In this document: positions 1 through 64,000 of the stretch, one piece after another
Layout: every line of letters starts with the position of its first letter
Numbering within the stretch: position 1 is the stretch's first letter
Source: an uncultured Oscillospiraceae bacterium
GTDB lineage: Bacteria > Bacillota > Clostridia > Oscillospirales > Oscillospiraceae
DNA length: 64,000 bases
Direction: 5' to 3'
Assembly: GCA_964370925.1 (NCBI GenBank)
Contig: CAYJLH010000004.1
Span: forward strand, 3,167 to 67,166
Program-made: the position numbers and the translations under genes
Notes under the pieces: generated by a model
What the model saw: only the letters and a program-made list of their open reading frames with translations
What the model was told of the DNA's origin: nothing
Database searches by the model: none

Positions 1-39
1 GCTTAGAATAGTTATTGACATAATCATGAGTTTAAAGTA

Positions 40-300
40 TAATGTATTCGTTAAATGCTGTGAAGAGAAGTAGTATCAAGCTTTTTTGCGTTTCAGAGAG
101 GCGATGTTTGGTGAAAATCGCCCGTAAATACTTGAGAAGTCGTCTCCGAGCTTTGTCGGTGAATTTTATGTAGCCAACAACGTATATTCTGCGTTAAAGA
201 ATTCGAGTGCGGAAATTTTATTTTTCCGAACACAGGTGGTACCACGGTATTTTTTAAAATTATCGCCCTGAGATTTTCTCGGGGCTTTTTTTATTTTTAA
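40..300 (+). promoter_or_regulatory. T-box leader (tRNA-sensing riboswitch) upstream of valS. T-box sequence GGTGGTACCACGG at ~237-249 and an intrinsic terminator (gccctgaga/tctcggggc + U7) at 263-293.
   Basis: Matches the T-box consensus AGGGUGGNACCGCG. Strong stem-loop followed by a T-run lies immediately before the valS RBS. aaRS genes in Firmicutes are typically T-box regulated. Confidence 0.55.
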
Positions 301-319
301 ATAAGGAGCATTTTTTACT

Positions 320-2941
320 ATGAAAGAACTTCCAAAGATTTACGACCCTAAAGCGGTTGAAAAAAAAATCTATGATATGTGGGTTAAAGGTGGTTATTTT
401 AAGGGCGTTATCGACCCCGAAAAGAAACCTTTTACTATAGTTATCCCACCACCAAATGTCACAGGTCAACTGCATCTTGGACATGCTTTTGACGAGACTA
501 TACAAGACGTTTTAACACGTGTTAAGCGTATGCAAGGCTATTCTGCGCTTTGGATTCCCGGAACTGACCACGCAGGCATAGCAACTCAAATCAAGGTCGA
601 AGAGGAACTTCGTGTTAAAGAGGGAAAAACTCGTTACGACCTCGGACGTGAGGCATTTTTAGAGCGTGTTTGGGATTGGAAGCACAAATACGGTAGCCGT
701 ATTGTCGAACAACTTAAAACTCTTGGTTGCTCATGTGACTGGGATAGAGAGCGCTTTACTATGGACGAGGGTTGCTCAAAAGCTGTGCGCGAAGTTTTTG
801 TTTCACTTTACGAAAAAGGGCTTATTTATAAAGGCAATCGCATTATCAACTGGTGTCCAACTTGCACAACTGCACTTTCTGATGCTGAGGTTAACCACGA
901 AGAAAAACCCGGTAACTTCTGGCACATTAAATATCCAATAAAAGACAGCGACGAATTCTTAATAATTGCCACCACTCGTCCCGAAACTATGCTCGGTGAC
1001 TCCGGTGTCGCTGTTAGCCCCGACGACGAGAGATATGCTCATCTAATCGGCAAAACATGCATACTTCCGCTGATGAACCGTGAAATGCCTATCATCGCCG
1101 ACGAATATGTTGACAAAGAATTTGGTACAGGTTGCGTTAAAATGACACCTTGTCATGACCCTAATGACTTTGAAGTCGGTCAACGTCACAATCTTGAGCA
1201 AATCCTTATCATGGATGAAAACGCTAAGATTATCAACGGCGGAAAATATAACGGCATGGACAGATACGAAGCTCGCCGTGAAATTATAAAAGACCTTGAA
1301 GAACTTGGTTTGTTAGTTAAAATAGAGCCACATAACCACAATGTCGGCACATGCTACCGCTGTGGAACTGTTGTCGAGCCTATCACAAGCCCACAATGGT
1401 TTGTTAAAATGGAACCTCTTGCGAAAGAAGCTATGGAAGTTGTTCGTGACGGGCAGATTAAATTTGTACCTGACCGCTTCGTAAAAACTTATGAAAATTG
1501 GATGGAAAATGCTCATGACTGGTGCATTTCTCGTCAACTTTGGTGGGGACATCGTATCCCTGTTTGGTACTGCTCAGACTGCGACCACATGACAGTTTCT
1601 CGTGAAGATGTCTGCGAATGTGAAAAATGCCAAAGCAAAAATATCGAGCGTGATGAAGATGTTTTGGACACTTGGTTCTCTTCTGCGCTTTGGCCTTTCT
1701 CAACTTTGGGCTGGCCTGATAAAACACCTGATTTAGATTATTTCTACCCAACTGACGTCCTTGTCACAGGTTATGATATTCTATTTTTCTGGGTTGCTCG
1801 TATGATTTTCTCTGCCAATGAGCACACAAAACAAGTGCCTTTCCACACTGTATTTTTCCACGGATTAATCCGTGATGCAGAGGGCAGAAAAATGAGTAAG
1901 AGCCTTGGAAATGGCGTTGACCCACTTGATGTCATCGACACTTACGGCGCTGACGCACTGCGCTTCAACATCATCACAGGCAACAGCCCAGGAAACGACA
2001 TGCGCTATTATAACGAGCGTTGTGAGGCTATGAGAAACTTTGCAAATAAGGTCTTTAATGCTTCTCGTTTCGTTATGATGAACCTTACAATCGAGAAAAA
2101 CGAGCTTCCCGAAAAACTTGAACTTGAGGATAGATGGATTTTATCAAAACTCAATACTCTTGCAAAAGATGTCTGCGACAACTTCGACAAATACGAGCTT
2201 GGAATTGCCGCCGGTAAAATTTATGACTTCATTTGGGACAGCTATTGTGACTGGTATATCGAGCTAATCAAACCACGTCTAAACGGTGACGACAAAGAAC
2301 TAAATCTTTCCGCTCAAAAAGTTATGCTTTATGTTTTGACAGAAATTTTGAAGTTACTACACCCATTTATGCCTTTCATCACAGAGGAAATTTGGCAAGC
2401 ACTCCCCCACGAGGGCGAGGCACTTATGATAGAGCGCTATCCGGAATTCACAGAAAAACTAAACTTCCCACAGGACGAAACTGACTTCGAAACCATCATG
2501 TCTGCTATACGCTCTGTTAGAAGCACACGTGCTGAAATGAATGTTCCTCCATCCAAAAAACCAACTTTGATTATCGTAACAGAGAAAACAGCTGTGTTTG
2601 AAAAAGGCCTAGTTTTCCTATCAAAACTTGCATATGCAGGTAGCGTTGAAATCTCAACAACTGCACCCGAAAGCCTCGACGGAATGGTTAGCGTCGTGAC
2701 TGATGAGGCGAAGATGTTCATGCCAATGGCAGAGCTTGTCGACCTCGACAAGGAGCGTGCGAGAATTCAAAAAGAAATCGAAAAAGCCGAAAAAGAGCTT
2801 GCAATGCAAGAGGGCAAACTGAAAAATGAAAAATTCATTTCAAAAGCGCCCGAGAATATAGTTGCTCAAGAGCGTGAAAAAGCCGAGAAAACAAAAGCAC
2901 TTCTTGAAAACCTCAAAGAGAGCTTAAAAAACCTAGGTTAA
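320..2941 (+). CDS. valS: valyl-tRNA synthetase
   Basis: 873 aa. Class I aaRS HIGH-like motif ([13 protein letters not shown]) and KMSKS (KMSKS present). C-terminal coiled coil typical of ValRS. Confidence 0.97.
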
Positions 2942-2984
2942 TCGACAACTTTCGAGAGCTTTTTAACTAAATAATGTATAAAAT

Positions 2985-3017
2985 AACACTGTGCAAAATC
3001 GCACAGTGTTTTTTTAT
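2985..3017 (+). terminator. intrinsic terminator after valS
   Basis: aacactgtgc / gcacagtgtt stem followed by T7. Confidence 0.6.
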
Positions 3018-3055
3018 ACAAAAAATTTCACATACATTCAGAAAGCGGTGAATTA

Positions 3056-3385
3056 ATGAAAATTACATCAAGTAGAAATGACGGGCATCTCTATATTTTT
3101 TTATCTGGAGAGTTAGACCACCATGGAGCAAAGGATGGATTTGTAAAAATCTCAGCCATTTTGGACGAATACATGCCACAAAGTTGCATAATTGATATGT
3201 CAGGACTAACTTTTATGGACAGCTCAGGCATCGCTTTGGTGCTTCGAGTATATAAAACTGTTTCAAATTACGGCGGTGCGACCATGGTCCAAAATCCTTC
3301 AAGGCAACCGTTTAAGGTCTTGGAAGCGGCAAAACTTGAAAGAATTGTAAAAATATTATGTACAACAGCGGAGGGCGAAAGATGA
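3056..3385 (+). CDS. spoIIAA: anti-sigma F factor antagonist (STAS domain)
   Basis: 109 aa STAS protein. It lies immediately upstream of, and overlaps by ATGA, a serine-kinase anti-sigma and a sigma-F-like gene. Confidence 0.85.
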   Translation: MKITSSRNDGHLYIFLSGELDHHGAKDGFVKISAILDEYMPQSCIIDMSGLTFMDSSGIALVLRVYKTVSNYGGATMVQNPSRQPFKVLEAAKLERIVKILCTTAEGER

Positions 3386-3825
3386 ACAAACTAAACTATA
3401 TAAGACTAGAAATTCCAAGTAAAAGTATTAATGAATCCTTTGCGAGGGCAGCGGTTGCGTGCTTTGCGGCACAAACCGACCCTACGCTTGAGGAATTAAA
3501 TGACATAAAAACAGCAGTTAGTGAGGCAATCACCAACTGCATTGTACATGCCTATCCCGAAGAAATCGGCAAAATTTTACTTAAGGCGACAATTTACGAA
3601 GATAACAGCATCGAAATCATCATCCGTGATTGGGGTAACGGAATTTCCGATATTACTAAGGCTCGTGAGCCGATGTTCACAACAGGTGGCGACGACAGGA
3701 GCGGAATGGGTTTTACAATTATGGAGAGTTTTATGGACGAGCTTAAAGTTCGTTCGACAAACGGACGTGGCACGACGGTGACACTCAGACGAAAAATCAC
3801 CAACAGAGGAAAGAGAGCTGAATGA
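3382..3825 (+). CDS. spoIIAB: anti-sigma F factor (GHKL serine kinase)
   Basis: Start moved to ATG 3382 (MNKLNY) with RBS GGAGGG and ATGA overlap with spoIIAA. HATPase motifs (DWGNGI, GMGFTIM). Confidence 0.85.
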   Translation: MNKLNYIRLEIPSKSINESFARAAVACFAAQTDPTLEELNDIKTAVSEAITNCIVHAYPEEIGKILLKATIYEDNSIEIIIRDWGNGISDITKAREPMFTTGGDDRSGMGFTIMESFMDELKVRSTNGRGTTVTLRRKITNRGKRAE

Positions 3826-4526
3826 CGTCAAACGAAGAGCTAATCCGTGCCGCACAACAGGGCGACAACGACGCTATGGAGGCAGTTGTCACCGAAAACA
3901 CCGGTCTTATTTGGAGTGTTGCTAGGAGGTTTTGCGGTCGTGGTGTTGACCTTGACGACCTCTATCAGCTCGGTTGTGTTGGTTTTATTAAAGCGGTGCA
4001 AGGCTTTGACGAGAGCTATGGCACTCGCTTTTCCACCTATGCTGTGCCAAAAATTTCGGGTGAAATTCGCAGATTTTTGCGAGATGACGGCAGTGTTAAA
4101 GTCAGCCGTGGCATAAAAGAGCGTGCAAATGTTATCCGAACCGCACGAAATGTGCTTGAGCAAAAACTGGGAAGAGAGCCTACAATCTCAGAGATTTCAG
4201 AAGAAACCGGTCTTGATATCGAAGAAATTGCAATCGCCGAAACCGCCACAGGACCGACAGAATCGCTCAACCGTGAAAGCGGCGAGGACGGTTTCACTCT
4301 TGAGCATGTCTTGGGAGATTTTAACCAGGAGGAGCGTATGCTCGAGCGTGTCGCTCTCAAAGAAGCGCTTGCTGTGCTTTCTGAACGGGAACAAATGGTT
4401 ATTTCTTTGAGGTTTTTCCATGGACTTACACAGGATAAGACAGCGAAATCTTTGGGTGTTTCTCAGGTTCAAGTTTCTAGGCTTGAGAGGAAGGCTTTGG
4501 TGGCATTACGGGAGTTTTTGGAGTAA
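3822..4526 (+). CDS. sigF: sporulation sigma factor F (sigma-70 family, group 3)
   Basis: 234 aa with sigma70 regions 2 and 4. Operon context spoIIAA-AB-sigF. Confidence 0.9.
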   Translation: MTSNEELIRAAQQGDNDAMEAVVTENTGLIWSVARRFCGRGVDLDDLYQLGCVGFIKAVQGFDESYGTRFSTYAVPKISGEIRRFLRDDGSVKVSRGIKERANVIRTARNVLEQKLGREPTISEISEETGLDIEEIAIAETATGPTESLNRESGEDGFTLEHVLGDFNQEERMLERVALKEALAVLSEREQMVISLRFFHGLTQDKTAKSLGVSQVQVSRLERKALVALREFLE

Positions 4527-4556
4527 TTTTATCTATGCAAGAACGTGTCTCCGACG

Positions 4557-5009
4557 GTATACTTTTTGAAACCAAAAAGTATACAAAAAGTTTCGGGGGT
4601 TTCGTCCCCCGAGCGCCGAAGAGGCGGAAAGGGTGCTGAGAAAGCCACAAAAAAAGTTTGCAAACCCAGAAGCAGTTGCAAACGCACGAAAATATTCATA
4701 ATCCACGGCTATCGCCGCCTCAGCCCGCATCTACTCACTTGCAAAACTTAAAAAGAAAAGCGTATCTTTTTGCGAACTAAATCCCAAGTACAGGCTGACC
4801 TTGCGACTTGTCGCAAATGCGGGGGTATTCCAAAAGGGGGTCAGGCGACCCCCTTTGGTCGCTGGGGTGAGGATTTTTAAGGAGAGGGGAATCACGAAAT
4901 TCCCTCTCCTTAAACGTGTCTTTGCTTACTTTCTGCTCGTACAGAAAGTAAGTCATCGAAGATTATCCTCTACTAATATTTGTATACTTTTTGGTTTCAA
5001 AAAGTATAC
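4557..5009. repeat. intergenic element bounded by two identical 28-bp self-complementary hairpin repeats (GTATACTTTTTGAAACCAAAAAGTATAC at 4557-4584 and its reverse complement at 4982-5009). The ~400-bp interior is dense in stem-loops.
   Basis: Exact 28/28 match in inverted orientation. Internal hairpins at ~4594-4611, 4838-4866, 4879-4911 and 4925-4952. No convincing ORF. Confidence 0.5.
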
Positions 5010-5050
5010 CCACGGAGTGAACTATTTCAATATCATAAAAAAGGATAAAT

Positions 5051-6682
5051 TCAATTACCTTGTTTCTCTAACGCCGCTCCAACAAGCCCCAAAAACAAAG
5101 GATGCGGATTATTCGGTCTGGTTTTAAACTCAGGATGAAATTGCACTGCCACAAAATAGCTATGCTCTTTTATTTCAACGGCTTCAACTAAACTTCCATC
5201 GGGCGATAAACCTGAAATCAAAAGTCCTTTTTCCGCCATCACTTCCCTATATGAATTATTAAACTCATATCTGTGTCTGTGTCGCTCTGAAATGCTCTTT
5301 TTCGCATACAGTTCCCTCATTTTGCTGTTGTCTTGCAACTCACAAGGGAAAGCTCCAAGGCGCATTGTGCCACCTTTTTCGTTAATATTTATCTGTTCCT
5401 CCATTATGTGAACAACGGGATGCGGCGATATTTCGTCAAATTCTGTCGAATGTGCTTTGTCAAGTTTACATACATTTCTAGCGAATTCAATCGCAGCAAC
5501 TTGCATCCCAAGACAAATCCCAAGAAAAGGCAAATCATTTTCTCTCGCATATTTGCAAGCAGAAATCATGCCCTCAACTCCCCTGTCACCAAAGCCACCG
5601 GGGAGTACCATTCCGTCAACGTCGCCAAGCTCTTCGGCGACATTTTTTTCTGTCAAAAATTCGCTGTCGACCCACTTAATTTCTATTTCTGCACCCTTAC
5701 CATAACCTGCGTGCTCAAGTGCTTCATTGACTGAAAAATACGCGTCGTGGAACTGAACATATTTCCCAACCATCGCAATTCTAACCTGTCTTTTTCGATT
5801 TGCGATTTTTTGGAGCATCTCTTTCCACTCCCTTAAATCACAGTCGTTAGCTTCGATTTCAAACTCACGGCAAACAACCTCATCCAAACCTTTTTCATGT
5901 AGCATTATCGGCGCTTCGTAAAGACATGGAAGAGTATAATTTTCTATGACGCAGTCGGGTTTTACATTGCAAAACATAGATATTTTTTGGAGAATACTGG
6001 GGTTAATCGGCTCGTCAGCTCTCGCTACGATTATGTCAGGTGAAATACCTATAGAGCGCAGTTCTTTGACCGAGTGTTGAGTTGGTTTCGACTTATGTTC
6101 TCCACCGCCTTTTAGATATGGAACTAGGGTCACATGGATAAAAAGACAGTTCGTTTTTCCAACTTCAAGTGCAACTTGTCTTATAGTCTCTAAAAACGGT
6201 TGGCACTCGATATCACCTGTCGTCCCACCTATTTCGGTAATTAAAACATCCGCTCCACTTTGCTCTGCACCGGCATAAATGAACTTTTTAATTTCGTTTG
6301 TAATATGCGGAATTACTTGAACAGTTTGCCCTAAATACCCACCTTTTCTTTCACGACTGAGAACATTATCATAAACTTTTCCCGAAGTCAAATTTGAAAG
6401 TTTTGATAGATTTTCATCTATAAAACGCTCATAATGCCCCAAATCAAGGTCAGTTTCAGCACCGTCATCAGTTACATAAACTTCGCCATGTTGAAATGGA
6501 CTCATAGTTCCGGGGTCAATGTTCATATAAGGGTCGAGTTTTTGAGCTGTCACTTTTAAGCCTCTTTGCTTCAAAAGTCTGCCCAAACTCGCTGCCGTAA
6601 TTCCTTTGCCCAAACCAGAAACAACACCGCCGGTTACAAATATAAATTTAGTATTTCTCTGCTTATTATCACTTGTTTTCAT
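5051..6682 (-). CDS. pyrG: CTP synthase
   Basis: 543 aa. N-terminal synthetase domain ([15 protein letters not shown]) and C-terminal class I GATase with catalytic Cys (GICLGMQ). Confidence 0.97.
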
Positions 6683-7250
6683 ACAATTTTAAAATCCCCT
6701 CTGCTATTGCTCGCCTTGTCGACCGTGAATCCATCGCCTGTCTTTCTATATACTTGTGTGCCTCCTGCTCGGACATGCTCAAATAAGAAACAAGCACATG
6801 TTTCGCCCTGTCGACTATCCTAATATCTTCAATTTTTTGTACTAACTTTTGGTTTTCTTTTTGCATTTGCGACATTCTTCTATGTGCTGCCCTCGCAAGT
6901 TTTAATGAAAACCAGAACATATTTTTATTTATCGGTTTGGCAACAGTTATAACTCCATAATCTTCAACCAATTCCGATATTTCTTCATAATGCTCACTTT
7001 TTACGATTAATATAACAGTGCTTTTACTTTGTGTTGCAATGAAAGTCGAAAGTTTCTCACCTGATTCGTCTTTCATCGGCGCATTGATAACAACTAAGTC
7101 GAAATCCTGTCCTTGAATTAACCGTCTAGCCTCTGAACCGCTGGTGACAGTCACTATTCTTTCAAGTGAAAAATCTTTCAATGTGTCACTCACAAAAGCT
7201 GTTCCCTTTTCAAATCCGGATACTATAAGAGCCGTTTCAATAACTTCCAC
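6669..7250 (-). CDS. ANTAR-domain response regulator (NitR/AmiR-like RNA-binding antiterminator)
   Basis: 193 aa. Receiver-like N-terminus plus C-terminal ANTAR motif ([39 protein letters not shown]). Sits directly downstream of glnA, as in clostridial glnA-nitR loci. Confidence 0.8.
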
Positions 7251-7276
7251 CGCCTTTACTGTTTACTGAATTTCGA

Positions 7277-8596
7277 TTAATATTGATTAAAATAATTCGC
7301 TTTTACAAACAGTTCTTTATCGCTTGCATTTTCAAGCTCAAGGATTTCATCCGCTTTAATATCTGAATATTTTGACAGTAATTCCTCACCCAAAACCGCC
7401 TTTACAAGCTCAGATTTTTCCGCAATTTTAATCGCTTCAATAAGATTTTCGGGAAGTTTTCGCATTTTTTTCGAAGTATCCGCATTCAATTCCCTGATTT
7501 CTATATCGGTAGGCGCAGGCAGTTTCAACCCATTTTCCATGCCATATAATCCCGCTCCTATGATGAGCGCAAAGGCAATATATGGATTTATAGTTGGGTC
7601 AGGCGAGCGAAGCTCCATTCTCATTCTATCGCCCGACGCTGTTGGAATTCTCACAAGTTGCGACCTATTTTGAGCCGACCACGACACATAAGACGGGGCT
7701 GCTAGTTTTCCAAATCTGTCATATGAATTTATAGTCGGATTTAAAAACAGAGTTATCTCTTCAATTTTTTCAAGCACGCCGGCAACAAAGCTCTCGGCAG
7801 CTTCGCTTAACATTTCGTCCTTTGATCCGAAAATATTTTCACCATTTTTGAAAAGAGAAATGTTTACATGAAGTCCGCTTCCGCTATAATCTTTCAGTGG
7901 TTTTGGCATGAATGATGCGAAAAGTCCATTTCTCGCCGCTATGGCTTTCACGACAGATTTAAAGGTCAACAGATTGTCAGCACAACTTAGCGCATCGCTG
8001 TATTTAAAGTCAATTTCGTTTTGTCCTGGCCCTTTTTCATGGTGAGATGCCTCGGGTTTTAGTCCCATTTCCTCGAGGTTTAAGCAAATATCTCGTCTGA
8101 TATTCTCACCCTTATCGAGCGGTGATATGTCGAGGTAACTACCATAATCTAAGGTGTCATAGGTTGGGTTTGAGTCGTCATCAGTTTTAAATAAGTAAAA
8201 CTCACACTCAACACCGATTTTGCAAACATAGCCTTTTTCCTCAATTTGCTGTAACACTCTTTTTAATATGTATCTGCTGTCCTGAGAAAAAAGCTTCCCG
8301 TCAGGAGTTTTAATATCGCAGTAAAAACGCAAAACCCTCCCCGGTCCCGGTCTCCATGGCAAAACAGTTAATGTATCAGGATCTGGAAACAAAAGAAGGT
8401 CTGATGTCGTGATATCTTTAAATCCGTGTATGGACGATGCATCAAAAGGCACACCGTTTTCGAAAGCGTGTCCCAGCTCTTCGGACATAAGCGAAATGTT
8501 CTTGTGTACTCCAAACGGGTCACAAAAGCTCAGCCTAACAAATCTTACGTCATTTTCTCTTACGAATTGCAGGACCTCTTTCACTGTACTATTCAT
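7277..8596 (-). CDS. glnA: glutamine synthetase, type I-like
   Basis: 439 aa with GS beta-grasp and catalytic domain motifs. Confidence 0.9.
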   Translation of the reverse strand: MNSTVKEVLQFVRENDVRFVRLSFCDPFGVHKNISLMSEELGHAFENGVPFDASSIHGFKDITTSDLLLFPDPDTLTVLPWRPGPGRVLRFYCDIKTPDGKLFSQDSRYILKRVLQQIEEKGYVCKIGVECEFYLFKTDDDSNPTYDTLDYGSYLDISPLDKGENIRRDICLNLEEMGLKPEASHHEKGPGQNEIDFKYSDALSCADNLLTFKSVVKAIAARNGLFASFMPKPLKDYSGSGLHVNISLFKNGENIFGSKDEMLSEAAESFVAGVLEKIEEITLFLNPTINSYDRFGKLAAPSYVSWSAQNRSQLVRIPTASGDRMRMELRSPDPTINPYIAFALIIGAGLYGMENGLKLPAPTDIEIRELNADTSKKMRKLPENLIEAIKIAEKSELVKAVLGEELLSKYSDIKADEILELENASDKELFVKANYFNQY

Positions 8597-8713
8597 AAAT
8601 CCCTCTCCTCACATTATTAAAATCGTCATAAAAGCGAAAAACGCCCATCAAAACGCAGAAAGAGGCAAAGCCCTCCCCCTGATATGTTTGATGAACGCCC
8701 TTGTTCATTGCTG

Positions 8714-8746
8714 TCAGTATACATGTTTTATCAGTATTTGTCAATA
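8714..8746 (-). promoter_or_regulatory. candidate sigma-A promoter for glnA (-35 TTGACA, 17-nt spacer, -10 TATACT)
   Basis: Hexamers read on the minus strand at 8739-8744 and 8716-8721. Followed by a ~120-nt leader. Confidence 0.4.
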
Positions 8747-8835
8747 AATAATTACTATCTTTTCTGTGTAATTCTAACAATTACAATGTATATTAGGCTA
8801 ATTTCAAAAAATTCAGGTTTTTTTCAAAAAAGCTA

Positions 8836-8864
8836 TTGACAAGGCACAATTACTGTGATATACT
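8836..8864 (+). promoter_or_regulatory. candidate sigma-A promoter for asnA-glnN (-35 TTGACA 8836-8841, 17-nt spacer, -10 TATACT 8859-8864)
   Basis: Consensus hexamers with optimal spacing, divergent from the glnA promoter. Confidence 0.45.
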
Positions 8865-8882
8865 TCGGGACATGACAGCAAA

Positions 8883-8920
8883 GGCGCTGTGAGCTTATGG
8901 CTCGCAGTGCCATTTTTTTA
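8883..8920 (+). terminator. leader intrinsic terminator (attenuator) between the asnA promoter and the asnA start
   Basis: 12-bp stem ggcgctgtgagc / gctcgcagtgcc (two G-U pairs) followed by AUUUUUUUA. It sits about 12 nt after the predicted TSS and upstream of the real asnA RBS. Confidence 0.5.
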
Positions 8921-8938
8921 TATTTGAAAGGGGCCATC

Positions 8939-9943
8939 ATGAGTATTTTAGAACAAAAAGACTACACTTCCGCATTATCATTGTATTCAACACAAAAAGC
9001 AATCGGAGCACTGAAGAGGATTTTCGAAGATAACTTGGCTCAAGCTTTAAATCTAACACGAGTTTCAGCTCCTCTTATCGTTGAGCCACACACAGGACTA
9101 AACGATGACCTTAACGGTATCGAGCGTCCAGTTGAATTCGATATTAAAGCAACAGAAACTAATGCACAAATCGTTCACTCTCTTGCAAAATGGAAGAGAA
9201 TGGCACTACATAAATACGGCTTCCCTGTCGGCGAAGGATTATACACAGACATGAACGCAATTCGCCGTGATGAGGACATGGACGCACTTCACTCTATATA
9301 TGTTGACCAATGGGATTGGGAAAAAGTTATTGATTTAGAGACTAGAACTGTGGTAACATTGAAAGATATTGCAACAAAAATCATCAATTCAATTTGCGAT
9401 ACACAGGATAAACTCAAAGCTCTATACCCTGAGCTTAAAACAACACTTACTAAAGAAATCGCTTTTATAACAACTCAAGAGCTTGAGGACATGTACCCAG
9501 AGTTAACATCCAAAGAGCGCGAGAATACATATCTAAAAGAACATAAAACAGCATTTGTTATGCAAATCGGCGACAAACTTAAATCCGGTGAAAAGCATGA
9601 CGGCAGAGCGCCTGACTATGACGACTGGTCACTAAACGGCGACATTCTTTTCTGGAACGAAACTTTGCAACAGGCTTTTGAAGTTTCTTCAATGGGTATC
9701 AGAGTTGACCCCAAGGCAATGGATGAGCAGCTCGCAAAAGCAAACTGTGACGACCGCCGTGAAATGCCTTTCCACAAAGCACTTCTAAATAATGAACTCC
9801 CACTTACAATCGGTGGCGGTATCGGTCAATCAAGACTTTGTATGTTATTACTTGAAAAAGCACACATCGGTGAAGTCCAAGTTTCTATCTGGGACAATAA
9901 AACAAAAGAATCATGCGCAAAAGCAGGAATTATATTACTATAG
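8939..9943 (+). CDS. asnA: aspartate-ammonia ligase (asparagine synthetase A)
   Basis: About 335 aa with AsnA motifs. Start moved from ATG 8897 (inside the terminator hairpin) to ATG 8939 with RBS GAAAGGGG. Confidence 0.85.
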   Translation: MSILEQKDYTSALSLYSTQKAIGALKRIFEDNLAQALNLTRVSAPLIVEPHTGLNDDLNGIERPVEFDIKATETNAQIVHSLAKWKRMALHKYGFPVGEGLYTDMNAIRRDEDMDALHSIYVDQWDWEKVIDLETRTVVTLKDIATKIINSICDTQDKLKALYPELKTTLTKEIAFITTQELEDMYPELTSKERENTYLKEHKTAFVMQIGDKLKSGEKHDGRAPDYDDWSLNGDILFWNETLQQAFEVSSMGIRVDPKAMDEQLAKANCDDRREMPFHKALLNNELPLTIGGGIGQSRLCMLLLEKAHIGEVQVSIWDNKTKESCAKAGIILL

Positions 9944-9955
9944 GAGAAGATAATA

Positions 9956-12046
9956 ATGAATAATATTCCTAATATGTTTGGTTGCAAAGTTTTTAACGAT
10001 AATGTTATGCGTACCAGACTTCCAAAAGACGTTTACAAAGCACTTCATAAAACTATTGCTGAAGGAAAACAGCTCGATGTTAAAGTTGCAAATGTTATCG
10101 CCACTGCTATGAAAGAGTGGGCAGTTGAAAACGGCGCAACTCACTACACTCACTGGTTCCAACCCATGACAGGGTCAACCGCTGAAAAGCATGATAGCTT
10201 TATTTCTCCTATTAATAATTGTGAAATTATTATGGAGTTTTCAGGTAAAGAGCTTGTTCGTGGTGAACCCGATGCATCAAGCTTCCCCTCTGGTGGACTT
10301 CGTGCGACTTTCGAAGCTAGAGGATACACAGTCTGGGACACAACTTCTTATGCTTTTATAAAAGACGATTCCCTCTGTATCCCAACAGCTTTCTGCTCAT
10401 ACAGCGGTGAGTCGCTCGACAAAAAAACTCCTCTACTACGTTCTATGGAAGCTATTAACAAGCAAGGTTTGCGTATTATCAAGCTTTTCGGTAATAGCAC
10501 TGCAAAGAGAATTATCACAACAGTTGGTGCTGAACAGGAATATTTTCTCGTAGACAAAGAAGTTTATCTAAAACGCCCCGACCTTATAAACTGCGGTAGA
10601 ACTTTATTCGGCGCTCGCCCTCCCAAGGGTCAAGAGCTTGAAGACCACTACTTCGGTTCTATAAAACCAAGAGTTTCGGCTTATATGAAAGAGCTTGACG
10701 AAGAACTTTGGAAAGTTGGCGTTTTCTCAAAAACAAAACATAACGAGGTTGCTCCGGCTCAACATGAGCTTGCGCCCGTTTTCACAACAACTAACCTAGC
10801 GACTGACCAAAACCAAATCACTATGGCACTTATGAAAGACATCGCCCAAAAGCACGGACTTGTTTGTCTTTTACATGAAAAACCCTTTGCTGGGGTTAAT
10901 GGTAGCGGTAAGCACAATAACTGGGCAATTTCGACAGATACAGGTATTAATCTACTTGAACCAGGTGAAACACCTCATGAAAATGCTCAATTCCTATTGT
11001 TCCTAACTGCAATCATCAAAGCCGTTGACGTTTATCAAGACTTGCTCAGAATTTCTGTTGCAAGTGCCGGAAACGACCACAGACTGGGCGCTAACGAAGC
11101 TCCCCCTGCTATTGTTTCTATCTTCCTCGGCGATGAACTTACTGAAATTTTAGACGCACTAAAAAGTGATTCTGATTACGAAGGTAAAGAGCGTATCCAA
11201 ATGGAAATCGGCACAACCGTTCTTCCTCCGTTCCCAAAAGACACAACAGACCGCAACAGAACTTCACCTTTTGCTTTCACAGGCAATAAGTTTGAGTTCA
11301 GAATGCTCGGTTCTTCAATTTCAATCGCAGGTGCAAACATCATCCTAAACTCTGCTGTTGCAGAAATTTTCGAAGAGTTTGCAGATACACTTGAAAAAGC
11401 AGACGATTTCAAATCGGCTCTTACAAAACTTATTAGAGACACAATCAATAAGCACGACCGTATTATTTTCAACGGAAATAACTACTCTCAGGAGTGGGTT
11501 GAAGAAGCAAAAAGACGTGGTCTATCTAACCTACAGACAACTGTTGACGCTCTTCCAACTTTCCGCAGTGAAGAGAGCAAGAGAATGTTTGCTAATCAAT
11601 GTGTTTTCTCTGGTACAGAAATTGATGCGAGATACGAAATCCTTATGGAGGGCTATTGTAAGACCATACATATTGAGGCTCTCACAATGATTGACCTTAC
11701 TAAAAAGGAAATTTTGGCTTCATCTTTTGAGTATCAATCAGAACTTGTTACACTTTTAAACGGCAAAAAAGCAGTTGGAATTGACACAAGCTCAGAGGAA
11801 GCACTTGTTAAGAAGCTAACAGCTTTGACAAAAGATTTGCTTGCAAAAGTCGATCTACTCGAAACAAATGTCATGAAAGCGTCTGAAACTTCAAATGACA
11901 TTTTAGCTCACGCACAGTATTACAGAAATTCTATTTTCTCTGTCATGAATGAACTTAGACTAGTAGTCGACGAGTTGGAAACCATAGTTGCAAAGAAGCA
12001 CTGGAAATTCCCCTCATACATGGAACTACTATACAGTGTAAACTAG
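9956..12046 (+). CDS. glnN: glutamine synthetase type III
   Basis: 696 aa. GSIII-specific N-terminus (MFGCKVFND) and GS catalytic domain. Confidence 0.9.
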   Translation: MNNIPNMFGCKVFNDNVMRTRLPKDVYKALHKTIAEGKQLDVKVANVIATAMKEWAVENGATHYTHWFQPMTGSTAEKHDSFISPINNCEIIMEFSGKELVRGEPDASSFPSGGLRATFEARGYTVWDTTSYAFIKDDSLCIPTAFCSYSGESLDKKTPLLRSMEAINKQGLRIIKLFGNSTAKRIITTVGAEQEYFLVDKEVYLKRPDLINCGRTLFGARPPKGQELEDHYFGSIKPRVSAYMKELDEELWKVGVFSKTKHNEVAPAQHELAPVFTTTNLATDQNQITMALMKDIAQKHGLVCLLHEKPFAGVNGSGKHNNWAISTDTGINLLEPGETPHENAQFLLFLTAIIKAVDVYQDLLRISVASAGNDHRLGANEAPPAIVSIFLGDELTEILDALKSDSDYEGKERIQMEIGTTVLPPFPKDTTDRNRTSPFAFTGNKFEFRMLGSSISIAGANIILNSAVAEIFEEFADTLEKADDFKSALTKLIRDTINKHDRIIFNGNNYSQEWVEEAKRRGLSNLQTTVDALPTFRSEESKRMFANQCVFSGTEIDARYEILMEGYCKTIHIEALTMIDLTKKEILASSFEYQSELVTLLNGKKAVGIDTSSEEALVKKLTALTKDLLAKVDLLETNVMKASETSNDILAHAQYYRNSIFSVMNELRLVVDELETIVAKKHWKFPSYMELLYSVN

Positions 12047-12078
12047 TTTAAATCATACAAAAGAATACAAAAAGCACA

Positions 12079-12131
12079 ATGACGTGTATTTTCCGAATTA
12101 ATTTTCGGGAACTACACGTCTAATTTTATTT
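12079..12131 (+). terminator. stem-loop plus U-tract between glnN and amt. Either the glnN terminator or the amt leader attenuator.
   Basis: gacgtgta...tacacgtc outer stem with an inner ttccg/cgggaa stem, then taattttattttt directly before the amt RBS GGAGG. Confidence 0.45.
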
Positions 12132-12146
12132 TTGGAGGTATTTATT

Positions 12147-13826
12147 ATGTTCTCAGCAGTTGATACAATTTGGACCTTACTAGCCGCCGCATTGGTTTTT
12201 TTCATGCAGGCTGGATTTGCAATGGTGGAAACAGGCTTTACAAGAGCAAAAAACGCCGGTAACATCATCATGAAAAACATCATGGACTTTTCACTGGGCA
12301 CTCTTATGTTCTGGCTAATCGGTTTTGGCTTAATGTTTGGCGGTGATGGAGCATTTATCGGTGGTTTCGACCCCTTTATCAGAGGCGATTATAGCTCATC
12401 TATCCCAACATCAGCTTTCGTAATATTTCAAACAGTTTTCTGTGCAACAGCTGCAACCATCGTTTCGGGTGCAATGGCAGAGCGCACAAAATTTTCAACC
12501 TACTGCATGTACAGCGTTATTTTAAGTGCTATTGTCTACCCAATTTCAGGTCACTGGATATGGGGCGGCGGTTGGCTTTCACAGCTAGGATTTCATGATT
12601 TTGCCGGCTCAACAGCCGTCCACATGGTTGGTGGTGTTGCCGCTTTAATCGGCGCAAAAACTCTTGGTCCTCGTATAGGAAAATACACTAAAGACGGAAA
12701 ATCAAAAGCTATCCCAGGGCACAGCTTAACTCTTGGCGCATTGGGCGTTTTCATTCTTTGGTTCTGCTGGTTTGGATTTAACGGTGGTTCAACCGTTTCA
12801 ATGACAGACGGTTCTATAGAAGCAGCATCAAACATTTTTGTAACCACAAACATAGCTGCCGCTGCAGCAACAGCAGTTGTAATGGTCATCACATGGGTTC
12901 GCTACAAAAAACCTGACGTTTCAATGACATTAAACGGCGCTCTTGCCGGTCTTGTTGCAATCACAGCAGGCTGTGACGTAGTCACTCCAGCAGGTGCATT
13001 CGCAATTGGTATTATAGCTGGTTTCGTTGTCGTATTTGGAATCGAATTTGTTGACAAAGTTCTAAAAATTGACGACCCTGTCGGCGCTGTCGGAGTTCAC
13101 GGCATGGCAGGTGCTGTTGGTACTATCTTAGTCGGTGTGTTCGCCGTTGACGGTGGTTTGCTATATGGCGGTGGGTTTGCTTATCTTGGTGTGCAAACTA
13201 TCGGTGTTCTAGCAGTTATCGCTTGGGTTTCTGTCACAATGTCTATCGTTTTCACAGTTCTTAAAAACACTGTTGGACTACGTGTTACACACGCAGAAGA
13301 AATTGCCGGTCTTGACATTGAGGAACATGGACTATCAAGCAGTTACGCAGACTTTATGCCTGTTCCAATGGGAACAAACTTCAAACGCAGTGAAGATATT
13401 GAAGAAATCCCAGTCGCAGCAGTTGACGTTGACGAGGCTGTCCCTGTAATTAACACAGCAAAAGCAGGCACAAAAATGTCTAAAGTCGTTATTGTCACAA
13501 GTCAGACCAAGTTTGAAACGCTTAAAAAAGCCTTAGACGGGCTTGGAATTACAGGTATGACTGTAACTCAAGTTTTGGGTTGCGGTATGCAGAAAGGCTC
13601 TACAGCGCTTTACCGCGGTGTTCCGGTAGAGACAAAACTTCTTCCCAAAATCAAAATCGAGATTGTTATATGCAAGGTACCGCTATTGCTTTTCATTAAC
13701 ACAGTTAAAAAGGCACTATACACTGGCAACATCGGCGATGGAAAAATCTTCATCTATGACGTTGAAAATGTAATTAAAGTCAGCACAGGCGAAGAGGGAT
13801 ATGAAGCTCTTCAAGACATAGTTTAA
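12147..13826 (+). CDS. ammonium transporter (Amt) fused in-frame to a C-terminal PII (GlnK/NrgB) domain
   Basis: Single ORF. Residues 1-410 are an Amt channel. After a ~40-aa acidic linker, residues ~452-559 align with B. subtilis NrgB (GCGMQKG...YRG...KIEIV...GDGKIFIYDV...TGEEG). Start at ATG 12147, RBS GGAGG. Confidence 0.85.
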   Translation: MFSAVDTIWTLLAAALVFFMQAGFAMVETGFTRAKNAGNIIMKNIMDFSLGTLMFWLIGFGLMFGGDGAFIGGFDPFIRGDYSSSIPTSAFVIFQTVFCATAATIVSGAMAERTKFSTYCMYSVILSAIVYPISGHWIWGGGWLSQLGFHDFAGSTAVHMVGGVAALIGAKTLGPRIGKYTKDGKSKAIPGHSLTLGALGVFILWFCWFGFNGGSTVSMTDGSIEAASNIFVTTNIAAAAATAVVMVITWVRYKKPDVSMTLNGALAGLVAITAGCDVVTPAGAFAIGIIAGFVVVFGIEFVDKVLKIDDPVGAVGVHGMAGAVGTILVGVFAVDGGLLYGGGFAYLGVQTIGVLAVIAWVSVTMSIVFTVLKNTVGLRVTHAEEIAGLDIEEHGLSSSYADFMPVPMGTNFKRSEDIEEIPVAAVDVDEAVPVINTAKAGTKMSKVVIVTSQTKFETLKKALDGLGITGMTVTQVLGCGMQKGSTALYRGVPVETKLLPKIKIEIVICKVPLLLFINTVKKALYTGNIGDGKIFIYDVENVIKVSTGEEGYEALQDIV

Positions 13827-13831
13827 ACATA

Positions 13832-13866
13832 AAATCCGCTCAAATTTCTTTGAGCGGATTTTGCTG
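13832..13866 (+). terminator. intrinsic terminator after amt-glnK
   Basis: aaatccgctcaaa / tttgagcggattt hairpin plus T-run. Confidence 0.6.
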
Positions 13867-14047
13867 TAGAAAACATATTTCGGGGGAGCTTGAGGGGGCG
13901 AAGCCCTCCTCAAATTGGATAAACCGATGTCATTTTCATGTGTGTAATGCACGAAAATGAGCCACTAGGCATTATTTTTCGCAGAAAAATAATCATCGGC
14001 AACTTGCTCGAAAAGTCCTAAAGGATTTTTTGGACAAGCTGAAATAA

Positions 14048-15676
14048 CTAAGATTTTGGTATAATACCATACCCATTTGCGAGTGCATAGTCATGAGCAT
14101 ATGTTCCCACATTACAGCGAATATCGACTTCCATTGCACCCATGCTAAAACCTGTGTCCAATCTACCCTCAATGTTGACAACACTATCAGGTAAGTCGAT
14201 TATGATATCTTCTTGTCCACTAAACATGAATGCACTTCTTCCTATTTCTGTAACACCCTCTGGAACTATAATTTCATCAGGGTCTTCCTTTTGGATGATG
14301 ATAACATAATTACTTGCAATTCGTTTGACTTCCGGAAGATAAACTATCTTCTCGCCATACTCAACAACGTAGTGAACAAGGTTGCTGTCACCAATTATCC
14401 ACGAAGTTCTACCGCCGATATAGTTATCATAATACCAAGCACTGTAAACAAATGAATCACCCGTAACATCAGTCAAACTGTTTGGAATGTATAGTTCATG
14501 CAAGGATTCGCACCCAGAAAAAATATCATCACCCGCAGTGGTCATGCCCTCGGGCAAATATGCCGCTTGCAATTTTTCACTGCCATAAAATGCCTCGTCC
14601 GATATTGATTTTAGGTTGGTTGAAAAAGTCACAGTTGTCAAACTGTCATTTTTGTAAAATGAACGCACACCAATTCTCTCGACAGTGTTTGCCATTACAA
14701 CAGTTTCTATGGATTCATTTTCCAAAAATGCAAAGGCATCTATAACTCTAATCCCCTCGGGAATTGTAATATTTTTACTACTTCCGACATATTTAACCAA
14801 GACATCGTTTATTATAACCATTCCATCTTGTGCATCGCCAATCGGATAATCAGAAAAATCGAAAGATGCTATACCTAGCTTCAAGTTTCGCGGAATATCT
14901 TGTAACGCCCAGCCACTGTAAGCCATTTGGTCTGAAAGACTGTCTTCGTTCCAATGGCTAAACGCAAAGTCGCCGACTTCTTCAAGTGTAGATGGCAAAT
15001 CACCAAAAACTATACTATCTTCGTCTGCATCATAACCACTGAAAGCTCGATTTCCTACATATTTCAGACCCTCATTTAATTTGGCATACTCCAAACTATA
15101 GCAACTGAAAAATGCGTAATCGCCTATAGATTCAAGGGTTTCTGGGAAAATTACCGCCGTTATATAGTCATCATAGAATGCATATTCGGGAATGTGTTTT
15201 GCACCCTCAGGGATGACTAAAACTGCATAATCAGGTACTTCCATAGGAATTACATTTCCATTTTCATCGATTTCAGCCGTAAATTGCTCACGGCTTGCAT
15301 ACTCAGACGGAATTCCTGTCTCATCTTCTACAGGCTCTTGTATAGCCACTTCTTCTGAATAATCAACAGTTTCAGATGTAAATATACCCATAATAGACGA
15401 GAAATTGGACATTATAGCAAAAAATGCAATCAAAAATACAATTGAAACTAAAGGATTTCTTTTCTTGCTTTTAGAACCAGCTTTTGTATTTTTCATTCGC
15501 TCTTTTTCCTCAGCTAGTTCTCTTGCTCTTCTTGCCAGTTCTTGAACTTCATCAAAATCTTTTTGTTTTTGGCTTTTTTCTTTTCCAAAATCTACTGTGT
15601 GAAGTCCGCCACAACCTGGGCAAACTCCCTCACTTTTCTTTTCGTTAAAACTTCTTCCACACCAATCGCAATTCAT
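14048..15676 (-). CDS. membrane-anchored BspA-type leucine-rich-repeat surface protein with N-terminal zinc ribbon
   Basis: CxxC...CxxC N-terminus, a TM helix, then repeated ~23-aa LRR units (IPEG..IG..AF). Confidence 0.75.
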   Translation of the reverse strand: MNCDWCGRSFNEKKSEGVCPGCGGLHTVDFGKEKSQKQKDFDEVQELARRARELAEEKERMKNTKAGSKSKKRNPLVSIVFLIAFFAIMSNFSSIMGIFTSETVDYSEEVAIQEPVEDETGIPSEYASREQFTAEIDENGNVIPMEVPDYAVLVIPEGAKHIPEYAFYDDYITAVIFPETLESIGDYAFFSCYSLEYAKLNEGLKYVGNRAFSGYDADEDSIVFGDLPSTLEEVGDFAFSHWNEDSLSDQMAYSGWALQDIPRNLKLGIASFDFSDYPIGDAQDGMVIINDVLVKYVGSSKNITIPEGIRVIDAFAFLENESIETVVMANTVERIGVRSFYKNDSLTTVTFSTNLKSISDEAFYGSEKLQAAYLPEGMTTAGDDIFSGCESLHELYIPNSLTDVTGDSFVYSAWYYDNYIGGRTSWIIGDSNLVHYVVEYGEKIVYLPEVKRIASNYVIIIQKEDPDEIIVPEGVTEIGRSAFMFSGQEDIIIDLPDSVVNIEGRLDTGFSMGAMEVDIRCNVGTYAHDYALANGYGIIPKS

Positions 15677-15759
15677 TTAACTTCTCCGTTTTCTTATTTA
15701 AAAATCACTGTTTTACCGAATTTGAGTGGATAGGCTAAATTACCTATCCACTCAATAAT

Positions 15760-17292
15760 TTAAAATTGTGCTATAAATCTGTCTAAAATGACTGCCATTT
15801 CAGCGCGAGTTAGTAGTTTATCAGGAGCTAAAAGTCCCTCGTCAGTACCTTTTACTATGCCAGCGGAAACGGCCCACTGCATAGCCTGAACCGACCAATC
15901 AGGCAGGCTTGAGGCATCCGAAAATTCATCAAGAGTTGCCACTTCAAAATCTTCCATTCCCAAATCAATCCCGTAGCGATATAGGAAAGTTACGCATTGC
16001 GCTCTTGTGAGTGAATCATTTGGCAAAAATCTATCCCCGTCGCCCTGTGCAATTTCTGTAAATGCCGCCCATTTCGCAGCTTTTTCATAGTATGAATTTG
16101 CCTCCAAATCGGAGAAGCTCACGCTTCCATCAATGACAGTATTTGGACGAAGTGCTGTTTCAACTCTTGAGAGCGAGGTAATGAACATCGCACGATTTAC
16201 AGTTGAATTCGGTGAAAATTCACCACCACCTGTGCCATTTACAATTTTATCAGCACTGATTTCAGCAACGGCAGAAGCAAACCAATCACTTGCATTGACA
16301 TCACTAAAAGTAGTATTATTAGCGCTTAAATCTAAAGTGTTAACCATATTAGTGAAGCTATCTGCGATATAAAGTTCGTCGTCTACAAGCGCTAATCCAA
16401 CCGGGTTTACAGGCGATAGACCATCTTCAAATCCACCTGTCAAAATCACCGTTTCAGCTCTGCCATCGACAATTTTTCTAACCGCACCATTTCCACTATC
16501 CGAAATGTACAATTCTCCATCATTTGCTATAACTTCTATAGGAGCAGAGAAAAGTGCATTTTTGCCGTTTATAAATCCGTCAATGCCCTCTGTAGAGCCT
16601 GTCAAAGTTGTAACAACTCCATCTTCAATTGCACAAATGCGGTTATTTTCAGTGTCAGCCACATATAAAATTCCATTTTCGTATTCAAGCCCTGTTGGTG
16701 AATTGAAAAGTGCGTCGTCGACGTCTCCATCTGCCCTACCCGCTTCATTTGGTGTTCCTGCAAAGAGTGTAACTTTGCCGTCAGTGTCCATTTTTCTTAT
16801 AACATGGTTGCCACTGTCAGAAATATACACGTTACCCTCTTCATCAACTGCAAGACCTGTCGGGCGGTTGAATTCAACGTCACGGCGTGTTCCATTGCTG
16901 TAACCCTCGTCACTGCCAGCGATTAGTTCAACTGTTCCATTTTCGAGATTTAGCAGTCTAATTCTATGGTTTTCGCTGTCACTAATTGCGTATCCGTCAC
17001 CATATTCCACAATATCCCAAGGAGAGAAAAATCTCGCCTCTTCAACAGTTCCATCTCTATAACTGCCCGAGGGTGTTCCATCAGCATTAGTAGCTCCAAG
17101 CGCACCGGCAATTACTGTAAACTCACCATTTTCAAGTTGCCAAATTTGATGATTATATGTATCTGTAATAATCATACTCCCATCACTGTCAGCTAAAATT
17201 GACGAAGCCGAAATAGGCGTTTCTGCTGCCAAAGTTGTCACACTTCCGACCAAACCTATGGCAAAAGCAGTGGATAAAATTGTCTTTTTCAT
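15760..17292 (-). CDS. secreted NHL-repeat beta-propeller protein with C-terminal SLH domains
   Basis: Signal peptide. Repeated YISDSGNH / YVADTENN NHL motifs. C-terminal SLH-like repeats (DV..W....V). Confidence 0.8.
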   Translation of the reverse strand: MKKTILSTAFAIGLVGSVTTLAAETPISASSILADSDGSMIITDTYNHQIWQLENGEFTVIAGALGATNADGTPSGSYRDGTVEEARFFSPWDIVEYGDGYAISDSENHRIRLLNLENGTVELIAGSDEGYSNGTRRDVEFNRPTGLAVDEEGNVYISDSGNHVIRKMDTDGKVTLFAGTPNEAGRADGDVDDALFNSPTGLEYENGILYVADTENNRICAIEDGVVTTLTGSTEGIDGFINGKNALFSAPIEVIANDGELYISDSGNGAVRKIVDGRAETVILTGGFEDGLSPVNPVGLALVDDELYIADSFTNMVNTLDLSANNTTFSDVNASDWFASAVAEISADKIVNGTGGGEFSPNSTVNRAMFITSLSRVETALRPNTVIDGSVSFSDLEANSYYEKAAKWAAFTEIAQGDGDRFLPNDSLTRAQCVTFLYRYGIDLGMEDFEVATLDEFSDASSLPDWSVQAMQWAVSAGIVKGTDEGLLAPDKLLTRAEMAVILDRFIAQF

Positions 17293-17319
17293 TTCTATAT
17301 CTCCTAACTACCTTTTGTA

Positions 17320-19125
17320 CTACAGAATTTTCTCAACTGAAAAGACTTCAAATGGTTCACTTTTTCCTTTTAAACTTAGAGTTCCAAGCGATTTGAATTC
17401 ACCTTGGCCTTCAAGTGCATCCGCAACCGCACGACTTACCAATATTTGTCCTGATTTGGAATTGCTTTCAAGTCTTGCCGCTGTGTTAACTGTATCGCCG
17501 ATAGCTGTGTAGTCCATTCTTTTCGGAGAACCTATGTTACCGACAACAGCAGAACCAAAGTGAACACCAATACCAAAGTCAACACTATGTCCAAATTCTG
17601 CCATCAGTTCTTCTCCAAGAGCTTTTGCACCCTCTCTCATGTCAACCGCAGCTTTGACTGCAAGGTAAATCGGGTTTTCCTGTGGAAGTGGCGCTCCCCA
17701 AAATGCCATGGTGCAGTCACCGATATACTTATCAAGTGTGCCTCGATTTTGGAAAATACAGCTACTTGTTAATGTCAAATATTTATTTACTATTTCAACA
17801 ACCTGTCTTGCGTCAAGTTTTTCTGACATAGTCGTAAAGCCTCGAATGTCGACAAATAAAACAGCAATATCTTTCAAATCTCCGCCAAGTTCAAGTGCTT
17901 GTGGGTCGCCTTTTAAAAGCTCGTTTGCAATTTCAGGCGCGAGGTATCTGTGCAATGTATTTGTAACTTTTCGCTTTTCAAATGTTGCTCTTGTGTAGTT
18001 TGCTCCTACCGAAATCACGTACGCAACCGTCAGTGCTAATGGCAAATACACGATATGTATTACATATCCCGAGTTAAACGCAAAGATACAAAATCCTACG
18101 CACGCTAGGACAGACGCAAACCAAACTGCTGTCGAAATGCGTATTCCTCGGTCATAGAACCAGAAAAACGCTAAAAATGTGATTAAAAATATCGCTATTG
18201 CCTGAGGAACTTTTGATACTTCTTCTTTTAGTTCTCCGCTCAAAAGTGCTGCGACTGCGTTAGCTTGGTATTCAACTCCGTACATTTTTACAGAGTGGTC
18301 TACAGCTGTAATGTAGTCGTCCTGCATCCCCTGTGAGTATGGCCCGATTAGTACAATTTTGTCTGCAAATAGCTGTGGGTCAAGCTCTTGATATACAAGG
18401 TCTGCAATAGAAAATCCATCGTCAAACGCACCTGGCGCAGATTGATAATTCAAATACCACATATGCCTTGGGTCTGTGGGTGGAACTGCAAAATCAGTCT
18501 CGCCCTGAGATTCCATATACATATTATATACAGCGCGGTGAAACGAGGGTATTTCTCTTCCATCGGGTAAGTCAATTTGCCAAATAGCATGGCGCAAAAT
18601 TCCATCAAAGTCTAACATACCGTTGATGTGACCTTGCTCTGTGACTTCTTTTAAAGCTTCGTACGGTTCTTCATACTGCAAAACTGCAAAAGTATCCAGA
18701 TAAAAAGAGCCGTCGTCGTTTACAACAAGTTCCTCGCCAAATGTTGCCGTTGAACCTGTAACGACATTTCCATATCTTCCCGATGCTTCAACCAAGGCGG
18801 CGTCGGCGTCGGGATATTCACTTTCACCTATATAAGTCGTATCAATTCCGATTACTGCCGGGCGATTTTCGGGATCTTGATTTAAATACTCAATCGCCTC
18901 CGCCATGATATCTCTAGGCCACGGCATAGGGCCGAATTCATCAACCGCCCTTTCATCCATACCAATAAGTATTATTTCGGATGGTGGGGTTTTCGGCTGT
19001 TGGTAGGCTACGTCGGCTAACACGTTAGCCTGTGTGAGCATGATATCAGTGGAATAGAGCACTGTGAAAAACAGTGCTCCAACCGTAGCTAGCAGAAAAC
19101 GCTGAATTTGCTTGCGTTTATTCAT
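17320..19125 (-). CDS. CHASE2-sensor class III adenylate/guanylate cyclase
   Basis: N-terminal CHASE2 followed by TM helices and a CYC domain (FVDIRGFT...GDCTMAFWGAP...GIGVHFGSAVVGNIG). Confidence 0.85.
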   Translation of the reverse strand: MNKRKQIQRFLLATVGALFFTVLYSTDIMLTQANVLADVAYQQPKTPPSEIILIGMDERAVDEFGPMPWPRDIMAEAIEYLNQDPENRPAVIGIDTTYIGESEYPDADAALVEASGRYGNVVTGSTATFGEELVVNDDGSFYLDTFAVLQYEEPYEALKEVTEQGHINGMLDFDGILRHAIWQIDLPDGREIPSFHRAVYNMYMESQGETDFAVPPTDPRHMWYLNYQSAPGAFDDGFSIADLVYQELDPQLFADKIVLIGPYSQGMQDDYITAVDHSVKMYGVEYQANAVAALLSGELKEEVSKVPQAIAIFLITFLAFFWFYDRGIRISTAVWFASVLACVGFCIFAFNSGYVIHIVYLPLALTVAYVISVGANYTRATFEKRKVTNTLHRYLAPEIANELLKGDPQALELGGDLKDIAVLFVDIRGFTTMSEKLDARQVVEIVNKYLTLTSSCIFQNRGTLDKYIGDCTMAFWGAPLPQENPIYLAVKAAVDMREGAKALGEELMAEFGHSVDFGIGVHFGSAVVGNIGSPKRMDYTAIGDTVNTAARLESNSKSGQILVSRAVADALEGQGEFKSLGTLSLKGKSEPFEVFSVEKIL

Positions 19126-19148
19126 TTTAGCTCCTTTTAGTCATATCA

Positions 19149-21707
19149 TTAATAATTTGTCATAATAAAATATCCTGAAGCATCGGCATTATCTGCCACT
19201 GTTCCACCGCTAGAAATAACATCCGTTTTATCTTTCGCCCTTGCAACCGCAGCTGCATAGGCATAAGTTATACTTGGACTTCCAGACATAATATCAACAG
19301 CATATCCTTCACCGACTGTATCTTTTGTGATAAATCCCTTTACGAAGTTGAGAGTTGATGTGCCATCTTCTAGTGATACCGCCGAGCCATCTGTACTTGA
19401 ATTTGATATTTCTACACCATTAATTGTCAATTCACTTCCCGAAGAAACCAAAACAGTTTTATCATCACTAGAAATTAGTTTTCCATTTCCACCGACTATG
19501 GTCACATCATTATCTATTGTCATACGTGCTTCTTGAGTATCTGATGGGTTCACTCCCAAGTCGAATGTAAAGCCTCCAAGATTTAATTCTATTTCATTAT
19601 CGATAATCAAACCATTAAATGAATCAGAGAGCGCAGTATTTTCGTATAAGCTGATAGTATCACCATCTACAGCACTGTCAAAAACCGCTTGTAGACTTTG
19701 CTCATACATGTATCCATTGCCTCTTTCTCCATCAAATCTCATTGAAATAAGGTCAACATTATTAGATAATTTAGATATTAACCCAGAAGTTTTTAGCAAG
19801 AATAATTCACCAACATTCGACACTAGGCAACCATTAAATTCAACATCACCACTGCCACTATCAAAAACACCTGTATTTTCTAGTGTCTTATCCGACAATG
19901 TAATATCACCTTTATTTATTATTGTCCCTGTGTTATGAAGTTGGACTCCGGCTGGTGCAGTCAATTCACCCCCAACTGTTAAGGTGCCATAAGCTTCATT
20001 TGTAAATCTACCAGCATTTCCAAATCCACCATTGGCTGTTACATCACCGTTGTTTACAACTGTTCCAAAGGTAGATGCAGCATTGTCTTCAAGATTTAAG
20101 AACGAACCCTCAGTTTCGACAGTACCGTTCAAAGTCATCACACCTTGGTTTTGGATTTGATTAGCTGTGATACTTGCAGAATTTCCGTTTGTAAACTCAC
20201 CACCAAAATCATTTAGAAAAACATCTGCAACTTCAATTTTTCCTTGGTTTGTGATTTTTCCTACGGAGCGTAAATCTTGTGAAACTTTTATTTCTGATAA
20301 AGCTGTATTGTTTGTAATTTCACCATTGTTATAACAGGTCATCTTGCTCGCATCAGAATTTGTAATTTCCAATATTCCGTCGTTTGAAAGTATGCCCTCT
20401 TCAACAGATAATTGATTTACAGTTAGTTTGTCACCTGATGAAATGTAAACTCTGGCTGACTTGCCAAGGCTTGTCGAACCAACATACAAGACATCTTCTA
20501 ATGTTGCATTTCCATTTAAAATAAAGCTGTTATTGCTTAGAATAAATGTTTGAATTCCAGCACCTATTTTAAGTTCACCACCATCAGAAACGACAAGTGA
20601 ACCCTCAACTTGAATTTGTGGAGTTCCTGATGCTGCAATGAATTCAACATCCGCACCCGACTGAATATAAACACCTTTTCCTGTTGGAATTAGTGCAGAT
20701 TCACTAATTGTAATGTCTTTTTCTCCTGAAATTACAACATTTTTAACACCCTCAACACTTAGCTGAGTTATTAGTTCTTCAAATGTAGAGCCTGTAAAGA
20801 GTACTGTGGGTGATACATTTCCATCGCTATCATCGTCACTGCTTCCACCGCTACTGGGTCGGCTTGGTTCTTCCTCTTCTGCGGCTTCTTCGTCTAATTT
20901 TTCGTTCTCTTCGGCCTCAACATCGATTTCAGCTTGTGCAGTTTCGACAATGGCTTCTTGTTTTTCTTCTTCCGCTTTTAATTCTTCTTGCGCATTCTCA
21001 ATTAGAGTATTCGAATCTAAACCACTTTGTTCCTGAACAACCGCTTGAAGCTCTTCGTCTTTCTCAACTTCAACTTTTACGAAAGCCGGAACTATTTCCT
21101 CTGTAAGTGGAGTGATTTCGGGCGCATTTCCGCTTTGTTCTTCGACACTGGCTTTGAAGCCCGCTTCTAAAATTTCTGTTTCGACTTCTGTTGTCCCTTG
21201 CTTTACAGAACTGACTTCAACGCGACCCGAAAGCAAAGAAACTTCACTGCCATTTTCATTCAATTCAACAAATCCTGATGTCCCTCTGATACCTGTAACC
21301 ATACTAGACGTTCTGACTGTCATGGTTTCGGTTTCTTTAAGAGGCGCTGTTACATTGAAAAATAGCTTTCCTGTTGACAGTAAAAGCTCAAGCTGTTCGC
21401 CTTTCTTTTTAACTGTGCAAGTTGTCAATGAGTCGAGCTTCACGACCTTATCATCATCAAGGCTTATATAAGCATAGCTTGAAGATGAAGTTGTGATTTT
21501 ATACCCATTATTGAGTTTCATTCCCTCTCTTGCGGTTATCGTGTTGCCTGCTGCGTTTTTTAAAGTTATAGTTCCCTCTATAACTTCAAGGCGCAAAGTT
21601 GATGAAACTGCGCTGTCCGCAGCTATAGCCACTGTTCCCAAAAGCATTGCAACTATTAGGAAAATTGCAACTGATTTGGAAGCACCGGCAAGTTTTGATT
21701 GATGCAT
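19149..21707 (-). CDS. secreted FecR-domain protein with an acidic linker and a long right-handed beta-helix region
   Basis: Start moved to ATG 21707 (MHQSKL, RBS AGGGGGAA), which removes overlap with the upstream gene. FecR-like N-domain, E-rich linker, Asn/Gly-rich parallel beta-helix repeats. Confidence 0.7.
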   Translation of the reverse strand: MHQSKLAGASKSVAIFLIVAMLLGTVAIAADSAVSSTLRLEVIEGTITLKNAAGNTITAREGMKLNNGYKITTSSSSYAYISLDDDKVVKLDSLTTCTVKKKGEQLELLLSTGKLFFNVTAPLKETETMTVRTSSMVTGIRGTSGFVELNENGSEVSLLSGRVEVSSVKQGTTEVETEILEAGFKASVEEQSGNAPEITPLTEEIVPAFVKVEVEKDEELQAVVQEQSGLDSNTLIENAQEELKAEEEKQEAIVETAQAEIDVEAEENEKLDEEAAEEEEPSRPSSGGSSDDDSDGNVSPTVLFTGSTFEELITQLSVEGVKNVVISGEKDITISESALIPTGKGVYIQSGADVEFIAASGTPQIQVEGSLVVSDGGELKIGAGIQTFILSNNSFILNGNATLEDVLYVGSTSLGKSARVYISSGDKLTVNQLSVEEGILSNDGILEITNSDASKMTCYNNGEITNNTALSEIKVSQDLRSVGKITNQGKIEVADVFLNDFGGEFTNGNSASITANQIQNQGVMTLNGTVETEGSFLNLEDNAASTFGTVVNNGDVTANGGFGNAGRFTNEAYGTLTVGGELTAPAGVQLHNTGTIINKGDITLSDKTLENTGVFDSGSGDVEFNGCLVSNVGELFLLKTSGLISKLSNNVDLISMRFDGERGNGYMYEQSLQAVFDSAVDGDTISLYENTALSDSFNGLIIDNEIELNLGGFTFDLGVNPSDTQEARMTIDNDVTIVGGNGKLISSDDKTVLVSSGSELTINGVEISNSSTDGSAVSLEDGTSTLNFVKGFITKDTVGEGYAVDIMSGSPSITYAYAAAVARAKDKTDVISSGGTVADNADASGYFIMTNY

Positions 21708-21735
21708 TTGTTTTTTCCCCCTAAAACTTTTCAAG

Positions 21736-23184
21736 TTAAATATAAAGTGCTTTTTCCCAAGCACGACTATCCGCAAACAGTCTGAATAATTCTCGATCGA
21801 GTTTTCCCTCTTCGACCATTTCTGCCAAAATTATCAGAGCTTTTTCAGGTGAAACACCGCTTTTATATGGTCTATCCAATGCAGTTATCCCCTCAAATAT
21901 ATCCAAAATTGTCAAAAGCCTTGTTTCCATGTCTAGTGTTTCACCACTTTTGCAGTCGGGATAGCCTGTCCCGTCTAAAAACTCATGGTGCGCCCCTGCC
22001 CATTTCGGTACATTTTTATAGTCACCGTCAAACCTAATTTTTTCAAGTATATCGCGAGTGACTCTTACATGGCTTTCCATTACCTGTCTTTCCGTCGCTG
22101 TCAACGTGCCTTTTCTGATACACAGTGCATCGATTTCATCCTCTGTCAGCCAAGTACATTCCTCGCCATGTTGGTTTGTATATTTACGTCTGCCCAATGC
22201 AATTATTTCCTCGAGTCGTGAATCTTCAACATATCCCATGGAATTAATTACAATAACTTGCTCTCTTGCATAGTTTAGCTCTTCTAAAAACTTTGTGCAG
22301 TCTTTCTGTTGTTCCAAGGCTTCGACCTTACCCAGAAGCGCAATTATGTCAAATCTTGTCATAATCTCTTCCAATTTTTCTTCAAGCCTTGTTCCCTTGT
22401 TCATAACTTCAAGCGGTATGACAAGTTTTCCAACATCATGTAGCCAAATACTCATCAAAAATTGGCGTCTGTGTCGCTCATCAAATTTAATGCTTGAATT
22501 TATTTCATCCAAATAGTCCATGAAAGCATTGGCATATTTAACCATATTCGTCGTGTGATGGACATTATATGGTGTTCTATGGTAAATTACAGTTGAAAAA
22601 GTCTCAACAATAGACTCCATCAAGTCCTGCATTTTTCTTGTGTAATTCATATTCGTAAGGCTTACAGCCGCTTGTGATGCCAAAGCAAGCAAAATAATTT
22701 CGCTCTCAGGGATAAATGCAATAGTCACATCATCCTCATCTTTTGCATTAATCAACTGCATAACGCCAATGATTTCGCCCCTGTCATTTTCCATAGGAAC
22801 AACCATCATAGATTTAGTTACATAACCTGTTAAAGAATCGTAACGAATAGGCCCTGAGAAGTCGAAAAGTTCACTTCTTCTAACATCAGGGATATTCACC
22901 AAACGATTTTCAAGCACAGAATAAGCGCAGACATGCGAGTGATTTAGGGCAACAGGCGGTAAGTCAATTTTTCCGTGTACGCCACCCTTTAAAATATCGA
23001 GCGACTTTGTCACCATCACTTTAAATTCAAGTGCATCATTTTCTAAAATATATATCGTTCCACCATCACATTGAGTGATGCTCATTGCTTCTGTCAATAT
23101 GCGTTCCAAAAGTCGGTCGCCGTTTTTCTCAACCGCCATTGCAATATTTAAAGCTAAAAGTCTATGGATACTTACACCTTTCAT
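21736..23184 (-). CDS. GAF-sensor HD-GYP phosphohydrolase (cyclic dinucleotide phosphodiesterase family)
   Basis: GAF N-domain. HD motif (HDVGK) and HHEFLDGTGYP. Confidence 0.85.
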   Translation of the reverse strand: MKGVSIHRLLALNIAMAVEKNGDRLLERILTEAMSITQCDGGTIYILENDALEFKVMVTKSLDILKGGVHGKIDLPPVALNHSHVCAYSVLENRLVNIPDVRRSELFDFSGPIRYDSLTGYVTKSMMVVPMENDRGEIIGVMQLINAKDEDDVTIAFIPESEIILLALASQAAVSLTNMNYTRKMQDLMESIVETFSTVIYHRTPYNVHHTTNMVKYANAFMDYLDEINSSIKFDERHRRQFLMSIWLHDVGKLVIPLEVMNKGTRLEEKLEEIMTRFDIIALLGKVEALEQQKDCTKFLEELNYAREQVIVINSMGYVEDSRLEEIIALGRRKYTNQHGEECTWLTEDEIDALCIRKGTLTATERQVMESHVRVTRDILEKIRFDGDYKNVPKWAGAHHEFLDGTGYPDCKSGETLDMETRLLTILDIFEGITALDRPYKSGVSPEKALIILAEMVEEGKLDRELFRLFADSRAWEKALYI

Positions 23185-23993
23185 ATGGAGAAAACCTCCC
23201 CTCTTTTTGCGAAAAAGCTATTTTCCATCTCGGATTTCAGCTTATTTTCCTCAAATTTGAGTTCGTCATCGGTGCGATTTGGGTCGTGGTGGAAAATACA
23301 AAGGTGCTCAGCGCCGGCTTCCTTTGCTAGTTTTGCCGTTGTCATTATACTAGAATGACCAAAACCTCTGTGAGTTTCAAGCTCCTCTTCCGTATACTGT
23401 CCATCGCAAATTAAAAGTGAGCAGTTTTTTGCAAACTCAATAAGCTTGCCACGGCTGTTTTCCGTAATTTCATAATCGGTTGAATACACCAAGGTTTTTC
23501 CGTCATAACTGATTTTATAGGCGGTACAACCACCGGGGTGTTGACCTTCCATGATTTCTATTTCAACATCGCCAATAGAAAATCCACCTGTAAGCTCTTT
23601 AAATTCAACTTTCGATGTAAATGCACCAGAATCAACCGCCCAAAGTGGAGGTTTCATCAGAGTTTCAAGTTGCTCCCTCGGCCCTCCGACTGCACGTTTC
23701 ACCGCATAAATCGTCACTTGGCAGTTTTCGTTATACAATATTCTTGAAATAGGCAGACCCAACAAATGGTCAGCATGGGGATGTGAAATCAAAATATGTA
23801 GATTATTTTCGTTTTCCTTTAGCAGAGCAGGTAAAGAAACAAAACCACTGCCCGCGTCCAAAACTATGCATTGTTCGCCAACACGCAAAAACACACATGC
23901 CGTCGCCCCTCCGTATTCAGAGTACATAGGCCCATCAATGGGAACTGAACCACGCGCTCCGAGTATTGTGGCTTCGAATTTTCGCATTAACAA
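23181..23993 (-). CDS. metallo-beta-lactamase-fold hydrolase
   Basis: HxHxDH motif (ISHPHADHL). ATGA-coupled to the HD-GYP gene. Confidence 0.8.
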   Translation of the reverse strand: MLMRKFEATILGARGSVPIDGPMYSEYGGATACVFLRVGEQCIVLDAGSGFVSLPALLKENENNLHILISHPHADHLLGLPISRILYNENCQVTIYAVKRAVGGPREQLETLMKPPLWAVDSGAFTSKVEFKELTGGFSIGDVEIEIMEGQHPGGCTAYKISYDGKTLVYSTDYEITENSRGKLIEFAKNCSLLICDGQYTEEELETHRGFGHSSIMTTAKLAKEAGAEHLCIFHHDPNRTDDELKFEENKLKSEMENSFFAKRGEVFSI

Positions 23994-24141
23994 TCTCCTT
24001 TTATTATAAATAGTATTATTTTATATTTTCAAAAAATTTTTATTAAGACCAGACAATATTTTATCATAACTCGCGAATTTTGAAAAGACGTTATGTGTGA
24101 ACATTTCGATAATTTTCGCCAAAATTCGTAAGTTTTTCTTG

Positions 24142-25653
24142 TTACTGTTTATACGTTCCATCAGTATCGACTATAACTGCACCGATACTCTCGTCCCAGA
24201 CTAGCGAAAAGTCAATAATTTCCGCTAAATCCCTAAGTTTTATGAAGTTATTTCCATTTATATTGTACGCTGTTGGCGACACAATTTCTGAGTTAAATTC
24301 GAGCTGTGAATTACTCAAAGCAAAGGATGACGGCGCACCCTGAGCGAGTGATGCCATTTCTCCACCGACCGTGCTATATTCACTGTTCGGCATAATAGAA
24401 ACCATGTTTTGTGAAGCAACCCAATTTACTGCAAATTGCTTCTCTGTTCCGTCCAGCACATAGGCAAGGTCACGCAATTTTACATAGTTATTTCCTGAAA
24501 CATTATAGGTCGGAAACTTCACAAGTTCTCCATTTACATAAACATCTGATGAAGTTGGAATTGCAGCTGTTTTAGTGAATACCAAAACAGACGCAAGCTC
24601 TCGCCCTGCGCTTGTCACAAATGAACCATTTTCATAGAGCATACTCGATGCTCCTCCGTCAAGGCTCATTGCATTTGTTGCGCCAATTGATTGTAAATAG
24701 CTTGCAATTTGTGCAAACGATGCTGTTCCTGTGCCTAGGACAACACTTCCGTCGGACATTGTTGCGACAAAACTTCTCTGTAAAACAGATGTAGCATTTT
24801 GTTTTGGGTCTGCGTCTAGGGATGCGTTGTATGAAGAGTTACCATTTACATTTTGCCCATTGTGGATTAACATTCTTCCGCCACCCACAATATCAACTCC
24901 ACTGCCCGAAAGCGAGCCACCAGAATAGCTTATGCTCGGTTTAAACTCCACACTGCTTCCAACAGAGGGCACCATGCCCCACGCAGAATGTGAACTTCTT
25001 GAACCTGCATTGAAAACAAGCAAAGCTTGACCACTTTGCAAAGTCACGCTTTGACCTTCTGAATAAGTAGTTGAAACCATACCATTTTGAATTAGATAAG
25101 CCGTTGCACCACTTCCAACTGTGTATGGCAAGGTCATTTCATCTGTTATTTTTATTATTGCCTCTGAATTTTCATTTTTTCCGTTAACTGTCCAGATATT
25201 AGCCGGACCATTTCCATTTACGTATGCTTGAGGTGTGATATCAACTCTGTCAATGATTGCCTTTCCATCTTGTGTCAAAATCAAGGCATTGTGCTCACCA
25301 CCGCCGGCGAGAACTTCCCCGTTTTGCACTAGGTTTGTCAAAATCAGTGGGCAATTGTCAGGAAAAGTAATATTTGAATCACTGTAATATGAGTTGAAAA
25401 ATAATCCGTTGACAGCTGCAACCACATTTTTGCCGCTACCTGCCGCTGTATTAATAAATTCTGATGCTGAAATGTCATGATTTACTGAACCATAGGCGGT
25501 CATAACTTCGCCTATAACCGTTCCATCCATCGGAACTCTAACAATATTTAGTGAACTACCACCTGCCGAAACTGTTTCGTATGCTGATGCCGAAATCGAA
25601 AGCGCCGAAAAGCATAAAGTTAAACCCATAAGCAAACTCAAAATTTTTTTCAT
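24142..25653 (-). CDS. secreted phosphodiester-glycosidase-like (DUF2233) protein with two C-terminal copper-amine-oxidase N-terminal-like domains
   Basis: Signal peptide. NAGPA-like core. Duplicated V.VNG..V.F..YN..GNN.VKLRDLA modules. Confidence 0.55.
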   Translation of the reverse strand: MKKILSLLMGLTLCFSALSISASAYETVSAGGSSLNIVRVPMDGTVIGEVMTAYGSVNHDISASEFINTAAGSGKNVVAAVNGLFFNSYYSDSNITFPDNCPLILTNLVQNGEVLAGGGEHNALILTQDGKAIIDRVDITPQAYVNGNGPANIWTVNGKNENSEAIIKITDEMTLPYTVGSGATAYLIQNGMVSTTYSEGQSVTLQSGQALLVFNAGSRSSHSAWGMVPSVGSSVEFKPSISYSGGSLSGSGVDIVGGGRMLIHNGQNVNGNSSYNASLDADPKQNATSVLQRSFVATMSDGSVVLGTGTASFAQIASYLQSIGATNAMSLDGGASSMLYENGSFVTSAGRELASVLVFTKTAAIPTSSDVYVNGELVKFPTYNVSGNNYVKLRDLAYVLDGTEKQFAVNWVASQNMVSIMPNSEYSTVGGEMASLAQGAPSSFALSNSQLEFNSEIVSPTAYNINGNNFIKLRDLAEIIDFSLVWDESIGAVIVDTDGTYKQ

Positions 25654-25795
25654 GACAGTTATTACCTTTCAAAACATATTGTAATTTTATTATTTTTCCA
25701 CTATGAAAATTATATCACTTTTTTTCTTCGTTGTAAACAATATATACTAGACTTTACTCATTTTCTGTAGTAAAATTGGTAAAGGTGGTGATTAT

Positions 25796-26302
25796 ATGAA
25801 ATGTACAAACTGTAATGAAGAATTCAGCATCAAACTTGACAGATGCCCATATTGTAAACAGGAAGTTATCACCTATGTTGTAAAGGAAGAGCAGTTTGTA
25901 AATCGTGGAAGAGTTAGAAATAACTGGGTAAAAGAGATGATAGACAGACCATATTTAAACGCACTTTTAGCCTCGAGTTTTGCAATTGTCTTATACAAGA
26001 GTGCAGATTTGTTTTATGTCTGGAGCAATCCTTTTTCTCTTGTTCCATTTATTGTAGTTTTATATACCCTCATATATTTCGTAATCCCATGGCTTTATTC
26101 GGATGCAATAATCCTCACAATGGCTTATATATACGAAGTTAAATACGGCACAGAAATTTTCGATTGGAAAGAAAAAAAAATTCAAATTGCCTGCTTTGCC
26201 ATACTCCCCTTCTATGTAAATGCGGTTTATATGATACTGAGCTTTGCTCTCATCATCGTATTTTTAATCGTAAAGCTTGTTTACAGAACAACGAGAAAAT
26301 AA
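25796..26302 (+). CDS. zinc-ribbon membrane protein, unknown function
   Basis: CxxC...CPYC N-terminus followed by 3-4 TM helices. Confidence 0.5.
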   Translation: MKCTNCNEEFSIKLDRCPYCKQEVITYVVKEEQFVNRGRVRNNWVKEMIDRPYLNALLASSFAIVLYKSADLFYVWSNPFSLVPFIVVLYTLIYFVIPWLYSDAIILTMAYIYEVKYGTEIFDWKEKKIQIACFAILPFYVNAVYMILSFALIIVFLIVKLVYRTTRK

Positions 26303-26362
26303 AAAACACCGCAAGAATAAAGTTTCATTAGAAATTTTGTGCTTGCGGTATTATTTTTGCAA

Positions 26363-27748
26363 TTAATGCTCTAGTTTTTTATCCGAAATTTTCGAGATTA
26401 CATTTTTGTTAATTCTAATTAGAAAAATCACACCTAGCGAGAGTGACATGAGTTCAGCAATTGGAATCGCCCACCAAACTGCATTTAGGTTTCCTGTCAA
26501 CGACAGCAAATAAGCTGCGGGTAAAAGTACAACAAGTTGTCTGCAAAACGACATTATCATACTGTACACTCCATTTCCCAAACCTTGGAAAACACCCGAG
26601 CTTGCCATACAAAATCCTCCAAACACATAGCTCAGAGCACCGACACGCATGGCAACTCTACCAATTTCTAGCATATCCTCCGACGCATCAAAGAGTAGCA
26701 ACAATTGGTCTGGAAATAATTGAAACACAACAAGTCCAACTAGCATCAAAGCTTCTGCATATAGTATGGCGAGTTTTATTGTTTTCTTAATCCTATCGCC
26801 GTTTCCGGCGCCGTAGTTATATGCAATTATAGGAATAACACCGCTGTTTAGTCCTAAAACAGGTAAAACAAAAAGGCTTTGAATTTTGAAATATATTCCA
26901 AGTATGGCAGTAGCTGTTTCAGTGAATGAAATTAAAATCAAGCTCAATCCATAAGATGTGACAGAACCAATCGACTGCATAATTATTGACGGCAAGCCAA
27001 CTTTGTAAATCGTTAGTATTGTCTTTTTATCTGGATATAGATTTTTCTTTTCGACCTTAATCTCATGGTTATATTTAATATTGAGCCAAATTCCCAGAGC
27101 CGCAGCAACCGCTTGACCTATAACAGTGGCAATAGCCGCACCCGAAATTCCAAGCTCAGGAAATCCGAACATACCAAAAATCAAAATTGGGTCTAAGATA
27201 ATATTGATTATAGCACCAACACCTTGAATAACCATGGATAAAACTGTTCGCCCTGTTGCCTGTAGCAATCGTTCGGTTATAATTTGAAAAAACACACCAA
27301 ACGAAAAAACACTGCAAATCATGAGGTACTCTGTTCCAAGTTCGACAATTTCCGTATTATCAGTTATGCTTCTGAAATAAACACCGCTGAAAAGCAGTCC
27401 TAATACTACAAAAAGCAATGAATTTATTATCGCAGTGAAATAACCATTGCCCGCAGTTTTGTTTACACTTTCATTGTCTTTTGCTCCGAGTGAGCGCGAA
27501 AGCGACGAGTTCATACCAACCGCTGCACCAACACCCATAGCGATTATTATAATTTGTACAGGGAAGGCAAGTGATACCGCTGTCAGTGCATTTTCCGAAA
27601 GTCGACTTACGAAAATGCTGTCAACGACATTATACAAAGCTTGAATTAGCATTGAAATAATAATAGGTGTTGACATAGTTATCAAAAGTTTTCCAACCGG
27701 AAGCGTGCCCATTTTGTTTTCTGCTACTGTTTTTAAATTGTTAGACAT
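26363..27748 (-). CDS. MATE family efflux transporter
   Basis: 461 aa, 12 TM, MatE repeats. Confidence 0.9.
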   Translation of the reverse strand: MSNNLKTVAENKMGTLPVGKLLITMSTPIIISMLIQALYNVVDSIFVSRLSENALTAVSLAFPVQIIIIAMGVGAAVGMNSSLSRSLGAKDNESVNKTAGNGYFTAIINSLLFVVLGLLFSGVYFRSITDNTEIVELGTEYLMICSVFSFGVFFQIITERLLQATGRTVLSMVIQGVGAIINIILDPILIFGMFGFPELGISGAAIATVIGQAVAAALGIWLNIKYNHEIKVEKKNLYPDKKTILTIYKVGLPSIIMQSIGSVTSYGLSLILISFTETATAILGIYFKIQSLFVLPVLGLNSGVIPIIAYNYGAGNGDRIKKTIKLAILYAEALMLVGLVVFQLFPDQLLLLFDASEDMLEIGRVAMRVGALSYVFGGFCMASSGVFQGLGNGVYSMIMSFCRQLVVLLPAAYLLSLTGNLNAVWWAIPIAELMSLSLGVIFLIRINKNVISKISDKKLEH

Positions 27749-27931
27749 TTATTATTCCTCTTTATCTGCGTGAAAAGTTTCGTTATTTATCATACCATAG
27801 ATTATTTTATATTCAAGACAAGAAAAACTTTTAGTATGATTACACAAAGTTTTTTGTCCATTAAGTACTTTTTAGTGCATTAGAACAGTGTGGATTGACA
27901 AAATATATTCAAATTGTCCTGTTTGGAGATA

Positions 27932-27960
27932 TTGACTACCATTTTTATATGTGATATAAT
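27932..27960 (+). promoter_or_regulatory. candidate sigma-A promoter (TTGACT, 17-nt spacer, TATAAT)
   Basis: Hexamers at 27932-27937 and 27955-27960, upstream of the XRE-cupin gene. Confidence 0.45.
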
Positions 27961-27990
27961 TCTACTATAATAAAAAGGGGAGGGTTTTCG

Positions 27991-28560
27991 ATGATAGGAG
28001 GCAAACTTAAAGACATCCGAAAAAGCGCTGGGATGACCTTACAAGAGTTGTCCGCTATGACTGAACTGTCTACCGCTTACCTTAGCAACGTCGAACGTGA
28101 AGCCACCAGTCCCACCTTGCAAAATTTGGCAAAAATCTCAAAATCTTTGAGAATTGAAATTACCGAACTTTTTTCCGGTGAGCCTTCATTAAAAGAAGTT
28201 GTGCGTAAAGATGAGCGTCGTGAAGTTTTTCATAATAATTCAGTAGCAAAATACGAACTCACAACCAATGGTTCTGAGAACATCAAGGGACTTTGTGTCA
28301 CCTTGCCCGCAGACTTTAAAGATGAAATCGTTTCCGTTGGTCATGACGGGGACGAATTTGGAATCATCACTGAGGGAAAAGTACTTGTGCGAATCACCGG
28401 CAATGAATACGTTTTAGAGCCGGGTGACTCCGTATATATCCCTGCGCATACGCCACATAACATACGCAATGTCGGAGATTTAGACGCTGTTTCGTATTGG
28501 TCATTTGTTCGTAAATCACCCGAAGCCAGTTATGTAGATACCGACCACTTTTTCTCATAA
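27991..28560 (+). CDS. XRE-family HTH plus cupin transcriptional regulator
   Basis: N-terminal HTH_3 (LQELSAMTELSTAYLSNVE). C-terminal cupin. Confidence 0.85.
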   Translation: MIGGKLKDIRKSAGMTLQELSAMTELSTAYLSNVEREATSPTLQNLAKISKSLRIEITELFSGEPSLKEVVRKDERREVFHNNSVAKYELTTNGSENIKGLCVTLPADFKDEIVSVGHDGDEFGIITEGKVLVRITGNEYVLEPGDSVYIPAHTPHNIRNVGDLDAVSYWSFVRKSPEASYVDTDHFFS

Positions 28561-28578
28561 TTACATAAAATCGAATTT

Positions 28579-28609
28579 ACAGGACTGCTTAACGCAGTCC
28601 TGTATTTTT
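28579..28609. terminator. bidirectional intrinsic terminator
   Basis: acaggactgc / gcagtcctgt hairpin flanked by A- and T-runs between convergent genes. Confidence 0.6.
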
Positions 28610-28624
28610 ATATAGTATATTTTG

Positions 28625-29998
28625 CTAGTTTTGTTTTAAATGCTTTGAATCTTCACCATACATAAGCTTCTTAAATGTAAATTTAAACATAATTGCCGTT
28701 GTTGTAACAGCGATAATATCCGCAACAGCTTCCGCCAAGAAAACAGCTGTCGCTTTGTCCTCAAAAAACATAGGTAAAATATGTATCAGAGGCACAAGAA
28801 GGATTACTTTTCGCAAAAATGCAAGGAAAAGAGAAATTTTTGCGTATCCGACCGCTAAATATGTAGTTTGGCAAGCAATTTGAATTCCAAAAATCACCAT
28901 ACCTGCAAAATAAATTCGCATAGGTCTTACAGAATACGCAAGAAGCTCTGGGTCACTGTTAAAAATCCTCACAAGTTGCTCAGGGAAAAGCATTATAACT
29001 GTACACATTACTACAGAATATGTGAGACAGATTTTTAGCATTACAAAAAAACTTTCTCTGAGTCTGTCTAACTTTTTTGCACCGAAATTGTAACTTAAAA
29101 TAGGCTGTGCGCCCTGAGTAAATCCAAACATTGGCATAGTCATAAACTGCATCAATTTCAAAAACACTGTCATTGCACCAACAGCAATATCGCCTCCATA
29201 AATTTGAAGTGAGCGATTGAAAGTGACAAGCACTAAGCTCTCAGTAATTGCCATTACAAAAGGAGCCGATCCTAAAGAAACGCTTTTTTTAAGTAAAACG
29301 GGGTCAATTTTCATGTACTGTGGCTTAATTTTTAGCGCCGATTTTCTAAACAAAAACACTGTAGCCCAAACAGCTGAAATTGCCTGAGAAATAACAGTGG
29401 CAACCGCCGCGCCTTTAACGCCCATGTTGAGTAGGAATATGAAAATGGGGTCAAGTATAATGTTTGCAACCGCACCGACAGCAACCGTCACCATCGCAAT
29501 TTTTGTATAACCCTGTGCCGTTATAAATGCATTCAGCCCTAGAGATAACATGACAAATACAGTTCCGATTAAATATGTATCTGTATAATCTTTAGCATAG
29601 CCTATAGTGTCTTCACTTGCGCCAAAGGTCATCAAAATCGTTTCCGATGATGCGAGCAAAGCAAAAGTCAGGGCAATTCCGATTATAATTAGTGCTGAAA
29701 AACATGTGCCTAAAATCCGCTCGGCTCTCTCGAGATTTTTCTCACCCATACTTATGGACACAAGTGGCGCACCACCTCTTGCAATAAGCGAGGAAAACGC
29801 CGCAACCGCTACCAGAACGGGCATACTAACACCAACACCTGTCAGGGCGAGTCTGCCAATTTCGGGGATATTACCGATATAAATACTGTCAACAACATTG
29901 TACAGCACATTTACTAATTGAGCTACCACAACCGGCATGGCAAGTCTCAACATCAATGGTCTTATAGGCTCTGTTCCTAAAAACTCTCTATTGTTCAC
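28625..29998 (-). CDS. MATE family efflux transporter
   Basis: 457 aa MatE. Confidence 0.9.
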   Translation of the reverse strand: MNNREFLGTEPIRPLMLRLAMPVVVAQLVNVLYNVVDSIYIGNIPEIGRLALTGVGVSMPVLVAVAAFSSLIARGGAPLVSISMGEKNLERAERILGTCFSALIIIGIALTFALLASSETILMTFGASEDTIGYAKDYTDTYLIGTVFVMLSLGLNAFITAQGYTKIAMVTVAVGAVANIILDPIFIFLLNMGVKGAAVATVISQAISAVWATVFLFRKSALKIKPQYMKIDPVLLKKSVSLGSAPFVMAITESLVLVTFNRSLQIYGGDIAVGAMTVFLKLMQFMTMPMFGFTQGAQPILSYNFGAKKLDRLRESFFVMLKICLTYSVVMCTVIMLFPEQLVRIFNSDPELLAYSVRPMRIYFAGMVIFGIQIACQTTYLAVGYAKISLFLAFLRKVILLVPLIHILPMFFEDKATAVFLAEAVADIIAVTTTAIMFKFTFKKLMYGEDSKHLKQN

Positions 29999-30218
29999 TT
30001 AGTCCCTCCTTGAAAACGAATGTTTCTATTATATACCCATTCTCGCAATATTTCAAGTTTTTTAACTAATTTTTATGGACAGCTAAAATCCCCTACGCCA
30101 CAGTAAGCACACAGGCGACCCGATGATACCTCCGAAAATTTGGTTTGAACTAAACTTTCAGAACGGCTCAAAGGGTCGCCCATTTTAATTTTTATTCACT
30201 TTTATGGAGCGCTACAAC

Positions 30219-30440
30219 TCAGCCTCCGGCAACTGGTGGAAATAATGCGACAATGTCGTCAGCTTTCACAGTGTCCTCAGGTTTTGAGTGCATACCATTA
30301 ATAAGACAAATTGCAAGGTCATCAACAGAGATATTAAGTTCTGCCAAAATATCAGAAATTGTATTCATTTTTTCAGGTGACATGAAGATTATTTTATCTC
30401 TGCCCTCTCTGAAAAATGCAAAAAGTCTCACTTCAATCAT
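30219..30440 (-). CDS. MoaD/ThiS-family sulfur-carrier protein
   Basis: 73 aa beta-grasp ending in FPPVAGG, like MoaD (...FPPVTGG). Confidence 0.7.
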   Translation of the reverse strand: MIEVRLFAFFREGRDKIIFMSPEKMNTISDILAELNISVDDLAICLINGMHSKPEDTVKADDIVALFPPVAGG

Positions 30441-30462
30441 AGTTATGCTCCATTCGATTTAC

Positions 30463-32265
30463 TTATTTATATTCGCTAAGTCCCAAACGCTCAAGAGTTG
30501 CCTCTGTTGGGAAAGCAGAATCCCAACCACGTACGTCATAATATTGTGGAAGAGTTACAGGTAGTTCACTAATCATACCCTTAGATGGGCCGTCTGGGAT
30601 AACTTCTTCAAGCAAACGCTTAGGAAGCTTATCGTCCTCGGGTTTCATGCCTGCGTGCTTATTAAATTGGCGCTCAATATTATAAATACGCTCACCAACT
30701 TCAAGCAATTGCTCCGGTGTGTAAGTTGTGCCTGTTGCAGCATTTAAAAGACCTGCATATTGTGGCGCACCCATAGCAAATGATGAGAACAAGCAAAGTC
30801 CCATGCTGTCAATAACAGCAGTTAGGTCTTGGAATATTTTACACCAAGTTGCTTTGCCCTCTGTTGCTGTGCGGTCTAGTTGCTCAGGAAGTCCTAGAAC
30901 CTCTGGGGAAATTAGATATCCACGAACATGGCAACCGCCACGGTTACTTGTTGCATAAGTTATGCCAATTCCTTGAATAGCACGTGGGTCATATGCTGGA
31001 AGCTCTTGCTTCTTAACGCTCATTGAAACTTCTGGATGACCATAATGCTCACAAAGTCTAAAGCTACCGTCAGCCATTAGTTTTGCAAGTGGAATTTTTC
31101 CTTCACCCATGCGCTTTGTCCACTCGATGATAGCTTCTGAACTACCCCAAGCTAGTGGAACACCCTCACATTCCTCTTCCTTGATTGCGCCGATTTGGTA
31201 AAGTTCCATAGCCGCAGCGATAGTACAAGGAGTTGAAATCGCATCGAGTCCGTATTCATTACACCAGTAGTTTGCCTCATTGATAGCAGTAAGGTCACTG
31301 ATATTACAGTTACCGCCGTATGCCCATAGTGGCTCATACTCAGGGCCACCAGTGACTTTTCCGTCGATTTCAATCATACGACCGCAACCCATAGGACAGC
31401 GATGGCAGAAACTTTGCTTTACAAGGTGTTTTTCTCTTAATGTTTCTCCCGATGTCTCGTCAGCCGGTGGGAAATATGCTTCTTGCCAGTTACGAGTTGG
31501 GAAAGCTCCTGTGTTATTGATAATGTTAACCAGAACAGCTGTACCATAAGTTGGTAGACCCTGACCGGTAACACCGTTTTCACGAATTAGTTTCATGCTC
31601 TCAGCTGTTACCGCTTTCAAAGCGTCAGCATCAGCTGGTTTAATAACTGTACGTGATGCACTTACTGTGATAGCCTTAAAATTCTTGCTACCCATAACCG
31701 CACCAACACCACTACGACCTGCCGCACGGTGCTTATCATTCATGATACATGCAAGCAGTGATAGATTTTCACCTGATGGGCCAATGTTCAAAACTGCACA
31801 CTTTGGATAAATTTCTTTCAATTTATCGTCAATGTGTTCGCTCATCATGCCCATATAGGGACTTGCGTCCAAAAGTTCAATCTTATCGTCCTCAATGTTG
31901 AGGTAAACAGGTTTTTCTGATTTTCCCTCGACAATAATTCCGTCATAACCTGCATATTTAAGTTTTGCACCCCAAACACCACCTGAGTTTGATGACGCAA
32001 TCATGCCTGTTAGCGGTGATTTTGTCACAACCATGTATCTACCGGCTGTTGGTGAAGCTGTTCCTGTCATTGGACCTGCTAGGAACACCAATTTGTTTTG
32101 TGGGCTTAGTGGTTCAACAGTTGCGACACCCTCATCCATCAAAATTTTTGTACCCAATCCACGACCGCCAATAAACTTTATAGCATCGTCTAAGTTTAGG
32201 TCTTCAACTTTGATAGCGCCCTCTGTTAGGTTAACACGAATAATTTTTCCGCAATATGATGTTGA
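30463..32265 (-). CDS. aor: aldehyde:ferredoxin oxidoreductase (tungstopterin enzyme family)
   Basis: AOR N and C domains. Start moved to ATG 32265 (MSTSYCGKIIRVNL) with RBS GAGGAGG. Confidence 0.9.
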   Translation of the reverse strand, partial: STSYCGKIIRVNLTEGAIKVEDLNLDDAIKFIGGRGLGTKILMDEGVATVEPLSPQNKLVFLAGPMTGTASPTAGRYMVVTKSPLTGMIASSNSGGVWGAKLKYAGYDGIIVEGKSEKPVYLNIEDDKIELLDASPYMGMMSEHIDDKLKEIYPKCAVLNIGPSGENLSLLACIMNDKHRAAGRSGVGAVMGSKNFKAITVSASRTVIKPADADALKAVTAESMKLIRENGVTGQGLPTYGTAVLVNIINNTGAFPTRNWQEAYFPPADETSGETLREKHLVKQSFCHRCPMGCGRMIEIDGKVTGGPEYEPLWAYGGNCNISDLTAINEANYWCNEYGLDAISTPCTIAAAMELYQIGAIKEEECEGVPLAWGSSEAIIEWTKRMGEGKIPLAKLMADGSFRLCEHYGHPEVSMSVKKQELPAYDPRAIQGIGITYATSNRGGCHVRGYLISPEVLGLPEQLDRTATEGKATWCKIFQDLTAVIDSMGLCLFSSFAMGAPQYAGLLNAATGTTYTPEQLLEVGERIYNIERQFNKHAGMKPEDDKLPKRLLEEVIPDGPSKGMISELPVTLPQYYDVRGWDSAFPTEATLERLGLSEYK

Positions 32266-32325
32266 CATAAAAAAATCCTCCTCATTTTTGAATAATATTT
32301 CGATTTTACGTAAAAATAAGCACGC

Positions 32326-32415
32326 AAAACCAAAATCCTTTCCAAATACGGGAGGCATCACAATTACGGCGGATACCCTTAGGCTTATTTCCATATCAAA
32401 TAAGCTCGGATTTAT
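32326..32415 (-). promoter_or_regulatory. candidate molybdenum/tungsten-cofactor (Moco) riboswitch in the aor 5' leader
   Basis: Minus-strand transcript carries blocks AAAUCCGAGC, the hairpin gcuuauuu-gauaugg-aaauaagc, then UAUCCGCCG, GCCUCCCG and GGAAAGGAUUU. A P1 AAAUCC/GGAUUU closes the element. The blocks resemble my recollection of the Moco RNA motif (CCGAGC, CCGCC, CCUCC, GGAAAGG). Preceded by the promoter at 32422-32450. Confidence 0.4.
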
Positions 32416-32421
32416 AGTACT

Positions 32422-32450
32422 ATATTACCATAATTCAAATCGACTGTCAA
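32422..32450 (-). promoter_or_regulatory. candidate sigma-A promoter for aor (TTGACA, 17-nt spacer, TAATAT)
   Basis: Minus-strand hexamers at 32445-32450 and 32422-32427. Confidence 0.4.
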
Positions 32451-32496
32451 TTATAGTCTGTCAAAAAAGTATAAAAAGGACCATGGGAATGTTTAG

Positions 32497-33411
32497 TTAA
32501 CCTCCCATGGTCATATGATTTACCAAAAATCTCCTGTAAAATTCCTCTCTAATCTGAAAACTACCAATCATTTTAAGTTCCGACCTCGTAATAGGGATAT
32601 TAAACCTATTATCTGCGCCAATTTCTGTCACGCTAAGTCTTATATCTTTGAAAGCAAACAAGTCCTCCGCCAGCGAATAAACACCGTCCATTTCATCGAA
32701 AAATGAAAAAAGTTGCGCCCTTGAATATGCTAGATTTTTGACTTCAAGTTCCTCTTTCGTATCGCTGTTCCAAAAAAGTTCTTCTTTGACCTCAGCATAA
32801 AAAGCAGTAGCCCTTTCTAGCATATCTTCCTCAGTTCGTCTGCGTTTGCACATTTCAGAAATTTCAAGTTTGTACATTTCTTCGATACGTTTTCCGCAAA
32901 TTCCACGCATAGTAAAAGTGCGAATTAGCAAAGCACATGTCCGCTTTTTCCAGTCTGTAAAACTTGGATTATATGTGGCGGCAAATGCAATGATTTTTCC
33001 GCAATCTTCTGCGATATCGCCCTCCGAAATGTGGCTTTCGAAGTCAATTCCGACACAAATTTCGTCTTTTTCACTGAAAATATAGTTGCGTAAATTGTTA
33101 TCAACACGCAGTTTACCAGTCGCTTTGTGGTATTCTAGTAACCACTCCGCGAGTGCTATTGCGTGTTTTTCCTCCATATTTTCCACTAATTCGGAGTATA
33201 AAATTCCGTCGATATGCTTGTAACAGAGCATGTTTTCTGATGTCGAAACCAAGCTTGGAACTGCAACTTTTTTTGACTGTAAAAGGGCAATCATAGCCTT
33301 TTCACGTTCAAAATCCTCTGTATTTTTGAAAAGTTTTTTTACAATTTCCCCATCACCCCTTACAGTATTTCTTTTGGAAATAAAGGTGATTTCAGTGGAA
33401 TTTTCTTGCAT
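32497..33411 (-). CDS. hypothetical protein with protein-kinase/APH-like fold (small-molecule kinase candidate)
   Basis: 304 aa. VDNNLRNYIF...VGIDFE resembles the HxDxxxxN...IDxE catalytic and Mg-binding motifs of aminoglycoside/choline-kinase-fold enzymes. Last gene of the ECF operon. Confidence 0.45.
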   Translation of the reverse strand: MQENSTEITFISKRNTVRGDGEIVKKLFKNTEDFEREKAMIALLQSKKVAVPSLVSTSENMLCYKHIDGILYSELVENMEEKHAIALAEWLLEYHKATGKLRVDNNLRNYIFSEKDEICVGIDFESHISEGDIAEDCGKIIAFAATYNPSFTDWKKRTCALLIRTFTMRGICGKRIEEMYKLEISEMCKRRRTEEDMLERATAFYAEVKEELFWNSDTKEELEVKNLAYSRAQLFSFFDEMDGVYSLAEDLFAFKDIRLSVTEIGADNRFNIPITRSELKMIGSFQIREEFYRRFLVNHMTMGG

Positions 33412-34175
33412 TATTTCAAGCCTCCACGCTTAAAGCTAATCTCAATATCTCCGTCCTCAGTATAGCCGTTTAGCTCTTTAACTACAGACAAAACAGCATT
33501 TTTTAAGAGATTTTCGACAAACGGAACCATTTCAATGTTATGACCATCGACCTTTAGCTCAATACTTGGCTTTTTCAGTACGCAATCCTCGGCTGTCGCC
33601 TGTTTTTTCAAGATTTTACCTGTCAATTCCCTACATGTACAGCCACACGCATCACAACATTTCGGATCCATATTCGGCATAGGTGAAATCGCATGTTGCA
33701 TGACAAATTGAACGAGTTTTTCAGGCTCGTCAAGAGCATGAATTACGGGATAATCACCAAAACTTTTTCTCCCATCATTTGCCAAAACACCCGAAACTCC
33801 GACCACTCTTTCGTCAAGTCTCTCCAAAACTTCTTGCTCAGTGTGAGCCGTCAAAATTCTGGGGACATTGAGGTCCGTAACTCCCTCTAAAATCACATAA
33901 TCATGGTCATAGTGTCGCAAAATATCCTCAATCGGTAGCATGGTTTGGTACAGAACATCTGTCTCAAACATTCCTCTCGCTGTGACTAATTGCGAGCCTG
34001 CATTTTTATGACGGTTAGTATTTGAGTCCTCCACAGGGTCAATTTTAAAAAGTTCGAAGTGTATTTCTTTAACCGAGCCGACAGAAAACCCAAGCTTTCT
34101 AAGTCCGCTGATAATCGTCTCGCACACAGTTGTTTTTCCAGACTTTGTAATGCCATTAACTGCAATAACTTTCAT
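33411..34175 (-). CDS. MobB-like P-loop NTPase with C-terminal Cys-rich domain
   Basis: N-terminal GITKSGKTTV Walker A and the overall pattern of MobB (molybdopterin-guanine dinucleotide biosynthesis protein B). C-terminus has CCDACGCTC. Confidence 0.55.
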   Translation of the reverse strand: MKVIAVNGITKSGKTTVCETIISGLRKLGFSVGSVKEIHFELFKIDPVEDSNTNRHKNAGSQLVTARGMFETDVLYQTMLPIEDILRHYDHDYVILEGVTDLNVPRILTAHTEQEVLERLDERVVGVSGVLANDGRKSFGDYPVIHALDEPEKLVQFVMQHAISPMPNMDPKCCDACGCTCRELTGKILKKQATAEDCVLKKPSIELKVDGHNIEMVPFVENLLKNAVLSVVKELNGYTEDGDIEISFKRGGLK

Positions 34176-34187
34176 AATTTTTCCTCC

Positions 34188-34916
34188 CTATCCATAGTAA
34201 AAAATCATAGTCGTAGCCGAAATTGCGAGCAATAAAACTATGGCGACAACATCAATTCCAACCATTTTTACTTCTATAAAACTCGTGCGTTTTTTCATTG
34301 CACCAAAACCTCTAGCCTCCATTGCCATTGCCAAATCCTGTGATTTTATAACAGCGTCGGCAACAACAGGCGAGAGTAAATATCCGTATAATTTTATCCT
34401 TTTTCCGAAGGGAATTTTTTCAACTTCAATCCCTCTAAGTTGAATTGAAACCATTGCATCTGTAAAACTTTCCATAAAAAATGGAATAAATCTTAGCGTC
34501 AACATAATCATAAATGAAAAAGTATAAGGCACATGCAATTTTGAAAGCGAGGCTATAACCCGCCTGCTGTTTTCACTTTCCATGATTGCCGCTGAGGAAA
34601 TCAATGTAAAAAATCGAAGTCCCATGGTCACACCACGCAAAAATCCGTCGGTGTAAATAATTACGAATTCCCCGTATGAAAGCAGTGGTTCACCCGACCT
34701 TACAAATATAATTTGAATCACGCAAACTCCGATTAATATGTTTATAAAGCGTTTTAATTTGTTAAAAAGGAATTTGTAATTCGCCCCAAAAAGTAGCATT
34801 AACACAAAGGAAAACACGGCAATTCCGAGCAAATACAGCCAATCTTTGAACAAAATCGACATTGATGTCGTTAACAAAATCCCAAGCAGTTTTACCCGTG
34901 GGTCAGCATTTTTCAT
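34188..34916 (-). CDS. ecfT: ECF transporter transmembrane T component (CbiQ/EcfT)
   Basis: 242 aa, 5-6 TM, conserved ARG signature (MEARGF). Confidence 0.85.
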   Translation of the reverse strand: MKNADPRVKLLGILLTTSMSILFKDWLYLLGIAVFSFVLMLLFGANYKFLFNKLKRFINILIGVCVIQIIFVRSGEPLLSYGEFVIIYTDGFLRGVTMGLRFFTLISSAAIMESENSRRVIASLSKLHVPYTFSFMIMLTLRFIPFFMESFTDAMVSIQLRGIEVEKIPFGKRIKLYGYLLSPVVADAVIKSQDLAMAMEARGFGAMKKRTSFIEVKMVGIDVVAIVLLLAISATTMIFYYG

Positions 34917-35574
34917 TTACAATTCCTCCTTTCGACACTTTGACAATGCGTGCCTCAGGAAAGCGAGAAAAAAGCTCCGTATCATGGGAAATCACAGCAA
35001 TTCCAAGTCCTGATTTCACAAGCTCATCCATAATCGTGTATAAGGTTTTGCGGTTTGCCACATCTAAGCCTGTTGTAGGCTCGTCAAGCATGAGATATTT
35101 GATGTCTTGCATAAGAATTGAGGCAAGCGCAAGCCTTTGTTTTTCGCCACGACTGAGACGATATGTGCTTCGTTTTGCCAGATGTTTTAGTGAAAATCTG
35201 TCCAAAAGTTCTATGGCTTTTTTTGCGATTTCATCGGGGTTTTGGTCTAAAACCGAACCTATAAATGTCATCTCATCCCAGACTGTTGCCGTAAAAATCT
35301 GCTTTGACGGCTCTTGAAAAAGGTAGCCTACATATTTTCCCATTTGCCCAAGAGTGAAGTTTGTTGCGTCATTTCCAAAAACCGTATGCCCCATGCCCTC
35401 ACATTTTAAAATCCCTGCACAGAGCTTCAAAAGAGTTGATTTTCCGCTTCCGTTATTCCCCTCAACAAGACAAATTTCGCCTGTTTTCAAGGTGAATTCT
35501 TCGGCAGTAAATCTAAAAGCGTTTCTTGGATACTGAAAGGAAATATTTTTAAGTGTGATTGCATGTTCACTCAT
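34903..35574 (-). CDS. ecfA: ECF transporter ATPase component
   Basis: ABC ATPase with Walker A (GNNGSGKST), signature (LSRGEKQR) and Walker B. Confidence 0.85.
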   Translation of the reverse strand: MSEHAITLKNISFQYPRNAFRFTAEEFTLKTGEICLVEGNNGSGKSTLLKLCAGILKCEGMGHTVFGNDATNFTLGQMGKYVGYLFQEPSKQIFTATVWDEMTFIGSVLDQNPDEIAKKAIELLDRFSLKHLAKRSTYRLSRGEKQRLALASILMQDIKYLMLDEPTTGLDVANRKTLYTIMDELVKSGLGIAVISHDTELFSRFPEARIVKVSKGGIVNEKC

Positions 35575-36263
35575 AAACTCTCTCCTCCGCTCCCCTTTTG
35601 TGCCACAAGTTTTCCATCAATAAATGCATAAATTTTATCAGCAATAAACAGATTTTCCTCGTCGTGTTCGACCATCAAAATTGCTTTCCCACGCTTTTTC
35701 AGCTCGACTATACAATCCATAATCCTTGCTGTTGCCTCCCTGTCGAGCTGGCTTAAAGCCTCGTCGAACAATAGCACCTGTGGGTCTAGCGTTAAAACTG
35801 CCCCCAAGGCAACAAGCTGTTTTTGGCCACCCGAAAGACGTGTAGGACTGTGAAATCTATAGTCCTCCATGCCGACAATTTTTAGAGCTTCATCAATTCT
35901 TTTTGCGATTTCTTCCCTCGGTAAACCTATGTTTTCAGGACCAAAAGCGAGTTCATCCTCAACCGTAGGTGCAAAAAGTTGTGCATCAGGATTTTGGAAA
36001 ACTATGCCGACTTGTCGCACAACTTCATGCAACGGCATTTCGGCTACAGCCTTACCCGAAAGTAGTGCTTCGCCCTTTAATTCGCCCTCTATACTCCTCG
36101 GAATTAGCCCCGCTAATATCAGACAAAGTGTTGATTTTCCGCAACCTGATGGCCCTGTAATCGCAACACATTCACCCGAATTTATAGATAGATTTGCACC
36201 GCTTATAAGTGGATTTTGCCCTAGGTAGGAGAAGAAAATCTCCCTTGCTTCAAGCTGTATCAT
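35571..36263 (-). CDS. ECF transporter ATPase component (second)
   Basis: ABC ATPase (GPSGCGKST, LSGGQKQ). Start set to ATG 36263 with ATGA coupling. Confidence 0.85.
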   Translation of the reverse strand: MIQLEAREIFFSYLGQNPLISGANLSINSGECVAITGPSGCGKSTLCLILAGLIPRSIEGELKGEALLSGKAVAEMPLHEVVRQVGIVFQNPDAQLFAPTVEDELAFGPENIGLPREEIAKRIDEALKIVGMEDYRFHSPTRLSGGQKQLVALGAVLTLDPQVLLFDEALSQLDREATARIMDCIVELKKRGKAILMVEHDEENLFIADKIYAFIDGKLVAQKGSGGESL

Positions 36264-36793
36264 TGTATCACAACTTCCTGTACAAATTTGCACCAACGCT
36301 GTGAAAATTCTGAGCTTTTTATAATCATTAGGTATGGCCCCATGCCACCCTCTGATTTTGGTTTTAACGGTTCATCATCCATCGCAAGGCAGATATAAAC
36401 ATTATCCTCCGTCATGATTTCCTCTTTTGTCAGCGCTGAGGTATAACCGTCAAGTGAGCGCACTTCTATAGTTTCACTCGAAATTTCCATATCCGCAAAT
36501 TCGAAAACATCCTTTAATTCAACGCCCGAAAAACTAACATCAGTCGGGTCTGTATTGCTCGTATCCATAACCGCAGAAACGGGTACAGGGTTAAGTGACA
36601 ACATGTCATCCATAGTGATTTGAACCGTTGTTTCACCTGATTTTAGCTCAAAAACCGCATTCATTTCAAGCTCTTTTTTGTAGCTGACATCGCCGGCATT
36701 TAGCCTTGAAAAAATTGTAATCATAATAACAAGCACTGCAATGATTACAAGCAATATTTTTGCCTGATTATTAACATTTTTCTTGTATTCCAT
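36260..36793 (-). CDS. membrane-anchored extracytoplasmic protein with one sulfite-oxidase-family-like (Oxidored_molyb-like) module
   Basis: N-terminal TM anchor. C-terminal ICLAMDDEPLKPKSEGGMGPYLMIIKSSEFSQRWCKFVQEVVI resembles the LAYEMNGEPLP..HG.PLR.VVPG..G...VKWL..I tail of MsrP/YedY/SUOX Moco domains. Confidence 0.45.
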   Translation of the reverse strand: MEYKKNVNNQAKILLVIIAVLVIMITIFSRLNAGDVSYKKELEMNAVFELKSGETTVQITMDDMLSLNPVPVSAVMDTSNTDPTDVSFSGVELKDVFEFADMEISSETIEVRSLDGYTSALTKEEIMTEDNVYICLAMDDEPLKPKSEGGMGPYLMIIKSSEFSQRWCKFVQEVVIQ

Positions 36794-36805
36794 AGTTTTA
36801 CCCCT

Positions 36806-38287
36806 CTATTTTATCGTGAAAAATGGAATACACATATCTTCGTACTTAAACTCGCCGTGGTCTCCCAATTTTTCACCAATACTTGTGTCATGTTGTCCGT
36901 GGTCAGAAATTATATAAGTAGTCCCCGAAAAAGCGGAAAGCATTTCGTTGACATAGCCCTCGATTTCATCGAGTTTTTTTATTGCTTCGTCTGAATACGT
37001 CCCATAAGTGTGGGAAATATCGTCATAGCCGTGGAAGTGTACAAAGACTAATTCGTGTTCCTCTTCTATCGTTTTCATGGCAGAAGCAAAAACTTCATCG
37101 TCAGTCGAGCCGTCAGCATTTTCATCTGCGTTTAAAATCGGCGAAACACTTGAATTCACAAGTTTTGAATATCCCTCAACCAAAACACCATCGACATTTT
37201 CAAACATGTCAGGCACTAAAAGTTCACGCTCTGAGCGCTCAGTTACGCCGTTTATGTCCGGTGTTTCCCCAGTTATCATCGCCGCAAGTGCCACATTTGA
37301 TATACTGGGCATAACTGTACGCATTTTTTCCACTGTATGCTCTTTCGAAAGTTCTAAGCCGTGCATTTCGTATGCTTTATAGCCCAGCCCGTCGATATGA
37401 ATTACCAAAACATCTCCCTCAGTGTTTTCAACTATGCCTTTCAGGTCTGTTATAGATGCCTCGGGTGCATCTTCCCAAACTCCAACTATGTCATGAATTC
37501 GGGTTTTTCCGTCGGCATCAACGTAGTCGGCAGTGTTTCCTCTCCAGTCGAAATAACCGTCAAGAGATACCATTTGCTCTGACCCATCACCGAAATAAGC
37601 AAGCGCTTCCCCACCATTTGAGTCAATATAGCTCGAAATCGGAACCATAGGTCGGCGAGTATAGGCGCTAACACCAAGTCCGTTTTTTTCTGCATTTCCC
37701 TCGACGACAGACATTATAACACTATCTTCAAGGAACAAATTTCCGTACGAAATTTCATAACCGCTCTCACCCGAAATTGTGCGCAAACACGCCTGTTCAG
37801 GGTGCATAATTTCTGCAACTAGTACAATATAGTCGATGTTTCTGATGCCTGCCTGTGGCGGAAAATTGGGAGCACTTATGGAAAATCCCGCAGTTTCATT
37901 CCAATAAAGCAAAATACTTTCATCAATATCATCTTTTGAGATTTCAGCCATAACACCATCCGGTGAATGAAAAATCACTTTAATTTCACTACCCAAAGGA
38001 ACAGCTTCATTTAGCACATTTATAAGCGGTATTGCCGGAAAATTTTCTCCATCTTTTTCAACTGTTGTGGTTTCATAATCCGAAAAGTCCGTCAGCGTAA
38101 TTTCGGTTTCGACATCGCCTGTTATGGTAATAGGGCTTCGCTCTCCCGACAAAAATGAGATTTCAGTCGGTGCAACTTCTTCTGTTTGTGGTGATATCTG
38201 AGGTGAGTTACTCGCCTGTTCCTGACATCCCGAGAATATAAAAAGCGTCGCAAGCGATAGAACTGTTAAGCTAATTTTCTTTTTCAC
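36806..38287 (-). CDS. lipoprotein: N-terminal SUOX-like module fused to an alkaline-phosphatase-superfamily (nucleotide pyrophosphatase/phosphodiesterase-like) domain
   Basis: Start set to GTG 38287 (RBS GGAGGA, then MKKKISLTVLSLATLFIFSGC lipobox). C-terminal DHG.HD metal-ligand motif (ISDHGQHD) typical of the AlkP/NPP core. Confidence 0.55.
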   Translation of the reverse strand: MKKKISLTVLSLATLFIFSGCQEQASNSPQISPQTEEVAPTEISFLSGERSPITITGDVETEITLTDFSDYETTTVEKDGENFPAIPLINVLNEAVPLGSEIKVIFHSPDGVMAEISKDDIDESILLYWNETAGFSISAPNFPPQAGIRNIDYIVLVAEIMHPEQACLRTISGESGYEISYGNLFLEDSVIMSVVEGNAEKNGLGVSAYTRRPMVPISSYIDSNGGEALAYFGDGSEQMVSLDGYFDWRGNTADYVDADGKTRIHDIVGVWEDAPEASITDLKGIVENTEGDVLVIHIDGLGYKAYEMHGLELSKEHTVEKMRTVMPSISNVALAAMITGETPDINGVTERSERELLVPDMFENVDGVLVEGYSKLVNSSVSPILNADENADGSTDDEVFASAMKTIEEEHELVFVHFHGYDDISHTYGTYSDEAIKKLDEIEGYVNEMLSAFSGTTYIISDHGQHDTSIGEKLGDHGEFKYEDMCIPFFTIK

Positions 38288-38918
38288 TGGTTTCCTCCAA
38301 CTCTTTGGGCATAGGTACTGAAAAACCATTGCCTTTTTGTTTTTCATCTTTTGTGATTTGTCTGCCTTGCAAAATCCCGAGGCGTCTTACGTTAGAGCCG
38401 ATTGAATGTGCAACCAAACCACCCAAACCGCCAGATAGTGCAGATGCAGTTAGTGATAGCATCAATGGAACAAAAGATAGGTTGAAAATCGCAAGATTCA
38501 CCGAAAAGCTACCTGCCATGTTGGCAACAACTCCGCCAAGAAAACAGCAAATCGCACAATCTGCCCTGTGCCTCATAATCAAATATAAAAGGTCAATTGC
38601 AATTCCGGGCATGGTGTAAGTTAGAATACTCGCCGCACCATGAGAGCCAAGCGCGCCTGTTAGTGTAACAACCGCACCTTGTATCAAAGCAACGACAAAA
38701 GCCGTTCCCCATTTTCCTGTAATGCTCTCCCCCAACACAAGGAAAGCCATATAAAAACCGCCTGCAACCACACCGCCGGGTATAAAAAGTGGCCCTGTGA
38801 TGATTTGTGCAAGCGGAACAATAATCGCCTTAATTGCTATGCCCATAGCAGCAACCATGGACATAATGCAGTAATCTGCCAGTGTGAAATATGGTCTTTT
38901 TATTTTCAAGAGTAACAC
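38271..38918 (-). CDS. ECF transporter substrate-specific S component (unassigned family)
   Basis: 215 aa, 6 TM, small hydrophobic core typical of ECF S components. Encoded with ecfAA'T. Confidence 0.65.
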   Translation of the reverse strand: MLLLKIKRPYFTLADYCIMSMVAAMGIAIKAIIVPLAQIITGPLFIPGGVVAGGFYMAFLVLGESITGKWGTAFVVALIQGAVVTLTGALGSHGAASILTYTMPGIAIDLLYLIMRHRADCAICCFLGGVVANMAGSFSVNLAIFNLSFVPLMLSLTASALSGGLGGLVAHSIGSNVRRLGILQGRQITKDEKQKGNGFSVPMPKELEETSEKEN

Positions 38919-38994
38919 TCCTTTTCACTATTAGGGCAGATGCATCTGCACCTACCCTAATAAAATAACTCGTCATCTTGTAGTATTACAAGAA

Positions 38995-40575
38995 TTAATC
39001 AATAACAATTTGAACTAGATATTTCGCCCAGTTATTTGCTGTGAAGTTTTCGCTGACTGCAAACCAAACTTTGCCGTCGCCATCGCTTTCGATATATTCG
39101 CCATCTTGATATAGTGCAAACATTGATTGTGGGTCGTTTAGCATGTCGGGTGTTAGTTTGATTTCATATCCGTCAGAAGCGATAACTGTTATTGTGCTTT
39201 CTGGGTCAGCACCAACAAAGTTTGCAATTTCTGACCAGTGAACACCTTTGTAAACACCGACAACTGTTTCACCAAAAGAGTTTGTGCGTGAGATTTCATG
39301 CTCTAGTTGTGGTAGTGCCATAAAATCTTCTTCTGTGATAGCTTTTGCTTCGCCACCAACTGTGATAGTTAAAAGTGCGCCTTCAACAGCTTCTGTTTCA
39401 ACTTCTTCGCCTGCTTCTTCTGACACTGTTTCACCTGAAACCAATTCGCCTGATGGAACAATTGAAGCTAGGTATTTGACTTTTCCGCCGCCTTTAGCAT
39501 CGCCAAAGTCATAACCTTCGAATTCAGCTCTGATATAGCCCTCTTCTTCGTCTGGATAGATTTTTCCGAATTCAATAGCGTCACCAGGAATAACTGTCTC
39601 ATATCCGTCGCTTGCGATGAATTTATACTCGCTGTAACCGTTAATTCCCAGTGTATCAAGTAGTGTTGCAACATCTGTTTCTGTTCCGAAATAAATAGCT
39701 GTTGAACCAGCTTTAACTAGGTCAAGTTGCTTAACACGCATGCCTAGGTTTAGTGTTTCTGAGAAATATTGTGGTGCATTTGTTTCCATATCTTCGCTAC
39801 CCTCAAGTTTTGAAACATAGCAAGTGAAGAATACATCAGCATTTTCTGTTTTTTCGTGTCCATCACGAGCAATTAAAGTAAATACTTCTGTTTCATTTTC
39901 AGGAAGGAATGCATCAAAATATGCTTGAAGTGAGTATGATTCAACCATTGTTCCGTCATAGTCTAAAGTTTCAGGTGTTAAAGTTGTCGCATTTTCAAAG
40001 AAAAATTGAACTTCTGCAACCATTTCTTCGCTTGCAGCCGCAGCTTCACCTGCACCAATTTCAATCATTGATAAATCTTTAACCCAGAACATAGCGCGTT
40101 TTTCAGGAACTGCACTTCTAGGTGTTTCAAGGACTTCACCGTTAAATGTAAGAACGATGTAAGCGCCTGTTTCTGCATATTCGTCGGCTGGTACGTTCAT
40201 AACATAACCGTCAGCCGCTGTGAAAGTCAAGCCACCGACATCTGCCAAGTTGATTCCATTTTCTTCAAGAACTTTTGCAATTGAAATGCCCTCAAAAACG
40301 ATTTCTGAGCTTTCGCCTTTTGAGTCTAGTGATGTTGTTTCAATTGTTTCAAGCTCCATAGCTTTCATGTCTGCACCGGTAAGTACGATGTCAACACCCT
40401 CACCTTTGATTGCAATTTCATAATCGTCAGCAAGTCCGCCCTCAGTTGATGCCTCGGGGCTAACTTCAGCACTTGCCACGGGGCTTTCTTCCGGAGCATC
40501 TGTTTCACTTGAACATCCGGCAAACACCAGCATAAGCAAAACAAGCGCAAGGGATAATAGTGTATGCTTTTTCAT
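38995..40575 (-). CDS. lipoprotein with three tandem SUOX-like (Oxidored_molyb-like) modules
   Basis: Lipobox LVFAGC. Three ~150-aa repeats, each carrying ..DGY...P......(Y/F)..(N/D)GE.......G....W.(K).L..I(V/E)I (e.g. FNGEVLETPRSAVPEKRAMFWVKDLSMIEI and DGDGKVWFAVSENFTANNWAKYLVQIVID). Confidence 0.55.
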   Translation of the reverse strand: MKKHTLLSLALVLLMLVFAGCSSETDAPEESPVASAEVSPEASTEGGLADDYEIAIKGEGVDIVLTGADMKAMELETIETTSLDSKGESSEIVFEGISIAKVLEENGINLADVGGLTFTAADGYVMNVPADEYAETGAYIVLTFNGEVLETPRSAVPEKRAMFWVKDLSMIEIGAGEAAAASEEMVAEVQFFFENATTLTPETLDYDGTMVESYSLQAYFDAFLPENETEVFTLIARDGHEKTENADVFFTCYVSKLEGSEDMETNAPQYFSETLNLGMRVKQLDLVKAGSTAIYFGTETDVATLLDTLGINGYSEYKFIASDGYETVIPGDAIEFGKIYPDEEEGYIRAEFEGYDFGDAKGGGKVKYLASIVPSGELVSGETVSEEAGEEVETEAVEGALLTITVGGEAKAITEEDFMALPQLEHEISRTNSFGETVVGVYKGVHWSEIANFVGADPESTITVIASDGYEIKLTPDMLNDPQSMFALYQDGEYIESDGDGKVWFAVSENFTANNWAKYLVQIVID

Positions 40576-40624
40576 TCTGTTTCTCCTTATTTCATCTTCA
40601 TTTTTTCAGCTTTCGCATCATGGT

Positions 40625-40654
40625 ATTTTAACATATTTTCTTGATAAATGTCAA
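40625..40654 (-). promoter_or_regulatory. candidate sigma-A promoter of the ECF/lipoprotein operon (TTGACA, 18-nt spacer, TAAAAT)
   Basis: Minus-strand hexamers at 40649-40654 and 40625-40630. Short (~45 nt) leader to RBS AAGGAG. Confidence 0.4.
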
Positions 40655-40702
40655 GCAATGTCAACATTTTCGAATAGTCAAAATGCCCAAATCACAAACT
40701 TT

Positions 40703-41359
40703 TCAAAGCAGTATTTCAAACTCATTTTTTGAAAATTTTATTATGCCCTCTTTCTGCATTTTCGATAGTTCATTTGAAAGCGCACTTCTATCCGCACATA
40801 GAAAACTCGCGAGTTGTTCACGATTTAACTCTATAGTAAACTTTTTAGCGCCTCTCCTTGAATAGTTGAAATATGCCATAATCTTTTCCCTCAGAGTTTT
40901 CTTAGAAATAATATCAATTTTTTGGTTTAGATACAGACTTTTTCTGGCTATAACCTTTAGCATATTGGAAATTAGTGTCTGATGAAACCTACATGATGAA
41001 CTACATGTCGTAACAATTTTCCTATAGTCTAAAAACAAAACCCGACTTTTCGCCCCTGCGACTATCGAAACAGGGCTTTGAAAAATATCCGCACACGCGA
41101 AAACCTCCAAAAAGATATCCCCGTCAGATATCTCGGCAATTATTGTTTCATTTCCGTTTTCATCAGACTTCATAACTCTAACTTCACCCGAAATTACTAT
41201 TCCTACAAAATCTATTTTGTCACCTAAGTGTAAAATATACTCATTTTTGGCGTAGCTCTTTTCAAATGCGGATATGCAATTAAACATAGCATTAAAATCT
41301 TCTCTTGTGATATTATCGAATATAGGATGTGCACATACTAAATCAAAATAATTTTTCAT
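40703..41359 (-). CDS. Crp/Fnr-family transcriptional regulator (HcpR-like)
   Basis: cNMP-binding domain plus C-terminal HTH. Divergent from ferredoxin-hcp. Start at ATG 41359 (MKNYFDL). Confidence 0.8.
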   Translation of the reverse strand: MKNYFDLVCAHPIFDNITREDFNAMFNCISAFEKSYAKNEYILHLGDKIDFVGIVISGEVRVMKSDENGNETIIAEISDGDIFLEVFACADIFQSPVSIVAGAKSRVLFLDYRKIVTTCSSSCRFHQTLISNMLKVIARKSLYLNQKIDIISKKTLREKIMAYFNYSRRGAKKFTIELNREQLASFLCADRSALSNELSKMQKEGIIKFSKNEFEILL

Positions 41360-41382
41360 AATACCCCTTTTTCGTTGTGTAG

Positions 41383-41398
41383 ACAACAGATTTGTTGT
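41383..41398. promoter_or_regulatory. candidate operator: perfect inverted repeat ACAACA-N4-TGTTGT in the hcpR / ferredoxin-hcp divergent region
   Basis: Seen directly at 41383-41398 between the divergent starts. Confidence 0.3.
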
Positions 41399-41445
41399 GT
41401 TGATTATAATACAATGTGGATACAGAAGTCAAGGAGGCTTAACAA

Positions 41446-42117
41446 ATGAGCAAAAAAGTTATAAAGATAGATGCCGACAAATGCATAGGCTGTGGTCTAT
41501 GTGCAGCGACATGTAAGCAAAGTGCAATCGAAATGATTGACGGAAAAGCAGTTGTAACATCAGAAGATTATTGCGACGGAATTGGAAATTGTCTTCGCGT
41601 ATGCCCTGTAAACGCAATTAGTTTTTCAGATAAAGATGTAAGCAAATCAGAGGACAGACCCAAACATTCAACTTGCCCCGGTAGCAGAGCAAAAATGATT
41701 TCATCTGACGAAAATGTTGCAGATGTAAAAATAAAATCCGCCCTACGTCAATGGCCAGTGCAAATTAAATTAATTCCCGAAAGTGCGCCTTATTTTGAAA
41801 ATGCAGACTTGCTTATCGCCGCAGATTGCTCCGCATTTGCATATGCAAATTTTCATGCGGAATTTATCAAAGATAAGATTACTATAATCGGATGTCCAAA
41901 ACTCGATAGTGTTGACTACACGAATAAATTAAGTTCAATCATCAATAATAACAGTATCAAGTCAGTTACAGTCGTGAGAATGGAAGTTCCATGCTGTGGT
42001 GGTATCGAAAACGCCGCAGTTAACGCAGTGAAAAACAGTGGAAAAAAATTACCGCTTAATGTAGTTACTATTACAATTAACGGTGAAATTTTAAAAAATA
42101 AGAAAGTTGAGGATTAG
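41446..42117 (+). CDS. 4Fe-4S ferredoxin-domain protein
   Basis: CIGCGLCAATC and CxxCxxCP-like cluster motifs. Confidence 0.8.
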   Translation: MSKKVIKIDADKCIGCGLCAATCKQSAIEMIDGKAVVTSEDYCDGIGNCLRVCPVNAISFSDKDVSKSEDRPKHSTCPGSRAKMISSDENVADVKIKSALRQWPVQIKLIPESAPYFENADLLIAADCSAFAYANFHAEFIKDKITIIGCPKLDSVDYTNKLSSIINNNSIKSVTVVRMEVPCCGGIENAAVNAVKNSGKKLPLNVVTITINGEILKNKKVED

Positions 42118-42121
42118 TCAA

Positions 42122-43732
42122 ATGAGTGAAATGTTCTGTTTCCAATGTCAGCAGACCGCACACAACGTCGCTTGCGAAGGCAAGAGCGGTGTTTGCGGAA
42201 AAAAATCCAACAATGCACAGCTTCAAGACGAATTGACAAGTGCATTAATCGGGCTTGCACGTTGCCTAGACGGTGATACAAAACCCACAGAGGACACAGC
42301 AAGAATTGTAATCGAGGGGCTTTTTACCACCATTACGAACGTAAACTTCAACGATGACACAGTGCAGAAAATGATTGAGCTTGTCCACAATGAAAAGTCT
42401 GTAATCGTTCCCGGTTGTGCCGGATGCACCTCTGCATGTAACAGAAACGATGATTATCACATGGACTATCTTTGGAAAGAACACGAAGATATTCGCTCGC
42501 TGAAATCATTGATTTTGTTCGGTATTCGTGGTATGTCCGCTTATGCACATCATGCGATGGTTTTAGGCTACGAAAGCGAAGAAATCAACCAATTTTTGTA
42601 CAAGGCGCTGTTTTATATCGGCTCTGATTGTGGCGCGAATGAACTTCTTCCAATCGTACTTGAAGTCGGAAAAGTGAACTTACAGTGCATGGAACTTCTG
42701 GACAAAGCCAACACCGAAAGTTACGGCACACCAGTGCCCACAAGCGTTTCACTAACTATTGAAAAAGGCCCATTTATCGTCATCAGCGGACATGATTTGC
42801 ACGATCTTAAACTTCTTTTAGAACAAACAAAAGACAAGGGCATAAACATCTATACACACAGCGAAATGCTACCAGCTCACGCCTATCCAAAACTCAAAGA
42901 GTACAAGCATTTAAAAGGAAATTTCGGCACTGCGTGGCAAAGTCAGCAGAGCGAATTCCACAACATTCCCGCACCGATTTTGTTCACCACTAACTGCCTA
43001 ATGCCAGTTCGTGAGAGCTATAAAGACAGAGTTTTCACAACGTCTGTTGTGTCATATCCAGAGCTTGTGCACATTGGAAACGACAAAGATTTTTCGGCTG
43101 TAATCGCAAAGGCCTTAGAGTGTGGCGGTTACGACGAGGACAAGCAAATGACAGGCATCAACGGCGGTAAAACTGTCATGACAGGCTTTGGTCACGGTAC
43201 TGTTTTATCTGTTGCAGATAAGGTCATTGACGCCGTTAAGGGTGGAAAAATCAAACACTTTTTCCTAGTCGGCGGTTGTGATGGCGCTCAATCTGGCAGA
43301 AACTATTACACTGAGTTTGTAAAACAAAGCCCTAAGGACAGCATTATTTTAACTCTCGCTTGTGGTAAATATCGTTTCAATGATTTAGACCTTGGAGATA
43401 TAGAGGGCTTGCCTCGTATCATGGACATGGGACAATGTAACGACGCTTATAGTGCAATTAAAGTTGCCGTTGCTTTGTCTGAGGCTTTTGGATGCACAGT
43501 CAATGAATTACCTCTATCCATGGTGCTTTCTTGGTACGAACAAAAAGCGGTTGCAATACTTCTAACACTTCTTTACCTCGGAATTAAAGACATCTATTTA
43601 GGGCCAACTCTACCAGCTTTTGTGTCAAAAAATGTGCTTGATATTTTGGTCAAAAACTATAATATTTCGCCAATTAGCACTCCTGAAGAGGACTTAAAAA
43701 AAATTCTTGGTGAAGTTGCTGTCGCAAACTAA
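42122..43732 (+). CDS. hcp: hybrid-cluster protein / hydroxylamine reductase
   Basis: Canonical MFCFQCQQTA N-terminal cysteine motif. Start set to ATG 42122 (RBS GAGGA). Confidence 0.9.
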   Translation: MSEMFCFQCQQTAHNVACEGKSGVCGKKSNNAQLQDELTSALIGLARCLDGDTKPTEDTARIVIEGLFTTITNVNFNDDTVQKMIELVHNEKSVIVPGCAGCTSACNRNDDYHMDYLWKEHEDIRSLKSLILFGIRGMSAYAHHAMVLGYESEEINQFLYKALFYIGSDCGANELLPIVLEVGKVNLQCMELLDKANTESYGTPVPTSVSLTIEKGPFIVISGHDLHDLKLLLEQTKDKGINIYTHSEMLPAHAYPKLKEYKHLKGNFGTAWQSQQSEFHNIPAPILFTTNCLMPVRESYKDRVFTTSVVSYPELVHIGNDKDFSAVIAKALECGGYDEDKQMTGINGGKTVMTGFGHGTVLSVADKVIDAVKGGKIKHFFLVGGCDGAQSGRNYYTEFVKQSPKDSIILTLACGKYRFNDLDLGDIEGLPRIMDMGQCNDAYSAIKVAVALSEAFGCTVNELPLSMVLSWYEQKAVAILLTLLYLGIKDIYLGPTLPAFVSKNVLDILVKNYNISPISTPEEDLKKILGEVAVAN

Positions 43733-43811
43733 ATTTTCATCCCCCTAGGGGGCTTGCGAAAGTGTTTTTTACACTGTACAATGGTAAAAAATATAAGTAG
43801 CGGAGGAAATT

Positions 43812-44555
43812 ATGGCTAAGAGAATTTTGTTACTGGGTGTTTATGGAATGGAGCTTGTCGAGTGCGGTGGAGTGCTCGCCAAGAATGTAATAGATGGTGG
43901 AAAAAGTTATGCTTCTATAATGCTTGCCGGCCCTTTGATGAGGGATAATGTATCGCAAGCAGCGGAAATACTTGGAGTAAACAAAGTATATTTTAACGAT
44001 TTCAAAACAGGCGAAGTTAATTTCGACAGAGAGCATAAATTAGCTCTTATCAAAATTATTCGTGAAGTAAAGCCTGATATCGTAATCACTCAGGACCCTG
44101 AGCACATAGTTTCAGACCTTGACCCTGACAGACGGCCCGCAATGATTTTAATACTTGAAGCACTAGCACTTGCGTCTAGGGACTTCGGTCTTGACGCAAT
44201 GCCAGAGCTTGAGCCACATTCTGTTCCCAAAATTTACTACATGAGCCCTGTAAATCCAAACTGCACCGTTAATATCGCAAGCGTTTGGCATTTAAAGGAA
44301 AAAGGCATGGATGTTTTAGAGTCTCAAATGACATTTAGTGGTAAATATTATGAGAGAAAGTTCTCAGAAACTGAACTAGAAGTTTTAGTACCTGGTTTCA
44401 AGAACTTAGACTCTTACTACAAAAAAGGCAGAAGTGTTGCAAGCTCCATTGACAAAGCCATACACATGTTTTATGGCGCTGGCGGACATGGAACTTTCGC
44501 TCTAGCCGAGGCATATAGATTTGAAGGTCGATTTGAATTCGAAGAATTATGGTAA
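43812..44555 (+). CDS. PIG-L/LmbE-like deacetylase-fold protein (divergent)
   Basis: RILLLGVYGMELVECGGVLAK parallels the PIG-L AHPDDE..GCGGTLAK block, but the HPDD metal ligands are replaced. Confidence 0.45.
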   Translation: MAKRILLLGVYGMELVECGGVLAKNVIDGGKSYASIMLAGPLMRDNVSQAAEILGVNKVYFNDFKTGEVNFDREHKLALIKIIREVKPDIVITQDPEHIVSDLDPDRRPAMILILEALALASRDFGLDAMPELEPHSVPKIYYMSPVNPNCTVNIASVWHLKEKGMDVLESQMTFSGKYYERKFSETELEVLVPGFKNLDSYYKKGRSVASSIDKAIHMFYGAGGHGTFALAEAYRFEGRFEFEELW

Positions 44556-44595
44556 TTATCCTTGAATTTCAGCCCCAAAGATTTACAATATTAAA

Positions 44596-44634
44596 AACAA
44601 GCTCTCCGACACCATTGGAGAGCTTGTTTTTGAT
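44596..44634 (+). terminator. intrinsic terminator
   Basis: aaacaagctctcc / ggagagcttgttt hairpin plus T-run. Confidence 0.55.
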
Positions 44635-44691
44635 TTATTATTCAATAAATTAGTTCAAATAGAAAAAGCCTAAGTTGTGGCATTTTGGAGT

Positions 44692-45399
44692 TTAATTACA
44701 CGCTTTTATAAACTCGTCAAATAAAATTTTCATGCTGTTTTCAGCCACAAGCATAGCCTCAGGATGCCATTGAACACTTACGCAAAATGGATAGTCTTCA
44801 AATTCTACAGCTTCAATTATTCCATCAGATGTATGACCTACAGCTACTAAGCCTTTGCCAAGGTCTTTTATGCTTTGGTGGTGAAAACTGCTCGCCATAA
44901 CTTCATCGCCGTAATACTCGTGAAGTTTAGAACCTTTTTTAATTGTAACTTTATGGCATATATCGCTATAAGAGCCTGTTTGATAATGCTTCATAACTTT
45001 ACATTGTGAGGGAATATCTTGATAAAGCGTTCCGCCACACACTATATTTAATGCTTGATGACCACGGCAGATTGCCAAAATCGGTTTTTTTGCCTCTATC
45101 GCCTTTTTGGTAATCTCAAGGTGACATTTATCGACAAACATAAATGTTTCACCTAATTGTGGATGTGGTTCTTCGTTGTAAAACAGTGGGTTAATATCAT
45201 CCCCACCACTCAAAACAAAGCCATCCATAGCTTCTATAGTTTCATTTAAAAGGATTTCGTCCGTCATATTTGGAATTAAAAATGGAAGTCCGCCCGATTT
45301 TATAACAGCATCACTATATGCTGCGTTTAGTGCATTTCTCGGTAATCCACTTGTCGGATTGACCATTTGAAAAGTTGTTATGCCTATTCTGGGTTTCAT
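44692..45399 (-). CDS. class I glutamine amidotransferase-like peptidase C26 (gamma-glutamyl hydrolase family)
   Basis: ICRGHQ catalytic Cys context and His/Glu in the C-terminus. Confidence 0.8.
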   Translation of the reverse strand: MKPRIGITTFQMVNPTSGLPRNALNAAYSDAVIKSGGLPFLIPNMTDEILLNETIEAMDGFVLSGGDDINPLFYNEEPHPQLGETFMFVDKCHLEITKKAIEAKKPILAICRGHQALNIVCGGTLYQDIPSQCKVMKHYQTGSYSDICHKVTIKKGSKLHEYYGDEVMASSFHHQSIKDLGKGLVAVGHTSDGIIEAVEFEDYPFCVSVQWHPEAMLVAENSMKILFDEFIKACN

Positions 45400-45709
45400 G
45401 TGTTACCTCTCTCATTTTACTTCAACACAGTATATCATTACACCAGAATTTTATCAAGTACTGATATATAATATATTAATATGTCACGTCATAGCATGTG
45501 TACTCTTTATCGAAATTGTATCCTTGTTTTTTCGAAAGTTCGAGTGAATGTAAATTCGCCGCTTCACGCCCTTTTCTCTATTATAACAGATGAGTTCTCT
45601 TTGACAAGTAGGCGTTGACATTTTTTAGGTATCTCATCTCTTGCATTTTTTAATAACTAGCAGTATAATTGTAAATATGAGGTAATTACAAATTTTTAAG
45701 GAGGCTGTT

Positions 45710-47752
45710 ATGAAAAAAATAATTCCTATCATACTTGCACTTGTATTGGTAATTGGTTTCTTCGCATGTGATGACGAGGGCTACGAAGATTATGACGACG
45801 AATACGAGGCTTATAACGACAGAGACGATGAGAATGAAGACGATGAGGATGAGACATATTTCGACGACGACGAGGACGACGTTTATCGTGGAGACCACGA
45901 CCTTGAATGGGTTATGTACTGGTATCTCTGTGGTAGTGACCTCGAATCTTATTACGGCAGTGCATCTGATGATTTATTCGAAATGATGGATGTTGATTTA
46001 CCCGAAAATGTCGCAATTATTATTCAAACAGGCGGTGCTACTTCTTGGTACAACGATTTTGTTGACCCGAATTATTTAGAGCGTTACATCTACAGCAGTG
46101 ATGGCTTAGAATTAATCGAGCAAGCACCACTTGCAAACATGGGCGAAGCATCGACGCTCAGTGACTTTTTGAATTTTGCCGAAACAAACTACCCTGCAAA
46201 TCGCACTATGTTGAATTTCTGGAATCACGGCGGTGGTTCTTTAACAGGTGCAGCTTTTGATGAGCTATTCTACAACGACTCACTTACTTTAGGTGAGATG
46301 TACAGCTCACTTGAACAAGTTTACGGAGCAAATCCAGAAACTTATCCGCTTGATATTGTCGGTTTTGATACTTGTCTAATGGCAACGCTCTCAACCGCCA
46401 ATGCTTTTGCAAGCCACGCAAATTACTTGGTTGCTTCGCAAGAGCTCGAACCGGGAAATGGTTGGTATTACAGCGGAATTATGGATGCACTAGCTGAAAA
46501 TCCAACAATCAGCCCCAAAAATTTGGGGGTTGTCATTTGTGATACATATGTTGATGGTTGCGAATATTGGGATACAGATGACGAAATCACTCTGTCTGTC
46601 ACCGACCTTTCAAAGCTCCCAGAACTCATTGATGCTTATGAACGATTTGGAATTGAAGCATTTAGCTTTGCAATTGAAAATCCGGTTTTCTTTAACCACC
46701 TAGCTCAAACCGCAAAAGAATCCGAGAACTACGGCGGAAACACTCGTCAACAGGGTTACACAAACATGGTTGACCTTGGGCAGTTGGTTCTTAACACGCA
46801 AGATATGCTCCCCGAAAACTCACAGGCTGTTCTCGATGCATTGGACGAAGCTGTTGTTTACAAAGTCGACAGCATTTATCGCCCCGACGGCATGGGACTT
46901 TCAACTTATTACACCTATGACAAGGACATAGATAACCTCTATGCATTTATGGACGTAAACCCTGCTCCCGCCTTTAACTACTTATACCACTATGGACTCA
47001 CAGGGCATTTGGACGAAAATGGAGTTCAATACCTCAATGATTCATTAAATTACTACGAACCACTTCCGGTAATTAAAACGCTCAGCTCTGTTTCACAATG
47101 GGAGGGAATTATCCCCTATATTGACGACGAGGGCAGTGCAGTCATCGACCTCGGTCCTGAGGCTTACGACATTTTATCTTTCATAACTTTTGAATTATAT
47201 TATTCGCCTGTTGAGGACGATTTACTTCTGTCACTTGGCTCTGACAATGACATAAACGCAGACTGGGACAACGGAGTTTTTGCCGATAACTTCCGCGGCG
47301 TTTGGGGGCATTTAGACGGCGCTCTTTGCTATATGGATTTAGTTTATGAGGGTGACGACTTCAACGAATATTCCGTTCCTGTTTATTTAAATGGAGAAGA
47401 ATATAACCTAAATGTCATTTATGACTTTAACTATGAGGAATATATAATTCTAGGCGCAAGAAAACCACTTTCTGACCTTGGTGCAGCCGATAAAAACATG
47501 GTCGATTTGGAAGTTGGTAACACAGTGGATATCATAAGCTACGCAAGCTCTTTTGACCCTGATGAAGATTTCTATGCTGTTGTGACTGATAGCATAGTCG
47601 TCAGTGAATACACATCGTTCACCGAAGAATCACTACCTGATGGATATTATTTCCTAACTTTCCGCATGGAAGATGCCCAAGGAAACATATATTACTCAGA
47701 TATCGTGACATATGAGTCATATGAGGGTGAATGGTTCACTTATTACGAATAA
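45710..47752 (+). CDS. clostripain-family (C11) cysteine peptidase lipoprotein with highly acidic N-terminal region
   Basis: Lipobox GFFAC. D/E-rich linker. His-Cys dyad context FWNHGGG ... GFDTCLMA. Confidence 0.8.
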   Translation: MKKIIPIILALVLVIGFFACDDEGYEDYDDEYEAYNDRDDENEDDEDETYFDDDEDDVYRGDHDLEWVMYWYLCGSDLESYYGSASDDLFEMMDVDLPENVAIIIQTGGATSWYNDFVDPNYLERYIYSSDGLELIEQAPLANMGEASTLSDFLNFAETNYPANRTMLNFWNHGGGSLTGAAFDELFYNDSLTLGEMYSSLEQVYGANPETYPLDIVGFDTCLMATLSTANAFASHANYLVASQELEPGNGWYYSGIMDALAENPTISPKNLGVVICDTYVDGCEYWDTDDEITLSVTDLSKLPELIDAYERFGIEAFSFAIENPVFFNHLAQTAKESENYGGNTRQQGYTNMVDLGQLVLNTQDMLPENSQAVLDALDEAVVYKVDSIYRPDGMGLSTYYTYDKDIDNLYAFMDVNPAPAFNYLYHYGLTGHLDENGVQYLNDSLNYYEPLPVIKTLSSVSQWEGIIPYIDDEGSAVIDLGPEAYDILSFITFELYYSPVEDDLLLSLGSDNDINADWDNGVFADNFRGVWGHLDGALCYMDLVYEGDDFNEYSVPVYLNGEEYNLNVIYDFNYEEYIILGARKPLSDLGAADKNMVDLEVGNTVDIISYASSFDPDEDFYAVVTDSIVVSEYTSFTEESLPDGYYFLTFRMEDAQGNIYYSDIVTYESYEGEWFTYYE

Positions 47753-47818
47753 TCATAAAATCCCCCTTTACAATCACGTGACCATGTGATATAATCATAG
47801 CATAAAGGTGGTGAGGCA

Positions 47819-48346
47819 ATGATAAGACTGCCGGGAACGATTATCGAAACCGAAGAAAACAACGCAAGACAGGTTTTCACTTCCATTTTTTCAACGGGTG
47901 GTGTAACACTTTCACAGGTCTGCAATATAACCGAACTTGAAACATATGTCATTCAAAACTGGGTAAAGAGGGGATATATCGCGTCTCCTACGAACAAAAA
48001 GTATGATGTTAATCAGCTTTGTCGAATTATTATCGTCAATATTTTGAAAGATGTATTTTCAATTGAGCAAGTATGCGGAATTTTGGAAGCCGCTTCTCGT
48101 TGCCCCGATGTCGACGACAGTAAGCTTTATTTTCTGTTCGTGGATGTAGTCTTTTTTTCAAAATCAAGCATGTCTAATTTTGAAAATGCCATTGCTGAGA
48201 TAAAACCTAAGCTCGGTAACAGCAAGGCTTATGAAAAACACCTATGCGCAATTTTGAAAATTATGTTCACCGCTTATGTTTCAAAAAAGCACAAACAAGA
48301 TGCATTATCACAATACAAATCACTGGGAATTTCAGAGAAAGGGTGA
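47819..48346 (+). CDS. hypothetical protein
   Basis: 175-aa ORF with good codon usage and a gene-sized gap. No confident domain assignment. Confidence 0.4.
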   Translation: MIRLPGTIIETEENNARQVFTSIFSTGGVTLSQVCNITELETYVIQNWVKRGYIASPTNKKYDVNQLCRIIIVNILKDVFSIEQVCGILEAASRCPDVDDSKLYFLFVDVVFFSKSSMSNFENAIAEIKPKLGNSKAYEKHLCAILKIMFTAYVSKKHKQDALSQYKSLGISEKG

Positions 48347-48353
48347 GGAATTT

Positions 48354-48941
48354 ATGTTAGAATGGTGGAACAGTTTAAGTTTTATACAGCAGATTTTAGG
48401 CGCAGTCGCCATACCATCGACCGTTATTTTATTGATACAAACCATTGCCGTTGCAGCCTCAGGTTTTGATGGTGACGGAGATATAGACACAGTCGATGTA
48501 GACGATGTTGATGATATCTCAAGTTTTGACGCAGCAGGAGTACAAATTTTTACAATTCGTGGGTTTATAACTTTCTTCTGCATTTTCGGTTGGTCGGGCA
48601 TTTGGCTTTTAGGAACTGACCTTGGCACAGTAATTTCATTTTTTGTCGCTTTTCTCCTCGGCGCTTCGGCGATGATGGGAACAGCTTATCTTGTGAAATT
48701 TTTTCTCACTCTCCAAGACAAGGGAAACCAGAATATCAATGACGCGCTTGGCTCAAGCGGAACTGTCTACATAAATGTACCGAAAGACCGCAACGGGCTT
48801 GGAAAAGTAACCGCCATTGTTTCTGGTCGATTGTCAGAGTTTGACGCCATGACAGACGACGAAGAAGACCTGAAAACAGGCGCATCTGTGACTATAATTT
48901 CAATAACCGAGCCAAATATTTTGATAGTCACAAAAAAATAG
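48354..48941 (+). CDS. NfeD-like membrane protein (partner of SPFH/flotillin)
   Basis: TM helices plus C-terminal OB-fold. Start set to ATG 48354 (RBS GGGTGAGG). Confidence 0.75.
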   Translation: MLEWWNSLSFIQQILGAVAIPSTVILLIQTIAVAASGFDGDGDIDTVDVDDVDDISSFDAAGVQIFTIRGFITFFCIFGWSGIWLLGTDLGTVISFFVAFLLGASAMMGTAYLVKFFLTLQDKGNQNINDALGSSGTVYINVPKDRNGLGKVTAIVSGRLSEFDAMTDDEEDLKTGASVTIISITEPNILIVTKK

Positions 48942-48980
48942 TTTATTCCAATTTGGTTTAAAAAATATATATTTGAAGGA

Positions 48981-50444
48981 GTGTATCTTATGCCATTAGA
49001 AGTATTAATCCTAATCGTTGTAGTCGTTGTGCTCATCTTTTCACTGCTCATAGTTTTACTGACAAGATACCGAAAATGCCCATCCGACAAAATCATGGTC
49101 ATCTACGGTAAAGTTGGTCAAAACAAAGACGGCTCGGCAAGAAGCGCCAGATGTATTCATGGTGGTGCGGCATTTATCGTGCCTGTCATCCAATCGTATG
49201 AATACCTAGACCTAACTCCCCTATCTATCCCTGTCGACCTTAGAAACGCACTTTCAAGGCAGAACATACGTATAGACGTACCCAGTAGATTTACTGTCGG
49301 TATTTCAACAGAACATGGCGTTATGCAAAACGCAGCCGAAAGACTTTTGGGTCTTAAATTACCTGAAATTCAAGAGCTTGCAAAGGACATTATCTTCGGT
49401 CAATTAAGACTTATCATCGCAACTATGGATATCGAGGAAATTAACACAGACCGTGATAAATTCCTTGCTGCTGTCTCGAATAACGTCGAAACTGAGCTTA
49501 AGAAAATTGGTCTTAGACTGATTAACGTCAACGTAACTGACATCACTGATGAATCAGGATATATCTTGGCTCTTGGTAAAGAAGCCGCTGCAAAAGCGAT
49601 AAATGACGCTAAAAAATCTGTTGCAGAAAAAGAGCGTGATGGTGCTATCGGTCAAGCAATTGCCGAAACCGACCAACGTGTTAAAGTTTCTGACGCCGAG
49701 GCTCAGGCGATTAGTGGTGAAAACGATGCACAAGTTGCAATTTCACTCAGCCACGCCCAACGTCGTGAAAAAGAAGCGGAAGCTCTTAAAATCGCTACCA
49801 GTGCCGAAAAAATCCAAGCCGCTAAAGCACTTGAAGATGCTTATGCTGCTGAAAAAGAAGCCGAAGCTGCTCGTTTCGCAAGAGAGCAAGCGACACTCGA
49901 AGCCGATGTTATCGTTAAAGCTCAAATCGCAAAACGTAAGCTTGAACTAGAAGCGGAAGCAAAAGCGGAAGAAACTCGCCGACATGCAAAGGGTGAAGCT
50001 GACGCTATATTCATGAAAATGGAAGCCGAAGCTCGTGGTATCGAAGAAATTCTAACCCGTCAGGCGAAAGGTCTTGCAGAGATTGTCAGAGCCGCCGGCG
50101 GAGATGCGAACAGCGCATTAAAGCTTATGCTTACTGACAAAATGGAAGAGCTACTTCGTATTCAAGTTGACTCTATCAAGAATATCAAGTTCGATAAAAT
50201 CACTGTTTGGGATGGTGGCAACGGAACTGCCGACGGCAAAACTTCAACCGCAAATTTCCTCTCCGGTCTTATGAAGAGCATCCCCCCTATTAACGACATG
50301 TTTGATATGGCTGGAATGAAGCTACCCGAATATCTCGGAAAAAATGCCGGTGATATTTCTGACATTGAGGACTTGATAAGCCAGAAATTGTCTGCTCAAA
50401 TACCAGTCCCCGTTCAGGCTGTGGAAGTGGAAGAAGAGGCATAA
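48981..50444 (+). CDS. flotillin-like SPFH/band-7 protein
   Basis: N-terminal TM, SPFH domain, long Ala/Glu-rich coiled coil (flotillin repeats). Confidence 0.85.
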   Translation: MYLMPLEVLILIVVVVVLIFSLLIVLLTRYRKCPSDKIMVIYGKVGQNKDGSARSARCIHGGAAFIVPVIQSYEYLDLTPLSIPVDLRNALSRQNIRIDVPSRFTVGISTEHGVMQNAAERLLGLKLPEIQELAKDIIFGQLRLIIATMDIEEINTDRDKFLAAVSNNVETELKKIGLRLINVNVTDITDESGYILALGKEAAAKAINDAKKSVAEKERDGAIGQAIAETDQRVKVSDAEAQAISGENDAQVAISLSHAQRREKEAEALKIATSAEKIQAAKALEDAYAAEKEAEAARFAREQATLEADVIVKAQIAKRKLELEAEAKAEETRRHAKGEADAIFMKMEAEARGIEEILTRQAKGLAEIVRAAGGDANSALKLMLTDKMEELLRIQVDSIKNIKFDKITVWDGGNGTADGKTSTANFLSGLMKSIPPINDMFDMAGMKLPEYLGKNAGDISDIEDLISQKLSAQIPVPVQAVEVEEEA

Positions 50445-50501
50445 ATTAAACAAAAAAATTGTTTTGTTTAATTTATAATAAGAAATGAACTAAAATTCAA
50501 A

Positions 50502-50561
50502 AACACCGTAATTCAGATGGCAGAGTTTTTAATTAAATTTTGCAATTACGGTGTTTTTTTA
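50502..50561 (+). terminator. intrinsic terminator after the flotillin gene
   Basis: aacaccgtaatt ... aattacggtgtt stem plus T7. Confidence 0.6.
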
Positions 50562-50642
50562 CTTTCAATATTCAATTTTGGGTTAAACTATGCTATAGTA
50601 ATATTATTAAACTAACAGATGAGTAAAGGAATGGTCATATTT

Positions 50643-52394
50643 ATGTCAAATTGGAACTTAGATGCACTCTATAAAGGATACGACAGCGCAGAATTTTTGG
50701 CTGACTTCAAAAGCTTACCTAAGCTAATCAATATGCTTGACGAGTTCACAGCGAAAAACAAGGAGCTAAGTGTTAAAACTTGTGATGAACTTCTCGAACT
50801 TTTGATGAAATTCGAGGTACTCGCCAGCAAATTACAAAGCTACATTTTCCTAAATTCCGCTACTGATACCACCGACGCCGTCACAATAGGATATCGCACT
50901 AAAATAGGTGTTATTTTGTCAAAATCCGCAAAAAGTATGAGTATAATAAAGAAATTACTCACAAATATCGACCTTGAAGCTTTCGAAAAAGAGAGTAAAT
51001 TAATAGCTGAACACCACTTCATGATAAGCGAAATTAAGGAAACAGGCAAATATTTGCTTAGCGATGAAGTCGAAGAAGTTATCAGCAAAATGCAACTTAA
51101 TGCCGCCGAAGCGTGGAGCAACTTACAAGAATATTTGACCTCAACTGTTAAAGTTGACTACGACGGCAAGGAAGTGACACTTTCAGAAATCCGAAATTTA
51201 GCCTACAGCAGTGATGCCTCTGTCCGCAAATCCGCCTACGAGGCCGAGATTTCCGCTTACGAAAAAATCAAAGATGCGACTGCATTTTCACTTAACAGCA
51301 TTAAGGGGCAGGCTGATATGCTCGCCGAGCTTCGTGGCTATAAATCTGTTCTTGATATGACCCTGATTGACTCTCGCATGAGCGAAGAAACGCTAAAATC
51401 TATGTTTAGTGCGATTAAAAAATATCTTCCGAAATTTCATGAGTATCTAGCGCATAAGGCTACTTTACTCGGACACAAAAACGGACTCCCCTTCTACGAT
51501 TTATTCGCGGAAATGAAGTCCGAAAACCCTCAAAAATTCACAATAGAAGAGGCAAAAGACTATTTAGTCAAGAATTTTGCGAGCTTCTCCCCTGCTGTCA
51601 GTGATTTAGTCATAGAGGCATATGAAAATGACTGGATAGATTTTTACCCTCAAAAAGGAAAAGTCGGTGGCGCTTTTTGTGATAATTTACCCTATATAAA
51701 ACAGAGCCGAATTTTACTAAATTTCGACGGTTCTATGTCGGATATTGTCACATTGGCGCATGAATTGGGACACGCTTATCACGGAAAATGCATAGAAAAC
51801 GAGTCTGCTTTAAACACAAATTACACCATGCCCGTTGCCGAAACTGCCTCAACTTTCAACGAAACTATCATCATGAATGCTGCGATAGCGGATGCAAAAA
51901 GCAAAGACGAAAAAGCCATGCTTATCGAGACTATGCTACAGGATTTCACACAGGTTATATGCGATATTTACTCACGATTCATCTTCGAAAGTGAAGTTGT
52001 AGACCGCAGAAAAACCGAATTTTTGCAAAGTTCTGACCTGTGCTCTATTATGATTAATGCACAAAAAGAAGCCTATGGAAAGGGTCTTGACGAGAATTTC
52101 TTGCATCCGTATATGTGGGTTAATAAAGGTCACTATTATATTGCCGGCTTGAATTTTTATAATTTCCCCTATGCATTTGGCGCACTTTTTGCAAAAGGTT
52201 TGTTTGCTCAATTCAAAAAAGAGCCACAGATTTTTGTTGAAAAATACGATAAACTTCTAAATGCAACCGTCACCGCAACTTGTGAAGATGTCGCAAAAAT
52301 GGCTGATATTGATATCACTAAAGAGGATTTTTGGCTGGATTCATTGGAGCTTATGTGCGAATATATAGATGAATTTATTAAACTTACAAGTTAA
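50643..52394 (+). CDS. pepF: oligoendopeptidase F (M3B)
   Basis: HELGHAYHG zinc motif. M3 family length. Confidence 0.85.
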   Translation: MSNWNLDALYKGYDSAEFLADFKSLPKLINMLDEFTAKNKELSVKTCDELLELLMKFEVLASKLQSYIFLNSATDTTDAVTIGYRTKIGVILSKSAKSMSIIKKLLTNIDLEAFEKESKLIAEHHFMISEIKETGKYLLSDEVEEVISKMQLNAAEAWSNLQEYLTSTVKVDYDGKEVTLSEIRNLAYSSDASVRKSAYEAEISAYEKIKDATAFSLNSIKGQADMLAELRGYKSVLDMTLIDSRMSEETLKSMFSAIKKYLPKFHEYLAHKATLLGHKNGLPFYDLFAEMKSENPQKFTIEEAKDYLVKNFASFSPAVSDLVIEAYENDWIDFYPQKGKVGGAFCDNLPYIKQSRILLNFDGSMSDIVTLAHELGHAYHGKCIENESALNTNYTMPVAETASTFNETIIMNAAIADAKSKDEKAMLIETMLQDFTQVICDIYSRFIFESEVVDRRKTEFLQSSDLCSIMINAQKEAYGKGLDENFLHPYMWVNKGHYYIAGLNFYNFPYAFGALFAKGLFAQFKKEPQIFVEKYDKLLNATVTATCEDVAKMADIDITKEDFWLDSLELMCEYIDEFIKLTS

Positions 52395-52401
52395 TGAAAA
52401 T

Positions 52402-52432
52402 AAAAAAATCCGCCTCACGGCGGATTTTTTTA
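52402..52432. terminator. bidirectional intrinsic terminator
   Basis: aaatccgcc-tcac-ggcggattt flanked by A- and T-runs between convergent pepF and ptsI. Confidence 0.65.
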
Positions 52433-52438
52433 TAAGAT

Positions 52439-54061
52439 TTAGCCAACAGTGCTGACTTTTTCACGTACTGAAAGTACAGAAGTCGGTGTAACTGATAGCT
52501 CGTCAATTCCAATTCTGCAGAAGAACTCAGTTAGTTCTAAATCTGCACCAAGCTCACCACAAATACCAATCATGATACCGTTATCGTGAGCATTTTTTGC
52601 TGCTGTTTCGATTAGACGCAAAATAGCATCGTGGTGGATATCGCAGAACTGTTCAATGCTCTCATTTTGACGGTCAACAGCCATTGTGTATTGTGTCAAG
52701 TCGTTTGTTCCTACGCTGAAGAAGTCAACTTCTTTTGCAAGTAGGTCAGAAATAATCGCAGCAGCTGGAGTTTCAATCATAATTCCAACTGGAACTTCAA
52801 GTTTGAATTCAACTTTTTCTGCAATTAGTTCTCTCTTAACTTCTTCTAGGATTTCTTTTGCCTTACGTACTTCCCATACAGATGTTACCATAGGTAGCAT
52901 GATGTAGATATTTCCGTGTGTAGCCGCTCTCAAAAGTGCTCTAAGTTGAGTTTTGAAAATTTCTGGCTTTGTTAGGCAAATTCTAAGCGCACGAAGACCC
53001 ATAGCTGGATTTTCTTCGATTGGTAGGTTGAAATATGATGCTTGTTTATCAGCACCAATGTCAAGTGTACGGATGATGACGGGTTTGCCATTCATTTTCT
53101 TTGCAACTGCGCTGTATGCACTGTATTGCTCTTCCTCTGTGGGATAGTCATTGCTCTCAAGGTATAGGAATTCACTTCTGAATAGACCAATACCCTCTGC
53201 GCCGTTTTCAAGAACTGCATCAACGTCAGCAACACAACCGATATTTGCATAAACACCCATGTGTCTGCCTGATTTTGTTACTGTTTCTTTGTCTTTAAAC
53301 TTTAGAAGTCTGTCTTGCTCTTCTTCAAGTTTCTTTTTCTTTGCCATTTTGTCGGCTAGAATTGCCTCATCAGGCTCAACAATAACTTCACCTGTTTCAC
53401 CATCTAGGACTATCATTTTTCCGTCATATTCTTCAAGTAGACTTTCACCTAGACCGATAACAGCAGGAATTCCCAATGTTCTTGAGAAAATCGCTGTGTG
53501 TGAATTTTTACTACCCATTGCTGTCGCAATGCCGAGAACTCTTTCACGATCAAATTGAGCGGTTTCACTTGGAGTAAAGTCGTCACCAGCATAGATTGAT
53601 GGCTCTGAGTATGAAGCCTTGTCCATAGCAACACCCATCAAAATTTCAATAACTCTGCGTGAAACGTCGAAAACGTCAACCGCACGAGCTTTCATATATT
53701 CATCTTCCATCTCAGCAAACATAGAAGAAAATTGCTTTGCAACTTCGCTAACCGCATATTCTGCGTTTGACTTATTATCTTTTATGTAATCCACAATTGT
53801 GTCGTGGTAATCTAAGTCCTCGAGCATCATTTGGTGAATTTCAAATAGCAGTGAGTTTTGTTGTCCGAGTTTTGCAGCAGTTTCAACCGCAAGATGTCCC
53901 AGTTGAGTTATTGCTAGGCTTCTTGCTTTTTCAAAGCGGTCTACTTCCGCCTCTACGTCTGCAACCTCTGTAAAACTGACTTCTAGTGCCTTTTGTCCGC
54001 AGAAATTTATTTTTCCGATTGCTATACCCTTTGATACGCCTGTTCCCTGTAGCTTAATCAT
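52439..54061 (-). CDS. ptsI: phosphoenolpyruvate-protein phosphotransferase (PTS enzyme I)
   Basis: N-terminal HPr-binding, phospho-His (GSKNSHTAI) and PEP-utilizing C-terminal domains. RBS GGAGG. Confidence 0.85.
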   Translation of the reverse strand: MIKLQGTGVSKGIAIGKINFCGQKALEVSFTEVADVEAEVDRFEKARSLAITQLGHLAVETAAKLGQQNSLLFEIHQMMLEDLDYHDTIVDYIKDNKSNAEYAVSEVAKQFSSMFAEMEDEYMKARAVDVFDVSRRVIEILMGVAMDKASYSEPSIYAGDDFTPSETAQFDRERVLGIATAMGSKNSHTAIFSRTLGIPAVIGLGESLLEEYDGKMIVLDGETGEVIVEPDEAILADKMAKKKKLEEEQDRLLKFKDKETVTKSGRHMGVYANIGCVADVDAVLENGAEGIGLFRSEFLYLESNDYPTEEEQYSAYSAVAKKMNGKPVIIRTLDIGADKQASYFNLPIEENPAMGLRALRICLTKPEIFKTQLRALLRAATHGNIYIMLPMVTSVWEVRKAKEILEEVKRELIAEKVEFKLEVPVGIMIETPAAAIISDLLAKEVDFFSVGTNDLTQYTMAVDRQNESIEQFCDIHHDAILRLIETAAKNAHDNGIMIGICGELGADLELTEFFCRIGIDELSVTPTSVLSVREKVSTVG

Positions 54062-54079
54062 TAATATTCCTCCAAGATT

Positions 54080-55027
54080 TTATTTTTTCTCCATGAAATC
54101 CTTAATTTTTGCATAGATGCCATCTGCATCCAAACCATATTTTTTGATAAGTTCTGCCGCTGGGCCAGACTCGCCAAATACATCATTGATACCGATTTTC
54201 AAAACTTTTGTCGGTGCATTTTCGGATAGTGTATCACAAACTGCACTTCCAAGTCCGCCAATAACGGAATGCTCTTCAATAGTAACAACTCTGCCTGTTT
54301 CTTTCGCAGCAGAAATGATTAGTTCTTCATCTAGGGGCTTAATTGTGTGTATATTTATAACTTTTGCTTCGATTCCCTCTTGCGCCAATCTTTCGGCAAC
54401 AACCAATGTTTCGGATACGGGCAGACCTGTAGCAACCAAAGTTATGTCTTTACCCTCACGCAAAACGATTCCTTTTCCGATTTCGAACTTGTAATCGGGT
54501 TTATCATTGATAACAGGAACAGGCATTCTTCCAAAACGTAGATACACAGGGCCATAATGCTCATAAGCTGCTTCAACTGCTGCTTTTGCCTCTACATCGT
54601 CTGATGGATTTAAAACAACCATTCCGGGAATTGTTCTCATAAGCGCAAGGTCTTCGTTGCATTGGTGAGTTGCACCGTCTTCACCAACAGAAATTCCGGC
54701 ATGAGTTGCGCCGATTTTTACATTTAATTTTGGGTAGCCAACAGAGTTTCTAACTTGCTCGAAAGCTCTTCCAGCTGCAAACATAGCAAATGAGCTTGCA
54801 AATGCAACTTTTCCTGTTGCTGCAAGACCTGCTGCTACGCCAACCATGTTAGATTCTGCAATACCGCAGTTTATGTGTCTTTCAGGGAATGCCTTTTTGA
54901 AAACACCTGTTTTTGTTGCACCGGCTAAGTCAGAATCAAGCACAACAACATTGTCATATTTCTCGCCTAAAGTAACCAAAGCGTTACCATAGCTATCTCT
55001 AGTTGCAATCTTTTTTACTTCTGACAT
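54080..55027 (-). CDS. transketolase, C-terminal subunit
   Basis: Pyrimidine-binding and C-terminal domains of split transketolase. Confidence 0.9.
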   Translation of the reverse strand: MSEVKKIATRDSYGNALVTLGEKYDNVVVLDSDLAGATKTGVFKKAFPERHINCGIAESNMVGVAAGLAATGKVAFASSFAMFAAGRAFEQVRNSVGYPKLNVKIGATHAGISVGEDGATHQCNEDLALMRTIPGMVVLNPSDDVEAKAAVEAAYEHYGPVYLRFGRMPVPVINDKPDYKFEIGKGIVLREGKDITLVATGLPVSETLVVAERLAQEGIEAKVINIHTIKPLDEELIISAAKETGRVVTIEEHSVIGGLGSAVCDTLSENAPTKVLKIGINDVFGESGPAAELIKKYGLDADGIYAKIKDFMEKK

Positions 55028-55851
55028 ATAGCTTCACCAACCTTTTCTAATTCTGCCATTGCAATTTCAAATTCCTCAGCATTAGGAGCTTTACCATGCC
55101 AACCAGCGTTGTTTTCCATAAAGCTGATGCTTTTTCCTTTAACGGTTTTTGCAATGATTGCTGTGGGTTTTCCTTTAATCGTCTTTGCTTCGTCAAATGC
55201 AGCTTGCAATTCTTCGAAATTATGACCATCGACATTAATAACATGAAAATTGAAAGCTTCAAATTTCTTGTCAATTGGATATGGTGAGTTGACATCGCAA
55301 ACAGCACCGTCGATTTGCAAGTTGTTATTGTCAACAATAACGACTAGATTATCTAGGTTTCTGTGTCCTGCAAGCATAGAAGCTTCCCAAACTTGACCCT
55401 CTTGAAGTTCACCATCGCCGACCAATGTGTAAACTCTGTAATCATCATTTGATAGCTTAGCGGAAATCGCCATTCCAACAGCAGTCGAAATACCTTGTCC
55501 CAGTGAACCTGAGGACATGTCAACTCCTGGAATATTTTTCATATCGGGATGTCCTTGAAGATAAGAGCCCACCTTACGTAGTGTTGCTAAATCCTCAACA
55601 GGGAAAAATCCTCTGTGCGCAAGCGCTGAGTAATAACCCGGCGCTGTGTGTCCTTTTGAAAGAACAAAGCGATCACGCTTCTCCATTTTGGGGTTTTTAG
55701 GGTCGATGTTTAGTTCTTTGAAGAAAAGATATGTATATATCTCTGTTGCAGACAAAGAACCACCGGGATGACCTGATTTTGCATTGAAAACAGCAGTTAG
55801 AATACCTTTTCTAACTTCGTTTGCCATCTTCTTAAGTTCTAATAAATTCAT
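55015..55851 (-). CDS. transketolase, N-terminal (TPP-binding) subunit
   Basis: GDG...E TPP motif. Start at ATG 55851 (RBS GAAGGAG). Confidence 0.9.
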   Translation of the reverse strand: MNLLELKKMANEVRKGILTAVFNAKSGHPGGSLSATEIYTYLFFKELNIDPKNPKMEKRDRFVLSKGHTAPGYYSALAHRGFFPVEDLATLRKVGSYLQGHPDMKNIPGVDMSSGSLGQGISTAVGMAISAKLSNDDYRVYTLVGDGELQEGQVWEASMLAGHRNLDNLVVIVDNNNLQIDGAVCDVNSPYPIDKKFEAFNFHVINVDGHNFEELQAAFDEAKTIKGKPTAIIAKTVKGKSISFMENNAGWHGKAPNAEEFEIAMAELEKVGEAICQK

Positions 55852-56089
55852 GTACGCTCCTTCACTCATCAATAGTTTTTGACAAATTTTTACTCAAATA
55901 AGTTTAGCTAATAACATTTTTACATTGTATCATTTTTCTTGCTTTCAGTCACTACTTTTTCAAAATTTTTTTTGCAAATTATCATACAAATAAAATCATT
56001 TTTTTGTAACATTTGTCAATTTCTTAGCGAATGTTCATAAAAAATGACTGATATGATAATTACCTAAATTATCCTAAAAACTTATATCC

Positions 56090-57454
56090 CTAGATTGACG
56101 ATAAATATAGGTCTAACATTATCGCAACCATAATATTATATCTATATCTTGTTACTGGCTCTTCCTCTTCATTTTCAGCTAATTCTGTCGCTTCTTCCTT
56201 GGCAATTGTCACCTCATCGACTAGGCTCATATCCACAGAGTTTGAGCGAAATGTAGAAATTTTAATGCTGTCATCTGTTATTATTACATTTGAAATATTC
56301 GGCACATATTCCTGATTTGCAACCGCAACATAGTTAAAACTTGAAAGCTCGTTATGCAATCCATAATACTTGCTGCCACTAGTTGAATTTGCGGTGATAT
56401 AAAGCACTTCGCCCTCTTTTGGCATTAGTATATCACCAGATTTCGCAGGCTCACTTGGTATAACAGGGTTTGCGCCATTCATCAAATGGCTTCTCGTGTA
56501 AACATGGTCATGCCCTGTGAAAACCACATCAACACCAAGCTGACTGAACACAGGCACAAGGCTATCACGCATACTGTAAACTATTGGATCTTTTGCATGT
56601 GAACCCGCGCTATATGGGGCATAATGAGTGTATACAATCGCCCACTCGTGAGGAACAGCGCTCATAGTTTCTTGCATAAATTGTGCGTGGTTTGCCTCAC
56701 TCAAACTGCTATTCGTATTTAAATTCATAAATAGCACATCGCCTTGGACGAAATACGAGTTTGCACCGTCGACCCCTGTTTTACTAACTGTAGACCCATA
56801 TCCGCTTACGTTTGGCACTGCAAAATGGGCAGAATAAATATCACTGTTTACATCGTGATTGCCAACCGTGACAGCAACAGGAAATTTTCTGACCTGTTCG
56901 GGAGTTGTAAATGCGTCATATTCCGCCTCATTAGATGGGTTGTCTACTTGGTCACCCATGGACAAAACGAAGTCTGTTTCAGGGAATTTTGCTATTCCAT
57001 TTGAAATACTTGTGACCCAAGCATTTGTAAGTCCACTCAGATTGTATGTTCCAAATTGCGTGTCCCCTACCACCAGAAAATTGAGCTCCGCTTCAACATC
57101 GGTCGTGGTGAATGAATAAATTTCAGACCCAGTACTACCGCAGTAGACCTGATAGTAATAGTCTGTATTTTGTTCTAAATCTGTCGCTTTTGCAGAATAT
57201 CCGAAAGTTCCGGTTTTGCTTGCGGTTATTTCCGCCGTTAGTTCTGTCGCTTCGCTCATGTCAGCATTTCTTGAAATATACGCCTTGCTTCCCTCCGCTT
57301 TTTGATTGCTGTACCACGCGAACATGCGCTCTGTTTCGTCACTTCCAACCTGTAAAATAATATTCTCAGGAGCGATTAAGCTTGCGCTTGCAAGCACTCC
57401 TATATTTATAAAAGTCGAAAAAATTAGCGCCGTGCTTAAAAGTAGTTTTTTCAT
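56090..57454 (-). CDS. secreted calcineurin-like metallophosphoesterase (purple-acid-phosphatase-like)
   Basis: Signal peptide. FN3-like N-domain. GDQVD, GNHD and GHDH motifs. Confidence 0.8.
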   Translation of the reverse strand: MKKLLLSTALIFSTFINIGVLASASLIAPENIILQVGSDETERMFAWYSNQKAEGSKAYISRNADMSEATELTAEITASKTGTFGYSAKATDLEQNTDYYYQVYCGSTGSEIYSFTTTDVEAELNFLVVGDTQFGTYNLSGLTNAWVTSISNGIAKFPETDFVLSMGDQVDNPSNEAEYDAFTTPEQVRKFPVAVTVGNHDVNSDIYSAHFAVPNVSGYGSTVSKTGVDGANSYFVQGDVLFMNLNTNSSLSEANHAQFMQETMSAVPHEWAIVYTHYAPYSAGSHAKDPIVYSMRDSLVPVFSQLGVDVVFTGHDHVYTRSHLMNGANPVIPSEPAKSGDILMPKEGEVLYITANSTSGSKYYGLHNELSSFNYVAVANQEYVPNISNVIITDDSIKISTFRSNSVDMSLVDEVTIAKEEATELAENEEEEPVTRYRYNIMVAIMLDLYLSSI

Positions 57455-57466
57455 ACATCCGTCCTT

Positions 57467-57820
57467 TTAATAGCTTTTTAAAAATGCCTTTATTTCTTTA
57501 ATCTCAGCCTCCGTTAGCTCTTTTTTCGAACCGAGCGCCGTCAAAAATTTCGCCAGCGAGCCATCGAAGTTGTCGTCTAAAAACTTCATACTCATAGTCG
57601 CCTCGAGTTCAGTTTTTGACACTAGTGAGGTTACTATACCGCAATCATTGCGAAAAATTTCCCTGTCGCAAAGTCGCTTTAGTATAGTGTATGTAGTTGA
57701 TTTTTTCCAGCTCAACTCCGCTTCGGCGATTTTAACCAAACCGCCCGAGGTCAATGGTTCGTTATCCCATATTAAGTTTGCAAAACGCATTTCAACTTCG
57801 CCTAGTCTATATTCCGCCAT
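57467..57820 (-). CDS. BlaI/MecI/CopY-family winged-helix repressor
   Basis: 117-aa Penicillinase_R fold. 12-bp gap to the downstream metallophosphoesterase gene. Confidence 0.8.
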   Translation of the reverse strand: MAEYRLGEVEMRFANLIWDNEPLTSGGLVKIAEAELSWKKSTTYTILKRLCDREIFRNDCGIVTSLVSKTELEATMSMKFLDDNFDGSLAKFLTALGSKKELTEAEIKEIKAFLKSY

Positions 57821-57961
57821 AATTCTACCTCTTTCAAAGTTTTTAGCTACAGTTTACACCATGTAGACCGATTTGTCAATTATTCTCAATTAATAAAATT
57901 GACAATCGAACTCACATTTATTATAATGGTTGCACATCAAAAATTTGACAGGAGACTTAAA

Positions 57962-59080
57962 ATGAAAAAGGTAACCCTTTCCATATTATTTTCTATTTTT
58001 GCTTTTTCAGCAACTGCTTGTGGAGCACCAGGTGCTGATGTTATAGTAACTCCCACACCCGAGCCAGAGGACAAGGTCTCGGAAATTGTTGACGATGCAT
58101 TGAATTTGGTCGACTCTACTTTAGACTTTGCCACTGATATTTTAGGTGGCGATGATGAAAATTCAGACAGTACAAATACAGATGTCGATACCACTAGCGG
58201 AGACAAAATCGGCGATATTGTCGACACTGCCTTGGATTTAACGGGTGAAGTTTTGGATGTAACCATTGACGTAGTTTCAGAAATCGGTAACAATGATGAC
58301 GACACAAATGATAATGGCAGAACTTGGCAAGACGAGGCAATAGCTGTCGCCACACAAATTCACACCGCTTTAAGCACGCATGACAGTGCTTTAGTGAAAA
58401 GTTTGTTCTCAACTAAAATTCAAAATATTTCAGATATTGACTCACAAATAGACAGTTTTTTGTCGAATTTTGATGGAAGTGATTTTGAGTATGAAGATGT
58501 AACAATTGAAAAACTTGAAAATGATGGTCTTGGAATTTGGGAAGATGTAGAAACTATTGCTACTTTTTTCGATGTCACGACAAATACCGGTAAGGAATAT
58601 GACCAAATTTCAATCGCTATGATTTTTTCCAGTGGTGAGGATGAATTAGTCGGCTTGAAGAGTATCACATTGATTGAGTCGAGCGGAAAAAGCGCTTTTT
58701 CACTCAGACCGCTAACTATAAATTTCTTCGAAGATATGGACGGAGATGACCTACCTGCTGAAATTGAAAATGCAATCGGCACTAGCGACACCATTTGGGA
58801 CACAGACGGCGACGGAATTCGTGATGTTAATGAATTTTTGCCCAGCGAAATGCTGTTTGGAGGCTCAAGCACAAAATATGTTGATAGACTTGAAATAGCC
58901 GAGGAGTATTTGAGCCGAAAAATCGAAACTCTTGTCATGGTCGACTCTTACCATCTTGGTGAGGAAATTTCTGTATATTACGACTACGATTTTGACGGAA
59001 ACGGCTACCTAAGCGAGGGTGAATATGACATGTTTTCCCAAAAACATGGAACTTTGCCCTCATATCGCCTAAATTATTGA
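57962..59080 (+). CDS. acidic lipoprotein with two EF-hand/dockerin-like Ca-binding loops
   Basis: Lipobox SATAC. DTDGDGIRDVNE and DFDGNGYLSEGE loops. Start at ATG 57962 (RBS CAGGAGA) with TTGACA-17-TATAAT promoter at 57897-57925. Confidence 0.6.
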   Translation: MKKVTLSILFSIFAFSATACGAPGADVIVTPTPEPEDKVSEIVDDALNLVDSTLDFATDILGGDDENSDSTNTDVDTTSGDKIGDIVDTALDLTGEVLDVTIDVVSEIGNNDDDTNDNGRTWQDEAIAVATQIHTALSTHDSALVKSLFSTKIQNISDIDSQIDSFLSNFDGSDFEYEDVTIEKLENDGLGIWEDVETIATFFDVTTNTGKEYDQISIAMIFSSGEDELVGLKSITLIESSGKSAFSLRPLTINFFEDMDGDDLPAEIENAIGTSDTIWDTDGDGIRDVNEFLPSEMLFGGSSTKYVDRLEIAEEYLSRKIETLVMVDSYHLGEEISVYYDYDFDGNGYLSEGEYDMFSQKHGTLPSYRLNY

Positions 59081-59169
59081 TAATATTTTAACTTAACATA
59101 TTTACAATTATGTAATTTGGCTGTATAATGATTTAATGTATTAAACTAATAGAAAGTCTGAGGTCCACC

Positions 59170-61047
59170 ATGATTAACGCACTGGAAAATTTTATTTTAC
59201 CACCAGAGCTTGAGGACATTATTTACAAATGCAAAAGTGTTATTGTCCCCCAAAGCAAAAATAGCCTTTATCAGTTCATTTTCGGTAATGAATACATAGA
59301 CGAAATTGATGTCTATTATAAGATAGGTGACAAGAAAGTTCCCGAAGCCACGGTTACACGTTGTAAAAACGGCGCTGTTGTTAACTACTGCGAAGATTAT
59401 ATGAGACGACGTGACCCAAACTGCATGTATATTTCCGACGATAAGCCAACAGATAAGCCACTTTTTAGTGAGGCATTCGGCTATGACTTTTCGGAATTAC
59501 AAGAGGACACATTCAGCTGGCTAAAAAAACAGGAACTGATTATCGTTCCTTTCCGTGTTGGTAGTTTAGAATATGGCTATGACACATTGTTAGTTTGTCC
59601 AAGAAATGCGGCTTTCTTTGCTTTTGCGCTATCACAGCTTCAATTCTTCCTACCTCCACAATCAATCAGCAAATTTAAACCCAGAGCGATTGTCTACGTC
59701 GCTCCACCTTTTAGACATACCCATTTCAAAGGCAAACAAGTTTGTGTTCACAACCGCCTTGACGATTGCCACGAAATCTATGCATATAACCTCTACCCAG
59801 GCCCATCTGCGAAAAAAGGCATTTATAGTGTTTTGCTCGACATCGGTGAGCAAGAGGGTTGGGTAACTGCTCACGCATCCGCTTGTACGGTCATTACACC
59901 TTATGAAAACACGCTCGTAATGATGCACGAGGGTGCTTCCGGTGGTGGTAAAAGTGAGTTACTCCAAGACGTTAGACGTGAAATTGACGGTCGTGTTTTG
60001 GTCGGTGTTAACACGCTTACAGGCGAATCAACGCATATCACAATGAGTGATACGTGTACACTTATGCCGATTACAGACGACATTGCAATGTGTCACCCAA
60101 AATTCCAGTCTGACAGCGGAAAACTTGCTCTCTATGACGGTGAGGCTGGTTGGTTTTTGCGTGTTGACGGCATTACGGAATATGGTTCTGACCCACTTTA
60201 TGAGAGAATTTCTCTACATTCAAAAGAACCTCTTGTATTTTTCAATTTGCAAGCTGTTCCTCAGTCAACTTGTCTTTTATGGGAACACACTTTGGACAGC
60301 ACAGGCGAGCCTTGCCCAAATCCACGTGTTATCATCCCACGTGAAATGGTCAGCAATATAGTTTCTGAATATGCAGAGGTTGATGTGCGTAGCTTTGGTG
60401 TTCGTATGCCACCATCATATTCCGCAAAAGTCGACTACGGCATCATGGGACTAATGCAAATCGTACCCCCTGCTTTGGCTTGGCTTTGGAGACTTGTCGC
60501 TCCTCGTGGATTTAAAAACCCAAGTATCAATAGTGGTTCAGCACTTGTCAGTGAGGGTGTTGGCTCTTATTGGCCATTCGCAACGGGAAAACGTGTAAAA
60601 CAAGCAAATTTACTTTTGGAGCAAATTTTAAACACTCCAAATACAAAATACATCCTACTTCCAAACCAACATATCGGTGTTTATAAAGTTGGATTTAGTC
60701 CTGAATGGATTTCTCGTGAATATCTCGCACGTCGTGGTGGTGTTAATATGAAAATGGATAGACTAACACCTGCACGTTGCCCTCTAATGGGTTATTCCTT
60801 AAACGAAATGAAGCTTGACGGTCAAAAAATCCGTTCAAAATTCTTGCATCCCGAAGTTCAAGATACTTTAGGACTTGACGGTTATGACAAGGGTGCAAAA
60901 ATTCTTTACGACTTTTTTGCACAAGAGCTTGCACTATTCGATGTTGAAGACCTCCACCCTATCGGAAAAGAGATTTTAGAAGTTTTCAAAAACAATGGTA
61001 CAGTCAAAGACTACGAAGCAATTATTCCAATGGGTCTACCCAGATAA
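59170..61047 (+). CDS. conserved hypothetical P-loop protein (HPrK/PEPCK-like Walker A GASGGGKSE)
   Basis: 625-aa ORF. Single Walker-A-like motif. No other recognisable domains. Confidence 0.5.
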   Translation: MINALENFILPPELEDIIYKCKSVIVPQSKNSLYQFIFGNEYIDEIDVYYKIGDKKVPEATVTRCKNGAVVNYCEDYMRRRDPNCMYISDDKPTDKPLFSEAFGYDFSELQEDTFSWLKKQELIIVPFRVGSLEYGYDTLLVCPRNAAFFAFALSQLQFFLPPQSISKFKPRAIVYVAPPFRHTHFKGKQVCVHNRLDDCHEIYAYNLYPGPSAKKGIYSVLLDIGEQEGWVTAHASACTVITPYENTLVMMHEGASGGGKSELLQDVRREIDGRVLVGVNTLTGESTHITMSDTCTLMPITDDIAMCHPKFQSDSGKLALYDGEAGWFLRVDGITEYGSDPLYERISLHSKEPLVFFNLQAVPQSTCLLWEHTLDSTGEPCPNPRVIIPREMVSNIVSEYAEVDVRSFGVRMPPSYSAKVDYGIMGLMQIVPPALAWLWRLVAPRGFKNPSINSGSALVSEGVGSYWPFATGKRVKQANLLLEQILNTPNTKYILLPNQHIGVYKVGFSPEWISREYLARRGGVNMKMDRLTPARCPLMGYSLNEMKLDGQKIRSKFLHPEVQDTLGLDGYDKGAKILYDFFAQELALFDVEDLHPIGKEILEVFKNNGTVKDYEAIIPMGLPR

Positions 61048-61061
61048 TAATAGTAACATGA

Positions 61062-61090
61062 AAAAATCCGCTTTTTAGCGGATTTTTTCT
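61062..61090 (+). terminator. intrinsic terminator
   Basis: aaatccgct / agcggattt hairpin plus T-run. Confidence 0.6.
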
Positions 61091-61221
61091 CGTATTATTA
61101 AGTATTTTTACAATTTACAACAATTTTTTTATTAGAGTAAAAAAACTATTTACCAAATAGCCCCTTTTGTGATAAAATAGAGTAGGGAAAACCTTTTAAT
61201 TTGACTATGAGGAGAATATAT

Positions 61222-61596
61222 ATGATATCTAACGGAAGAAAAGTCCACCACATCAACATGCAAGTCCCTAATTTAGAAAAAGCAATTGAATTTTACACCA
61301 CTGCTCTCGGTTACGAAGTTAAGGCTCGTTATAATAACGGTATTCGTGACATAATTTTCATCACAGATGGAAATACCATTTTTGAACTTATTGAAGAAGC
61401 TTCACTTGAAACCTCTGTCATGGAGCATATCGCCTATGTTTCCGAGGATATTGAAGCGGAATATAAATATTTCCAAGAACTTGATAGTAGTATGATTCTA
61501 ACTGAAATCAAATACGTAGATTTTTTGAATATTTATATCTTTTTCATCAAAGGCGCAGGCAATGAGAGAATTGAATTTTGTCAGGAGAAAGGGTGA
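61222..61596 (+). CDS. VOC/glyoxalase-bleomycin-resistance family protein
   Basis: HINMQVPNLEKAIEFYT glyoxalase fold N-terminus. RBS GAGGAG. Confidence 0.7.
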   Translation: MISNGRKVHHINMQVPNLEKAIEFYTTALGYEVKARYNNGIRDIIFITDGNTIFELIEEASLETSVMEHIAYVSEDIEAEYKYFQELDSSMILTEIKYVDFLNIYIFFIKGAGNERIEFCQEKG

Positions 61597-61601
61597 TTTT
61601 T

Positions 61602-62105
61602 GTGAATTCAATTTTTAAAAGACGAAGCGTTAGAGCTTTTACACAAAGAGAAGTTGAAAACGAGAAAATAGATCAAGTAATTAGAGCTGCTATGCAAGCT
61701 CCCTCCGCTGCAAATCAGCAGCCTTGGGAATTTATTGTCGTTAGAGGTGCTGAAAATTTAGAGGCACTTTCCTTATACAGCCCATATGCAGCATGTCTTA
61801 AAGGTGCTGATGTCGGAATTGTCGTCGTCGGAAACCAAAGCAAGTTTAAATTCCCCGATCTTTGGGAACAAGACCTAGCCGCTGCAACACAAAATTTGAT
61901 GTTACAGGCAACAGAGCTCGGTTTGGGAACTGTTTGGTTTGGAACTGCACCTGACACCGCTAGAATGTTGTATATCAAAAGGCTCTATAATTTAGCTGAT
62001 GACCTACTTCCTTTTAGTGTAATCGCAGTGGGTTATCCTCAGGACGAAAATGCAAATCAGTTCATTGACAGATATGATGAATCAAGAATCAGATATGTTG
62101 GCTAA
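61602..62105 (+). CDS. nitroreductase family protein
   Basis: IFKRRSVRAF...QPWEF motifs. GTG 61602 preferred (RBS GGAGAAAGGG). ATG 61578 is the alternative. Confidence 0.75.
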   Translation: MNSIFKRRSVRAFTQREVENEKIDQVIRAAMQAPSAANQQPWEFIVVRGAENLEALSLYSPYAACLKGADVGIVVVGNQSKFKFPDLWEQDLAAATQNLMLQATELGLGTVWFGTAPDTARMLYIKRLYNLADDLLPFSVIAVGYPQDENANQFIDRYDESRIRYVG

Positions 62106-62108
62106 AGC

Positions 62109-62142
62109 AGAAAATCCGCTCTATTTTGAGCGGATTTTTTAA
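62109..62142. terminator. bidirectional intrinsic terminator
   Basis: aaaatccgctc-tatttt-gagcggatttttt. Confidence 0.65.
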
Positions 62143-62146
62143 TTTA

Positions 62147-63421
62147 CTACACTTCCTTAGGCAAATATTTCTTCGACATTTGAAGTAAAACTCCACCAAC
62201 AAGAAAAAATACAGTAATAGATAAAATTGACAGGGAACTACGTCCGGTTACACTTTTCGTGAATGCATACATCGCAGGCCCGAGAACTGATGCAAATTTA
62301 CCGAAAATCTCATAAAAACCAAAATATTCGTTTGATTTTTCCTTGGGCACCATCATACCAAAGTAAGAGCGTGAAAGTGCTTGAATTCCACCCTGAGCAG
62401 TTCCAACCAAAATTGCCAAAGCCCAAAACAGAACCAACGCTTGGGAGTTATTCAAATATCCTTCTTCAATTCCAAATCCCATATAAAAACCAAGCACACA
62501 AATCACCAGATAAATTCCTATCGCAAGGCTTATAATATTAAGCGTTCCAAATTTTCCGGCAAGTTTGCTGAACAAAATCGCAAAAGGAAACGCAACCAAT
62601 TGCGTCACCAATAGCGCCAAAATCATTCCAACAGAGTCGAGTCCCAATGATGCACCATAAGCCGTCGACATTTTTATAACCGTTCCAACACCGTCTATAT
62701 AGAAAAAGTATGAGACTATAAAAAGTGCAAGTCCACGATTTTTCAAAATTTCTCGAAAGCATTTATAAACAGAGGAAAATGCCTCTTTCACTTGTCCACT
62801 TTCGGGGATATCTCTGCCGTATGTTTGCTTGTAGTTTGTCAAAATCGGAATCGAAAATACTGTCCACCAAATTACGCAGAGTACAATTGAAATTTTTGTC
62901 GCTGTTATTGTGTCAATTCCTATAGACTCACCAAAGCTAATTAACAAAATAGAAATCACAAACGGAATCGTGCTTCCGCCTATATAACCCATAGAATATG
63001 CCCACGCAGAAACTCTATTCATGCGGTCCGGCGTTGTGATATCAGTTAGCATACTGTCGGCAAAAAGTAAAGAGCCATTAAATCCAACATTTGACAATAC
63101 ATAGCCAAGCAAAAGCAATTGCCAGCTGTTAAAAATTGCACATGACGCCGTCGCCACTAGCCCCAAAATCAAAAAAATCAAAAAGAGCTTCTTTTTGTAG
63201 CCTTTATAATCTCCAAAAGAACCTAAAATCGGAGCAAGTACAGCAGAAATTGAGGTTGCAATCGAACCACCAATACCCAACCACATATCCCCATCCCCAC
63301 CTGATACCATACCGGTGAAATACACAGGAAAAATTGCCGCGAGCATAATAGTAGCAAAGGAGGAATTTGCCCAGTCGTAGGTAATCCAGCTCTTTTCAAG
63401 GCGCGTGAATTTTTTGTCCAT
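62147..63421 (-). CDS. MFS transporter (UMF1/Atg22-like family)
   Basis: 12 TM. Start at ATG 63421 (MDKKFTRLEKSWITYDW). Confidence 0.8.
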   Translation of the reverse strand: MDKKFTRLEKSWITYDWANSSFATIMLAAIFPVYFTGMVSGGDGDMWLGIGGSIATSISAVLAPILGSFGDYKGYKKKLFLIFLILGLVATASCAIFNSWQLLLLGYVLSNVGFNGSLLFADSMLTDITTPDRMNRVSAWAYSMGYIGGSTIPFVISILLISFGESIGIDTITATKISIVLCVIWWTVFSIPILTNYKQTYGRDIPESGQVKEAFSSVYKCFREILKNRGLALFIVSYFFYIDGVGTVIKMSTAYGASLGLDSVGMILALLVTQLVAFPFAILFSKLAGKFGTLNIISLAIGIYLVICVLGFYMGFGIEEGYLNNSQALVLFWALAILVGTAQGGIQALSRSYFGMMVPKEKSNEYFGFYEIFGKFASVLGPAMYAFTKSVTGRSSLSILSITVFFLVGGVLLQMSKKYLPKEV

Positions 63422-63579
63422 GTAAATTTTTCTCCCTAAATTAATCGTATTGCCTATTATATCAAAATTTTCCTCTTTTTTCAATTAATTTAGAGTAAAA
63501 TTAAAAATTTGACATGCATTTTACAAGAAAAATCTATGTGAAAAAATTCACATAGATTTTAGTTTAATTGTTTTATAAA

Positions 63580-64000
63580 TTAATATTCGTCTGTATTGTA
63601 TCCGCTGTAATCCGCCTCACTGAGAACAAATCCAGAAACAAGTTCATTAAGGATTTCAGATTGCCCTGAAAGTTCTTCACTCGCCGCCGCGCTTTCCTCA
63701 GCTGTTGCTGTGTTTGTTTGAACAACTGCGGAAATTTGTTCAATACCGTTACCGACAACCTGTGCGCCTGCCGACTGTGCAATTGCCGCTGAAGCAATGT
63801 TGTCAACTAATGTGCTTAGTTCGTCAGCATTTTTAATCGCTTCACTAATAGATTCAGATGTGTCATGTGCGATTTTGCTACCAACGCCGACAACCGCAAC
63901 CGTTTCTTCAATAAGCACAGCAGTGTCTTTTGCGGACTGTGCAGATTTTGTCGCAAGGCTACGAACTTCATCAGCAACAACAGCAAAACCTTTACCAGCA
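63580..64000 (-). CDS. methyl-accepting chemotaxis protein, C-terminal signalling domain (partial; runs off the window end)
   Basis: Highly conserved MCP signalling hairpin (GKGFAVVADEVRSLA...TNLLALNA-type). The reading frame stays open to position 64000. Confidence 0.85.
   Translation of the reverse strand, partial: AGKGFAVVADEVRSLATKSAQSAKDTAVLIEETVAVVGVGSKIAHDTSESISEAIKNADELSTLVDNIASAAIAQSAGAQVVGNGIEQISAVVQTNTATAEESAAASEELSGQSEILNELVSGFVLSEADYSGYNTDEY

Follow-up and report, generated by a model that had tools for sequence, protein, structure and literature searches.

The window, the whole stretch of 64,000 nt analysed here, carries a cluster of nitrogen-assimilation genes that ends in a fusion gene specifying an ammonium transporter (Amt) domain and a PII domain (12147..13826, + strand; 559 codons plus stop). 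Two Pfam domains lie in one frame, and the ORF runs without interruption from an ATG at 12147 to a TAA at 13824-13826, with a product of 559 aa. A ribosome-binding site, GGAGG, can be read from the sequence 8 nt 5' of this ATG (12134..12138, +), and a TTG at 12132 is an unlikely start for the gene because it overlaps with that site. The fusion gene comes last in a nitrogen-assimilation operon, asnA-glnN(GSIII)-amt. The first gene, asnA (8939..9943, +; Pfam AsnA, E 1.2e-105), specifies aspartate-ammonia ligase, and glnN (9956..12046, +; Pfam GSIII_N, Gln-synt_C and Gln-synt_C-ter), for a type III glutamine synthetase (GS), lies immediately upstream of the fusion gene. The operon closes with an intrinsic terminator hairpin after the fusion gene (13831..13862, +; -27.2 kcal/mol, z = -4.55). 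Divergent from it are glnA, for a type I GS (7277-8596, - strand; Pfam Gln-synt_N/C), followed by a gene for an ANTAR response regulator (6669-7250, -; Pfam ANTAR and Response_reg). No other PII or Amt gene was found within the window.

The fusion is real, and belongs to a large, conserved family that is widespread in Clostridia-type bacteria. Both domains are present in each of the 120 best database relatives of the protein (73-100 % identity), the nearest named ones being from Scatolibacter rhodanostii and a Christensenella sp. (75-76 %), and fused full-length relatives extend down to 37 % identity. Among 80 species-representative loci, 29 carry the fusion as a single ORF; these come from Bacillota and some Treponema MAGs, and include the complete genomes of Anaerocolumna sedimenticola (CP048000) and Ruminococcus sp. 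JE7B6 (CP162391). Orthologues are predicted as one product by the NCBI and JGI gene callers alike. The claim of the earlier note, an in-frame fusion in which both domains are complete, is thus borne out by the single ORF with its Pfam matches to Amt and PII, and the search for orthologous fused genes that it proposed has been answered by the many two-domain relatives. A full-text literature search found no published description of a natural Amt-PII fusion, although a prior mention may exist, and in the databases the fused proteins are annotated only as 'ammonium transporter', or, once, as 'adenylate cyclase'.

The setting of the gene recurs in the family, where GS/GOGAT genes and an ANTAR regulator are found alongside fused genes. 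A GS gene lies no more than 8 kb from the fusion in 12 of the 29 fused loci (GSIII in 9), mostly upstream and on the same strand. For glnN in particular, a same-strand position directly upstream is seen at loci L003, L005, L019, L020, L023, L025 and L081-L083, and the order asnA-glnN-amtPII is repeated at L081. The pairing of glnA with an ANTAR regulator is also found at L025, L082 and L083.

A canonical ANTAR target has a tandem pair of 3-bp hairpins, whose hexaloops carry A in position 1 and G in position 4, and a terminator that overlaps the second hairpin. The window has three sites, before glnA, asnA and the fusion gene, where one mini-hairpin with an A1/G4 hexaloop overlaps or precedes a terminator. 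The element directly upstream of the fusion gene (12075..12133, +) comprises the mini-hairpin CAC-[AATGAC]-GTG, which overlaps a terminator hairpin (12081-12120), and then a U-run; its loop obeys the A1/G4 rule (PMC3369931), and the leader has a fold energy of -27 kcal/mol (z = -6.0). The window has a single copy of the 12-mer CACAAWGRCGTG, which is also found just 5' of the fused gene at L003, L023, L048, L081, L082 and L083. Upstream of asnA (8836..8911, +), a promoter-like site (8836-8864) is followed by the leader mini-hairpin AGC-[AAAGGC]-GCT (8877-8888), overlapping a terminator (8883-8911). That of glnA (8656..8744, -) shows a promoter-like site (8744-8716), the mini-hairpin AAC-[AAGGGC]-GTT (8705-8694) and a terminator (8681-8656). 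ANTAR RNA matches have been reported upstream of PII and ammonium transporter genes (PMC3369931). The partner hairpin P1 of the dual motif was not found within 70 nt, and no Rfam family matched the leader elements, the weak matches returned (K10_TLS and others) being attributable to chance.

The Amt module spans residues 1-403 (12147..13355, +), and was delimited by Pfam, TIGR00836 and an AF2 model as 11 TM helices and a cytoplasmic C-terminal region (EEIAGLDIEEHG...SSYADF). Pfam Ammonium_transp (PF00909) matches residues 9-396 with 427 bits (cut-off 23; E 6.9e-128), the NCBIfam model TIGR00836 'amt' gives 437.9 (cut-off 343.3), and 11 long helices are predicted by AF2, for the most part at pLDDT >90. 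By alignment, the Phe gate, the twin histidines, the Trp/Ser vestibule and the Asp160 motif are all found, as F98, W139, D151, H159, F211, S215 and H318 (E. coli F107, W148, D160, H168, F215, S219 and H318). Of 23 close relatives, 22-23 keep these residues, as one would expect of a channel that conducts, and the twin histidines are lost in some divergent fused members.

The earlier note took the module to be of the AmtB type, and this has to be revised. It does not reach the cut-off of the AmtB equivalog NF007947 (218 bits against 657), it has E28/N263 where AmtB has Y32/S263, and its best solved matches are the sensor Amts Ks-Amt5 (6eu6, E 7.7e-89) and Sd-Amt1 (8qj3/8qpf, 1.1e-71), ahead of Af-Amt1 (4.6e-58) and EcAmtB (~7e-54). 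It also carries the N1/N2 signature of those sensors: the published ammonium-receptor pattern QX6EX15NX2D[F/T]X54-60TX2[S/T] (PMC11152129) is matched exactly by Q21, E28, N44, D47, F48, T104 and S107, and N263, K43 and Y119 are further residues of the receptor type. The pattern is matched by 25 of 28 main-clade fusions; of nine N1/N2-related positions, Q21 is kept in 27 of these and the other eight in all 28, and the switch residues K43 and Y119 are kept in 23/23 close relatives. The nearest relatives without PII are Amt-MCP, Amt-HAMP-GGDEF and Amt-PAS-SpoIIE proteins. Fusion to PII is also seen in EcAmtB-like (Y32/S263) modules without an N1/N2 pocket (L048 and P0213). The Amt modules that carry PII are thus of two or more classes, as judged from the residue classes Y32/S263 and E28/N263 and not from tree topology, because the NJ trees had no support values. 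Either several separate fusion events or, as might be the case at L048, an exchange of the Amt part behind a retained leader and PII could lie behind this.

The two domains are joined by a 40-aa linker (residues 404-443; 13356..13475, +), taken to begin at 404 since the end of E. coli AmtB aligns with about residue 403. It is flexible and poorly conserved. In the AF2 model, which is of a monomer and carries no information on docking, Amt and PII are both folded and residues 400-440 are disordered (pLDDT <50). The linker had been described as acidic and about 40 aa long; the length is right, while the charge (7 D/E against 4 K/R) makes it only mildly acidic, and acidity varies across the family. 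Counted from residue 395, where the conserved CTR motif ends, to the start of PII, family linkers are 36-64 aa long and variable in sequence, with 1-11 D/E and 1-8 K/R; the only conserved parts are a short [AS]-[IV]-P-[VI] patch and L-[AS]-SSYADF, the C-terminal motif of Amt that immediately precedes the linker.

The PII (GlnK-type) domain occupies residues 444-559 (13476..13823, +), as indicated by Pfam and by ungapped alignment to the E. coli and B. subtilis GlnK proteins. Pfam P-II (PF00543) matches residues 444-549 over the full profile (positions 1-102 of 102) with 75.7 bits (cut-off 25; E 4.1e-21), and the E. coli-type PII equivalog cut-offs are not reached (92.6 against 202). AF2 predicts strands at 444-452, 472-479, 498-508 and 533-539 and helices at 453-465 and 513-524, that is, the ferredoxin-like beta-alpha-beta-beta-alpha-beta core of PII. 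Its likeness to NrgB, claimed previously, is upheld by the best solved match, B. subtilis GlnK (4r25, E 1.7e-31). Five of six fused references compared have PII modules that are mutually 60-76 % identical, and at most 54 % identical to any split GlnK in the set.

By alignment, the T-loop corresponds to PII positions 37-55 (residues 480-498; 13584..13640, +), which include Q39, R47 and Val51, and at 19 residues it equals that of E. coli GlnK in length. It contains the motif YRGVPVETK and, as had been noticed from the sequence, lacks the Tyr51 of uridylylated PII proteins, with Val at this position where 4r25 has Ile; Tyr51 occurs in 0/50 fused PII domains compared with 51/66 split GlnKs. Invariant in 41/41 fused proteins are G35, G37, Q39, R47, G48, K58, G84, G87-D88-G89-K90 and F92. 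In published structures Q39 is a Mg2+ ligand, K58 contacts 2-oxoglutarate (2-OG) and R47 enters the Amt channels (PMC3198391). Since Q39, R47 and K58 are common to essentially all PII proteins, and R47 is invariant in all 66 split GlnKs too, their conservation is no specific proof of pore plugging. Three arginines that contact ATP are replaced in the fusion protein (R38 to M, R101 to K and R103 to S); across the fused family position 38 is M, V or I throughout and never Arg, 101 is mostly Lys, and 103 is Arg in 35/41.

Residue 444 is a relic of the GlnK Met1. It is still Met in the fusion protein, and varies among M, I, L, F and Y in the family, with I, L, F or Y in 26/41 members, so that those members have no AUG at the old GlnK start from which a free PII could be translated. 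An internal start giving free PII was considered, and is not a conserved feature for the same reason. A weak GCAGG lies upstream of Met444 in the fusion gene.

The fusion is most probably an Amt-GlnK complex that occurs naturally as a single chain, that is, a self-contained ammonium uptake unit gated by effectors. The C-terminus of Amt proteins is cytoplasmic (PMC10433425). The Amt modules would form the usual membrane trimer with their C-termini in the cytoplasm, and the three tethered PII domains would come together as one PII trimer beneath it, held by 40-residue flexible linkers whose contour length, estimated at ~140 Å, should leave plenty of room to dock and undock. With sufficient nitrogen (low 2-OG, ADP-bound PII), the T-loops would be extended and place Arg47 (R490) in the three cytoplasmic pore exits, shutting off ammonium uptake; under nitrogen limitation, Mg-ATP and 2-OG would bind via Q39 and K58, the T-loops would splay and the pores open. 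Such a tether would fix the 3:3 stoichiometry, make the local PII concentration very high and keep PII at the membrane permanently, and uridylylation would not be needed because there is no Tyr51. The suggestion that gating is purely ligand-dependent is a reasonable one, but it does not set the fusion apart, as the non-fused B. subtilis GlnK also lacks Tyr51.

Transcription may supply a second layer of control, since the fusion gene has its own ANTAR-type hairpin and terminator at its 5' side, and the protein would be made only if the neighbouring ANTAR response regulator permits read-through. The attachment of PII to at least two classes of Amt would be expected if selection acts on the physical partnership of Amt and PII. 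Counting for a gated uptake unit are the conserved PII machinery, the pore residues, the equal length of the T-loop and the setting in a GS operon; counting against it are the changed ATP-contact arginines, and an N1/N2 pocket and Asn263 like those of non-transporting sensors.

That pocket raises an alternative which we consider unlikely, though deserving of attention, namely that the Amt module acts as a receptor or 'transceptor' and not as a simple plugged pore. As in Ks-Amt5 and Sd-Amt1, external NH4+ would be sensed in the N1/N2 pocket inside the module, whose C-terminal region would relay a conformational signal to the tethered PII trimer, and PII as transducer would combine external ammonium with internal 2-OG/ATP and signal to a partner, for instance GS or a regulator. 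This reading would account for sensor Amts being the best solved matches, for the exact signature and its (near-)invariance in the 28 main-clade fusions, for the K43/Y119 switch residues, for the signalling proteins found among the nearest non-PII relatives, and for the absence of twin histidines in some divergent fused members. Yet the signature is also present in 8/57 ordinary split amt-glnK pairs, and Asn263 in 50/57, so it was rejected as a decisive discriminator of sensors from transporters, and cluster 2 of the paper that defined it contains proven plant AMT1 transporters (PMC11152129). A GS gene in the same operon is what an uptake system would have, PII is also found on pocket-less EcAmtB-like modules, PII is not known as an output module, and the neighbourhood offers no evident partner.

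A more specific form of this idea, to which we give a rather small chance, is that the main-clade fusions are ammonium transceptors in which the N1/N2 pocket reports external or pore-bound NH4+ to the attached PII trimer, which then gates its own channel and possibly passes the signal on, to GS or the ANTAR regulator for instance. External ammonium and internal 2-oxoglutarate and ATP/ADP would then be integrated in one molecule, and PII would be a kind of output module not recognised before in Amt-type receptors.

It is also conceivable, if improbable, that the membrane-anchored PII serves mainly as a docking platform which recruits or sequesters a cytoplasmic partner (a transcription factor, GS or the ANTAR regulator) according to nitrogen status, pore gating being secondary. 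Precedents exist in B. subtilis, where AmtB-GlnK anchors TnrA at the membrane, and in Azospirillum, where AmtB-GlnZ recruits or sequesters DraG. The PII domain is nearest to B. subtilis GlnK, fused PII domains make up a well-conserved group of their own, as could be the case if they kept an additional interaction surface, and genes for GS and an ANTAR regulator are adjacent. Against this, no partner was identified, the role does not exclude pore gating, and sequestration loses its usual logic with a PII that is always at the membrane and cannot shuttle. An assembly artefact, in which a stop codon was lost or a frameshift arose between ordinary amt and glnK genes, can be dismissed as wildly improbable and was rejected on the conservation of the fusion across the family, for although errors or pseudogenes of such a kind do occur (the Amt part of L050 is frameshifted), the same architecture is found in all 120 relatives, from many independent assemblies and sources, and in 29 single-ORF loci that include complete genomes, motifs are kept within family linkers, and the ancestral PII start codon is gone in most members.

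AmtB-GlnK is the textbook case in which a PII protein that senses metabolites shuts a transporter. The pair is hard to study because PII is modified and shuttles to other targets, and because the stoichiometry varies. Natural single-chain versions are abundant in gut, rumen and anaerobic-digester Clostridia and, with a fixed stoichiometry, no modification site and a membrane-held PII, should provide a clean system for the gating of an Amt by 2-OG, ATP and ADP. Because the ammonium-receptor pocket is intact in the Amt module, they also offer a direct test of whether it denotes a 'sensor', a 'transporter' or both, a question left open by the papers on sensor Amts. Annotated only as ammonium transporters, they cause genome-based models of nitrogen regulation in Clostridia to miss a PII protein.

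Compared with known systems, the fusion resembles E. coli AmtB-GlnK (2NS1, 2NUU) in its two protein families, the expected 3:3 geometry, the T-loop length, R47, Q39, K58 and the GDGK B-loop, and in the Amt pore residues (Phe gate, twin-His, W148, S219 and D160). It differs in being one polypeptide, with amt before PII, where E. coli has two; in the missing Tyr51, and with it the uridylylation switch; in the replacement of R38, R101 and R103; and in an Amt module that has no signal peptide, carries E28/N263 (Y32/S263 in AmtB) and falls below the AmtB equivalog cut-off. B. subtilis AmtB(NrgA)-GlnK(NrgB) (4R25, 4RX6), also a Firmicute system without a modifiable Tyr51, shares C36, a hydrophobic residue at 38, an aliphatic one at 51 and KVP after strand beta-3, but its genes are separate and its PII is only ~51 % identical to that of the fusion; position 101 is Lys in the fused family, Arg in the split GlnKs of the set (64/66) and Asn in B. 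subtilis GlnK. The sensor Amts Ks-Amt5 (6EU6) and Sd-Amt1 (8QJ3, 8QPF), of the ammonium receptor (AmR) class (Pflueger et al. 2018, 2024), have the Amt closest in sequence, with the N1/N2 signature, E28, K43, D47, Y119 and N263, and likewise carry a C-terminal cytoplasmic module fused via a linker. Their module is a histidine kinase or HAMP-GGDEF, whereas here it is PII, the natural inhibitor and partner of Amt, and their linkers are helical or HAMP, whereas that of the fusion is predicted by AF2 to be disordered and its gene lies in a GS operon. Finally, the ANTAR antitermination regulons (EutV, NasR, AmiR and the clostridial NitR) are matched by the ANTAR response-regulator gene that adjoins glnA and by A1/G4 hexaloop hairpins at the terminators before glnA, asnA and the fusion gene, and they differ from the present elements, which have one mini-hairpin per site, no detectable P1 and no Rfam match.

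The gene at 12147–13826 (+) is a single, uninterrupted ORF (559 codons, ATG start, TAA stop) that has a ribosome-binding site (GGAGG) 8 nt 5' of the start, and it encodes two full Pfam domains, Ammonium_transp (residues 9–396, E = 6.9e-128) and P-II (residues 444–549, E = 4.1e-21). The N-terminal part scores above the NCBIfam cut-off for TIGR00836 'amt' but misses that of the AmtB equivalog by a wide margin (218 vs 657 bits). The end of E. coli AmtB aligns at about residue 403, so the linker proper begins at 404 and comprises 40 aa (residues 404–443), including seven D/E and four K/R. In an AlphaFold2 model based on 37 homologues, 11 long transmembrane helices are predicted at high confidence, the PII core is beta-alpha-beta-beta-alpha-beta, and pLDDT is below 50 over residues 400–440, which identifies the linker as a flexible tether. 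The earlier note had described an in-frame Amt-PII fusion with a stop-free linker of about 40 aa and had proposed structure prediction as a check; the reading frame, the two domains and the model, with its folded Amt, folded PII core and low-pLDDT linker, bear that description out.

An assembly or sequencing artefact is effectively excluded by the architecture shared among relatives and by the NCBI and JGI gene callers, which independently predict one product for the orthologues. Both Pfam domains are present in all of the best 120 matches from a collection of 5.8 billion proteins; these range from 73 to 100% in identity and from 542 to 578 aa in length, and their sources are assemblies of NCBI, JGI, ENA and Logan. 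In a library clustered at 50% identity, both modules occur in 29 of the best 150 representatives, about 20 of these being full-length fusions with identities down to 37%. A GTDB scan, using one genome per species, gave at least 80 loci, each of which was re-analysed ORF by ORF because tblastn coverage cannot separate a fusion from adjacent genes. Among the 80 loci listed, 29 prove to be true single-ORF fusions, and their hosts are Lachnospiraceae, Oscillospiraceae/Ruminococcaceae, Butyricicoccus, Lawsonibacter, Anaerocolumna, Desulfitobacterium, Allobaculum, one Bacilli MAG and two Treponema MAGs; the remaining 51 belong to other phyla and have amt and glnK as ordinary paired genes, in either order, all of these counts being lower bounds. 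Orthologous fused genes, for which a search had been suggested, are thus plentiful. At residue 444, the position of the GlnK initiator methionine, 41 fused proteins carry M (15), I (14), L (9), F (2) or Y (1). This resembles the remnant of a start codon once in use, and in most lineages a separate PII could no longer start from an AUG there. At one locus (L050, 7941–9426) the Amt part lies in two frames with the PII part still fused, reflecting a pseudogene or a sequencing error. One 554-aa fusion, 75% identical to the window protein (P0089), is named 'adenylate cyclase' in NCBI, likely a misannotation; all other named relatives among the best matches are labelled only 'ammonium transporter', a label that conceals the PII domain.

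The fusion gene is the last in an operon with asnA (8939–9943) and glnN, encoding a type III GS (9956–12046), and has a strong terminator directly 3' of it. Divergent to this operon, and upstream of asnA, are glnA (GS I), an ANTAR response-regulator gene (6669–7250, −) and pyrG. No second PII or Amt gene was found within the 64 kb window. Of the 29 fused loci, 12 have a GS gene no more than 8 kb away (a GSIII gene in nine), mostly on the same strand and upstream of the fusion. The layout of the window recurs in L025, while L081 has the order pyrG, aminotransferase, asnA, glnN, amt-PII, and in L082 and L083 the ANTAR regulator, glnA and glutamate-synthase genes occupy one strand, with glnN and amt-PII divergent. 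Elsewhere in the window are a T-box leader (51–273, +; 143.9 bits) directly 5' of a valyl-tRNA synthetase gene (320–2941, +), a Moco/tungsten riboswitch aptamer (32319–32423, −; 45.8 bits against an Rfam gathering score of 36), and a spoIIAA-spoIIAB-sigF-like operon (3056–4526, +; STAS anti-anti-sigma, HATPase anti-sigma and sigma-70 family proteins), which points to a spore-forming Firmicute host.

Between glnN and the fusion gene is a 16-bp hairpin (12081–12120; −27 kcal/mol, z = −6.0) followed by a U-run. Together, the 5' flank and 5' arm of this hairpin make up CAC-[AATGAC]-GTG, in which a 3-bp stem closes a hexaloop whose first base is A and whose fourth is G (A1/G4). The rule for ANTAR targets is an A1/G4 hexaloop in a hairpin overlapping a terminator (PMC3369931). 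Hairpin-plus-terminator units are also found just 3' of divergent promoter-like sites before asnA (8877, AGC-[AAAGGC]-GCT) and glnA (8705, −, AAC-[AAGGGC]-GTT). The three ANTAR-like units (8656–8911 and 12075–12133), preceding glnA (−), asnA and amt-PII, share a 3-bp stem and an AAWGRC-type hexaloop (A1, G4) that overlaps or stands before an intrinsic terminator. Present a single time in the window, the 12-mer CACAAWGRCGTG also lies directly upstream of the fused gene in loci L003, L023, L048, L081, L082 and L083, and across the loci sharing it compensatory changes preserve pairing of the terminator stem; in L025 it stands 5' of pyrG. A canonical second ANTAR hairpin was not found at the leader elements, no Rfam family matches them, and they are regarded as ANTAR-like candidates rather than proven targets.

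The PII module aligns without gaps to E. coli GlnK, and among solved structures it is closest to B. subtilis GlnK/NrgB (4r25, E = 1.7e-31), in agreement with its earlier description as NrgB-like. G35, G37, Q39, R47, G48, K58, G84, G87-D88-G89-K90 and F92 are invariant in all 41 fused proteins. In GlnK structures, Q39 is a Mg2+ ligand, K58 contacts 2-oxoglutarate (2-OG), and R47 is the residue entering the Amt channels, with R47-R47 distances of 31 Å when docked and 46 Å with 2-OG (PMC3198391). Tyr at position 51 is found in 0/50 fused PII domains, compared to 51/66 split GlnKs of the same set of loci, and Arg at position 38 in none, compared to 48/66; Lys predominates at position 101 of the fused domains, and R103 is replaced in the window protein by Ser, a minority state (6/41). 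The absence of a T-loop Tyr, previously remarked on as a likeness to NrgB, therefore holds across the fused domains. B. subtilis GlnK likewise has neither Tyr51 nor Arg38, and the lack of both is a trait of Firmicute-type PII and not a product of fusion.

The most economical reading, and probably the correct one, is that the fusion protein is a covalent AmtB-GlnK complex. It draws on the architecture and how well this is conserved, on the invariant effector and plug residues (Q39, K58, R47, GDGK), on the flexibility of the linker and on the operon with GS, from which we infer trimer formation, docking and effector response. The Amt module would trimerise in the membrane and, as the Amt C-terminus is cytoplasmic (PMC10433425), the PII trimer would be suspended below by three flexible linkers of 40 residues each. 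With ADP bound and 2-OG low, the T-loops would push R490 (PII R47) into the pore exits, and Mg-ATP with 2-OG would spread the T-loops and open the pores. Tethering implies a fixed stoichiometry and a high local PII concentration, from which a 'closed' default state would be expected; this would suit anaerobes of gut, rumen and digesters living in millimolar ammonium by avoiding futile cycling.

Judged by its sequence, the Amt module is of another type than AmtB. Among solved structures the sensors Ks-Amt5 (6eu6, E = 7.7e-89) and Sd-Amt1 (8qj3/8qpf, 1.1e-71) come closest; Af-Amt1 follows with 4.6e-58, and E. coli AmtB with about 7e-54. The signature of the sensors' internal ammonium pocket N1/N2, QX6EX15NX2D[F/T]X54-60TX2[S/T] (PMC11152129), is matched exactly (Q21, E28, N44, D47, F48, T104, S107), and F24 and the switch residues K43 and Y119 are also found. 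Asn263 of the exit funnel corresponds to N269 of Sd-Amt1, whereas AmtB and Af-Amt1 have Ser. Across the 28 sequences of the main fused clade, Q21 is the only one of nine N1/N2-related positions to vary, and 27/28 retain it. Among clustered-library proteins that lack PII, those nearest to the fusion are Amt-MCP chemoreceptors, Amt-HAMP-GGDEF and Amt-PAS-SpoIIE proteins. Of 23 close relatives, 22–23 keep the classical pore residues (Phe gate, twin-His, Trp/Ser, Asp). The conserved pocket favours the main rival to a covalent complex, in which PII would serve as the transducer of an ammonium receptor or transceptor, but this seems unlikely to us: the full signature is also carried by 8/57 ordinary split amt-glnK pairs (Asn263 by 50/57), and cluster 2 of the sensor-Amt authors also holds proven plant AMT1 transporters (PMC11152129), so the signature assigns a class, is not decisive, and does not separate transporter from sensor. 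That the membrane-bound PII acts as a docking platform, an idea compatible with gating, is more doubtful still. Several divergent fused proteins (library representatives P0124–P0216) lack W148 or one histidine of the twin-His pair, or both histidines (H168 replaced by Q, N, S or A; H318 by F, S or N), and may be non-conducting.

PII has been joined to at least two Amt classes, since EcAmtB-like modules (Y32/S263-type, no N1/N2 pocket) occur in the fusions L048, from a Desulfitobacterium MAG (854–2656), and P0213. D47 is absent from the fusions L022 and L026, and a rough neighbour-joining tree places all four among split pairs, apart from the main fused clade. Nearly all fusions have PII modules that share 60–76% identity with each other and no more than 54% with any split GlnK compared; the split pairs sampled included none from Firmicutes. 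The fusion may have arisen several times independently within Firmicutes, starting each time from glnK genes of similar NrgB type, or a conserved leader and PII may have had their Amt module swapped; L048, with CACAAWGRCGTG 5' of its fusion and a PII about 73% identical to main-clade domains, suggests one or the other. Among the split loci, a PII gene stands on each side of amt (glnK-amt-glnK) in L029, L051, L054, L055, L057, L058 and L074, from Ignavibacteria, one Reyranella MAG and several Gammaproteobacteria.

No description of, or experiment on, a natural Amt-PII fusion was found in the full-text literature, Amt/PII reviews or sensor-Amt papers; this covers part of the subscription reviews, and an earlier mention is possible. 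The fusion is real and widespread and apparently unstudied, and it gives experimenters a clean way to probe Amt gating and the meaning of the N1/N2 pocket. Amt, PII and the way they pair can be found in textbooks, and thousands of database entries share the fused architecture, which is therefore no categorical novelty; the mechanism to be expected from it would come as no surprise.

Follow-up and report, generated by a model that had tools for sequence, protein, structure and literature searches.

A five-gene operon of gut-type Clostridia as a candidate relay from cAMP to c-di-GMP

Introduction

What a CHASE2 sensor cyclase achieves when two candidate nucleotide hydrolases and a secreted FecR-domain protein are encoded beside it is the question raised by a minus-strand gene cluster in the 64,000-nt stretch of DNA analysed here (hereafter, the window). 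An earlier note read the cluster as a four-gene module in which an MBL-fold protein and a GAF-HD-GYP protein both degrade the single messenger made by the cyclase. The present analysis points instead to a five-gene operon for a hard-wired two-messenger relay, from cAMP to c-di-GMP, a reading that we consider moderately likely.

Results

Organization of the operon

The four minus-strand open reading frames were found where the earlier note had placed them (23181–23993, 21736–23184, 19149–21776 and 17320–19125), and Pfam confirmed every domain named in it. Their grouping into an operon of cyclic-nucleotide signalling genes is borne out by an ATGA overlap, gaps of 23–28 nt and a conserved gene order, which recurs far beyond chance in cyclase relatives at 80, 58, 54 and 51% identity. 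Co-occurrence of the genes, on which the earlier proposal depended, was thus found in relatives, but a fifth gene had been missed; the resulting five-gene operon is widely conserved in gut-type Clostridia.

The first gene encodes the predicted MBL-fold phosphodiesterase (23181–23987, minus strand; Pfam Lactamase_B_2, 59 bits), which most likely starts at ATG 23987, preceded by AAGGAG, and would comprise 268 aa. The AT-rich 150-bp spacer upstream holds a promoter-like site (24003–24032, minus strand; TTGAAA, 18 nt, TATAAT), recognized by consensus match alone with 11 of 12 matches. Read from the sequence, the MBL stop codon and the start of the GAF-HD-GYP gene (21736–23184, minus strand; 482 aa; Pfam GAF 47 bits, HD_5 95 bits) share the ATGA overlap, while gaps of 28 nt and 23 nt precede the FecR and the cyclase gene, respectively. 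The FecR-domain protein (19149–21707, minus strand; Pfam FecR, 48.6 bits), secreted or membrane-anchored, had been given as 875 aa, but most likely starts at ATG 21707, preceded by GGGGG, and thereby has 852 aa. This start is favoured because the 875-aa frame, opening with TTG, would run 41 nt into the HD-GYP gene, and because the gene in the 80%-identical relative is called at 855 aa.

Following the gene of the CHASE2 sensor fused to a class IIIb adenylate cyclase (17320–19125, minus strand; 601 aa; Pfam CHASE2 125 bits, Guanylate_cyc 94 bits), the fifth gene starts after 27 nt with its own ribosome-binding site (15760–17292, minus strand; 510 aa; Pfam NHL and three C-terminal SLH). Its product is predicted to be a secreted NHL-repeat beta-propeller with SLH cell-wall anchors. 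A perfect 14-bp hairpin (15722–15755, minus strand) begins 5 nt past the NHL stop codon and folds at −23.2 kcal/mol (z = −6.1; none of 200 shuffles folds equally well), which makes it the probable 3′ end of the transcript; the terminator scan missed it because it has no U-tract. Past the hairpin lies a gene for a zinc-ribbon/TM/BspA-type LRR protein (14048–15676, minus strand; Pfam LRR_5), whose membership in the operon is doubtful because it is retained only in the closest relative (L001).

The cyclase and its extracytoplasmic partners

Residues D426, D470, K466, T540, N547 and R551 of the cyclase are invariant in 19 orthologues. Both metal-binding Asp residues, whose loss would have spoken against the earlier proposal, are kept, and the specificity position that it had singled out is occupied by the Lys/Thr pair (K466/T540) of adenylate cyclases. 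With this pair and all six class III catalytic residues present, the protein is therefore placed among the class IIIb adenylate cyclases, as is its closest solved relative and best PDB sequence match, P. aeruginosa CyaB (3r5g, 2.2e-33); judging from these residues, the membrane sensor cyclase probably makes cAMP.

The FecR protein consists of an N-terminal signal or anchor, the hydrophobic segment of which terminates in AIAA/DS, followed by the FecR domain, an acidic linker and an all-beta C-terminal extension of 550 aa, for which a search of 1.84 billion representatives gave just two relatives. The model of this extension shows ~50 short strands, and its weak matches are all beta-solenoids; the beta-helix named in the earlier note is thus tentatively suggested (pLDDT 61; best Foldseek E 0.013). 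The protein had also been called unusually large, and its 852 aa do exceed the median of 493 aa in the FecR set compared, but the range there reaches 1662 aa.

The neighbours of the cyclase were surveyed in 37 non-redundant Firmicutes loci, with a distance limit of 6 kb for GAF enzymes. As the earlier note had held, FecR proteins accompany CHASE2 cyclases: they occur near the cyclase in 29 of the 37 loci and, outside the Firmicutes, in 11 of 18. An NHL gene comes after the cyclase in L001–L006 and accompanies it in L010, L035, L038, L051, L052 and L090. Judged by co-location alone, the FecR and NHL proteins are probably partners of the CHASE2 sensor.

The MBL protein as a predicted cAMP phosphodiesterase

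The SHPHADH motif of the MBL protein fits [T/S]HxHxDH, the defining signature of atypical class-II phosphodiesterases (PMC9293780), and 38 relatives all keep H69, H71, D73, H74, H150, D171, H211, H233 and H234. Its AF2 model (pLDDT 95.7) has as top PDB match B. subtilis YhfI (6kns, E 6.5e-17), the substrate preference of which is cAMP/cGMP (PMC9117128); RNase Z ranks nearly level with YhfI in this fold search, and Apyc1 is 35th. The NCBIfam model NF041851, "cyclic nucleotide-degrading phosphodiesterase", covers the full length of the protein at 58.8 bits, far under its cut-off of 400. MBL fold, signature and similar size are shared with YhfI, Rv1339 (M. tuberculosis) and CpdA (C. glutamicum), although the protein is only ~20% identical to YhfI and lies under the equivalog cut-off; unlike the genes of these enzymes, its own shares an operon with a cyclase gene and is translationally coupled to the HD-GYP gene. 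Sequence and model together suggest that it likely belongs with YhfI, Rv1339 and CpdA among the atypical class-II phosphodiesterases and acts on cAMP.

The GAF-HD-GYP protein

The metal, GYP and RxxK motifs of the HD-GYP domain are intact and of the c-di-GMP type, RxxK being a mark of c-di-GMP recognition (10.1101/600031). Across 19 relatives, residues H210, HD249-250, K253, H372, HHE399-401, GYP407-409, D428 and R438 never vary; conservation of K441, in the R438-P-Y-K441 motif, reaches at least 90%, with R at this position in L035. The domain carries a ~90-aa insertion, and its best solved relative by sequence is a 3′3′-cGAMP phosphodiesterase (5z7c).

All PDB sequence matches of the GAF domain below E 1e-4 bind cyclic mononucleotides, namely PDE5 GAF-A, CyaB2, PDE6, PDE2 GAF-B and Lcd1 (5W10; E 7.8e-5). 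GAF residues 116-125 read D-x-x-T-G-Y-x-T-x-S, a motif that is common to PDE5 and CyaB2 and that almost every GAF protein partnered with a CHASE2 cyclase retains; the classical NKFDE motif, as read from the sequence, is partial (N-A-K...F-x3-S-E). The protein is therefore described here as probably a cAMP-regulated c-di-GMP phosphodiesterase, as predicted from these motifs.

Conservation and exchange of partners in sister loci

A GAF-linked c-di-GMP enzyme lies within 6 kb of the cyclase in 30 of the 37 Firmicutes loci (HD-GYP in 20, GGDEF in 9, both in 1) and is lacking within that distance in the remaining 7, while a candidate phosphodiesterase adjoins the cyclase in 33 (MBL in 17, an EndoIV/CbiR-like TIM barrel in 15, both in 1). 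Sister lineages thus keep the cyclase, with the HD-GYP protein swapped for a GAF-GGDEF synthase and the MBL protein for the TIM-barrel candidate phosphodiesterase. The GGDEF partners carry GGEEF and the canonical ND..GH..GD motif, and a GAF of the same type accompanies the cyclase with either output. In addition, MBL-GAF-GGDEF fusions occur in six loci, and in L093 a PDEase_II/MBL-GAF-HD-GYP fusion, which scores as a PF02112 class-II cAMP phosphodiesterase, directly follows the CHASE2 cyclase. L106 and L107 include a GAF-MshEN-T2SSE ATPase within the cluster, MshEN being a c-di-GMP-binding domain. In the reverse direction, among 18 metagenomic GAF-HD-GYP relatives whose flanks extend for 4 kb or more, 7 are encoded within 6 kb of a class III cyclase. 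The 64,000-nt window itself has no GGDEF or PilZ gene.

Discussion

Every component of the operon is of a known kind, while its wiring has not been described so far. The Campylobacterota CHASE2 cluster, proposed as a single pathway (Mo et al. 2022, mBio, PMC9239204), likewise combines a CHASE2 adenylate cyclase, a cAMP phosphodiesterase, a FecR extracytoplasmic protein and a repeat-protein partner; however, its fourth gene encodes a TPR protein, its FecR protein resides in the outer membrane and a c-di-GMP enzyme is not reported, whereas the operon in the window, from a Clostridia-type organism, has an NHL/SLH wall protein as partner and a GAF-HD-GYP protein built in. The Burkholderia BiofilmReg operon (PMC5192318) also places a secreted FecR-domain protein (FecR/LysM) beside a CHASE2 sensor, but its output is a CHASE2 histidine kinase with a response regulator, and it has neither cyclase nor nucleotide phosphodiesterases.

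For the output, a close precedent is Tlr0485 of Thermosynechococcus vulcanus, a cAMP-activated GAF-HD-GYP c-di-GMP phosphodiesterase, as Lcd1 is a cAMP-activated GAF-GGDEF protein (PMC8846402). Tlr0485 is likened by architecture alone to the HD-GYP protein of the window, which differs by the ~90-aa insertion, and would share its logic of cAMP on the GAF switching c-di-GMP hydrolysis; no report of a dedicated cyclase/phosphodiesterase operon for Tlr0485 was found. In Lcd1 (Leptospira interrogans) and GacB (Myxococcus xanthus), a cAMP-reading GAF likewise drives a cyclic-dinucleotide enzyme, and sister loci of the operon have exactly this GAF-GGDEF architecture, often with an MBL domain fused in front, although the window has the opposing enzyme, HD-GYP, as its output. 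The two messengers also converge in Bd1971 (Bdellovibrio), a cAMP-gated c-di-GMP phosphodiesterase built from unrelated domains, with CAP-type cNMP binding and EAL in place of GAF and HD-GYP.

That the HD-GYP protein merely shares a promoter with the cyclase, as an independent c-di-GMP input whose GAF senses another small molecule or none, is fairly unlikely: GAF domains have many ligands, sequence does not reveal GAF ligand specificity, the solved PmGH GAF has no known ligand and the NKFDE motif is incomplete here, but the closest matches are exclusively cNMP-binding GAFs, one GAF type follows the cyclase for HD-GYP and GGDEF outputs alike, and GAF is fused to a class-II cAMP phosphodiesterase domain in L093 and to MBL in the six GGDEF proteins. 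The single-messenger module of the earlier note appears decidedly unlikely. One operon does hold all three enzymes, and both hydrolases belong to phosphodiesterase superfamilies; however, the cyclase, with its Lys/Thr pair, is of the mononucleotide class III type, the HD-GYP domain has RxxK, the motif by which c-di-GMP enzymes read guanine, and we know of no HD-GYP protein that hydrolyses cAMP. Moreover, a GAF-GGDEF c-di-GMP synthase, which could not possibly break down cAMP, replaces the HD-GYP protein in 9 sister loci, and so the latter fits a second-messenger output device rather than a second cAMP hydrolase; of the two degrading enzymes once assigned to one messenger, only the MBL protein would remain the likely cAMP breaker.

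Slightly less probable still is an MBL protein acting downstream of HD-GYP, clearing linear pGpG or serving as an RNase Z-like nuclease on RNA. Such roles would suit the translational coupling of the two genes and the appearance of RNase Z near the top of the fold and NCBIfam results, but the RNase Z models reach only 75–78 bits against cut-offs of 252–293 and cover the C-terminal third alone, MBL domains also occur next to GAF-GGDEF synthases or fused to them, a setting in which clearing pGpG is senseless, L070 and L074 have MBL beside the cyclase with no c-di-GMP enzyme nearby, and the L093 fusion has its PF02112 score. A Pycsar-type anti-phage system, with a pyrimidine or unusual cyclic nucleotide controlled by an Apyc1-like MBL protein, is very improbable. 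PADLOC PycC models match the cyclase domain (best 1e-29), as expected from the homology of PycC with class III cyclases, and MBL relatives give weak PF23023 Apyc1 matches; yet a Pycsar effector (cNMP-binding TM or TIR protein) is absent from the locus, its other proteins have no convincing PADLOC match, the Lys/Thr pair is of the purine (ATP) type, Apyc1 ranks low in the MBL fold search, and the CHASE2 and FecR sensor architecture with c-di-GMP enzymes is typical of environmental signalling.

In the two-messenger relay that we favour, the outward-facing CHASE2 domain, the FecR protein and the wall-anchored NHL propeller would sense an extracellular or cell-surface cue, the fast-evolving beta-rich FecR C-terminus possibly being the exposed part of the sensor. 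The cytoplasmic class IIIb domain, with its catalytic residues in place, would then convert ATP to cAMP, which the MBL protein may hydrolyse to reset the system. Sequence, context and precedent suggest that cAMP binding to the GAF domain would switch the c-di-GMP phosphodiesterase of the HD-GYP protein, and the net outcome would be that a cue from outside lowers c-di-GMP in the cell.

Gene Organization and Boundaries

Each domain named in an earlier note made from the sequence alone was borne out by Pfam, and the open reading frames (ORFs) form a tight run on the minus strand. They encode an MBL-fold protein (23181-23993; Lactamase_B_2, 59 bits), a GAF-HD-GYP protein (21736-23184; GAF 47 bits, HD_5 95 bits), a FecR protein (19149-21776; PF04773, 48.6 bits, cut-off 24) and a CHASE2 cyclase (17320-19125; CHASE2 125 bits, Guanylate_cyc 94 bits). 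These four genes agree with that note, while its operon end does not hold, since a fifth gene had been overlooked. This gene (15760-17292, minus strand) lies 27 nt past the cyclase gene and has its own ribosome-binding site; in its product of 510 aa, a signal peptide is combined with NHL repeats and three SLH domains (Pfam).

For the MBL gene the likeliest start is ATG 23987, with AAGGAG in front, and the stop codon of this gene shares the sequence ATGA with the HD-GYP start. The FecR frame had been described as 875 aa long; however, it opens at a TTG inside the HD-GYP gene, and its counterpart in the closest relative (80% identity) is called at 855 aa. The most likely start is ATG 21707, preceded by GGGGG and 28 nt from the HD-GYP stop, which gives a protein of 852 aa, and the FecR and cyclase genes are separated by 23 nt. 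A motif match close to a promoter consensus is found 5' of the MBL gene (24032-24003, minus strand), while at the other end a perfect 14-bp hairpin, spotted by eye and by folding (-23.2 kcal/mol, z -6.1), begins 5 nt past the NHL/SLH stop. It carries no U-tract, and a terminator scan gave no convincing canonical site at the operon end. Taken together, the fifth gene with its ribosome-binding site, the hairpin and the upstream promoter-like site point to a five-gene unit from about 24000 to 15720. The gene that follows (14048-15676, minus strand) encodes an N-terminal zinc ribbon (CxxC...CxxC), a transmembrane segment and a BspA-type LRR_5 region (Pfam). It is retained, like the NAGPA gene upstream of the operon, in the 80% relative only and, therefore, probably lies outside the conserved cassette.

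A search with Rfam gave no matches near the operon, and thus no c-di-GMP or other riboswitch in its leader. Elsewhere in the window, a T-box leader (51-273, plus strand, 143.9 bits) lies ahead of an 873-aa ORF (320-2941) that is presumably an aminoacyl-tRNA synthetase gene. The ORF at 30463-32394 probably has its true start further downstream than annotated, since its 5' end as annotated runs into a molybdenum/tungsten cofactor riboswitch (32319-32423, minus strand, 45.8 bits). As well, an ammonium-transporter-like ORF (12132-13826, plus strand), preceded by a 696-aa glutamine-synthetase-like ORF (9956-12046), has an apparent in-frame C-terminal P-II (GlnK-like) domain, as judged by translation alone.

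Predicted Functions of the Encoded Proteins

Class III cyclases with a substrate-binding Lys and Asp belong to class IIIa and those with Lys and Thr or Ser to class IIIb, while Glu and Cys mark guanylate cyclases. In the window cyclase the pair is K466 and T540, which is invariant in 19 orthologues (50-80% identity) and aligns with the K and T of P. aeruginosa CyaB (3r5g); this class IIIb adenylate cyclase is the closest solved relative of the window enzyme by sequence (2.2e-33). The comparison of substrate residues proposed in the earlier note (Lys/Asp versus Glu/Cys) thus points to an adenylate cyclase. The metal-binding Asp residues, whose absence would have spoken against that note, are both present (D426 in FVDIRGFT and D470 in IGDCTMA), and they are invariant in the same orthologues, as are the transition-state residues N547 and R551. 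The enzyme has the residues expected of a class IIIb adenylate cyclase and is predicted to convert ATP to cAMP. One hydrophobic segment before CHASE2 and three after it can be read from the sequence, a layout by which CHASE2 is predicted to lie extracellularly and the catalytic domain in the cytoplasm.

The metal ligands of the MBL protein are invariant in 38 relatives. Its motif SHPHADH fits the pattern [T/S]HxHxDH, by which Thomson et al. define the atypical class-II PDEs Rv1339, YhfI and CpdA (PMC9293780); S or T comes first in 38 of 38 aligned relatives and in every motif-bearing MBL of the related loci, except one (GHVHIDH in locus L013). The top match of its structure model (pLDDT 95.7) is B. 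subtilis YhfI (6kns, E 6.5e-17), which has a strong preference for cAMP and cGMP (PMC9117128), followed by RNase Z, BA1088 and PhnP-family enzymes, with Apyc1 at rank 35. The NCBIfam model of cyclic nucleotide-degrading phosphodiesterases (NF041851) aligns over its full length at 58.8 bits against a cut-off of 400, a score at which the window MBL is to be taken as a relative, not an equivalog, of those enzymes. Motif and model together make the protein a candidate atypical class-II PDE, with hydrolysis of 3',5'-cAMP as the predicted reaction. An identity as RNase Z was rejected, the matches being far below cut-offs and covering only the C-terminal third; the gene context is also contrary to it. 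Among the protein records of MBL relatives, P0176 (363 aa) is listed with a Guanylate_cyc domain, possibly from a cut or merged gene call, and P0179 from Chthoniobacterales with a receiver domain.

The window HD-GYP retains the HD dyad, the further metal-binding His and the HHExxDGxGYP motif, and no variation is seen among 19 relatives at H210, H249-D250, K253, H372, H399-H400-E401, G405, G407-Y408-P409, D428 and R438. R438 opens the stretch R438-P-Y-K441, in which K441 is at least 90% conserved among these relatives, with R in locus L035. Previous work showed that HD-GYPs of the c-di-GMP type read guanine through Rxx(K/R), while cGAMP-specific enzymes carry RxxQ (10.1101/600031). Among HD-GYPs of solved structure, the one nearest in sequence is a phosphodiesterase for cGAMP. 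The domain is not of standard contiguous length, as about 90 residues (~265-355) are inserted between PLEVMNKxTRL and IRKGTLT, and Pfam HD_5 aligns over profile positions 59-170 only. This insertion, which has no Pfam match, is common to all cyclase-linked GAF-HD-GYPs, which accordingly appear as a distinct HD-GYP subfamily. When the GAF domain alone was compared with all PDB sequences, only cyclic-nucleotide-binding GAFs were found below E 1e-4, namely PDE5 GAF-A (6.7e-12), Anabaena CyaB2 (5e-9), PDE6, PDE2 GAF-B and the cAMP-binding GAF of Lcd1 (5W10). These share with the window GAF the stretch D-x-x-T-G-Y-x-T-x-S, which is kept in the GAFs of both output types, HD-GYP and GGDEF. This similarity and the gene context suggest that the GAF might bind cAMP and thereby alter HD-GYP activity.

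In the FecR protein, a signal/anchor is followed by the FecR domain, then by an acidic linker and, finally, by a C-terminal region of 550 aa (residues 303-852, window 19152-20801). An exhaustive search of 1.84 billion representatives with this region gave two matches, itself and the closest orthologue (34%), and a word-index search gave itself only. A single-sequence AF2 model (pLDDT 61) has about 50 short, regularly spaced strands. The earlier note had proposed a beta-helix, and the weak fold matches are indeed all beta-solenoids, Ag43, TibA and a tailspike among them; but confidence in the model is low and no match in the fold search is significant (best E 0.013), so that the term is plausible as a description, not a result. 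Among 71 FecR partners of these cyclases, an N-terminal module of ~230 aa is conserved, while the extensions C-terminal to it measure between 0 and 1427 aa and resemble each other in close relatives only, a pattern typical of exposed, fast-evolving surface regions. A role as anti-sigma factor in a FecI/FecR/FecA system was also considered and rejected: the FecR domain is present, but the chain begins directly with the signal/anchor, leaving no cytoplasmic anti-sigma domain at the N-terminus, and neither a gene for a sigma factor (ECF type in that system) nor one for a receptor (TonB-dependent there) was detected among the scanned neighbours. By its architecture, the protein shares a domain with the FecR anti-sigma factors but is not one of them. 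Together with the NHL protein, it may be an extracytoplasmic partner of CHASE2. In Paenibacillus nasutitermitis (locus L052, 13809-15404), cyclase, FecR and NHL genes cluster with no GAF enzyme nearby, and the NHL protein ends in Cu_amine_oxidN1 instead of SLH; the propeller thus seems to be attached via different wall-associated modules in different lineages.

Conservation and Variants of the Cassette

Co-occurrence analysis, which the earlier note had suggested as a check, upheld the co-conservation of the genes: the order MBL, GAF-HD-GYP, FecR (one or two copies), cyclase and NHL recurs around cyclase relatives at 80, 58, 54 and 51% identity. A GGDEF or PilZ gene adjoins the cluster in some of these four neighbourhoods, and none was found in the window by tblastn with queries from related loci. 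A scan with the cyclase alignment, using one genome per GTDB species, added 80 loci at 57-27% identity. Most FecR, MBL and GGDEF-type partners escaped plain tblastn with the proteins of the window; the loci were, therefore, analysed by ORF calling and iterated profile searches for each window domain, with unusual neighbours assigned by Pfam and NCBIfam. The counts refer to 37 non-redundant loci of Firmicutes type, each with 3 kb or more on either side of the cyclase, and to features within 6 kb of it.

A GAF-linked c-di-GMP enzyme is present in 30 of the 37 loci (GAF-HD-GYP in 20, GAF-GGDEF in nine, both in one) and absent nearby in seven, while FecR proteins occur in 29 and NHL proteins in eight. 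The GGDEF partners have an intact GGEEF and a canonical ND..GH..GD motif. Outside Firmicutes (18 loci), FecR alone stays linked (11/18), and a GAF enzyme is found once. In the reverse direction, 80 metagenomic GAF-HD-GYP relatives were used: the five with an identity of 38% or more all had one or more other cassette genes linked to them, and of the 18 loci whose flank reached 4 kb or more, seven had a class III cyclase within 6 kb.

The predicted hydrolase varies as well. In loci lacking the MBL gene, a 260-aa AP_endonuc_2 TIM barrel is encoded right after the cyclase (L023 11830-12615, L026 11696-12487, L037 11812-12612 and 18 further loci). The two are nearly mutually exclusive: 17 of the 37 loci have the MBL only, 15 the TIM barrel only, one has both, and four have neither, although one of these (L003) has an MBL 8.5 kb off. 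The best named relatives of the TIM barrel are the phosphodiesterases CbiR and endonuclease IV. The alternation looks like non-orthologous replacement, and the TIM barrel could accordingly be a new class of cyclic-nucleotide phosphodiesterase.

Several of these parts are also fused. Six loci encode, directly 3' of the CHASE2 cyclase, single MBL-GAF-GGDEF proteins of 567-615 aa with intact GGEEF (L015 11806-13518, L016 11763-13511, L017 11804-13507, L019 7108-8817, L039 3071-4918 and L045 10214-11935), an architecture for which no description was found in the literature searched. In a metagenome contig (L093, 7182-9575), the CHASE2 cyclase is immediately followed by a 797-aa protein whose parts score as PF02112 class-II cAMP PDE/MBL, GAF and HD-GYP. 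A CHASE2-HD-GYP fusion beside a FecR-domain gene (L131, 6560-8644) appears to couple the sensor to c-di-GMP hydrolysis directly, without a cAMP step. Moreover, in environmental versions of the cluster, a GAF-MshEN-T2SSE ATPase is encoded between cyclase/MBL and GAF-HD-GYP (L106 4451-6853, L107 5489-7903), with similar proteins of ~790 aa in L095 and L117; this pilus/secretion ATPase may point towards an output through type IV pili or secretion.

A Proposed Relay from cAMP to c-di-GMP

A constant cyclase, an alternating hydrolase, one type of cNMP-like GAF on either c-di-GMP arm and the fusions of hydrolase and GAF enzyme, all read directly from gene order, intact motifs, family relationships and co-occurrence, are best explained by a two-tier relay, which we consider probable. 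The cyclase would make cAMP, the MBL protein would reset it, and the GAF would read it and switch the HD-GYP, so that input would lower c-di-GMP; activities, cAMP binding and the sign of regulation are here predictions. Each step has an experimental precedent in another system: the GAF-HD-GYP Tlr0485 and the GAF-GGDEF Lcd1 are activated by cAMP (PMC8846402), as is GacB, and cAMP hydrolysis by YhfI, the precedent for the reset, has been shown (PMC9117128). Against the relay stand the window without GGDEF or PilZ, the cGAMP-type enzyme as closest solved HD-GYP, the MBL score below cut-off, the HD-GYP insertion and the seven of 37 loci without a GAF enzyme. Co-expression of the genes with no wiring through cAMP would be an alternative, which we regard as rather unlikely.

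The earlier note had envisaged a single messenger made by the cyclase and degraded by both MBL and HD-GYP. This is at odds with the exchange of HD-GYP for GGDEF and with the RxxK motif, both of which it leaves unexplained, and we give it little credence. The MBL could instead clear pGpG or cut RNA, but its fusion to synthases and the PF02112-scoring fusion in L093 conflict with such a role, which seems even less likely. A Pycsar-like anti-phage system is very improbable: the cyclase domain, and it alone, does match PycC models, but these matches reflect the shared ancestry of class III domains, and none of the six proteins was found to be a Pycsar effector, in which a cNMP-binding domain is joined to a killing module of TM or TIR type.

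Relation to Known Systems and Significance

The nearest published system is a Campylobacterota cluster of a CHASE2 cyclase, a cAMP phosphodiesterase, a FecR protein of the outer membrane and a TPR protein (PMC9239204). It shares with the window the CHASE2 cyclase, the FecR protein and a cAMP phosphodiesterase (a predicted one in the window), but the window lacks a TPR protein and has the NHL/SLH protein in the partner position. In Burkholderia, a FecR/LysM protein is encoded beside a CHASE2 histidine kinase, and according to the same 2016 paper it was not then known what CHASE2 domains recognise (PMC5192318). In the open-access literature searched, no description was found of a CHASE2 cyclase operon with GAF-HD-GYP or GAF-GGDEF, of an NHL partner of a CHASE2 cyclase or of the MBL/TIM-barrel alternation. 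Every part belongs to a family already described, and single enzymes provide precedents for the relay logic; what emerges for Clostridia is a cassette from cAMP to c-di-GMP that is well supported and can be tested.

A broader reading, which we put forward tentatively, is that the operon is one version of a modular sensor cassette that is widespread in Clostridia. The CHASE2 cyclase and secreted FecR/NHL co-receptors would read a cell-surface cue, with ligand captured by the hypervariable FecR C-termini, and cAMP-binding GAFs would feed either c-di-GMP arm; swapping HD-GYP for GGDEF would invert the sign of the response, and the MBL/TIM-barrel alternation would reveal an unrecognised class of cyclic-nucleotide phosphodiesterases. 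If so, what CHASE2 senses would first become accessible to experiment through the FecR C-termini. The pairing of the sensor with two conserved secreted partners offers concrete co-receptor candidates. As a replacement of the MBL, the TIM barrel offers a lead, open to testing, to a possible new phosphodiesterase class.

cAMP signalling has been little studied in Clostridia, and the cluster predicts a dedicated cyclase, phosphodiesterase and receptor in many Oscillospiraceae and Lachnospiraceae MAGs. Cross-talk between cAMP and c-di-GMP is already known from the isolated enzymes Tlr0485, Lcd1 and Bd1971; here, the whole path would sit in one transcription unit, and the natural output swaps between synthesis and hydrolysis would make a clean system for the evolution of signalling polarity. 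In Clostridia, c-di-GMP governs motility, pili and adhesion and, therefore, the cassette could govern surface colonisation by gut commensals.

Follow-up and report, generated by a model that had tools for sequence, protein, structure and literature searches.

On the minus strand of the 64,000-nucleotide stretch of DNA analysed here, termed the window in the following, a gene for an aldehyde:ferredoxin oxidoreductase (AOR) is preceded by a leader that raises two questions. Does this leader contain a riboswitch for the molybdenum or the tungsten cofactor (Moco and Tuco, respectively) and, if so, does the cofactor switch formation of the enzyme on or off? The Moco RNA motif was defined by Regulski et al., who split its members according to the presence of a stem termed P3 (Regulski et al., 2008; PMC2408646). 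For the leader in the window, an original prediction made from the letters of the sequence had proposed a Moco-type element in a short, possibly P3-less form, and had named a promoter, a series of motif blocks, a P2-like hairpin and an AAAUCC/GGAUUU helix as its parts. All of these parts were located on the minus strand at the positions given below; the observation is confirmed and its interpretation is supported.

The AOR transcription unit

The gene upstream of the AOR unit (32497-33411) ends in an intrinsic terminator (32463..32512, minus strand) made up of the stem GACCAUGGGAGG../..CCCAUGGUC and a U-rich tail. The UAA stop codon of this gene (32499-32497) sits in the terminator loop, and the hairpin has an MFE of -19.8 kcal/mol (z = -4.26), a stability equalled in 0 of 200 shuffles. 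The AOR unit therefore heads its own transcription unit and has its own promoter. A promoter scan identified a sigma-70-type promoter at 32422..32450 (minus strand), in which the -35 hexamer TTGACA (32450-32445) and the -10 hexamer TAATAT (32427-32422) are separated by a spacer of 17 nt containing a TG extension (32430-32429); the match amounts to 10/12 plus the extension. As a class, promoter-like matches show no enrichment here (9 seen versus 6.9 +/- 2.6 expected from shuffles). TTGACA-17-TAATAT is the top-scoring promoter match on its strand near the AOR gene and, by reading, a TTGACA or TTGACT box followed after 17-18 nt by a -10-like hexamer occupies the equivalent position in the leaders of the related loci L001, L003, L005 and L011. 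Going by the spacing to the -10 hexamer alone, transcription likely starts near 32415, about 2 nt before helix P1 of the element described below.

The regulated gene (32268-30463, minus strand) encodes a protein of 601 aa that belongs to the AOR/WOR family of aldehyde:ferredoxin oxidoreductases and is of the monomeric type. It features the domains AFOR_N (3e-75) and AFOR_C (9e-139), and the nearest solved structures are those of tungsten AORs (PDB 9g7j_A, 4e-215; Pyrococcus furiosus AOR 1aor, 1.6e-194). The start codon at 32268 is backed by a Shine-Dalgarno (SD) sequence 8 nt upstream and by homologues that align from residue 1, and a mis-called AOR start codon, from which the frame would read through the riboswitch, is corrected in this way. 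A second gene (30440-30219, minus strand) follows 22 nt after the AOR stop codon and is equipped with its own GGAG. It encodes a MoaD/ThiS-family protein of 73 aa with the C-terminus ...PPVAGG (ThiS 5.9e-9, with weak matches to moaD_arch and moaD), so that the pair originally named as target, a tungsten-type AOR plus MoaD, is indeed what lies downstream. The MoaD gene is probably co-transcribed with the AOR gene, and in more than 40 related loci the AOR gene is likewise followed by a MoaD homologue. The window operon consists of these two genes only; the next gene, MatE, has its own promoter. The operons of relatives run on in the order AOR - MoaD - ThiF/MoeB-like - MoaA or MoaC and thus include biosynthesis genes.

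Architecture and conservation of the aptamer

When the whole 64-kb window was scanned against Rfam 15 with cmscan at the gathering threshold, two hits were returned, one of which is RF01055 (Moco/Tuco RNA motif, Molybdenum/Tungsten riboswitch aptamer). It matches 32423-32319 on the minus strand with 45.8 bits, above the gathering score of 36, and with E = 9.6e-8 over the 64-kb window; the model is covered in full (positions 1-135) with the P3 positions deleted. The interval originally put forward, 32326-32450, does contain the element but does not stand as an RNA span, because it covers promoter as well as RNA. The aptamer itself extends from 32413 to 32333 (minus strand).

This minimal aptamer of 81 nt has the architecture P1-P2-P4-P5, into which it also folds when taken in isolation. 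It is closed by P1, formed by AAAUCC (32413-32408) and GGAUUU (32338-32333). Junction J1/2 (GA) leads from P1 to P2, a perfect helix of 8 bp (32405-32398 with 32390-32383) that reads GCUUAUUU, loop GAUAUGG, AAAUAAGC. Junction J2/4 (CUAA) is all that lies between P2 and P4, and stem P3 is absent. In P4, GGGUAUC (32378-32372) pairs with GAUGCCU (32359-32353) around the 12-nt loop CGCCGUAAUUGU; P5 consists of CC (32352-32351) and GG (32343-32342), and J5/1 (AAA) is situated between P5 and the 3' strand of P1. All of the conserved blocks of RF01055 are present: CCGAG after P1, here as CCGAGC (32409-32404), GGG...CCUCCC flanking P4, with CCUCC at 32355-32351, the P5 loop GUNUUU, and GGAAAGG (32343-32337) before the 3' strand of P1. 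One further sequence listed in the original prediction, CCGCC (32372-32368), exists as such, but it cannot count as a family block since it resides in the variable P4 loop region, where relatives have CCACC, AACC or UCC.

Compared with the canonical RF01055 architecture, the window element lacks the GNRA tetraloop on P4 as well as the 11-nt receptor in P2. P2 is a plain hairpin without a bulge, in which only UAUGG is kept in the loop, while the P4 loop starts with CGCC and contains CCGUA; four positions in P4 are flagged as non-canonical by cmscan. Most of the metagenomic Moco members that we retrieved contain GAAA together with CCUAAG...UAUGG. The tetraloop-receptor pair occurs in most but not all family members (PMC2408646), and as members devoid of it have been reported, the window element represents a variant whose membership in the family is not excluded. 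The genomic setting also fits the family, with the element residing in the 5' leader of genes for an AOR and a MoaD-like protein and a promoter immediately upstream. Judged by its sequence, the element almost certainly belongs to the Moco/Tuco riboswitch class. It is a fresh instance of a class already described (Regulski et al., 2008), and a 2024 study on Eubacterium limosum has reported five P3-less RF01055 elements, one of them before the operon for WOR1, an enzyme of the AOR family (PMC11725836). Both the family and its association with AOR genes were therefore known, and what is added here is a proposed mechanism. An Rfam scan of the 26-46 kb region with an E-value threshold detected no second Moco-like element before the neighbouring ECF/MobB cluster.

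Conservation was assessed in 20 loci of close AOR relatives from GTDB representative genomes, in at least 14 of which RF01055 immediately precedes the AOR gene on the same strand. More leaders, fetched via protein homologues, carry the motif, in most cases as judged by reading and for L152 also by Rfam. In an alignment of 14 AOR leaders, 90.9% of the cells are paired and 18 pairs change on both sides. The covariation score of 0.496 compares with 0.206 in column shuffles, and 0 of 500 shuffles reach it; controls in which the partner was slid by 1-3 columns gave only 33-48% paired cells. Changes on both sides affect 8/8 pairs in P2, 4/6 in P1 and 3/7 in P4, while P5 is invariant. The columns of the conserved blocks are invariant or at least 90% conserved among the 14 leaders, and the core nucleotides are invariant. 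The original prediction was to be given up if a covariance-model search came back empty and if orthologous leaders did not preserve the blocks; what we found is a match above the gathering score and conserved blocks, with P1, P2 and P4 covarying.

These data also bear on the possibility that RF01055 was matched by chance or that the element is the remnant of a riboswitch which has decayed and lost its function. Its score exceeds the gathering score by only about 10 bits, the P4 tetraloop and P2 receptor are missing, and P4 contains the four non-canonical positions, all of which could be taken as signs of decay. Such a reading is nevertheless effectively refuted by the E-value of the match, by the invariant core, by the exact placement of the element between a conserved promoter and the SD sequence and by its recurrence at the equivalent position in dozens of leaders of AOR genes whose proteins are only 60-87% identical, with compensatory changes among them.

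In nearly all of the tetraloop-less aptamers in our set, the P2 loop ends with GG and the P4 loop starts with CC. Possible pairings between the two loops comprise 5 bp in the window (UAUGG/CCGUA), 7 bp each in L005 (UUAUGGU/ACCGUAA) and L150 (GGUGUGG/CCAUACC), and 5 bp in L153 when determined by hand (UAUGG/CCAUA; scored as a run of 6). UAUGG is the kept half of the 11-nt receptor, which suggests a loop-loop contact in place of tetraloop-receptor docking. On the alignment of 14 leaders 67.9% of the cells in this kissing helix pair, and per-sequence shuffles for the window gave p ~0.04-0.14. A strong signal is confined to L005, L153, L004 and L150; it is weak, with GG:CC only, in L002, L003, L149, L151, L072 and L155. 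As these statistics are mixed, we treat the kissing helix as a lead and make no claim.

P3-less RNAs of the family are found almost exclusively with Tuco or MPT genes (PMC2408646). It is from this rule in the literature that we infer the tungsten cofactor (tungstopyranopterin) as the ligand of the window element; the original prediction had pointed in the same direction when it called the element a possible P3-less, W-type variant, and the deletion of the P3 positions in the Rfam alignment agrees with that description and with the trait tied to Tuco genes by Regulski et al. (PMC2408646). Our own collection weakens the rule: the aptamers of two AOR orthologues contain P3, those of L152 (79% protein identity, seen by Rfam) and L162 (76%, by reading), and the P3 status is thus no strict marker. 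It is conceivable, though we judge it unlikely, that the ligand is not W-specific but Moco, metal-free molybdopterin or either metal form, and that the absence of P3 does not encode tungsten at all. Exceptions to the rule have been listed, and the E. coli RNA showed no switch in specificity once its P3 had been removed (Regulski et al., 2008; PMC2408646). The same study refrained from in vitro binding assays on account of the instability of the compounds, the evidence for the E. coli moaA element being genetic only (PMC2408646), and neither PMC2408646 nor PMC11725836 reports direct binding of either cofactor to any member of the family. Speaking for tungsten, on the other hand, are the near-perfect correlation between P3-less RNAs and Tuco genes (PMC2408646), the lack of P3 in 5/5 elements of E. 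limosum (PMC11725836) and in most AOR leaders studied here, and the fact that the solved structures of the AOR family are those of tungstoenzymes.

Expression platform and direction of control

The SD sequence GAGGAGG (32283-32277, minus strand) begins 49 nt past the end of the aptamer, a distance for which the original prediction had given about 50 nt. It is followed by the AUG start codon (32268-32266) and the first codons (within 32251..32268). The full leader has a predicted MFE of -47.6 kcal/mol, and the corresponding structure is not the aptamer fold. Instead, the conserved core CCUCCCGUAUUUGGA (32341..32355), comprising the 3' end of P4 and P5 with its loop, acts as an anti-SD segment and pairs over 14 bp with the SD region UUCAAAAAUGAGGAGG (32277..32292), the part just upstream of the SD being UUCAAAAAU (32292-32284). 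This helix is stacked on a central hairpin of 16 bp (32336-32297) composed of AUUUUGGUUUUGCGUG, the loop CUUAUUUU and UACGUAAAAUCGAAAU. In addition, codons 3-6 (32261-32251, CAUCAUAUUGC) pair with the loop and the 3' strand of P4 (32367-32356), so that in the modelled MFE structure the initiation region is enclosed in its entirety by helices formed with the aptamer. Of the pairing that involves the first codons, the MFE structure of L003 preserves no more than a short GAUG/CAUC part. The 5' arm of the central hairpin overlaps four nucleotides (AUUU) of the 3' strand of P1, and the full hairpin and P1 are thus mutually exclusive. At the same position, hairpins of different sequence are present in L001 (UUUCGGAU/AUCCGAAA) and L003 (UUCGGUU/AACCGAA). 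In the unconstrained leader, the SD has a probability of 0.00 of being unpaired, compared with 0.68 when the aptamer is closed. A nearest-neighbour model that ignores tertiary contacts and ligand energy favours the sequestered fold over the aptamer fold by 12.2 kcal/mol.

Other candidate platforms were looked for in the same leader. An intrinsic terminator is absent from the minus strand, the central hairpin having no U-tract, and besides the aptamer core the window leader contains no other CCUC-like sequestor. A pairing of the P1 5' strand with GGAUUUUU after the SD was dropped, as it is unconserved in L003. With the aptamer core as the sole anti-SD and without any terminator-like site, the only switch on offer is one in which the folded aptamer equals a free SD, i.e. 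an ON switch. The P3-less RF01055 element leading the AOR-moaD transcript would then be a Tuco-sensing, translational ON switch, a statement that we regard as reasonably probable when taken as a whole.

A scheme of this kind could operate as follows. The 81-nt aptamer is transcribed first. If no ligand is bound, the downstream hairpin (32336-32297) would invade the 3' strand of P1 and nucleate the helix in which the SD region UUCAAAAAUGAGGAGG pairs with the conserved core CCUCCCGUAUUUGGA; pairing of the first codons with the 3' strand and loop of P4 would complete the burial of the initiation region and translation would be off. With ligand bound, P1, P4 and P5 would be locked and the core unavailable, leaving the SD single-stranded, so that AOR and probably also MoaD could be translated. 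The large Fe-S/tungsten apoenzyme of 601 aa would in this way be made only when the cofactor is available. Since the sequestered fold is more stable by ~12 kcal/mol, binding of the ligand would not by itself suffice to maintain the ON state at equilibrium, and control is probably kinetic, i.e. co-transcriptional.

Is the alternative fold specific for the native leader? In linker-shuffle controls, the aptamer, SD and start codon were fixed and the linker was shuffled, with 100 shuffles per leader. For the window, the native gap of 12.2 kcal/mol was reached by 0/100 shuffles (shuffle mean 4.1), although the SD was still paired with the core in the MFE structure of 41% of the shuffles and the native 14 bp were reached in 11%. 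Among 16 leaders tested, the native gap was reached by 0/100 shuffles in seven, and ten had values of 0.05 or below. CCUCC is complementary to any strong SD, and a second comparison addressed the duplex of the core with the 35 nt that precede the start, using 61 GGAGG/GGGGG SD regions of the same loci as controls. AOR leaders (n=16) gave a mean of -16.4 kcal/mol versus -13.1 kcal/mol for the controls (Mann-Whitney p = 3e-4, uncorrected, like the other tests, for the relatedness of the leaders), with the window duplex of -15.5 kcal/mol reaching only about the 20th percentile of the controls. By these models, core-SD pairing appears in part to exceed the trivial complementarity of CCUCC and GGAGG.

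The same fold behaviour, with unrelated linkers, was seen in 18 AOR leaders (the window, L001-L005, L011, L020, L149-L152, L035, L040, L072, L116, L154 and L160). Complements of the CAAA type to the invariant UUUG recur 5' of the SD, as in AACAUGGGAGG of L116, AUAUGGGAGG of L005 and UCCAAAGAGGGAGG of L011. A second lineage (L009, L010, L158 and L163) features a different arrangement in which the SD pairs with the P1 3' strand UCCUUUUCU and the P1 5' strand AAAGGA mimics the SD; according to the predicted folds, these leaders also show ON logic. The design is not found throughout. For L155, a Lachnospiraceae leader and the most widespread relative, the folding test gave no alternative fold, and in L153 the SD is buried in a different way. 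We also considered leaders of the terminator type (L013-L015, L023 and L089) as a source of information on the direction of control. There, the P1 3' strand takes part in a hairpin, the 3' arm of which is able to pair with the terminator 5' arm, and such four-segment chains are compatible with ON control; yet the MFE folds retain the terminator in both states and no direction was assigned for this reason.

An ON switch runs counter to what has been established for the sole experimentally characterised member of the family: in the RNA before E. coli moaA, the SD is part of P1 and control is of the OFF type (PMC2408646). The window riboswitch may instead work as an OFF switch by which the cofactor represses AOR-moaD, be it through a sequestor that has escaped detection, Rho-dependent termination or decay of the mRNA. 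Among the metagenomic Moco RNAs that we retrieved by core pattern, half (62/124) exhibit the OFF arrangement, in which the P1 3' strand serves as SD and the start codon is found within 14 nt; this arrangement is present in 0/6 of the AOR-linked RNAs among them. The operons of relatives contain the genes ThiF/MoeB, MoaA and MoaC for MPT synthesis, for which negative feedback is the usual logic, and in E. limosum tungsten limitation raised the transcripts of two Tuco-controlled operons (PMC11725836). The make-up of the window leader speaks against repression: the SD lies 49 nt beyond P1, the aptamer core alone is complementary to it, closing of the aptamer leaves it mostly unpaired and no terminator-like site exists on the strand. 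Moreover, the P1-competing hairpin that stacks under the core-SD helix would be purposeless in an OFF design. We consider OFF control of AOR-moaD rather unlikely and prefer the translational ON switch.

Relation to known riboswitches and significance

In its P1-P2-P4-P5 architecture without P3, its CCGAG, GGG...CCUCCC, GUNUUUGG and AAAGG blocks and its position upstream of a tungsten-enzyme gene and a MoaD-like gene, the window element resembles the P3-less Tuco subclass (PMC2408646). Its expression platform, however, differs from both types described in 2008, which have either the SD inside P1 or an intrinsic terminator (PMC2408646). The closest parallel in setting is the Tuco riboswitch of E. 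limosum wor1 (WorSL-ABC), as in both cases a P3-less RF01055 element precedes a gene of the AOR/WOR family in a gut Firmicute, the operon includes a small gene (termed 'W-processing' in E. limosum) and translational rather than transcriptional control is proposed. For WOR1, this control was suggested to proceed via an RBS sequestor and an antisequestor, and its direction was not established in that study (PMC11725836). While a sequestor hairpin and an antisequestor overlapping the 5' aptamer helix are envisaged there (PMC11725836), the proposed sequestor in the window is the 3' core of the aptamer itself. The enzymes differ as well, the AOR in the window being monomeric and that of E. limosum a bifurcating WorABCSL complex. 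With the E. coli moaA element, the window element shares the RNA family and, by prediction, the translational level of control. The E. coli RNA contains P3 and the tetraloop-receptor pair, carries the SD in the 3' strand of P1, has been shown to be OFF and controls biosynthesis genes (PMC2408646), whereas the window element is predicted to act as an ON switch for an enzyme that uses the cofactor.

Translational ON riboswitches are known from other families. In the add adenine riboswitch of Vibrio vulnificus, for example, nucleotides of the ligand-free aptamer pair with the SD and start region, and the ligand frees them. Aptamer family and ligand are different in that case; in the window the anti-SD is the most conserved and presumably ligand-proximal core, and a linker hairpin competing with P1 nucleates the sequestering helix. 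A literature search found no relevant ON-type Moco/Tuco riboswitch and no AOR-specific study. It is an evenly balanced proposition, in our estimate, that AOR-linked Tuco riboswitches make up a variant of the family that works as ON switch, with the core CCUCCCGURUUUGG or the 3' strand of P1 as anti-SD, and that features a kissing contact between P2 and P4.

As an annotation, the element is routine and adds one more instance of RF01055. Its wider value lies in the direction of control before cofactor-using enzymes, a matter unsettled in both PMC2408646 and PMC11725836. The ON mechanism with the core as anti-SD and the tetraloop-less architecture are both directly testable, and an 81-nt aptamer with a 65-nt platform makes a compact construct for a class whose ligand binding has been impractical to assay in vitro owing to the instability of the cofactors (PMC2408646). 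Tungsten AORs have been linked to aldehyde detoxification and to the metabolism of short-chain fatty acids. Should the ON switch prove true, gut and other anaerobic Firmicutes would couple the translation of tungsten AOR to the supply of tungsten cofactor, which would be the opposite of what is known for the sole characterised Moco riboswitch, and the cofactor would license the synthesis of its own apoenzyme.

Aptamer variants and leaders of aor genes

The database copy of the tungsten-type aldehyde:ferredoxin oxidoreductase (AOR) encoded in the window (P0001) comprises 643 aa and starts with an ATG at position 32394, i.e. within the P2 loop of the aptamer. The true start is almost certainly located at 32268 (-), because a Shine-Dalgarno (SD) sequence lies 8 nt upstream of it and because homologues and AORs from the PDB align from residues 1-6. 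The N-terminal 42 aa of the annotated protein are translated riboswitch (32268-32394, -).

The literature correlates P3-less RNAs of this class with tungsten-cofactor genes. Moco RNAs with a P3 hairpin precede genes for AOR orthologues in two relatives, L152 (1054-1174, +; P3 GCCGGGG...CCCCGGC; 79% protein identity) and L162 (about 530-650, +; P3 GCCGA...UCGGC, recognized by reading the sequence; 76% identity), and these two aptamers are an exception to the rule that absence of P3 means tungsten. In nearly all aptamers of this set that lack the tetraloop, GG stands at the end of the P2 loop and CC at the beginning of the P4 loop (32397-32391 and 32371-32360 in the window, both -). The two loops are complementary over 5-7 bp in several of these aptamers, with UAUGG/CCGUA in the window and further cases in the relatives L005, L150, L153 and L004. 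It is conceivable that this complementarity reflects a kissing contact in place of the tetraloop-receptor, an idea for which support is mixed.

The collection lists an AOR protein from a Lachnospiraceae bacterium, encoded in loci L155-L157, in 565 blocks, so this protein is very widespread. Its Tuco-type leader (about 560-700) was searched by structure prediction for an alternative fold and none was seen. The predicted minimum free energy structure is the aptamer itself, and the SD sequence is half-open in both predicted states. As modelled, this leader is an exception to the proposed ON design, in which an alternative leader fold would bury the SD sequence and the folded aptamer would free it.

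Genes and RNA elements in the surroundings

In the operons of relatives (L150-L154, L155-L163), the AOR gene is followed by genes for a ThiS/MoaD protein (73 aa) and a ThiF/MoeB-like protein and then by moaA or moaC. In the window the operon consists of the AOR and MoaD genes only, and a MatE efflux gene (28625-29998) with a promoter in front of it comes next. An 8-nt inverted repeat (30114-30180, -) with the arms GGCGACCC (30180-30173) and GGGUCGCC (30121-30114) is located between this promoter and moaD. The arms flank about 50 nt, a U-tract is absent after the 3' arm, and Rfam yields no match for the region at gathering score. The repeat may represent an atypical operon terminator or stabiliser.

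Two further RNA families were noted. At the beginning of the window, a T-box leader (RF00230, 143.9 bits; 51-273, +) precedes a gene (320-2941, +), most likely valS, for a class I tRNA synthetase that bears a Val_tRNA-synt_C arm; this pair is an ordinary arrangement. A Clostridiales-1 RNA (RF01699) is present in the two closest relatives, L002 (148-301, +; 100 bits) and L003 (1126-1261, +; 55 bits), where the AOR riboswitch follows at a distance of about 1.5 kb, and is absent from the window in the Rfam scan at gathering score.

A transporter-like cluster upstream of the riboswitch

A gene cluster on the strand of the riboswitch (32497-40575, -) is located upstream of it. It encodes two proteins with Oxidored_molyb domains (526 and 177 aa), an ECF S-component-like protein (ABC_cobalt, 215 aa), a phosphodiesterase/PglZ-like protein (513 aa), two ABC ATPases, the ECF T component CbiQ, a MobB/Fe-S protein and, immediately upstream of the riboswitch, a 304-aa protein (32497-33411, -) without match in Pfam or NCBIfam. 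This protein is conserved at the equivalent position in L001-L003. In L153 (637-885) and L005 (2556-2804), a standalone small ORF that directly adjoins the AOR riboswitch on its upstream side corresponds to the C-terminal 83 aa of the protein. The order ABC-CbiQ-MobB-304-aa protein-riboswitch-AOR is retained in L001. The cluster may constitute an ECF-type uptake system tied to Mo/W cofactor metabolism. No Moco-like RNA was found in front of it in the window. In the relative L011, homologues of the Oxidored_molyb, S-component and phosphodiesterase genes (1-2338, -) are oriented divergently from AOR and are preceded by a separate, longer RF01055 element of 172 nt (2534-2705, -; 52.7 bits), which supports a role of the transporter-like cluster in Mo/W-cofactor metabolism.

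Follow-up and report, generated by a model that had tools for sequence, protein, structure and literature searches.

Nearly all characterised ECF transporters are importers, with vitamins or their precursors as substrates, and they normally operate without extracytoplasmic binding proteins. A 2026 review describes the membrane transport of pterins as unknown (PMC13259868), a comparison of riboswitch regulons covers the uptake of B12, thiamin, riboflavin, queuosine and folate but names no such system for Moco (PMC3766115), and uptake of the cofactor has been demonstrated in C. elegans only, the transporter there being unidentified (PMC7849362, PMC9793310). We found no ECF or other bacterial importer for a Mo/W pterin described in the literature searched. 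Pterin-binding proteins of the periplasm are represented by PruR of A. tumefaciens, Vibrio and Klebsiella (PDB 7kou, 7kp2, 7rkb; PMC11194511), a single-domain proteobacterial signalling protein paired with the GGDEF-EAL regulator DcpA.

Here we examine a window of 64,000 nucleotides from an uncultured Oscillospiraceae bacterium, in which modules of the PruR type are encoded inside an ECF operon. All features described below lie on its minus strand.

A truncated sulfite-oxidase fold in three exported proteins

The three open reading frames in which a shared repeat was originally predicted are real. They encode a 526-aa lipoprotein with the lipobox LVFAGC (C526, or C; 38995–40575), a 493-aa lipoprotein with the lipobox IFSGC (B; 36806–38287) and a 177-aa protein with an N-terminal membrane anchor (a; 36260–36793), so that the export expected for all three is confirmed. 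B starts at a GTG that a GGAGG ribosome-binding site precedes by 7 nt, the longest open reading frame extending to 38347.

A common module is also present as predicted. Comparing the three proteins with one another by BLAST gave significant but weak matches (E 9e-6 to 6e-3, 23–28% identity), and profile-profile comparison with hhalign, using homologues of each module, was decisive. The first domain of C526 (D1) matched the fourth (D4) with a probability of 97.5% (E 6e-12) and the 177-aa family with 98.6% (E 5e-16), and D4 matched the 177-aa family with 98.2% (E 6e-14). Pfam family PF00174 was found in two of the proteins (a, 30.3 bits; C526, 32.4 bits; gathering score 24), with partial coverage (HMM positions ~59–163 of 169). 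Pfam reported no PF00174 match in the B protein of the window, where the module (aa 48–163; 37799–38146), with its invariant D-G, is supported by hhalign alone (88–95% to C', the 177-aa family, D4 and D2). Low raw identities and modest E-values might suggest that the shared motifs reflect composition or chance, but the similarity is not of low complexity, and this explanation is refuted by profile-profile probabilities of up to 97–100%, Pfam scores above the gathering score, a common fold predicted with confidence and the occurrence of D4 as a separate gene elsewhere (gene fission or fusion).

The array in C526 consists of four related domains, as judged from the AF2 model and HMM envelopes, and not of three as first proposed. 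Two are full modules: D1 (aa 48–178; 40042–40434), delimited by hhalign and its HMM envelope and carrying the motifs DGY and W-V-K, and D4 (aa 397–526; 38998–39387), which hhalign matches to the C' family with a probability of 100% (E 3e-47). D4 has its equivalent in many genomes in a stand-alone gene of ~165 aa (C'), and short C homologues of ~360 aa lack it. D2 (aa 184–296; 39688–40026; DGH...MRVKQLD) is divergent, its hhalign match to D4 and the B module being marginal (75–88%), with an order of strands and helices that is alike in the AF2 model. D3 (aa 297–380; 39436–39687; SDGY...P...KVKYL) is a C-terminal half-module, identified by secondary structure and by hhalign matches of 89–94.5% to D1, D4 and the C' family. 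The window thus holds six copies of the module, four in C526, one in B and one in the 177-aa protein.

The module, of ~130 aa, is a truncated sulfite-oxidase (SUOX)-fold domain of the PruR type. Foldseek on predicted structures places it in the three-dimensional fold of the Moco domain, with PruR, itself a small secreted truncated SUOX fold, as the predicted closest structural neighbour. The best PDB sequence matches of the 177-aa family are likewise PruR structures (7kom and 7kos; E 9e-4 and 2e-3), and the module of the 177-aa protein (aa 45–177; 36263–36661) was delimited from PF00174, these matches and conservation. PruR contacts pterin through N102-D103-Y104 (PMC11194511). D115-G-Y117 of the 177-aa family aligns with these residues, such that the tyrosine is kept and the asparagine is replaced by aspartate; D115 is invariant and G116 and Y117 nearly so, and the family also conserves GGxGP and, at 90%, W167-C168-K169. 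Across the repeats, conservation is strongest at the D/N-x-Y motif of candidate contacts in most module types, and in the B module and C' it is limited to the D-G. In the last strand a conserved Trp (W-x-K) falls on the Trp of WVKHL in SorA; no counterpart of the further PruR contact W160 could be assigned.

A Cys at the canonical Mo-ligand position is conserved in none of the module families according to their alignments. Where SUOX enzymes have this Cys and PruR has W70, the 177-aa family has Thr. In homologues of D1 and D4, cysteines occur as covarying pairs that C526 lacks. The module is a copy of the SUOX-type pterin-binding fold that is probably non-catalytic. The earlier proposal that it serves binding rather than catalysis, though incomplete as an account, fits both its proximity to the non-enzymatic pterin binder PruR and the lack of a conserved Mo-ligand Cys, and we infer from sequence that it may well be correct.

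The fusion of one module to an AlkP-family phosphodiesterase is upheld by PF01663 (46.3 bits; cutoff 23), by Foldseek, whose top matches for B are Xac NPP and ENPP1/3, and by a profile of the catalytic core (aa 277–493; 36809–37459) against the PDB (Xac NPP 2gsn, E 2e-8). None of the NPP motifs (the metal-site Asp in DG(l)G, the nucleophile in PSIS(N), DDxxH and DHGxH) varies among 54 homologues, and they align with D54, T90, D210/H214 and D257/H258 of Xac NPP. Between module and core lies a beta-rich domain (37460–37798) that AF2 models confidently (pLDDT 91.6 for B) and that has no detectable relationship to any module profile (hhalign probability <17%). Because the fused NPP domain retains its nucleophile and all metal-ligand motifs, the suggestion that processing is coupled to capture agrees with the sequence, and such coupling would be plausible.

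The ECF operon and its Mo/W context

All three module genes lie inside a nine-gene ECF operon, which the original prediction had missed together with the SUOX/PruR fold, the fourth domain and the Moco/Tuco riboswitch control. From its promoter-like site (TTGACA-18-TAAAAT; 40625–40654) the operon encodes C526, a 215-aa integral membrane protein like ECF S components (38271–38918; PF09819, E 1e-10; no relative detected among PDB sequences), B, the anchored module protein, the ATPases EcfA (35571–36296; PF00005, E 3e-25) and EcfA' (34903–35574; PF00005, E 5e-25) and the transmembrane component EcfT (34188–34916; PF02361 CbiQ, E 2e-27), so that both ABC ATPases, T and S are encoded together, as in group I ECF systems. 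The last two genes encode a MobB-like P-loop protein with a C-terminal Cys-rich (FeS) region (33411–34175; PF03205, E 4e-12; NCBIfam PRK14494 MobB/FeS, E 1e-37, below the cutoff of that model) and a small protein-kinase-like protein of the Bud32/RIO/APH kind (32497–33411), which matches PDB profiles of Bud32, Rio2 and APH and has all catalytic residues (K26, E37, D104, N109 and D123, all invariant).

The gene order C-[C']-S-B-a-A-A'-T-MobB-Kin is conserved among 80 sampled loci, and the three exported module proteins are encoded inside the operon in nearly all of them. Over 84 loci, S was found in 76, T and MobB in 71 each and the kinase-like gene in 57. The fusion protein has relatives in the genomes of 301 species, and Clostridium ultunense, Anaerovirgula multivorans and Dethiosulfatibacter aminovorans are examples of cultured carriers. 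We found no description of this ECF system in the literature.

With Rfam model RF01055 at its gathering score, 8 loci have a Moco/Tuco riboswitch immediately before the first gene of the cluster, and our own model (R1) places one directly upstream of the operon in 51 of the 80 loci. The P3 stem is missing from the aptamer alignments inspected, as in the Tuco type (PMC2408646). Neither model matched the region upstream of C526 in the window (40576–40702), where the aptamer instead precedes the gene after the operon (32319–32437; RF01055 45.8 bits, gathering score 36; R1 79 bits), with a promoter-like site at 32450–32422. This gene encodes a full-length aldehyde:ferredoxin oxidoreductase of the tungstopterin enzyme family (AOR; 30463–32267; PF02730 and PF01314), the true start of which is the ATG at 32267, with a ribosome-binding site, downstream of the riboswitch. 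AOR genes are also nearby in 7 sampled loci, Sec-FDH genes in 6–8 and other bis-MGD oxidoreductases in ~3, and a MoeA gene immediately follows the cluster in 3. The ECF operon is absent from the Moco/Tuco regulon members listed in PMC3766115, PMC2408646 and PMC11725836.

Possible functions of the system

The presence of pterin-fold modules on an ECF operon that is mostly under a Moco/Tuco riboswitch suggests scavenging of the cofactor or its pterin. Our reading, in which we have roughly even confidence, is that the system scavenges Mo/W pyranopterin cofactor material from anoxic surroundings, with subsequent ECF import and re-processing in the cytoplasm. Candidate substrates are molybdopterin, Moco/Tuco, the dinucleotide forms of these, or a precursor. 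C would capture the pterin at several sites, B would cleave a pyrophosphate or phosphoester (e.g. MGD or MCD to molybdopterin and NMP), and the anchored module would hand the product to the S component for import by the ECF module. The kinase-like protein and MobB-FeS might then re-process the product in the cytoplasm and supply MoeA/MobA and enzymes such as the adjoining tungsten AOR. By analogy with characterised Moco riboswitches, the riboswitch would silence the operon at high cofactor levels. In usual vitamin salvage, substrates are dephosphorylated outside the cell and re-phosphorylated inside.

Several observations count against salvage. By PDB profiles the nearest relatives of the kinase-like protein are Bud32/RIO proteins, which often work as ATPases instead of phosphorylating small molecules. 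Free Moco is highly unstable, and the window's own operon carries no riboswitch. The pocket of PruR has been described as not long enough to take Moco (PMC11194511). Genes of cofactor-using enzymes and of metal transporters, too, are found behind Moco riboswitches, so that the presence of one is not enough to name the substrate.

Assembly in the outward direction appears unlikely. In that case, MobB-FeS would feed an ECF module that exports Mo/W cofactor, and the Sec-exported SUOX-like proteins receiving it would form, together with flavinylated FMN_bind partners, an MsrP/YedY-like extracytoplasmic redox enzyme in bacteria without folded-protein export. Such assembly would account for FMN_bind (extracytoplasmic flavoprotein) genes being the most frequent extra members of the cluster (26 of 150 flanking ORFs; 36 of 80 loci), often as the first gene after the riboswitch and in several loci fused to C (L050, L052, L083, L062, L081 and loci of the L057 type). 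The lone Cys (W-C-K) 90%-conserved in the anchored module family is also in its favour, and a Listeria ECF system has been proposed to supply extracytosolic flavin (PMC9973259). However, all module families lack a Cys at the canonical ligand position and several modules are degenerate or half-domains, neither a membrane electron-transfer protein nor ApbE is in the cluster, an FMN_bind gene is absent from the window and from about half of the loci, the NPP hydrolase and the kinase-like protein would have no obvious role, and export runs counter to nearly all characterised ECF systems. FMN_bind genes nevertheless count against salvage as well, since they point to redox chemistry that salvage does not require.

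Import of tungstate, molybdate or a metal complex, as by TupABC/ModABC and with the modules as oxyanion or metal-complex binders, seems similarly improbable. We know of no ECF S component for oxyanions. The classical position of Moco/Tuco riboswitches before mod/tup transporters (PMC2408646, PMC11725836) and the proximity of the cluster to W/Mo enzymes and MoeA would suit such a role, but the known ligands of the fold are pterins, the pterin-contact motif is what most module types conserve best (only D-G in the B module and C'), and an oxyanion would need neither the intact nucleotide pyrophosphatase nor the kinase-like protein of the operon.

We think it improbable to a slightly greater degree that the substrate is another pteridine-type compound unrelated to Moco (neopterin- or monapterin-type, a folate-branch pterin phosphate or a flavin) and that the Mo/W link is regulatory only. 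FAD and NAD are further substrates of NPP enzymes, which can be counted in favour of such uptake, as can a FolB-HPPK fusion adjoining the cluster in one locus (L066) and the binding of non-Moco pterins in the short pocket of PruR (PMC11194511). Against it are the Tuco-type riboswitch in 51 of 80 loci, the MobB-FeS gene in 71 of 84, the recurrent adjacency of MoeA, AOR and FDH, and an Rfam scan of 14 loci and the window that reported no folate or FMN riboswitch.

Returning to salvage of the Mo/W cofactor, the operon could, as we tentatively propose, be the first dedicated bacterial uptake system for this cofactor or a pterin precursor, with surface-anchored multi-site binders and an ecto-pyrophosphatase. 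If so, cells in anoxic communities would exchange Moco/Tuco material, and cofactor auxotrophy may exist among the carriers. The operon offers a concrete and widespread genetic handle for testing cofactor salvage and cross-feeding among anaerobes dependent on W/Mo enzymes (AOR, formate dehydrogenase).

Comparison with known systems

Like PruR, the modules described here are secreted, truncated SUOX folds of ~130 aa that lack a Mo-ligating Cys and, in most module types, carry an N/D-x-Y motif as candidate pterin contact. In contrast to PruR, they occur in six copies that are lipid- or membrane-anchored, with one fused to an NPP domain, in a clostridial ECF operon, and the P-W motif of PruR has given way to Thr at the position of W70. 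In the 80 loci the neighbours are ECF, MobB and kinase-like genes, with no GGDEF/EAL protein of the DcpA type and no sensor partner near the cluster. The newly defined PruR pterin-binding fold is thereby extended from proteobacterial signalling to Gram-positive transport. Compared with SUOX-family molybdoenzymes (sulfite oxidase, SorA, YedY/MsrP), the modules have no Mo-ligand Cys and no dimerisation or heme domain, match only part of the family HMM, and follow Sec/lipoprotein export rather than export as a folded holo-enzyme.

B shares the catalytic core and the bimetal and nucleophile motifs of Xac NPP and ENPP1/3 but differs from them in being a lipoprotein with a minimal core of ~215 aa, in the exchange of the nucleophilic Thr for Ser, and in the pterin-type module and beta domain that precede the core.

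The Moco/Tuco regulon (RF01055; moa, mod/tup and Mo/W enzymes) gains a major unannotated member. The P3-less aptamer lies immediately upstream of the orthologous operons, as it does for tupABC and WOR1 in Eubacterium limosum (PMC11725836), although the window's own copy is without one.

Finally, the system resembles group I ECF vitamin transporters (YkoEDC, CbrTUV, BioMNY) in its small S component (PF09819) with its own EcfA, EcfA' and EcfT and, in orthologous operons, in a riboswitch sensing the end-product cofactor. It differs from them in encoding three extracytoplasmic module proteins, an ecto-hydrolase, MobB-FeS and a kinase-like protein, and thus represents an ECF transporter with putative extracytoplasmic capture proteins.

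Modules shared by three exported proteins

The three exported proteins are all encoded on the minus strand: protein a (177 aa, 36260-36793) with an N-terminal membrane anchor, the fusion protein B (493 aa, 36806-38287) with a lipoprotein signal peptide ending in IFSGC, and C526 (526 aa, 38995-40575) with a lipoprotein signal peptide ending in LVFAGC. The start codon of B is GTG preceded by GGAGG, and its longest possible ORF reaches 38347. Direct BLAST comparison of C526, B and a gave only modest similarity (E-values from 9e-6 to 6e-3, identities of 23-28%). We therefore gathered homologues, cut domains with the guidance of AlphaFold models and compared the domain profiles by hhalign. Full modules, namely the first and last of the four domains of C526 (D1 and D4), family a and a family of separate ~165-aa modules found elsewhere (C'), were mutually related at 97.5-100% probability. 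Probabilities were 89-94% for D3, which is a C-terminal half-module, and 88-95% for the N-terminal domain of B, while the relationship of D2 is marginal (75-88%) and none was detectable by hhalign for the middle beta domain of B.

The repeated module that the original prediction assigned to all three proteins is thus borne out by profile comparison. The predicted tandem array in the lipoprotein also exists, but it is quadruple rather than triple, as an HMM census counted six module-type domains in the window (one in a, one in B and four in C526). An origin of the motifs from chance or low complexity is ruled out by the profile-profile and structural evidence. Because D4 matches the C' family (E = 3e-47) and shorter homologues of ~360 aa lack D4, C526 evidently unites two genes that other genomes keep apart. 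Multiplied truncated SUOX domains exist outside this type of ECF operon too, since a distant 324-aa protein from a JGI metagenome (P0031, annotated 'YedYZ catalytic subunit') consists solely of tandem ~140-aa SUOX-like modules.

Pfam assigns the module to PF00174 (oxidoreductase molybdopterin-binding domain), with scores above the gathering threshold in a and C526, although the match is confined to the distal two thirds of the HMM. PruR has a truncated SUOX fold in which the Mo-ligating Cys is absent and W70 takes its place; its pterin is sandwiched by Y104 and W160 and hydrogen-bonded by N102 (PMC11194511). The invariant D-G-Y of the modules aligns onto PruR N102-D103-Y104, and the W70 position, which is Cys in SUOX, is Thr in the modules. 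A conserved Cys at the Mo-ligand position was found in none of the module families, and a catalytic Mo enzyme was rejected on the absence of this canonical residue. By alignment, the D-G-Y and W.K motifs appear to fall on parts of the SUOX/PruR fold that face the ligand. Conservation of the candidate ligand-contact residues across repeats, which had been proposed as a check, held in part: D-G is kept in every module type and the last-strand Lys or Trp (W.K) in most, but otherwise most module types keep each motif only partially. The domain on the three surface proteins is a multiplied pterin fold of non-catalytic appearance.

Other cysteines do occur in the homologues. Family a has a 90% conserved Cys beside a conserved Trp (motif W-C-K), and a covarying pair of Cys columns is present in each of D1 and D4 of C526 homologues (72-84% Cys, alignment A1). 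C526 itself lacks both pairs, having T/A and I/A instead. Since the paired Cys covary and both pairs are missing from the window protein, they probably form disulfides. The D1-homologue Cys (motif FxCxN) was also considered as a Mo ligand but dropped, as it covaries with a second Cys and is missing from the window protein.

The C-terminal 215 residues of B match PF01663 and PF01676 and were modelled at high confidence (pLDDT 91.6), with Xac NPP, ENPP1/3, PorX and phosphonoacetate hydrolase as the nearest structures in Foldseek. In a profile alignment with Xac NPP the first metal-site Asp, the nucleophile, DDxxH and DHGxH line up, with the Thr nucleophile of NPP replaced by the Ser of PSISN, and all of these elements are invariant across 54 homologues. 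Pfam, the nearest structures and the invariant catalytic motifs thus agree with the AlkP-family phosphodiesterase originally proposed to be fused to the module. The NPP domain is intact, and from its predicted active site B is plausibly an active ecto-pyrophosphatase.

The ECF operon and its distribution

The module genes are interleaved with those of a dedicated ECF transporter, comprising an S-like membrane protein (PF09819), two ABC ATPases and a CbiQ-type T component. Downstream lie genes for its cytoplasmic partners, a MobB-like P-loop protein whose tail is Cys-rich and of FeS type (MobB-FeS) and a 304-aa protein without Pfam or NCBIfam assignment, whose own family has invariant protein-kinase catalytic residues and is nearest to Bud32, RIO and APH. 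A profile of the S component matched nothing among PDB sequences even at E = 10, giving no tie to YkoE or to any other S component of solved structure, and none of the S, C, B and a proteins is covered by an NCBIfam model.

Scanning one genome per species for relatives of B returned 301 genomes. Carriers are mostly Clostridia (Christensenellaceae, Oscillospiraceae, Tissierellales and Halanaerobiales, including several cultured species), with a few among Coriobacteriia, Actinomycetota and Sumerlaeota. The order C-[C']-S-B-a-A-A'-T-MobB-Kin (A, A' and T being EcfA, EcfA' and EcfT, and Kin the kinase-like gene) is strikingly conserved across the 80 loci fetched. The Clostridium ultunense group (L057, L058, L067, L078) has a variant architecture in which proteins of ~1,300 and ~525 aa match the module and FMN_bind profiles, an additional 160-aa module protein is present and the NPP protein is short (~355 aa) and lacks the N-terminal module. 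In L011, group II intron domains (RF02001, RF01998; 13198-13468) lie just 3' of the cluster.

Three loci carry a FecCD/Peripla_BP_2-type ABC importer inserted between C and S (L033 677-4365, L038 5705-9393, L042 5161-8848), and the flanking ORFs include a gene resembling cobalamin adenosyltransferase; Pfam confirmed the permease ORF in L033. Tuco riboswitches also control 'Fe ABC-type' transporters in Eubacterium limosum (PMC11725836). Given these insertions and that precedent, this transporter class may carry cofactor-related cargo rather than iron.

In the window, the operon is bordered by a divergent Crp/Fnr-family regulator (Pfam; 40703-41386, minus strand), an adjoining 4Fe-4S ferredoxin-like ORF (41446-42117) and a 541-aa ORF resembling hybrid cluster protein by eye (42107-43732), which together look like an HcpR-hcp unit. 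A T-box leader (RF00230, 143.9 bits, 51-273, plus strand) precedes an 873-aa ORF at 320-2941 that is presumably an aminoacyl-tRNA synthetase.

Riboswitch control and Mo/W-enzyme neighbours

An aldehyde:ferredoxin oxidoreductase (AOR), of a tungstopterin enzyme family, follows the ECF operon in the window, and a Moco/Tuco riboswitch (RF01055, 45.8 bits) lies between them. A separate promoter-like site precedes this riboswitch, and the true AOR start is at 32267. In the leader of the window ECF operon neither Rfam nor our own covariance model detected an aptamer; a plain promoter-like site is found instead. Elsewhere, RF01055 lies directly 5' of the first cluster gene in eight loci at the Rfam gathering score. 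A covariance model built from these cluster-leader matches and run on the 80 loci placed the aptamer directly 5' of the cluster in 51; its E-values are rough, and the eight leader matches independently exceed the curated Rfam threshold. Other matches precede AOR or formate dehydrogenase (FDH) genes. Orthologues of the operon are thus under cofactor-riboswitch control. The P3 stem is absent from the aptamer alignments inspected, and Regulski et al. tied a P3-less variant to tungsten-cofactor metabolism (PMC2408646).

Besides the window, AOR is near the cluster in seven sampled loci, an NAD-linked selenocysteine FDH in six to eight and other bis-MGD oxidoreductases in about three; MoeA directly follows MobB or Kin in three. 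We are highly confident in the identification of the module and in the tie of the operon to Mo/W-cofactor metabolism. Several loci show further features. In L025 (17645-20320; likewise in L019, L029 and L043) the catalytic FDH subunit encoded 3' of the cluster falls into two ORFs, of 348 aa and 538 aa, with 12 nt between them, most likely reflecting an in-frame UGA selenocysteine codon rather than a real break. L012 encodes a second module protein (163 aa; 15845-16519, minus strand) that stands alone, convergent to the main cluster and with a Moco/Tuco riboswitch of its own. In an Actinomycetota MAG (L066 5824-8111) the cluster is followed by a fusion of FolB and HPPK, which are folate-branch pterin enzymes, and by MoeA. 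A motif scan of the 1.4 Mb of sampled loci (loci rather than whole genomes) found no MoaA or MoaC signatures.

Proposed function and relation to known systems

In keeping with the pattern familiar from vitamin salvage and from control by end-product riboswitches, we propose with middling confidence that the system salvages Mo/W pyranopterin. Such material would be captured outside the cell, its dinucleotide or phosphate groups would be hydrolysed off, and the product would be imported and re-processed inside for MoeA/MobA and apo-enzymes.

The commonest extra gene of the cluster encodes a small FMN_bind protein that is anchored in the membrane and bears the flavinylation motif (S/T)GA(T)(L/I)TS. 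Of 150 flanking ORFs, 26 are of this type, and the gene is present in 36 of the 80 loci; none is found in the window. Often no other gene stands between it and the riboswitch, and several genomes carry it as a fusion with the C lipoprotein. This frequency, riboswitch proximity and fusion suggest that in many lineages the ligand undergoes redox chemistry outside the cytoplasm. Alternatively, the cofactor might be exported for assembly of a flavin-linked SUOX-like enzyme outside the cytoplasm; we consider this reading, which draws its main support from FMN_bind and the lone Cys, improbable. Uptake of tungstate or molybdate seems to us no more probable than export, and uptake of another pteridine slightly less so. 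A corrinoid (B12) substrate, weighed because of the three importer and adenosyltransferase insertions, was judged unlikely, since the riboswitch type, MobB, MoeA and the pterin fold all speak against it.

Full-text literature searches returned no prior description of the ECF/module system. Published flavinylation surveys do not mention the cluster, and the papers on the riboswitch regulon and on tungsten (PMC3766115, PMC2408646, PMC11725836) list neither an uptake system for Moco nor any ECF member. PruR has so far been described only from Proteobacteria, where it partners DcpA in signalling (PMC11194511, PMC13259868). The operon architecture is unusual, combining an ECF transporter, a PruR-fold domain and a Moco/Tuco regulon, each of a known kind, with a substrate class that is potentially new.
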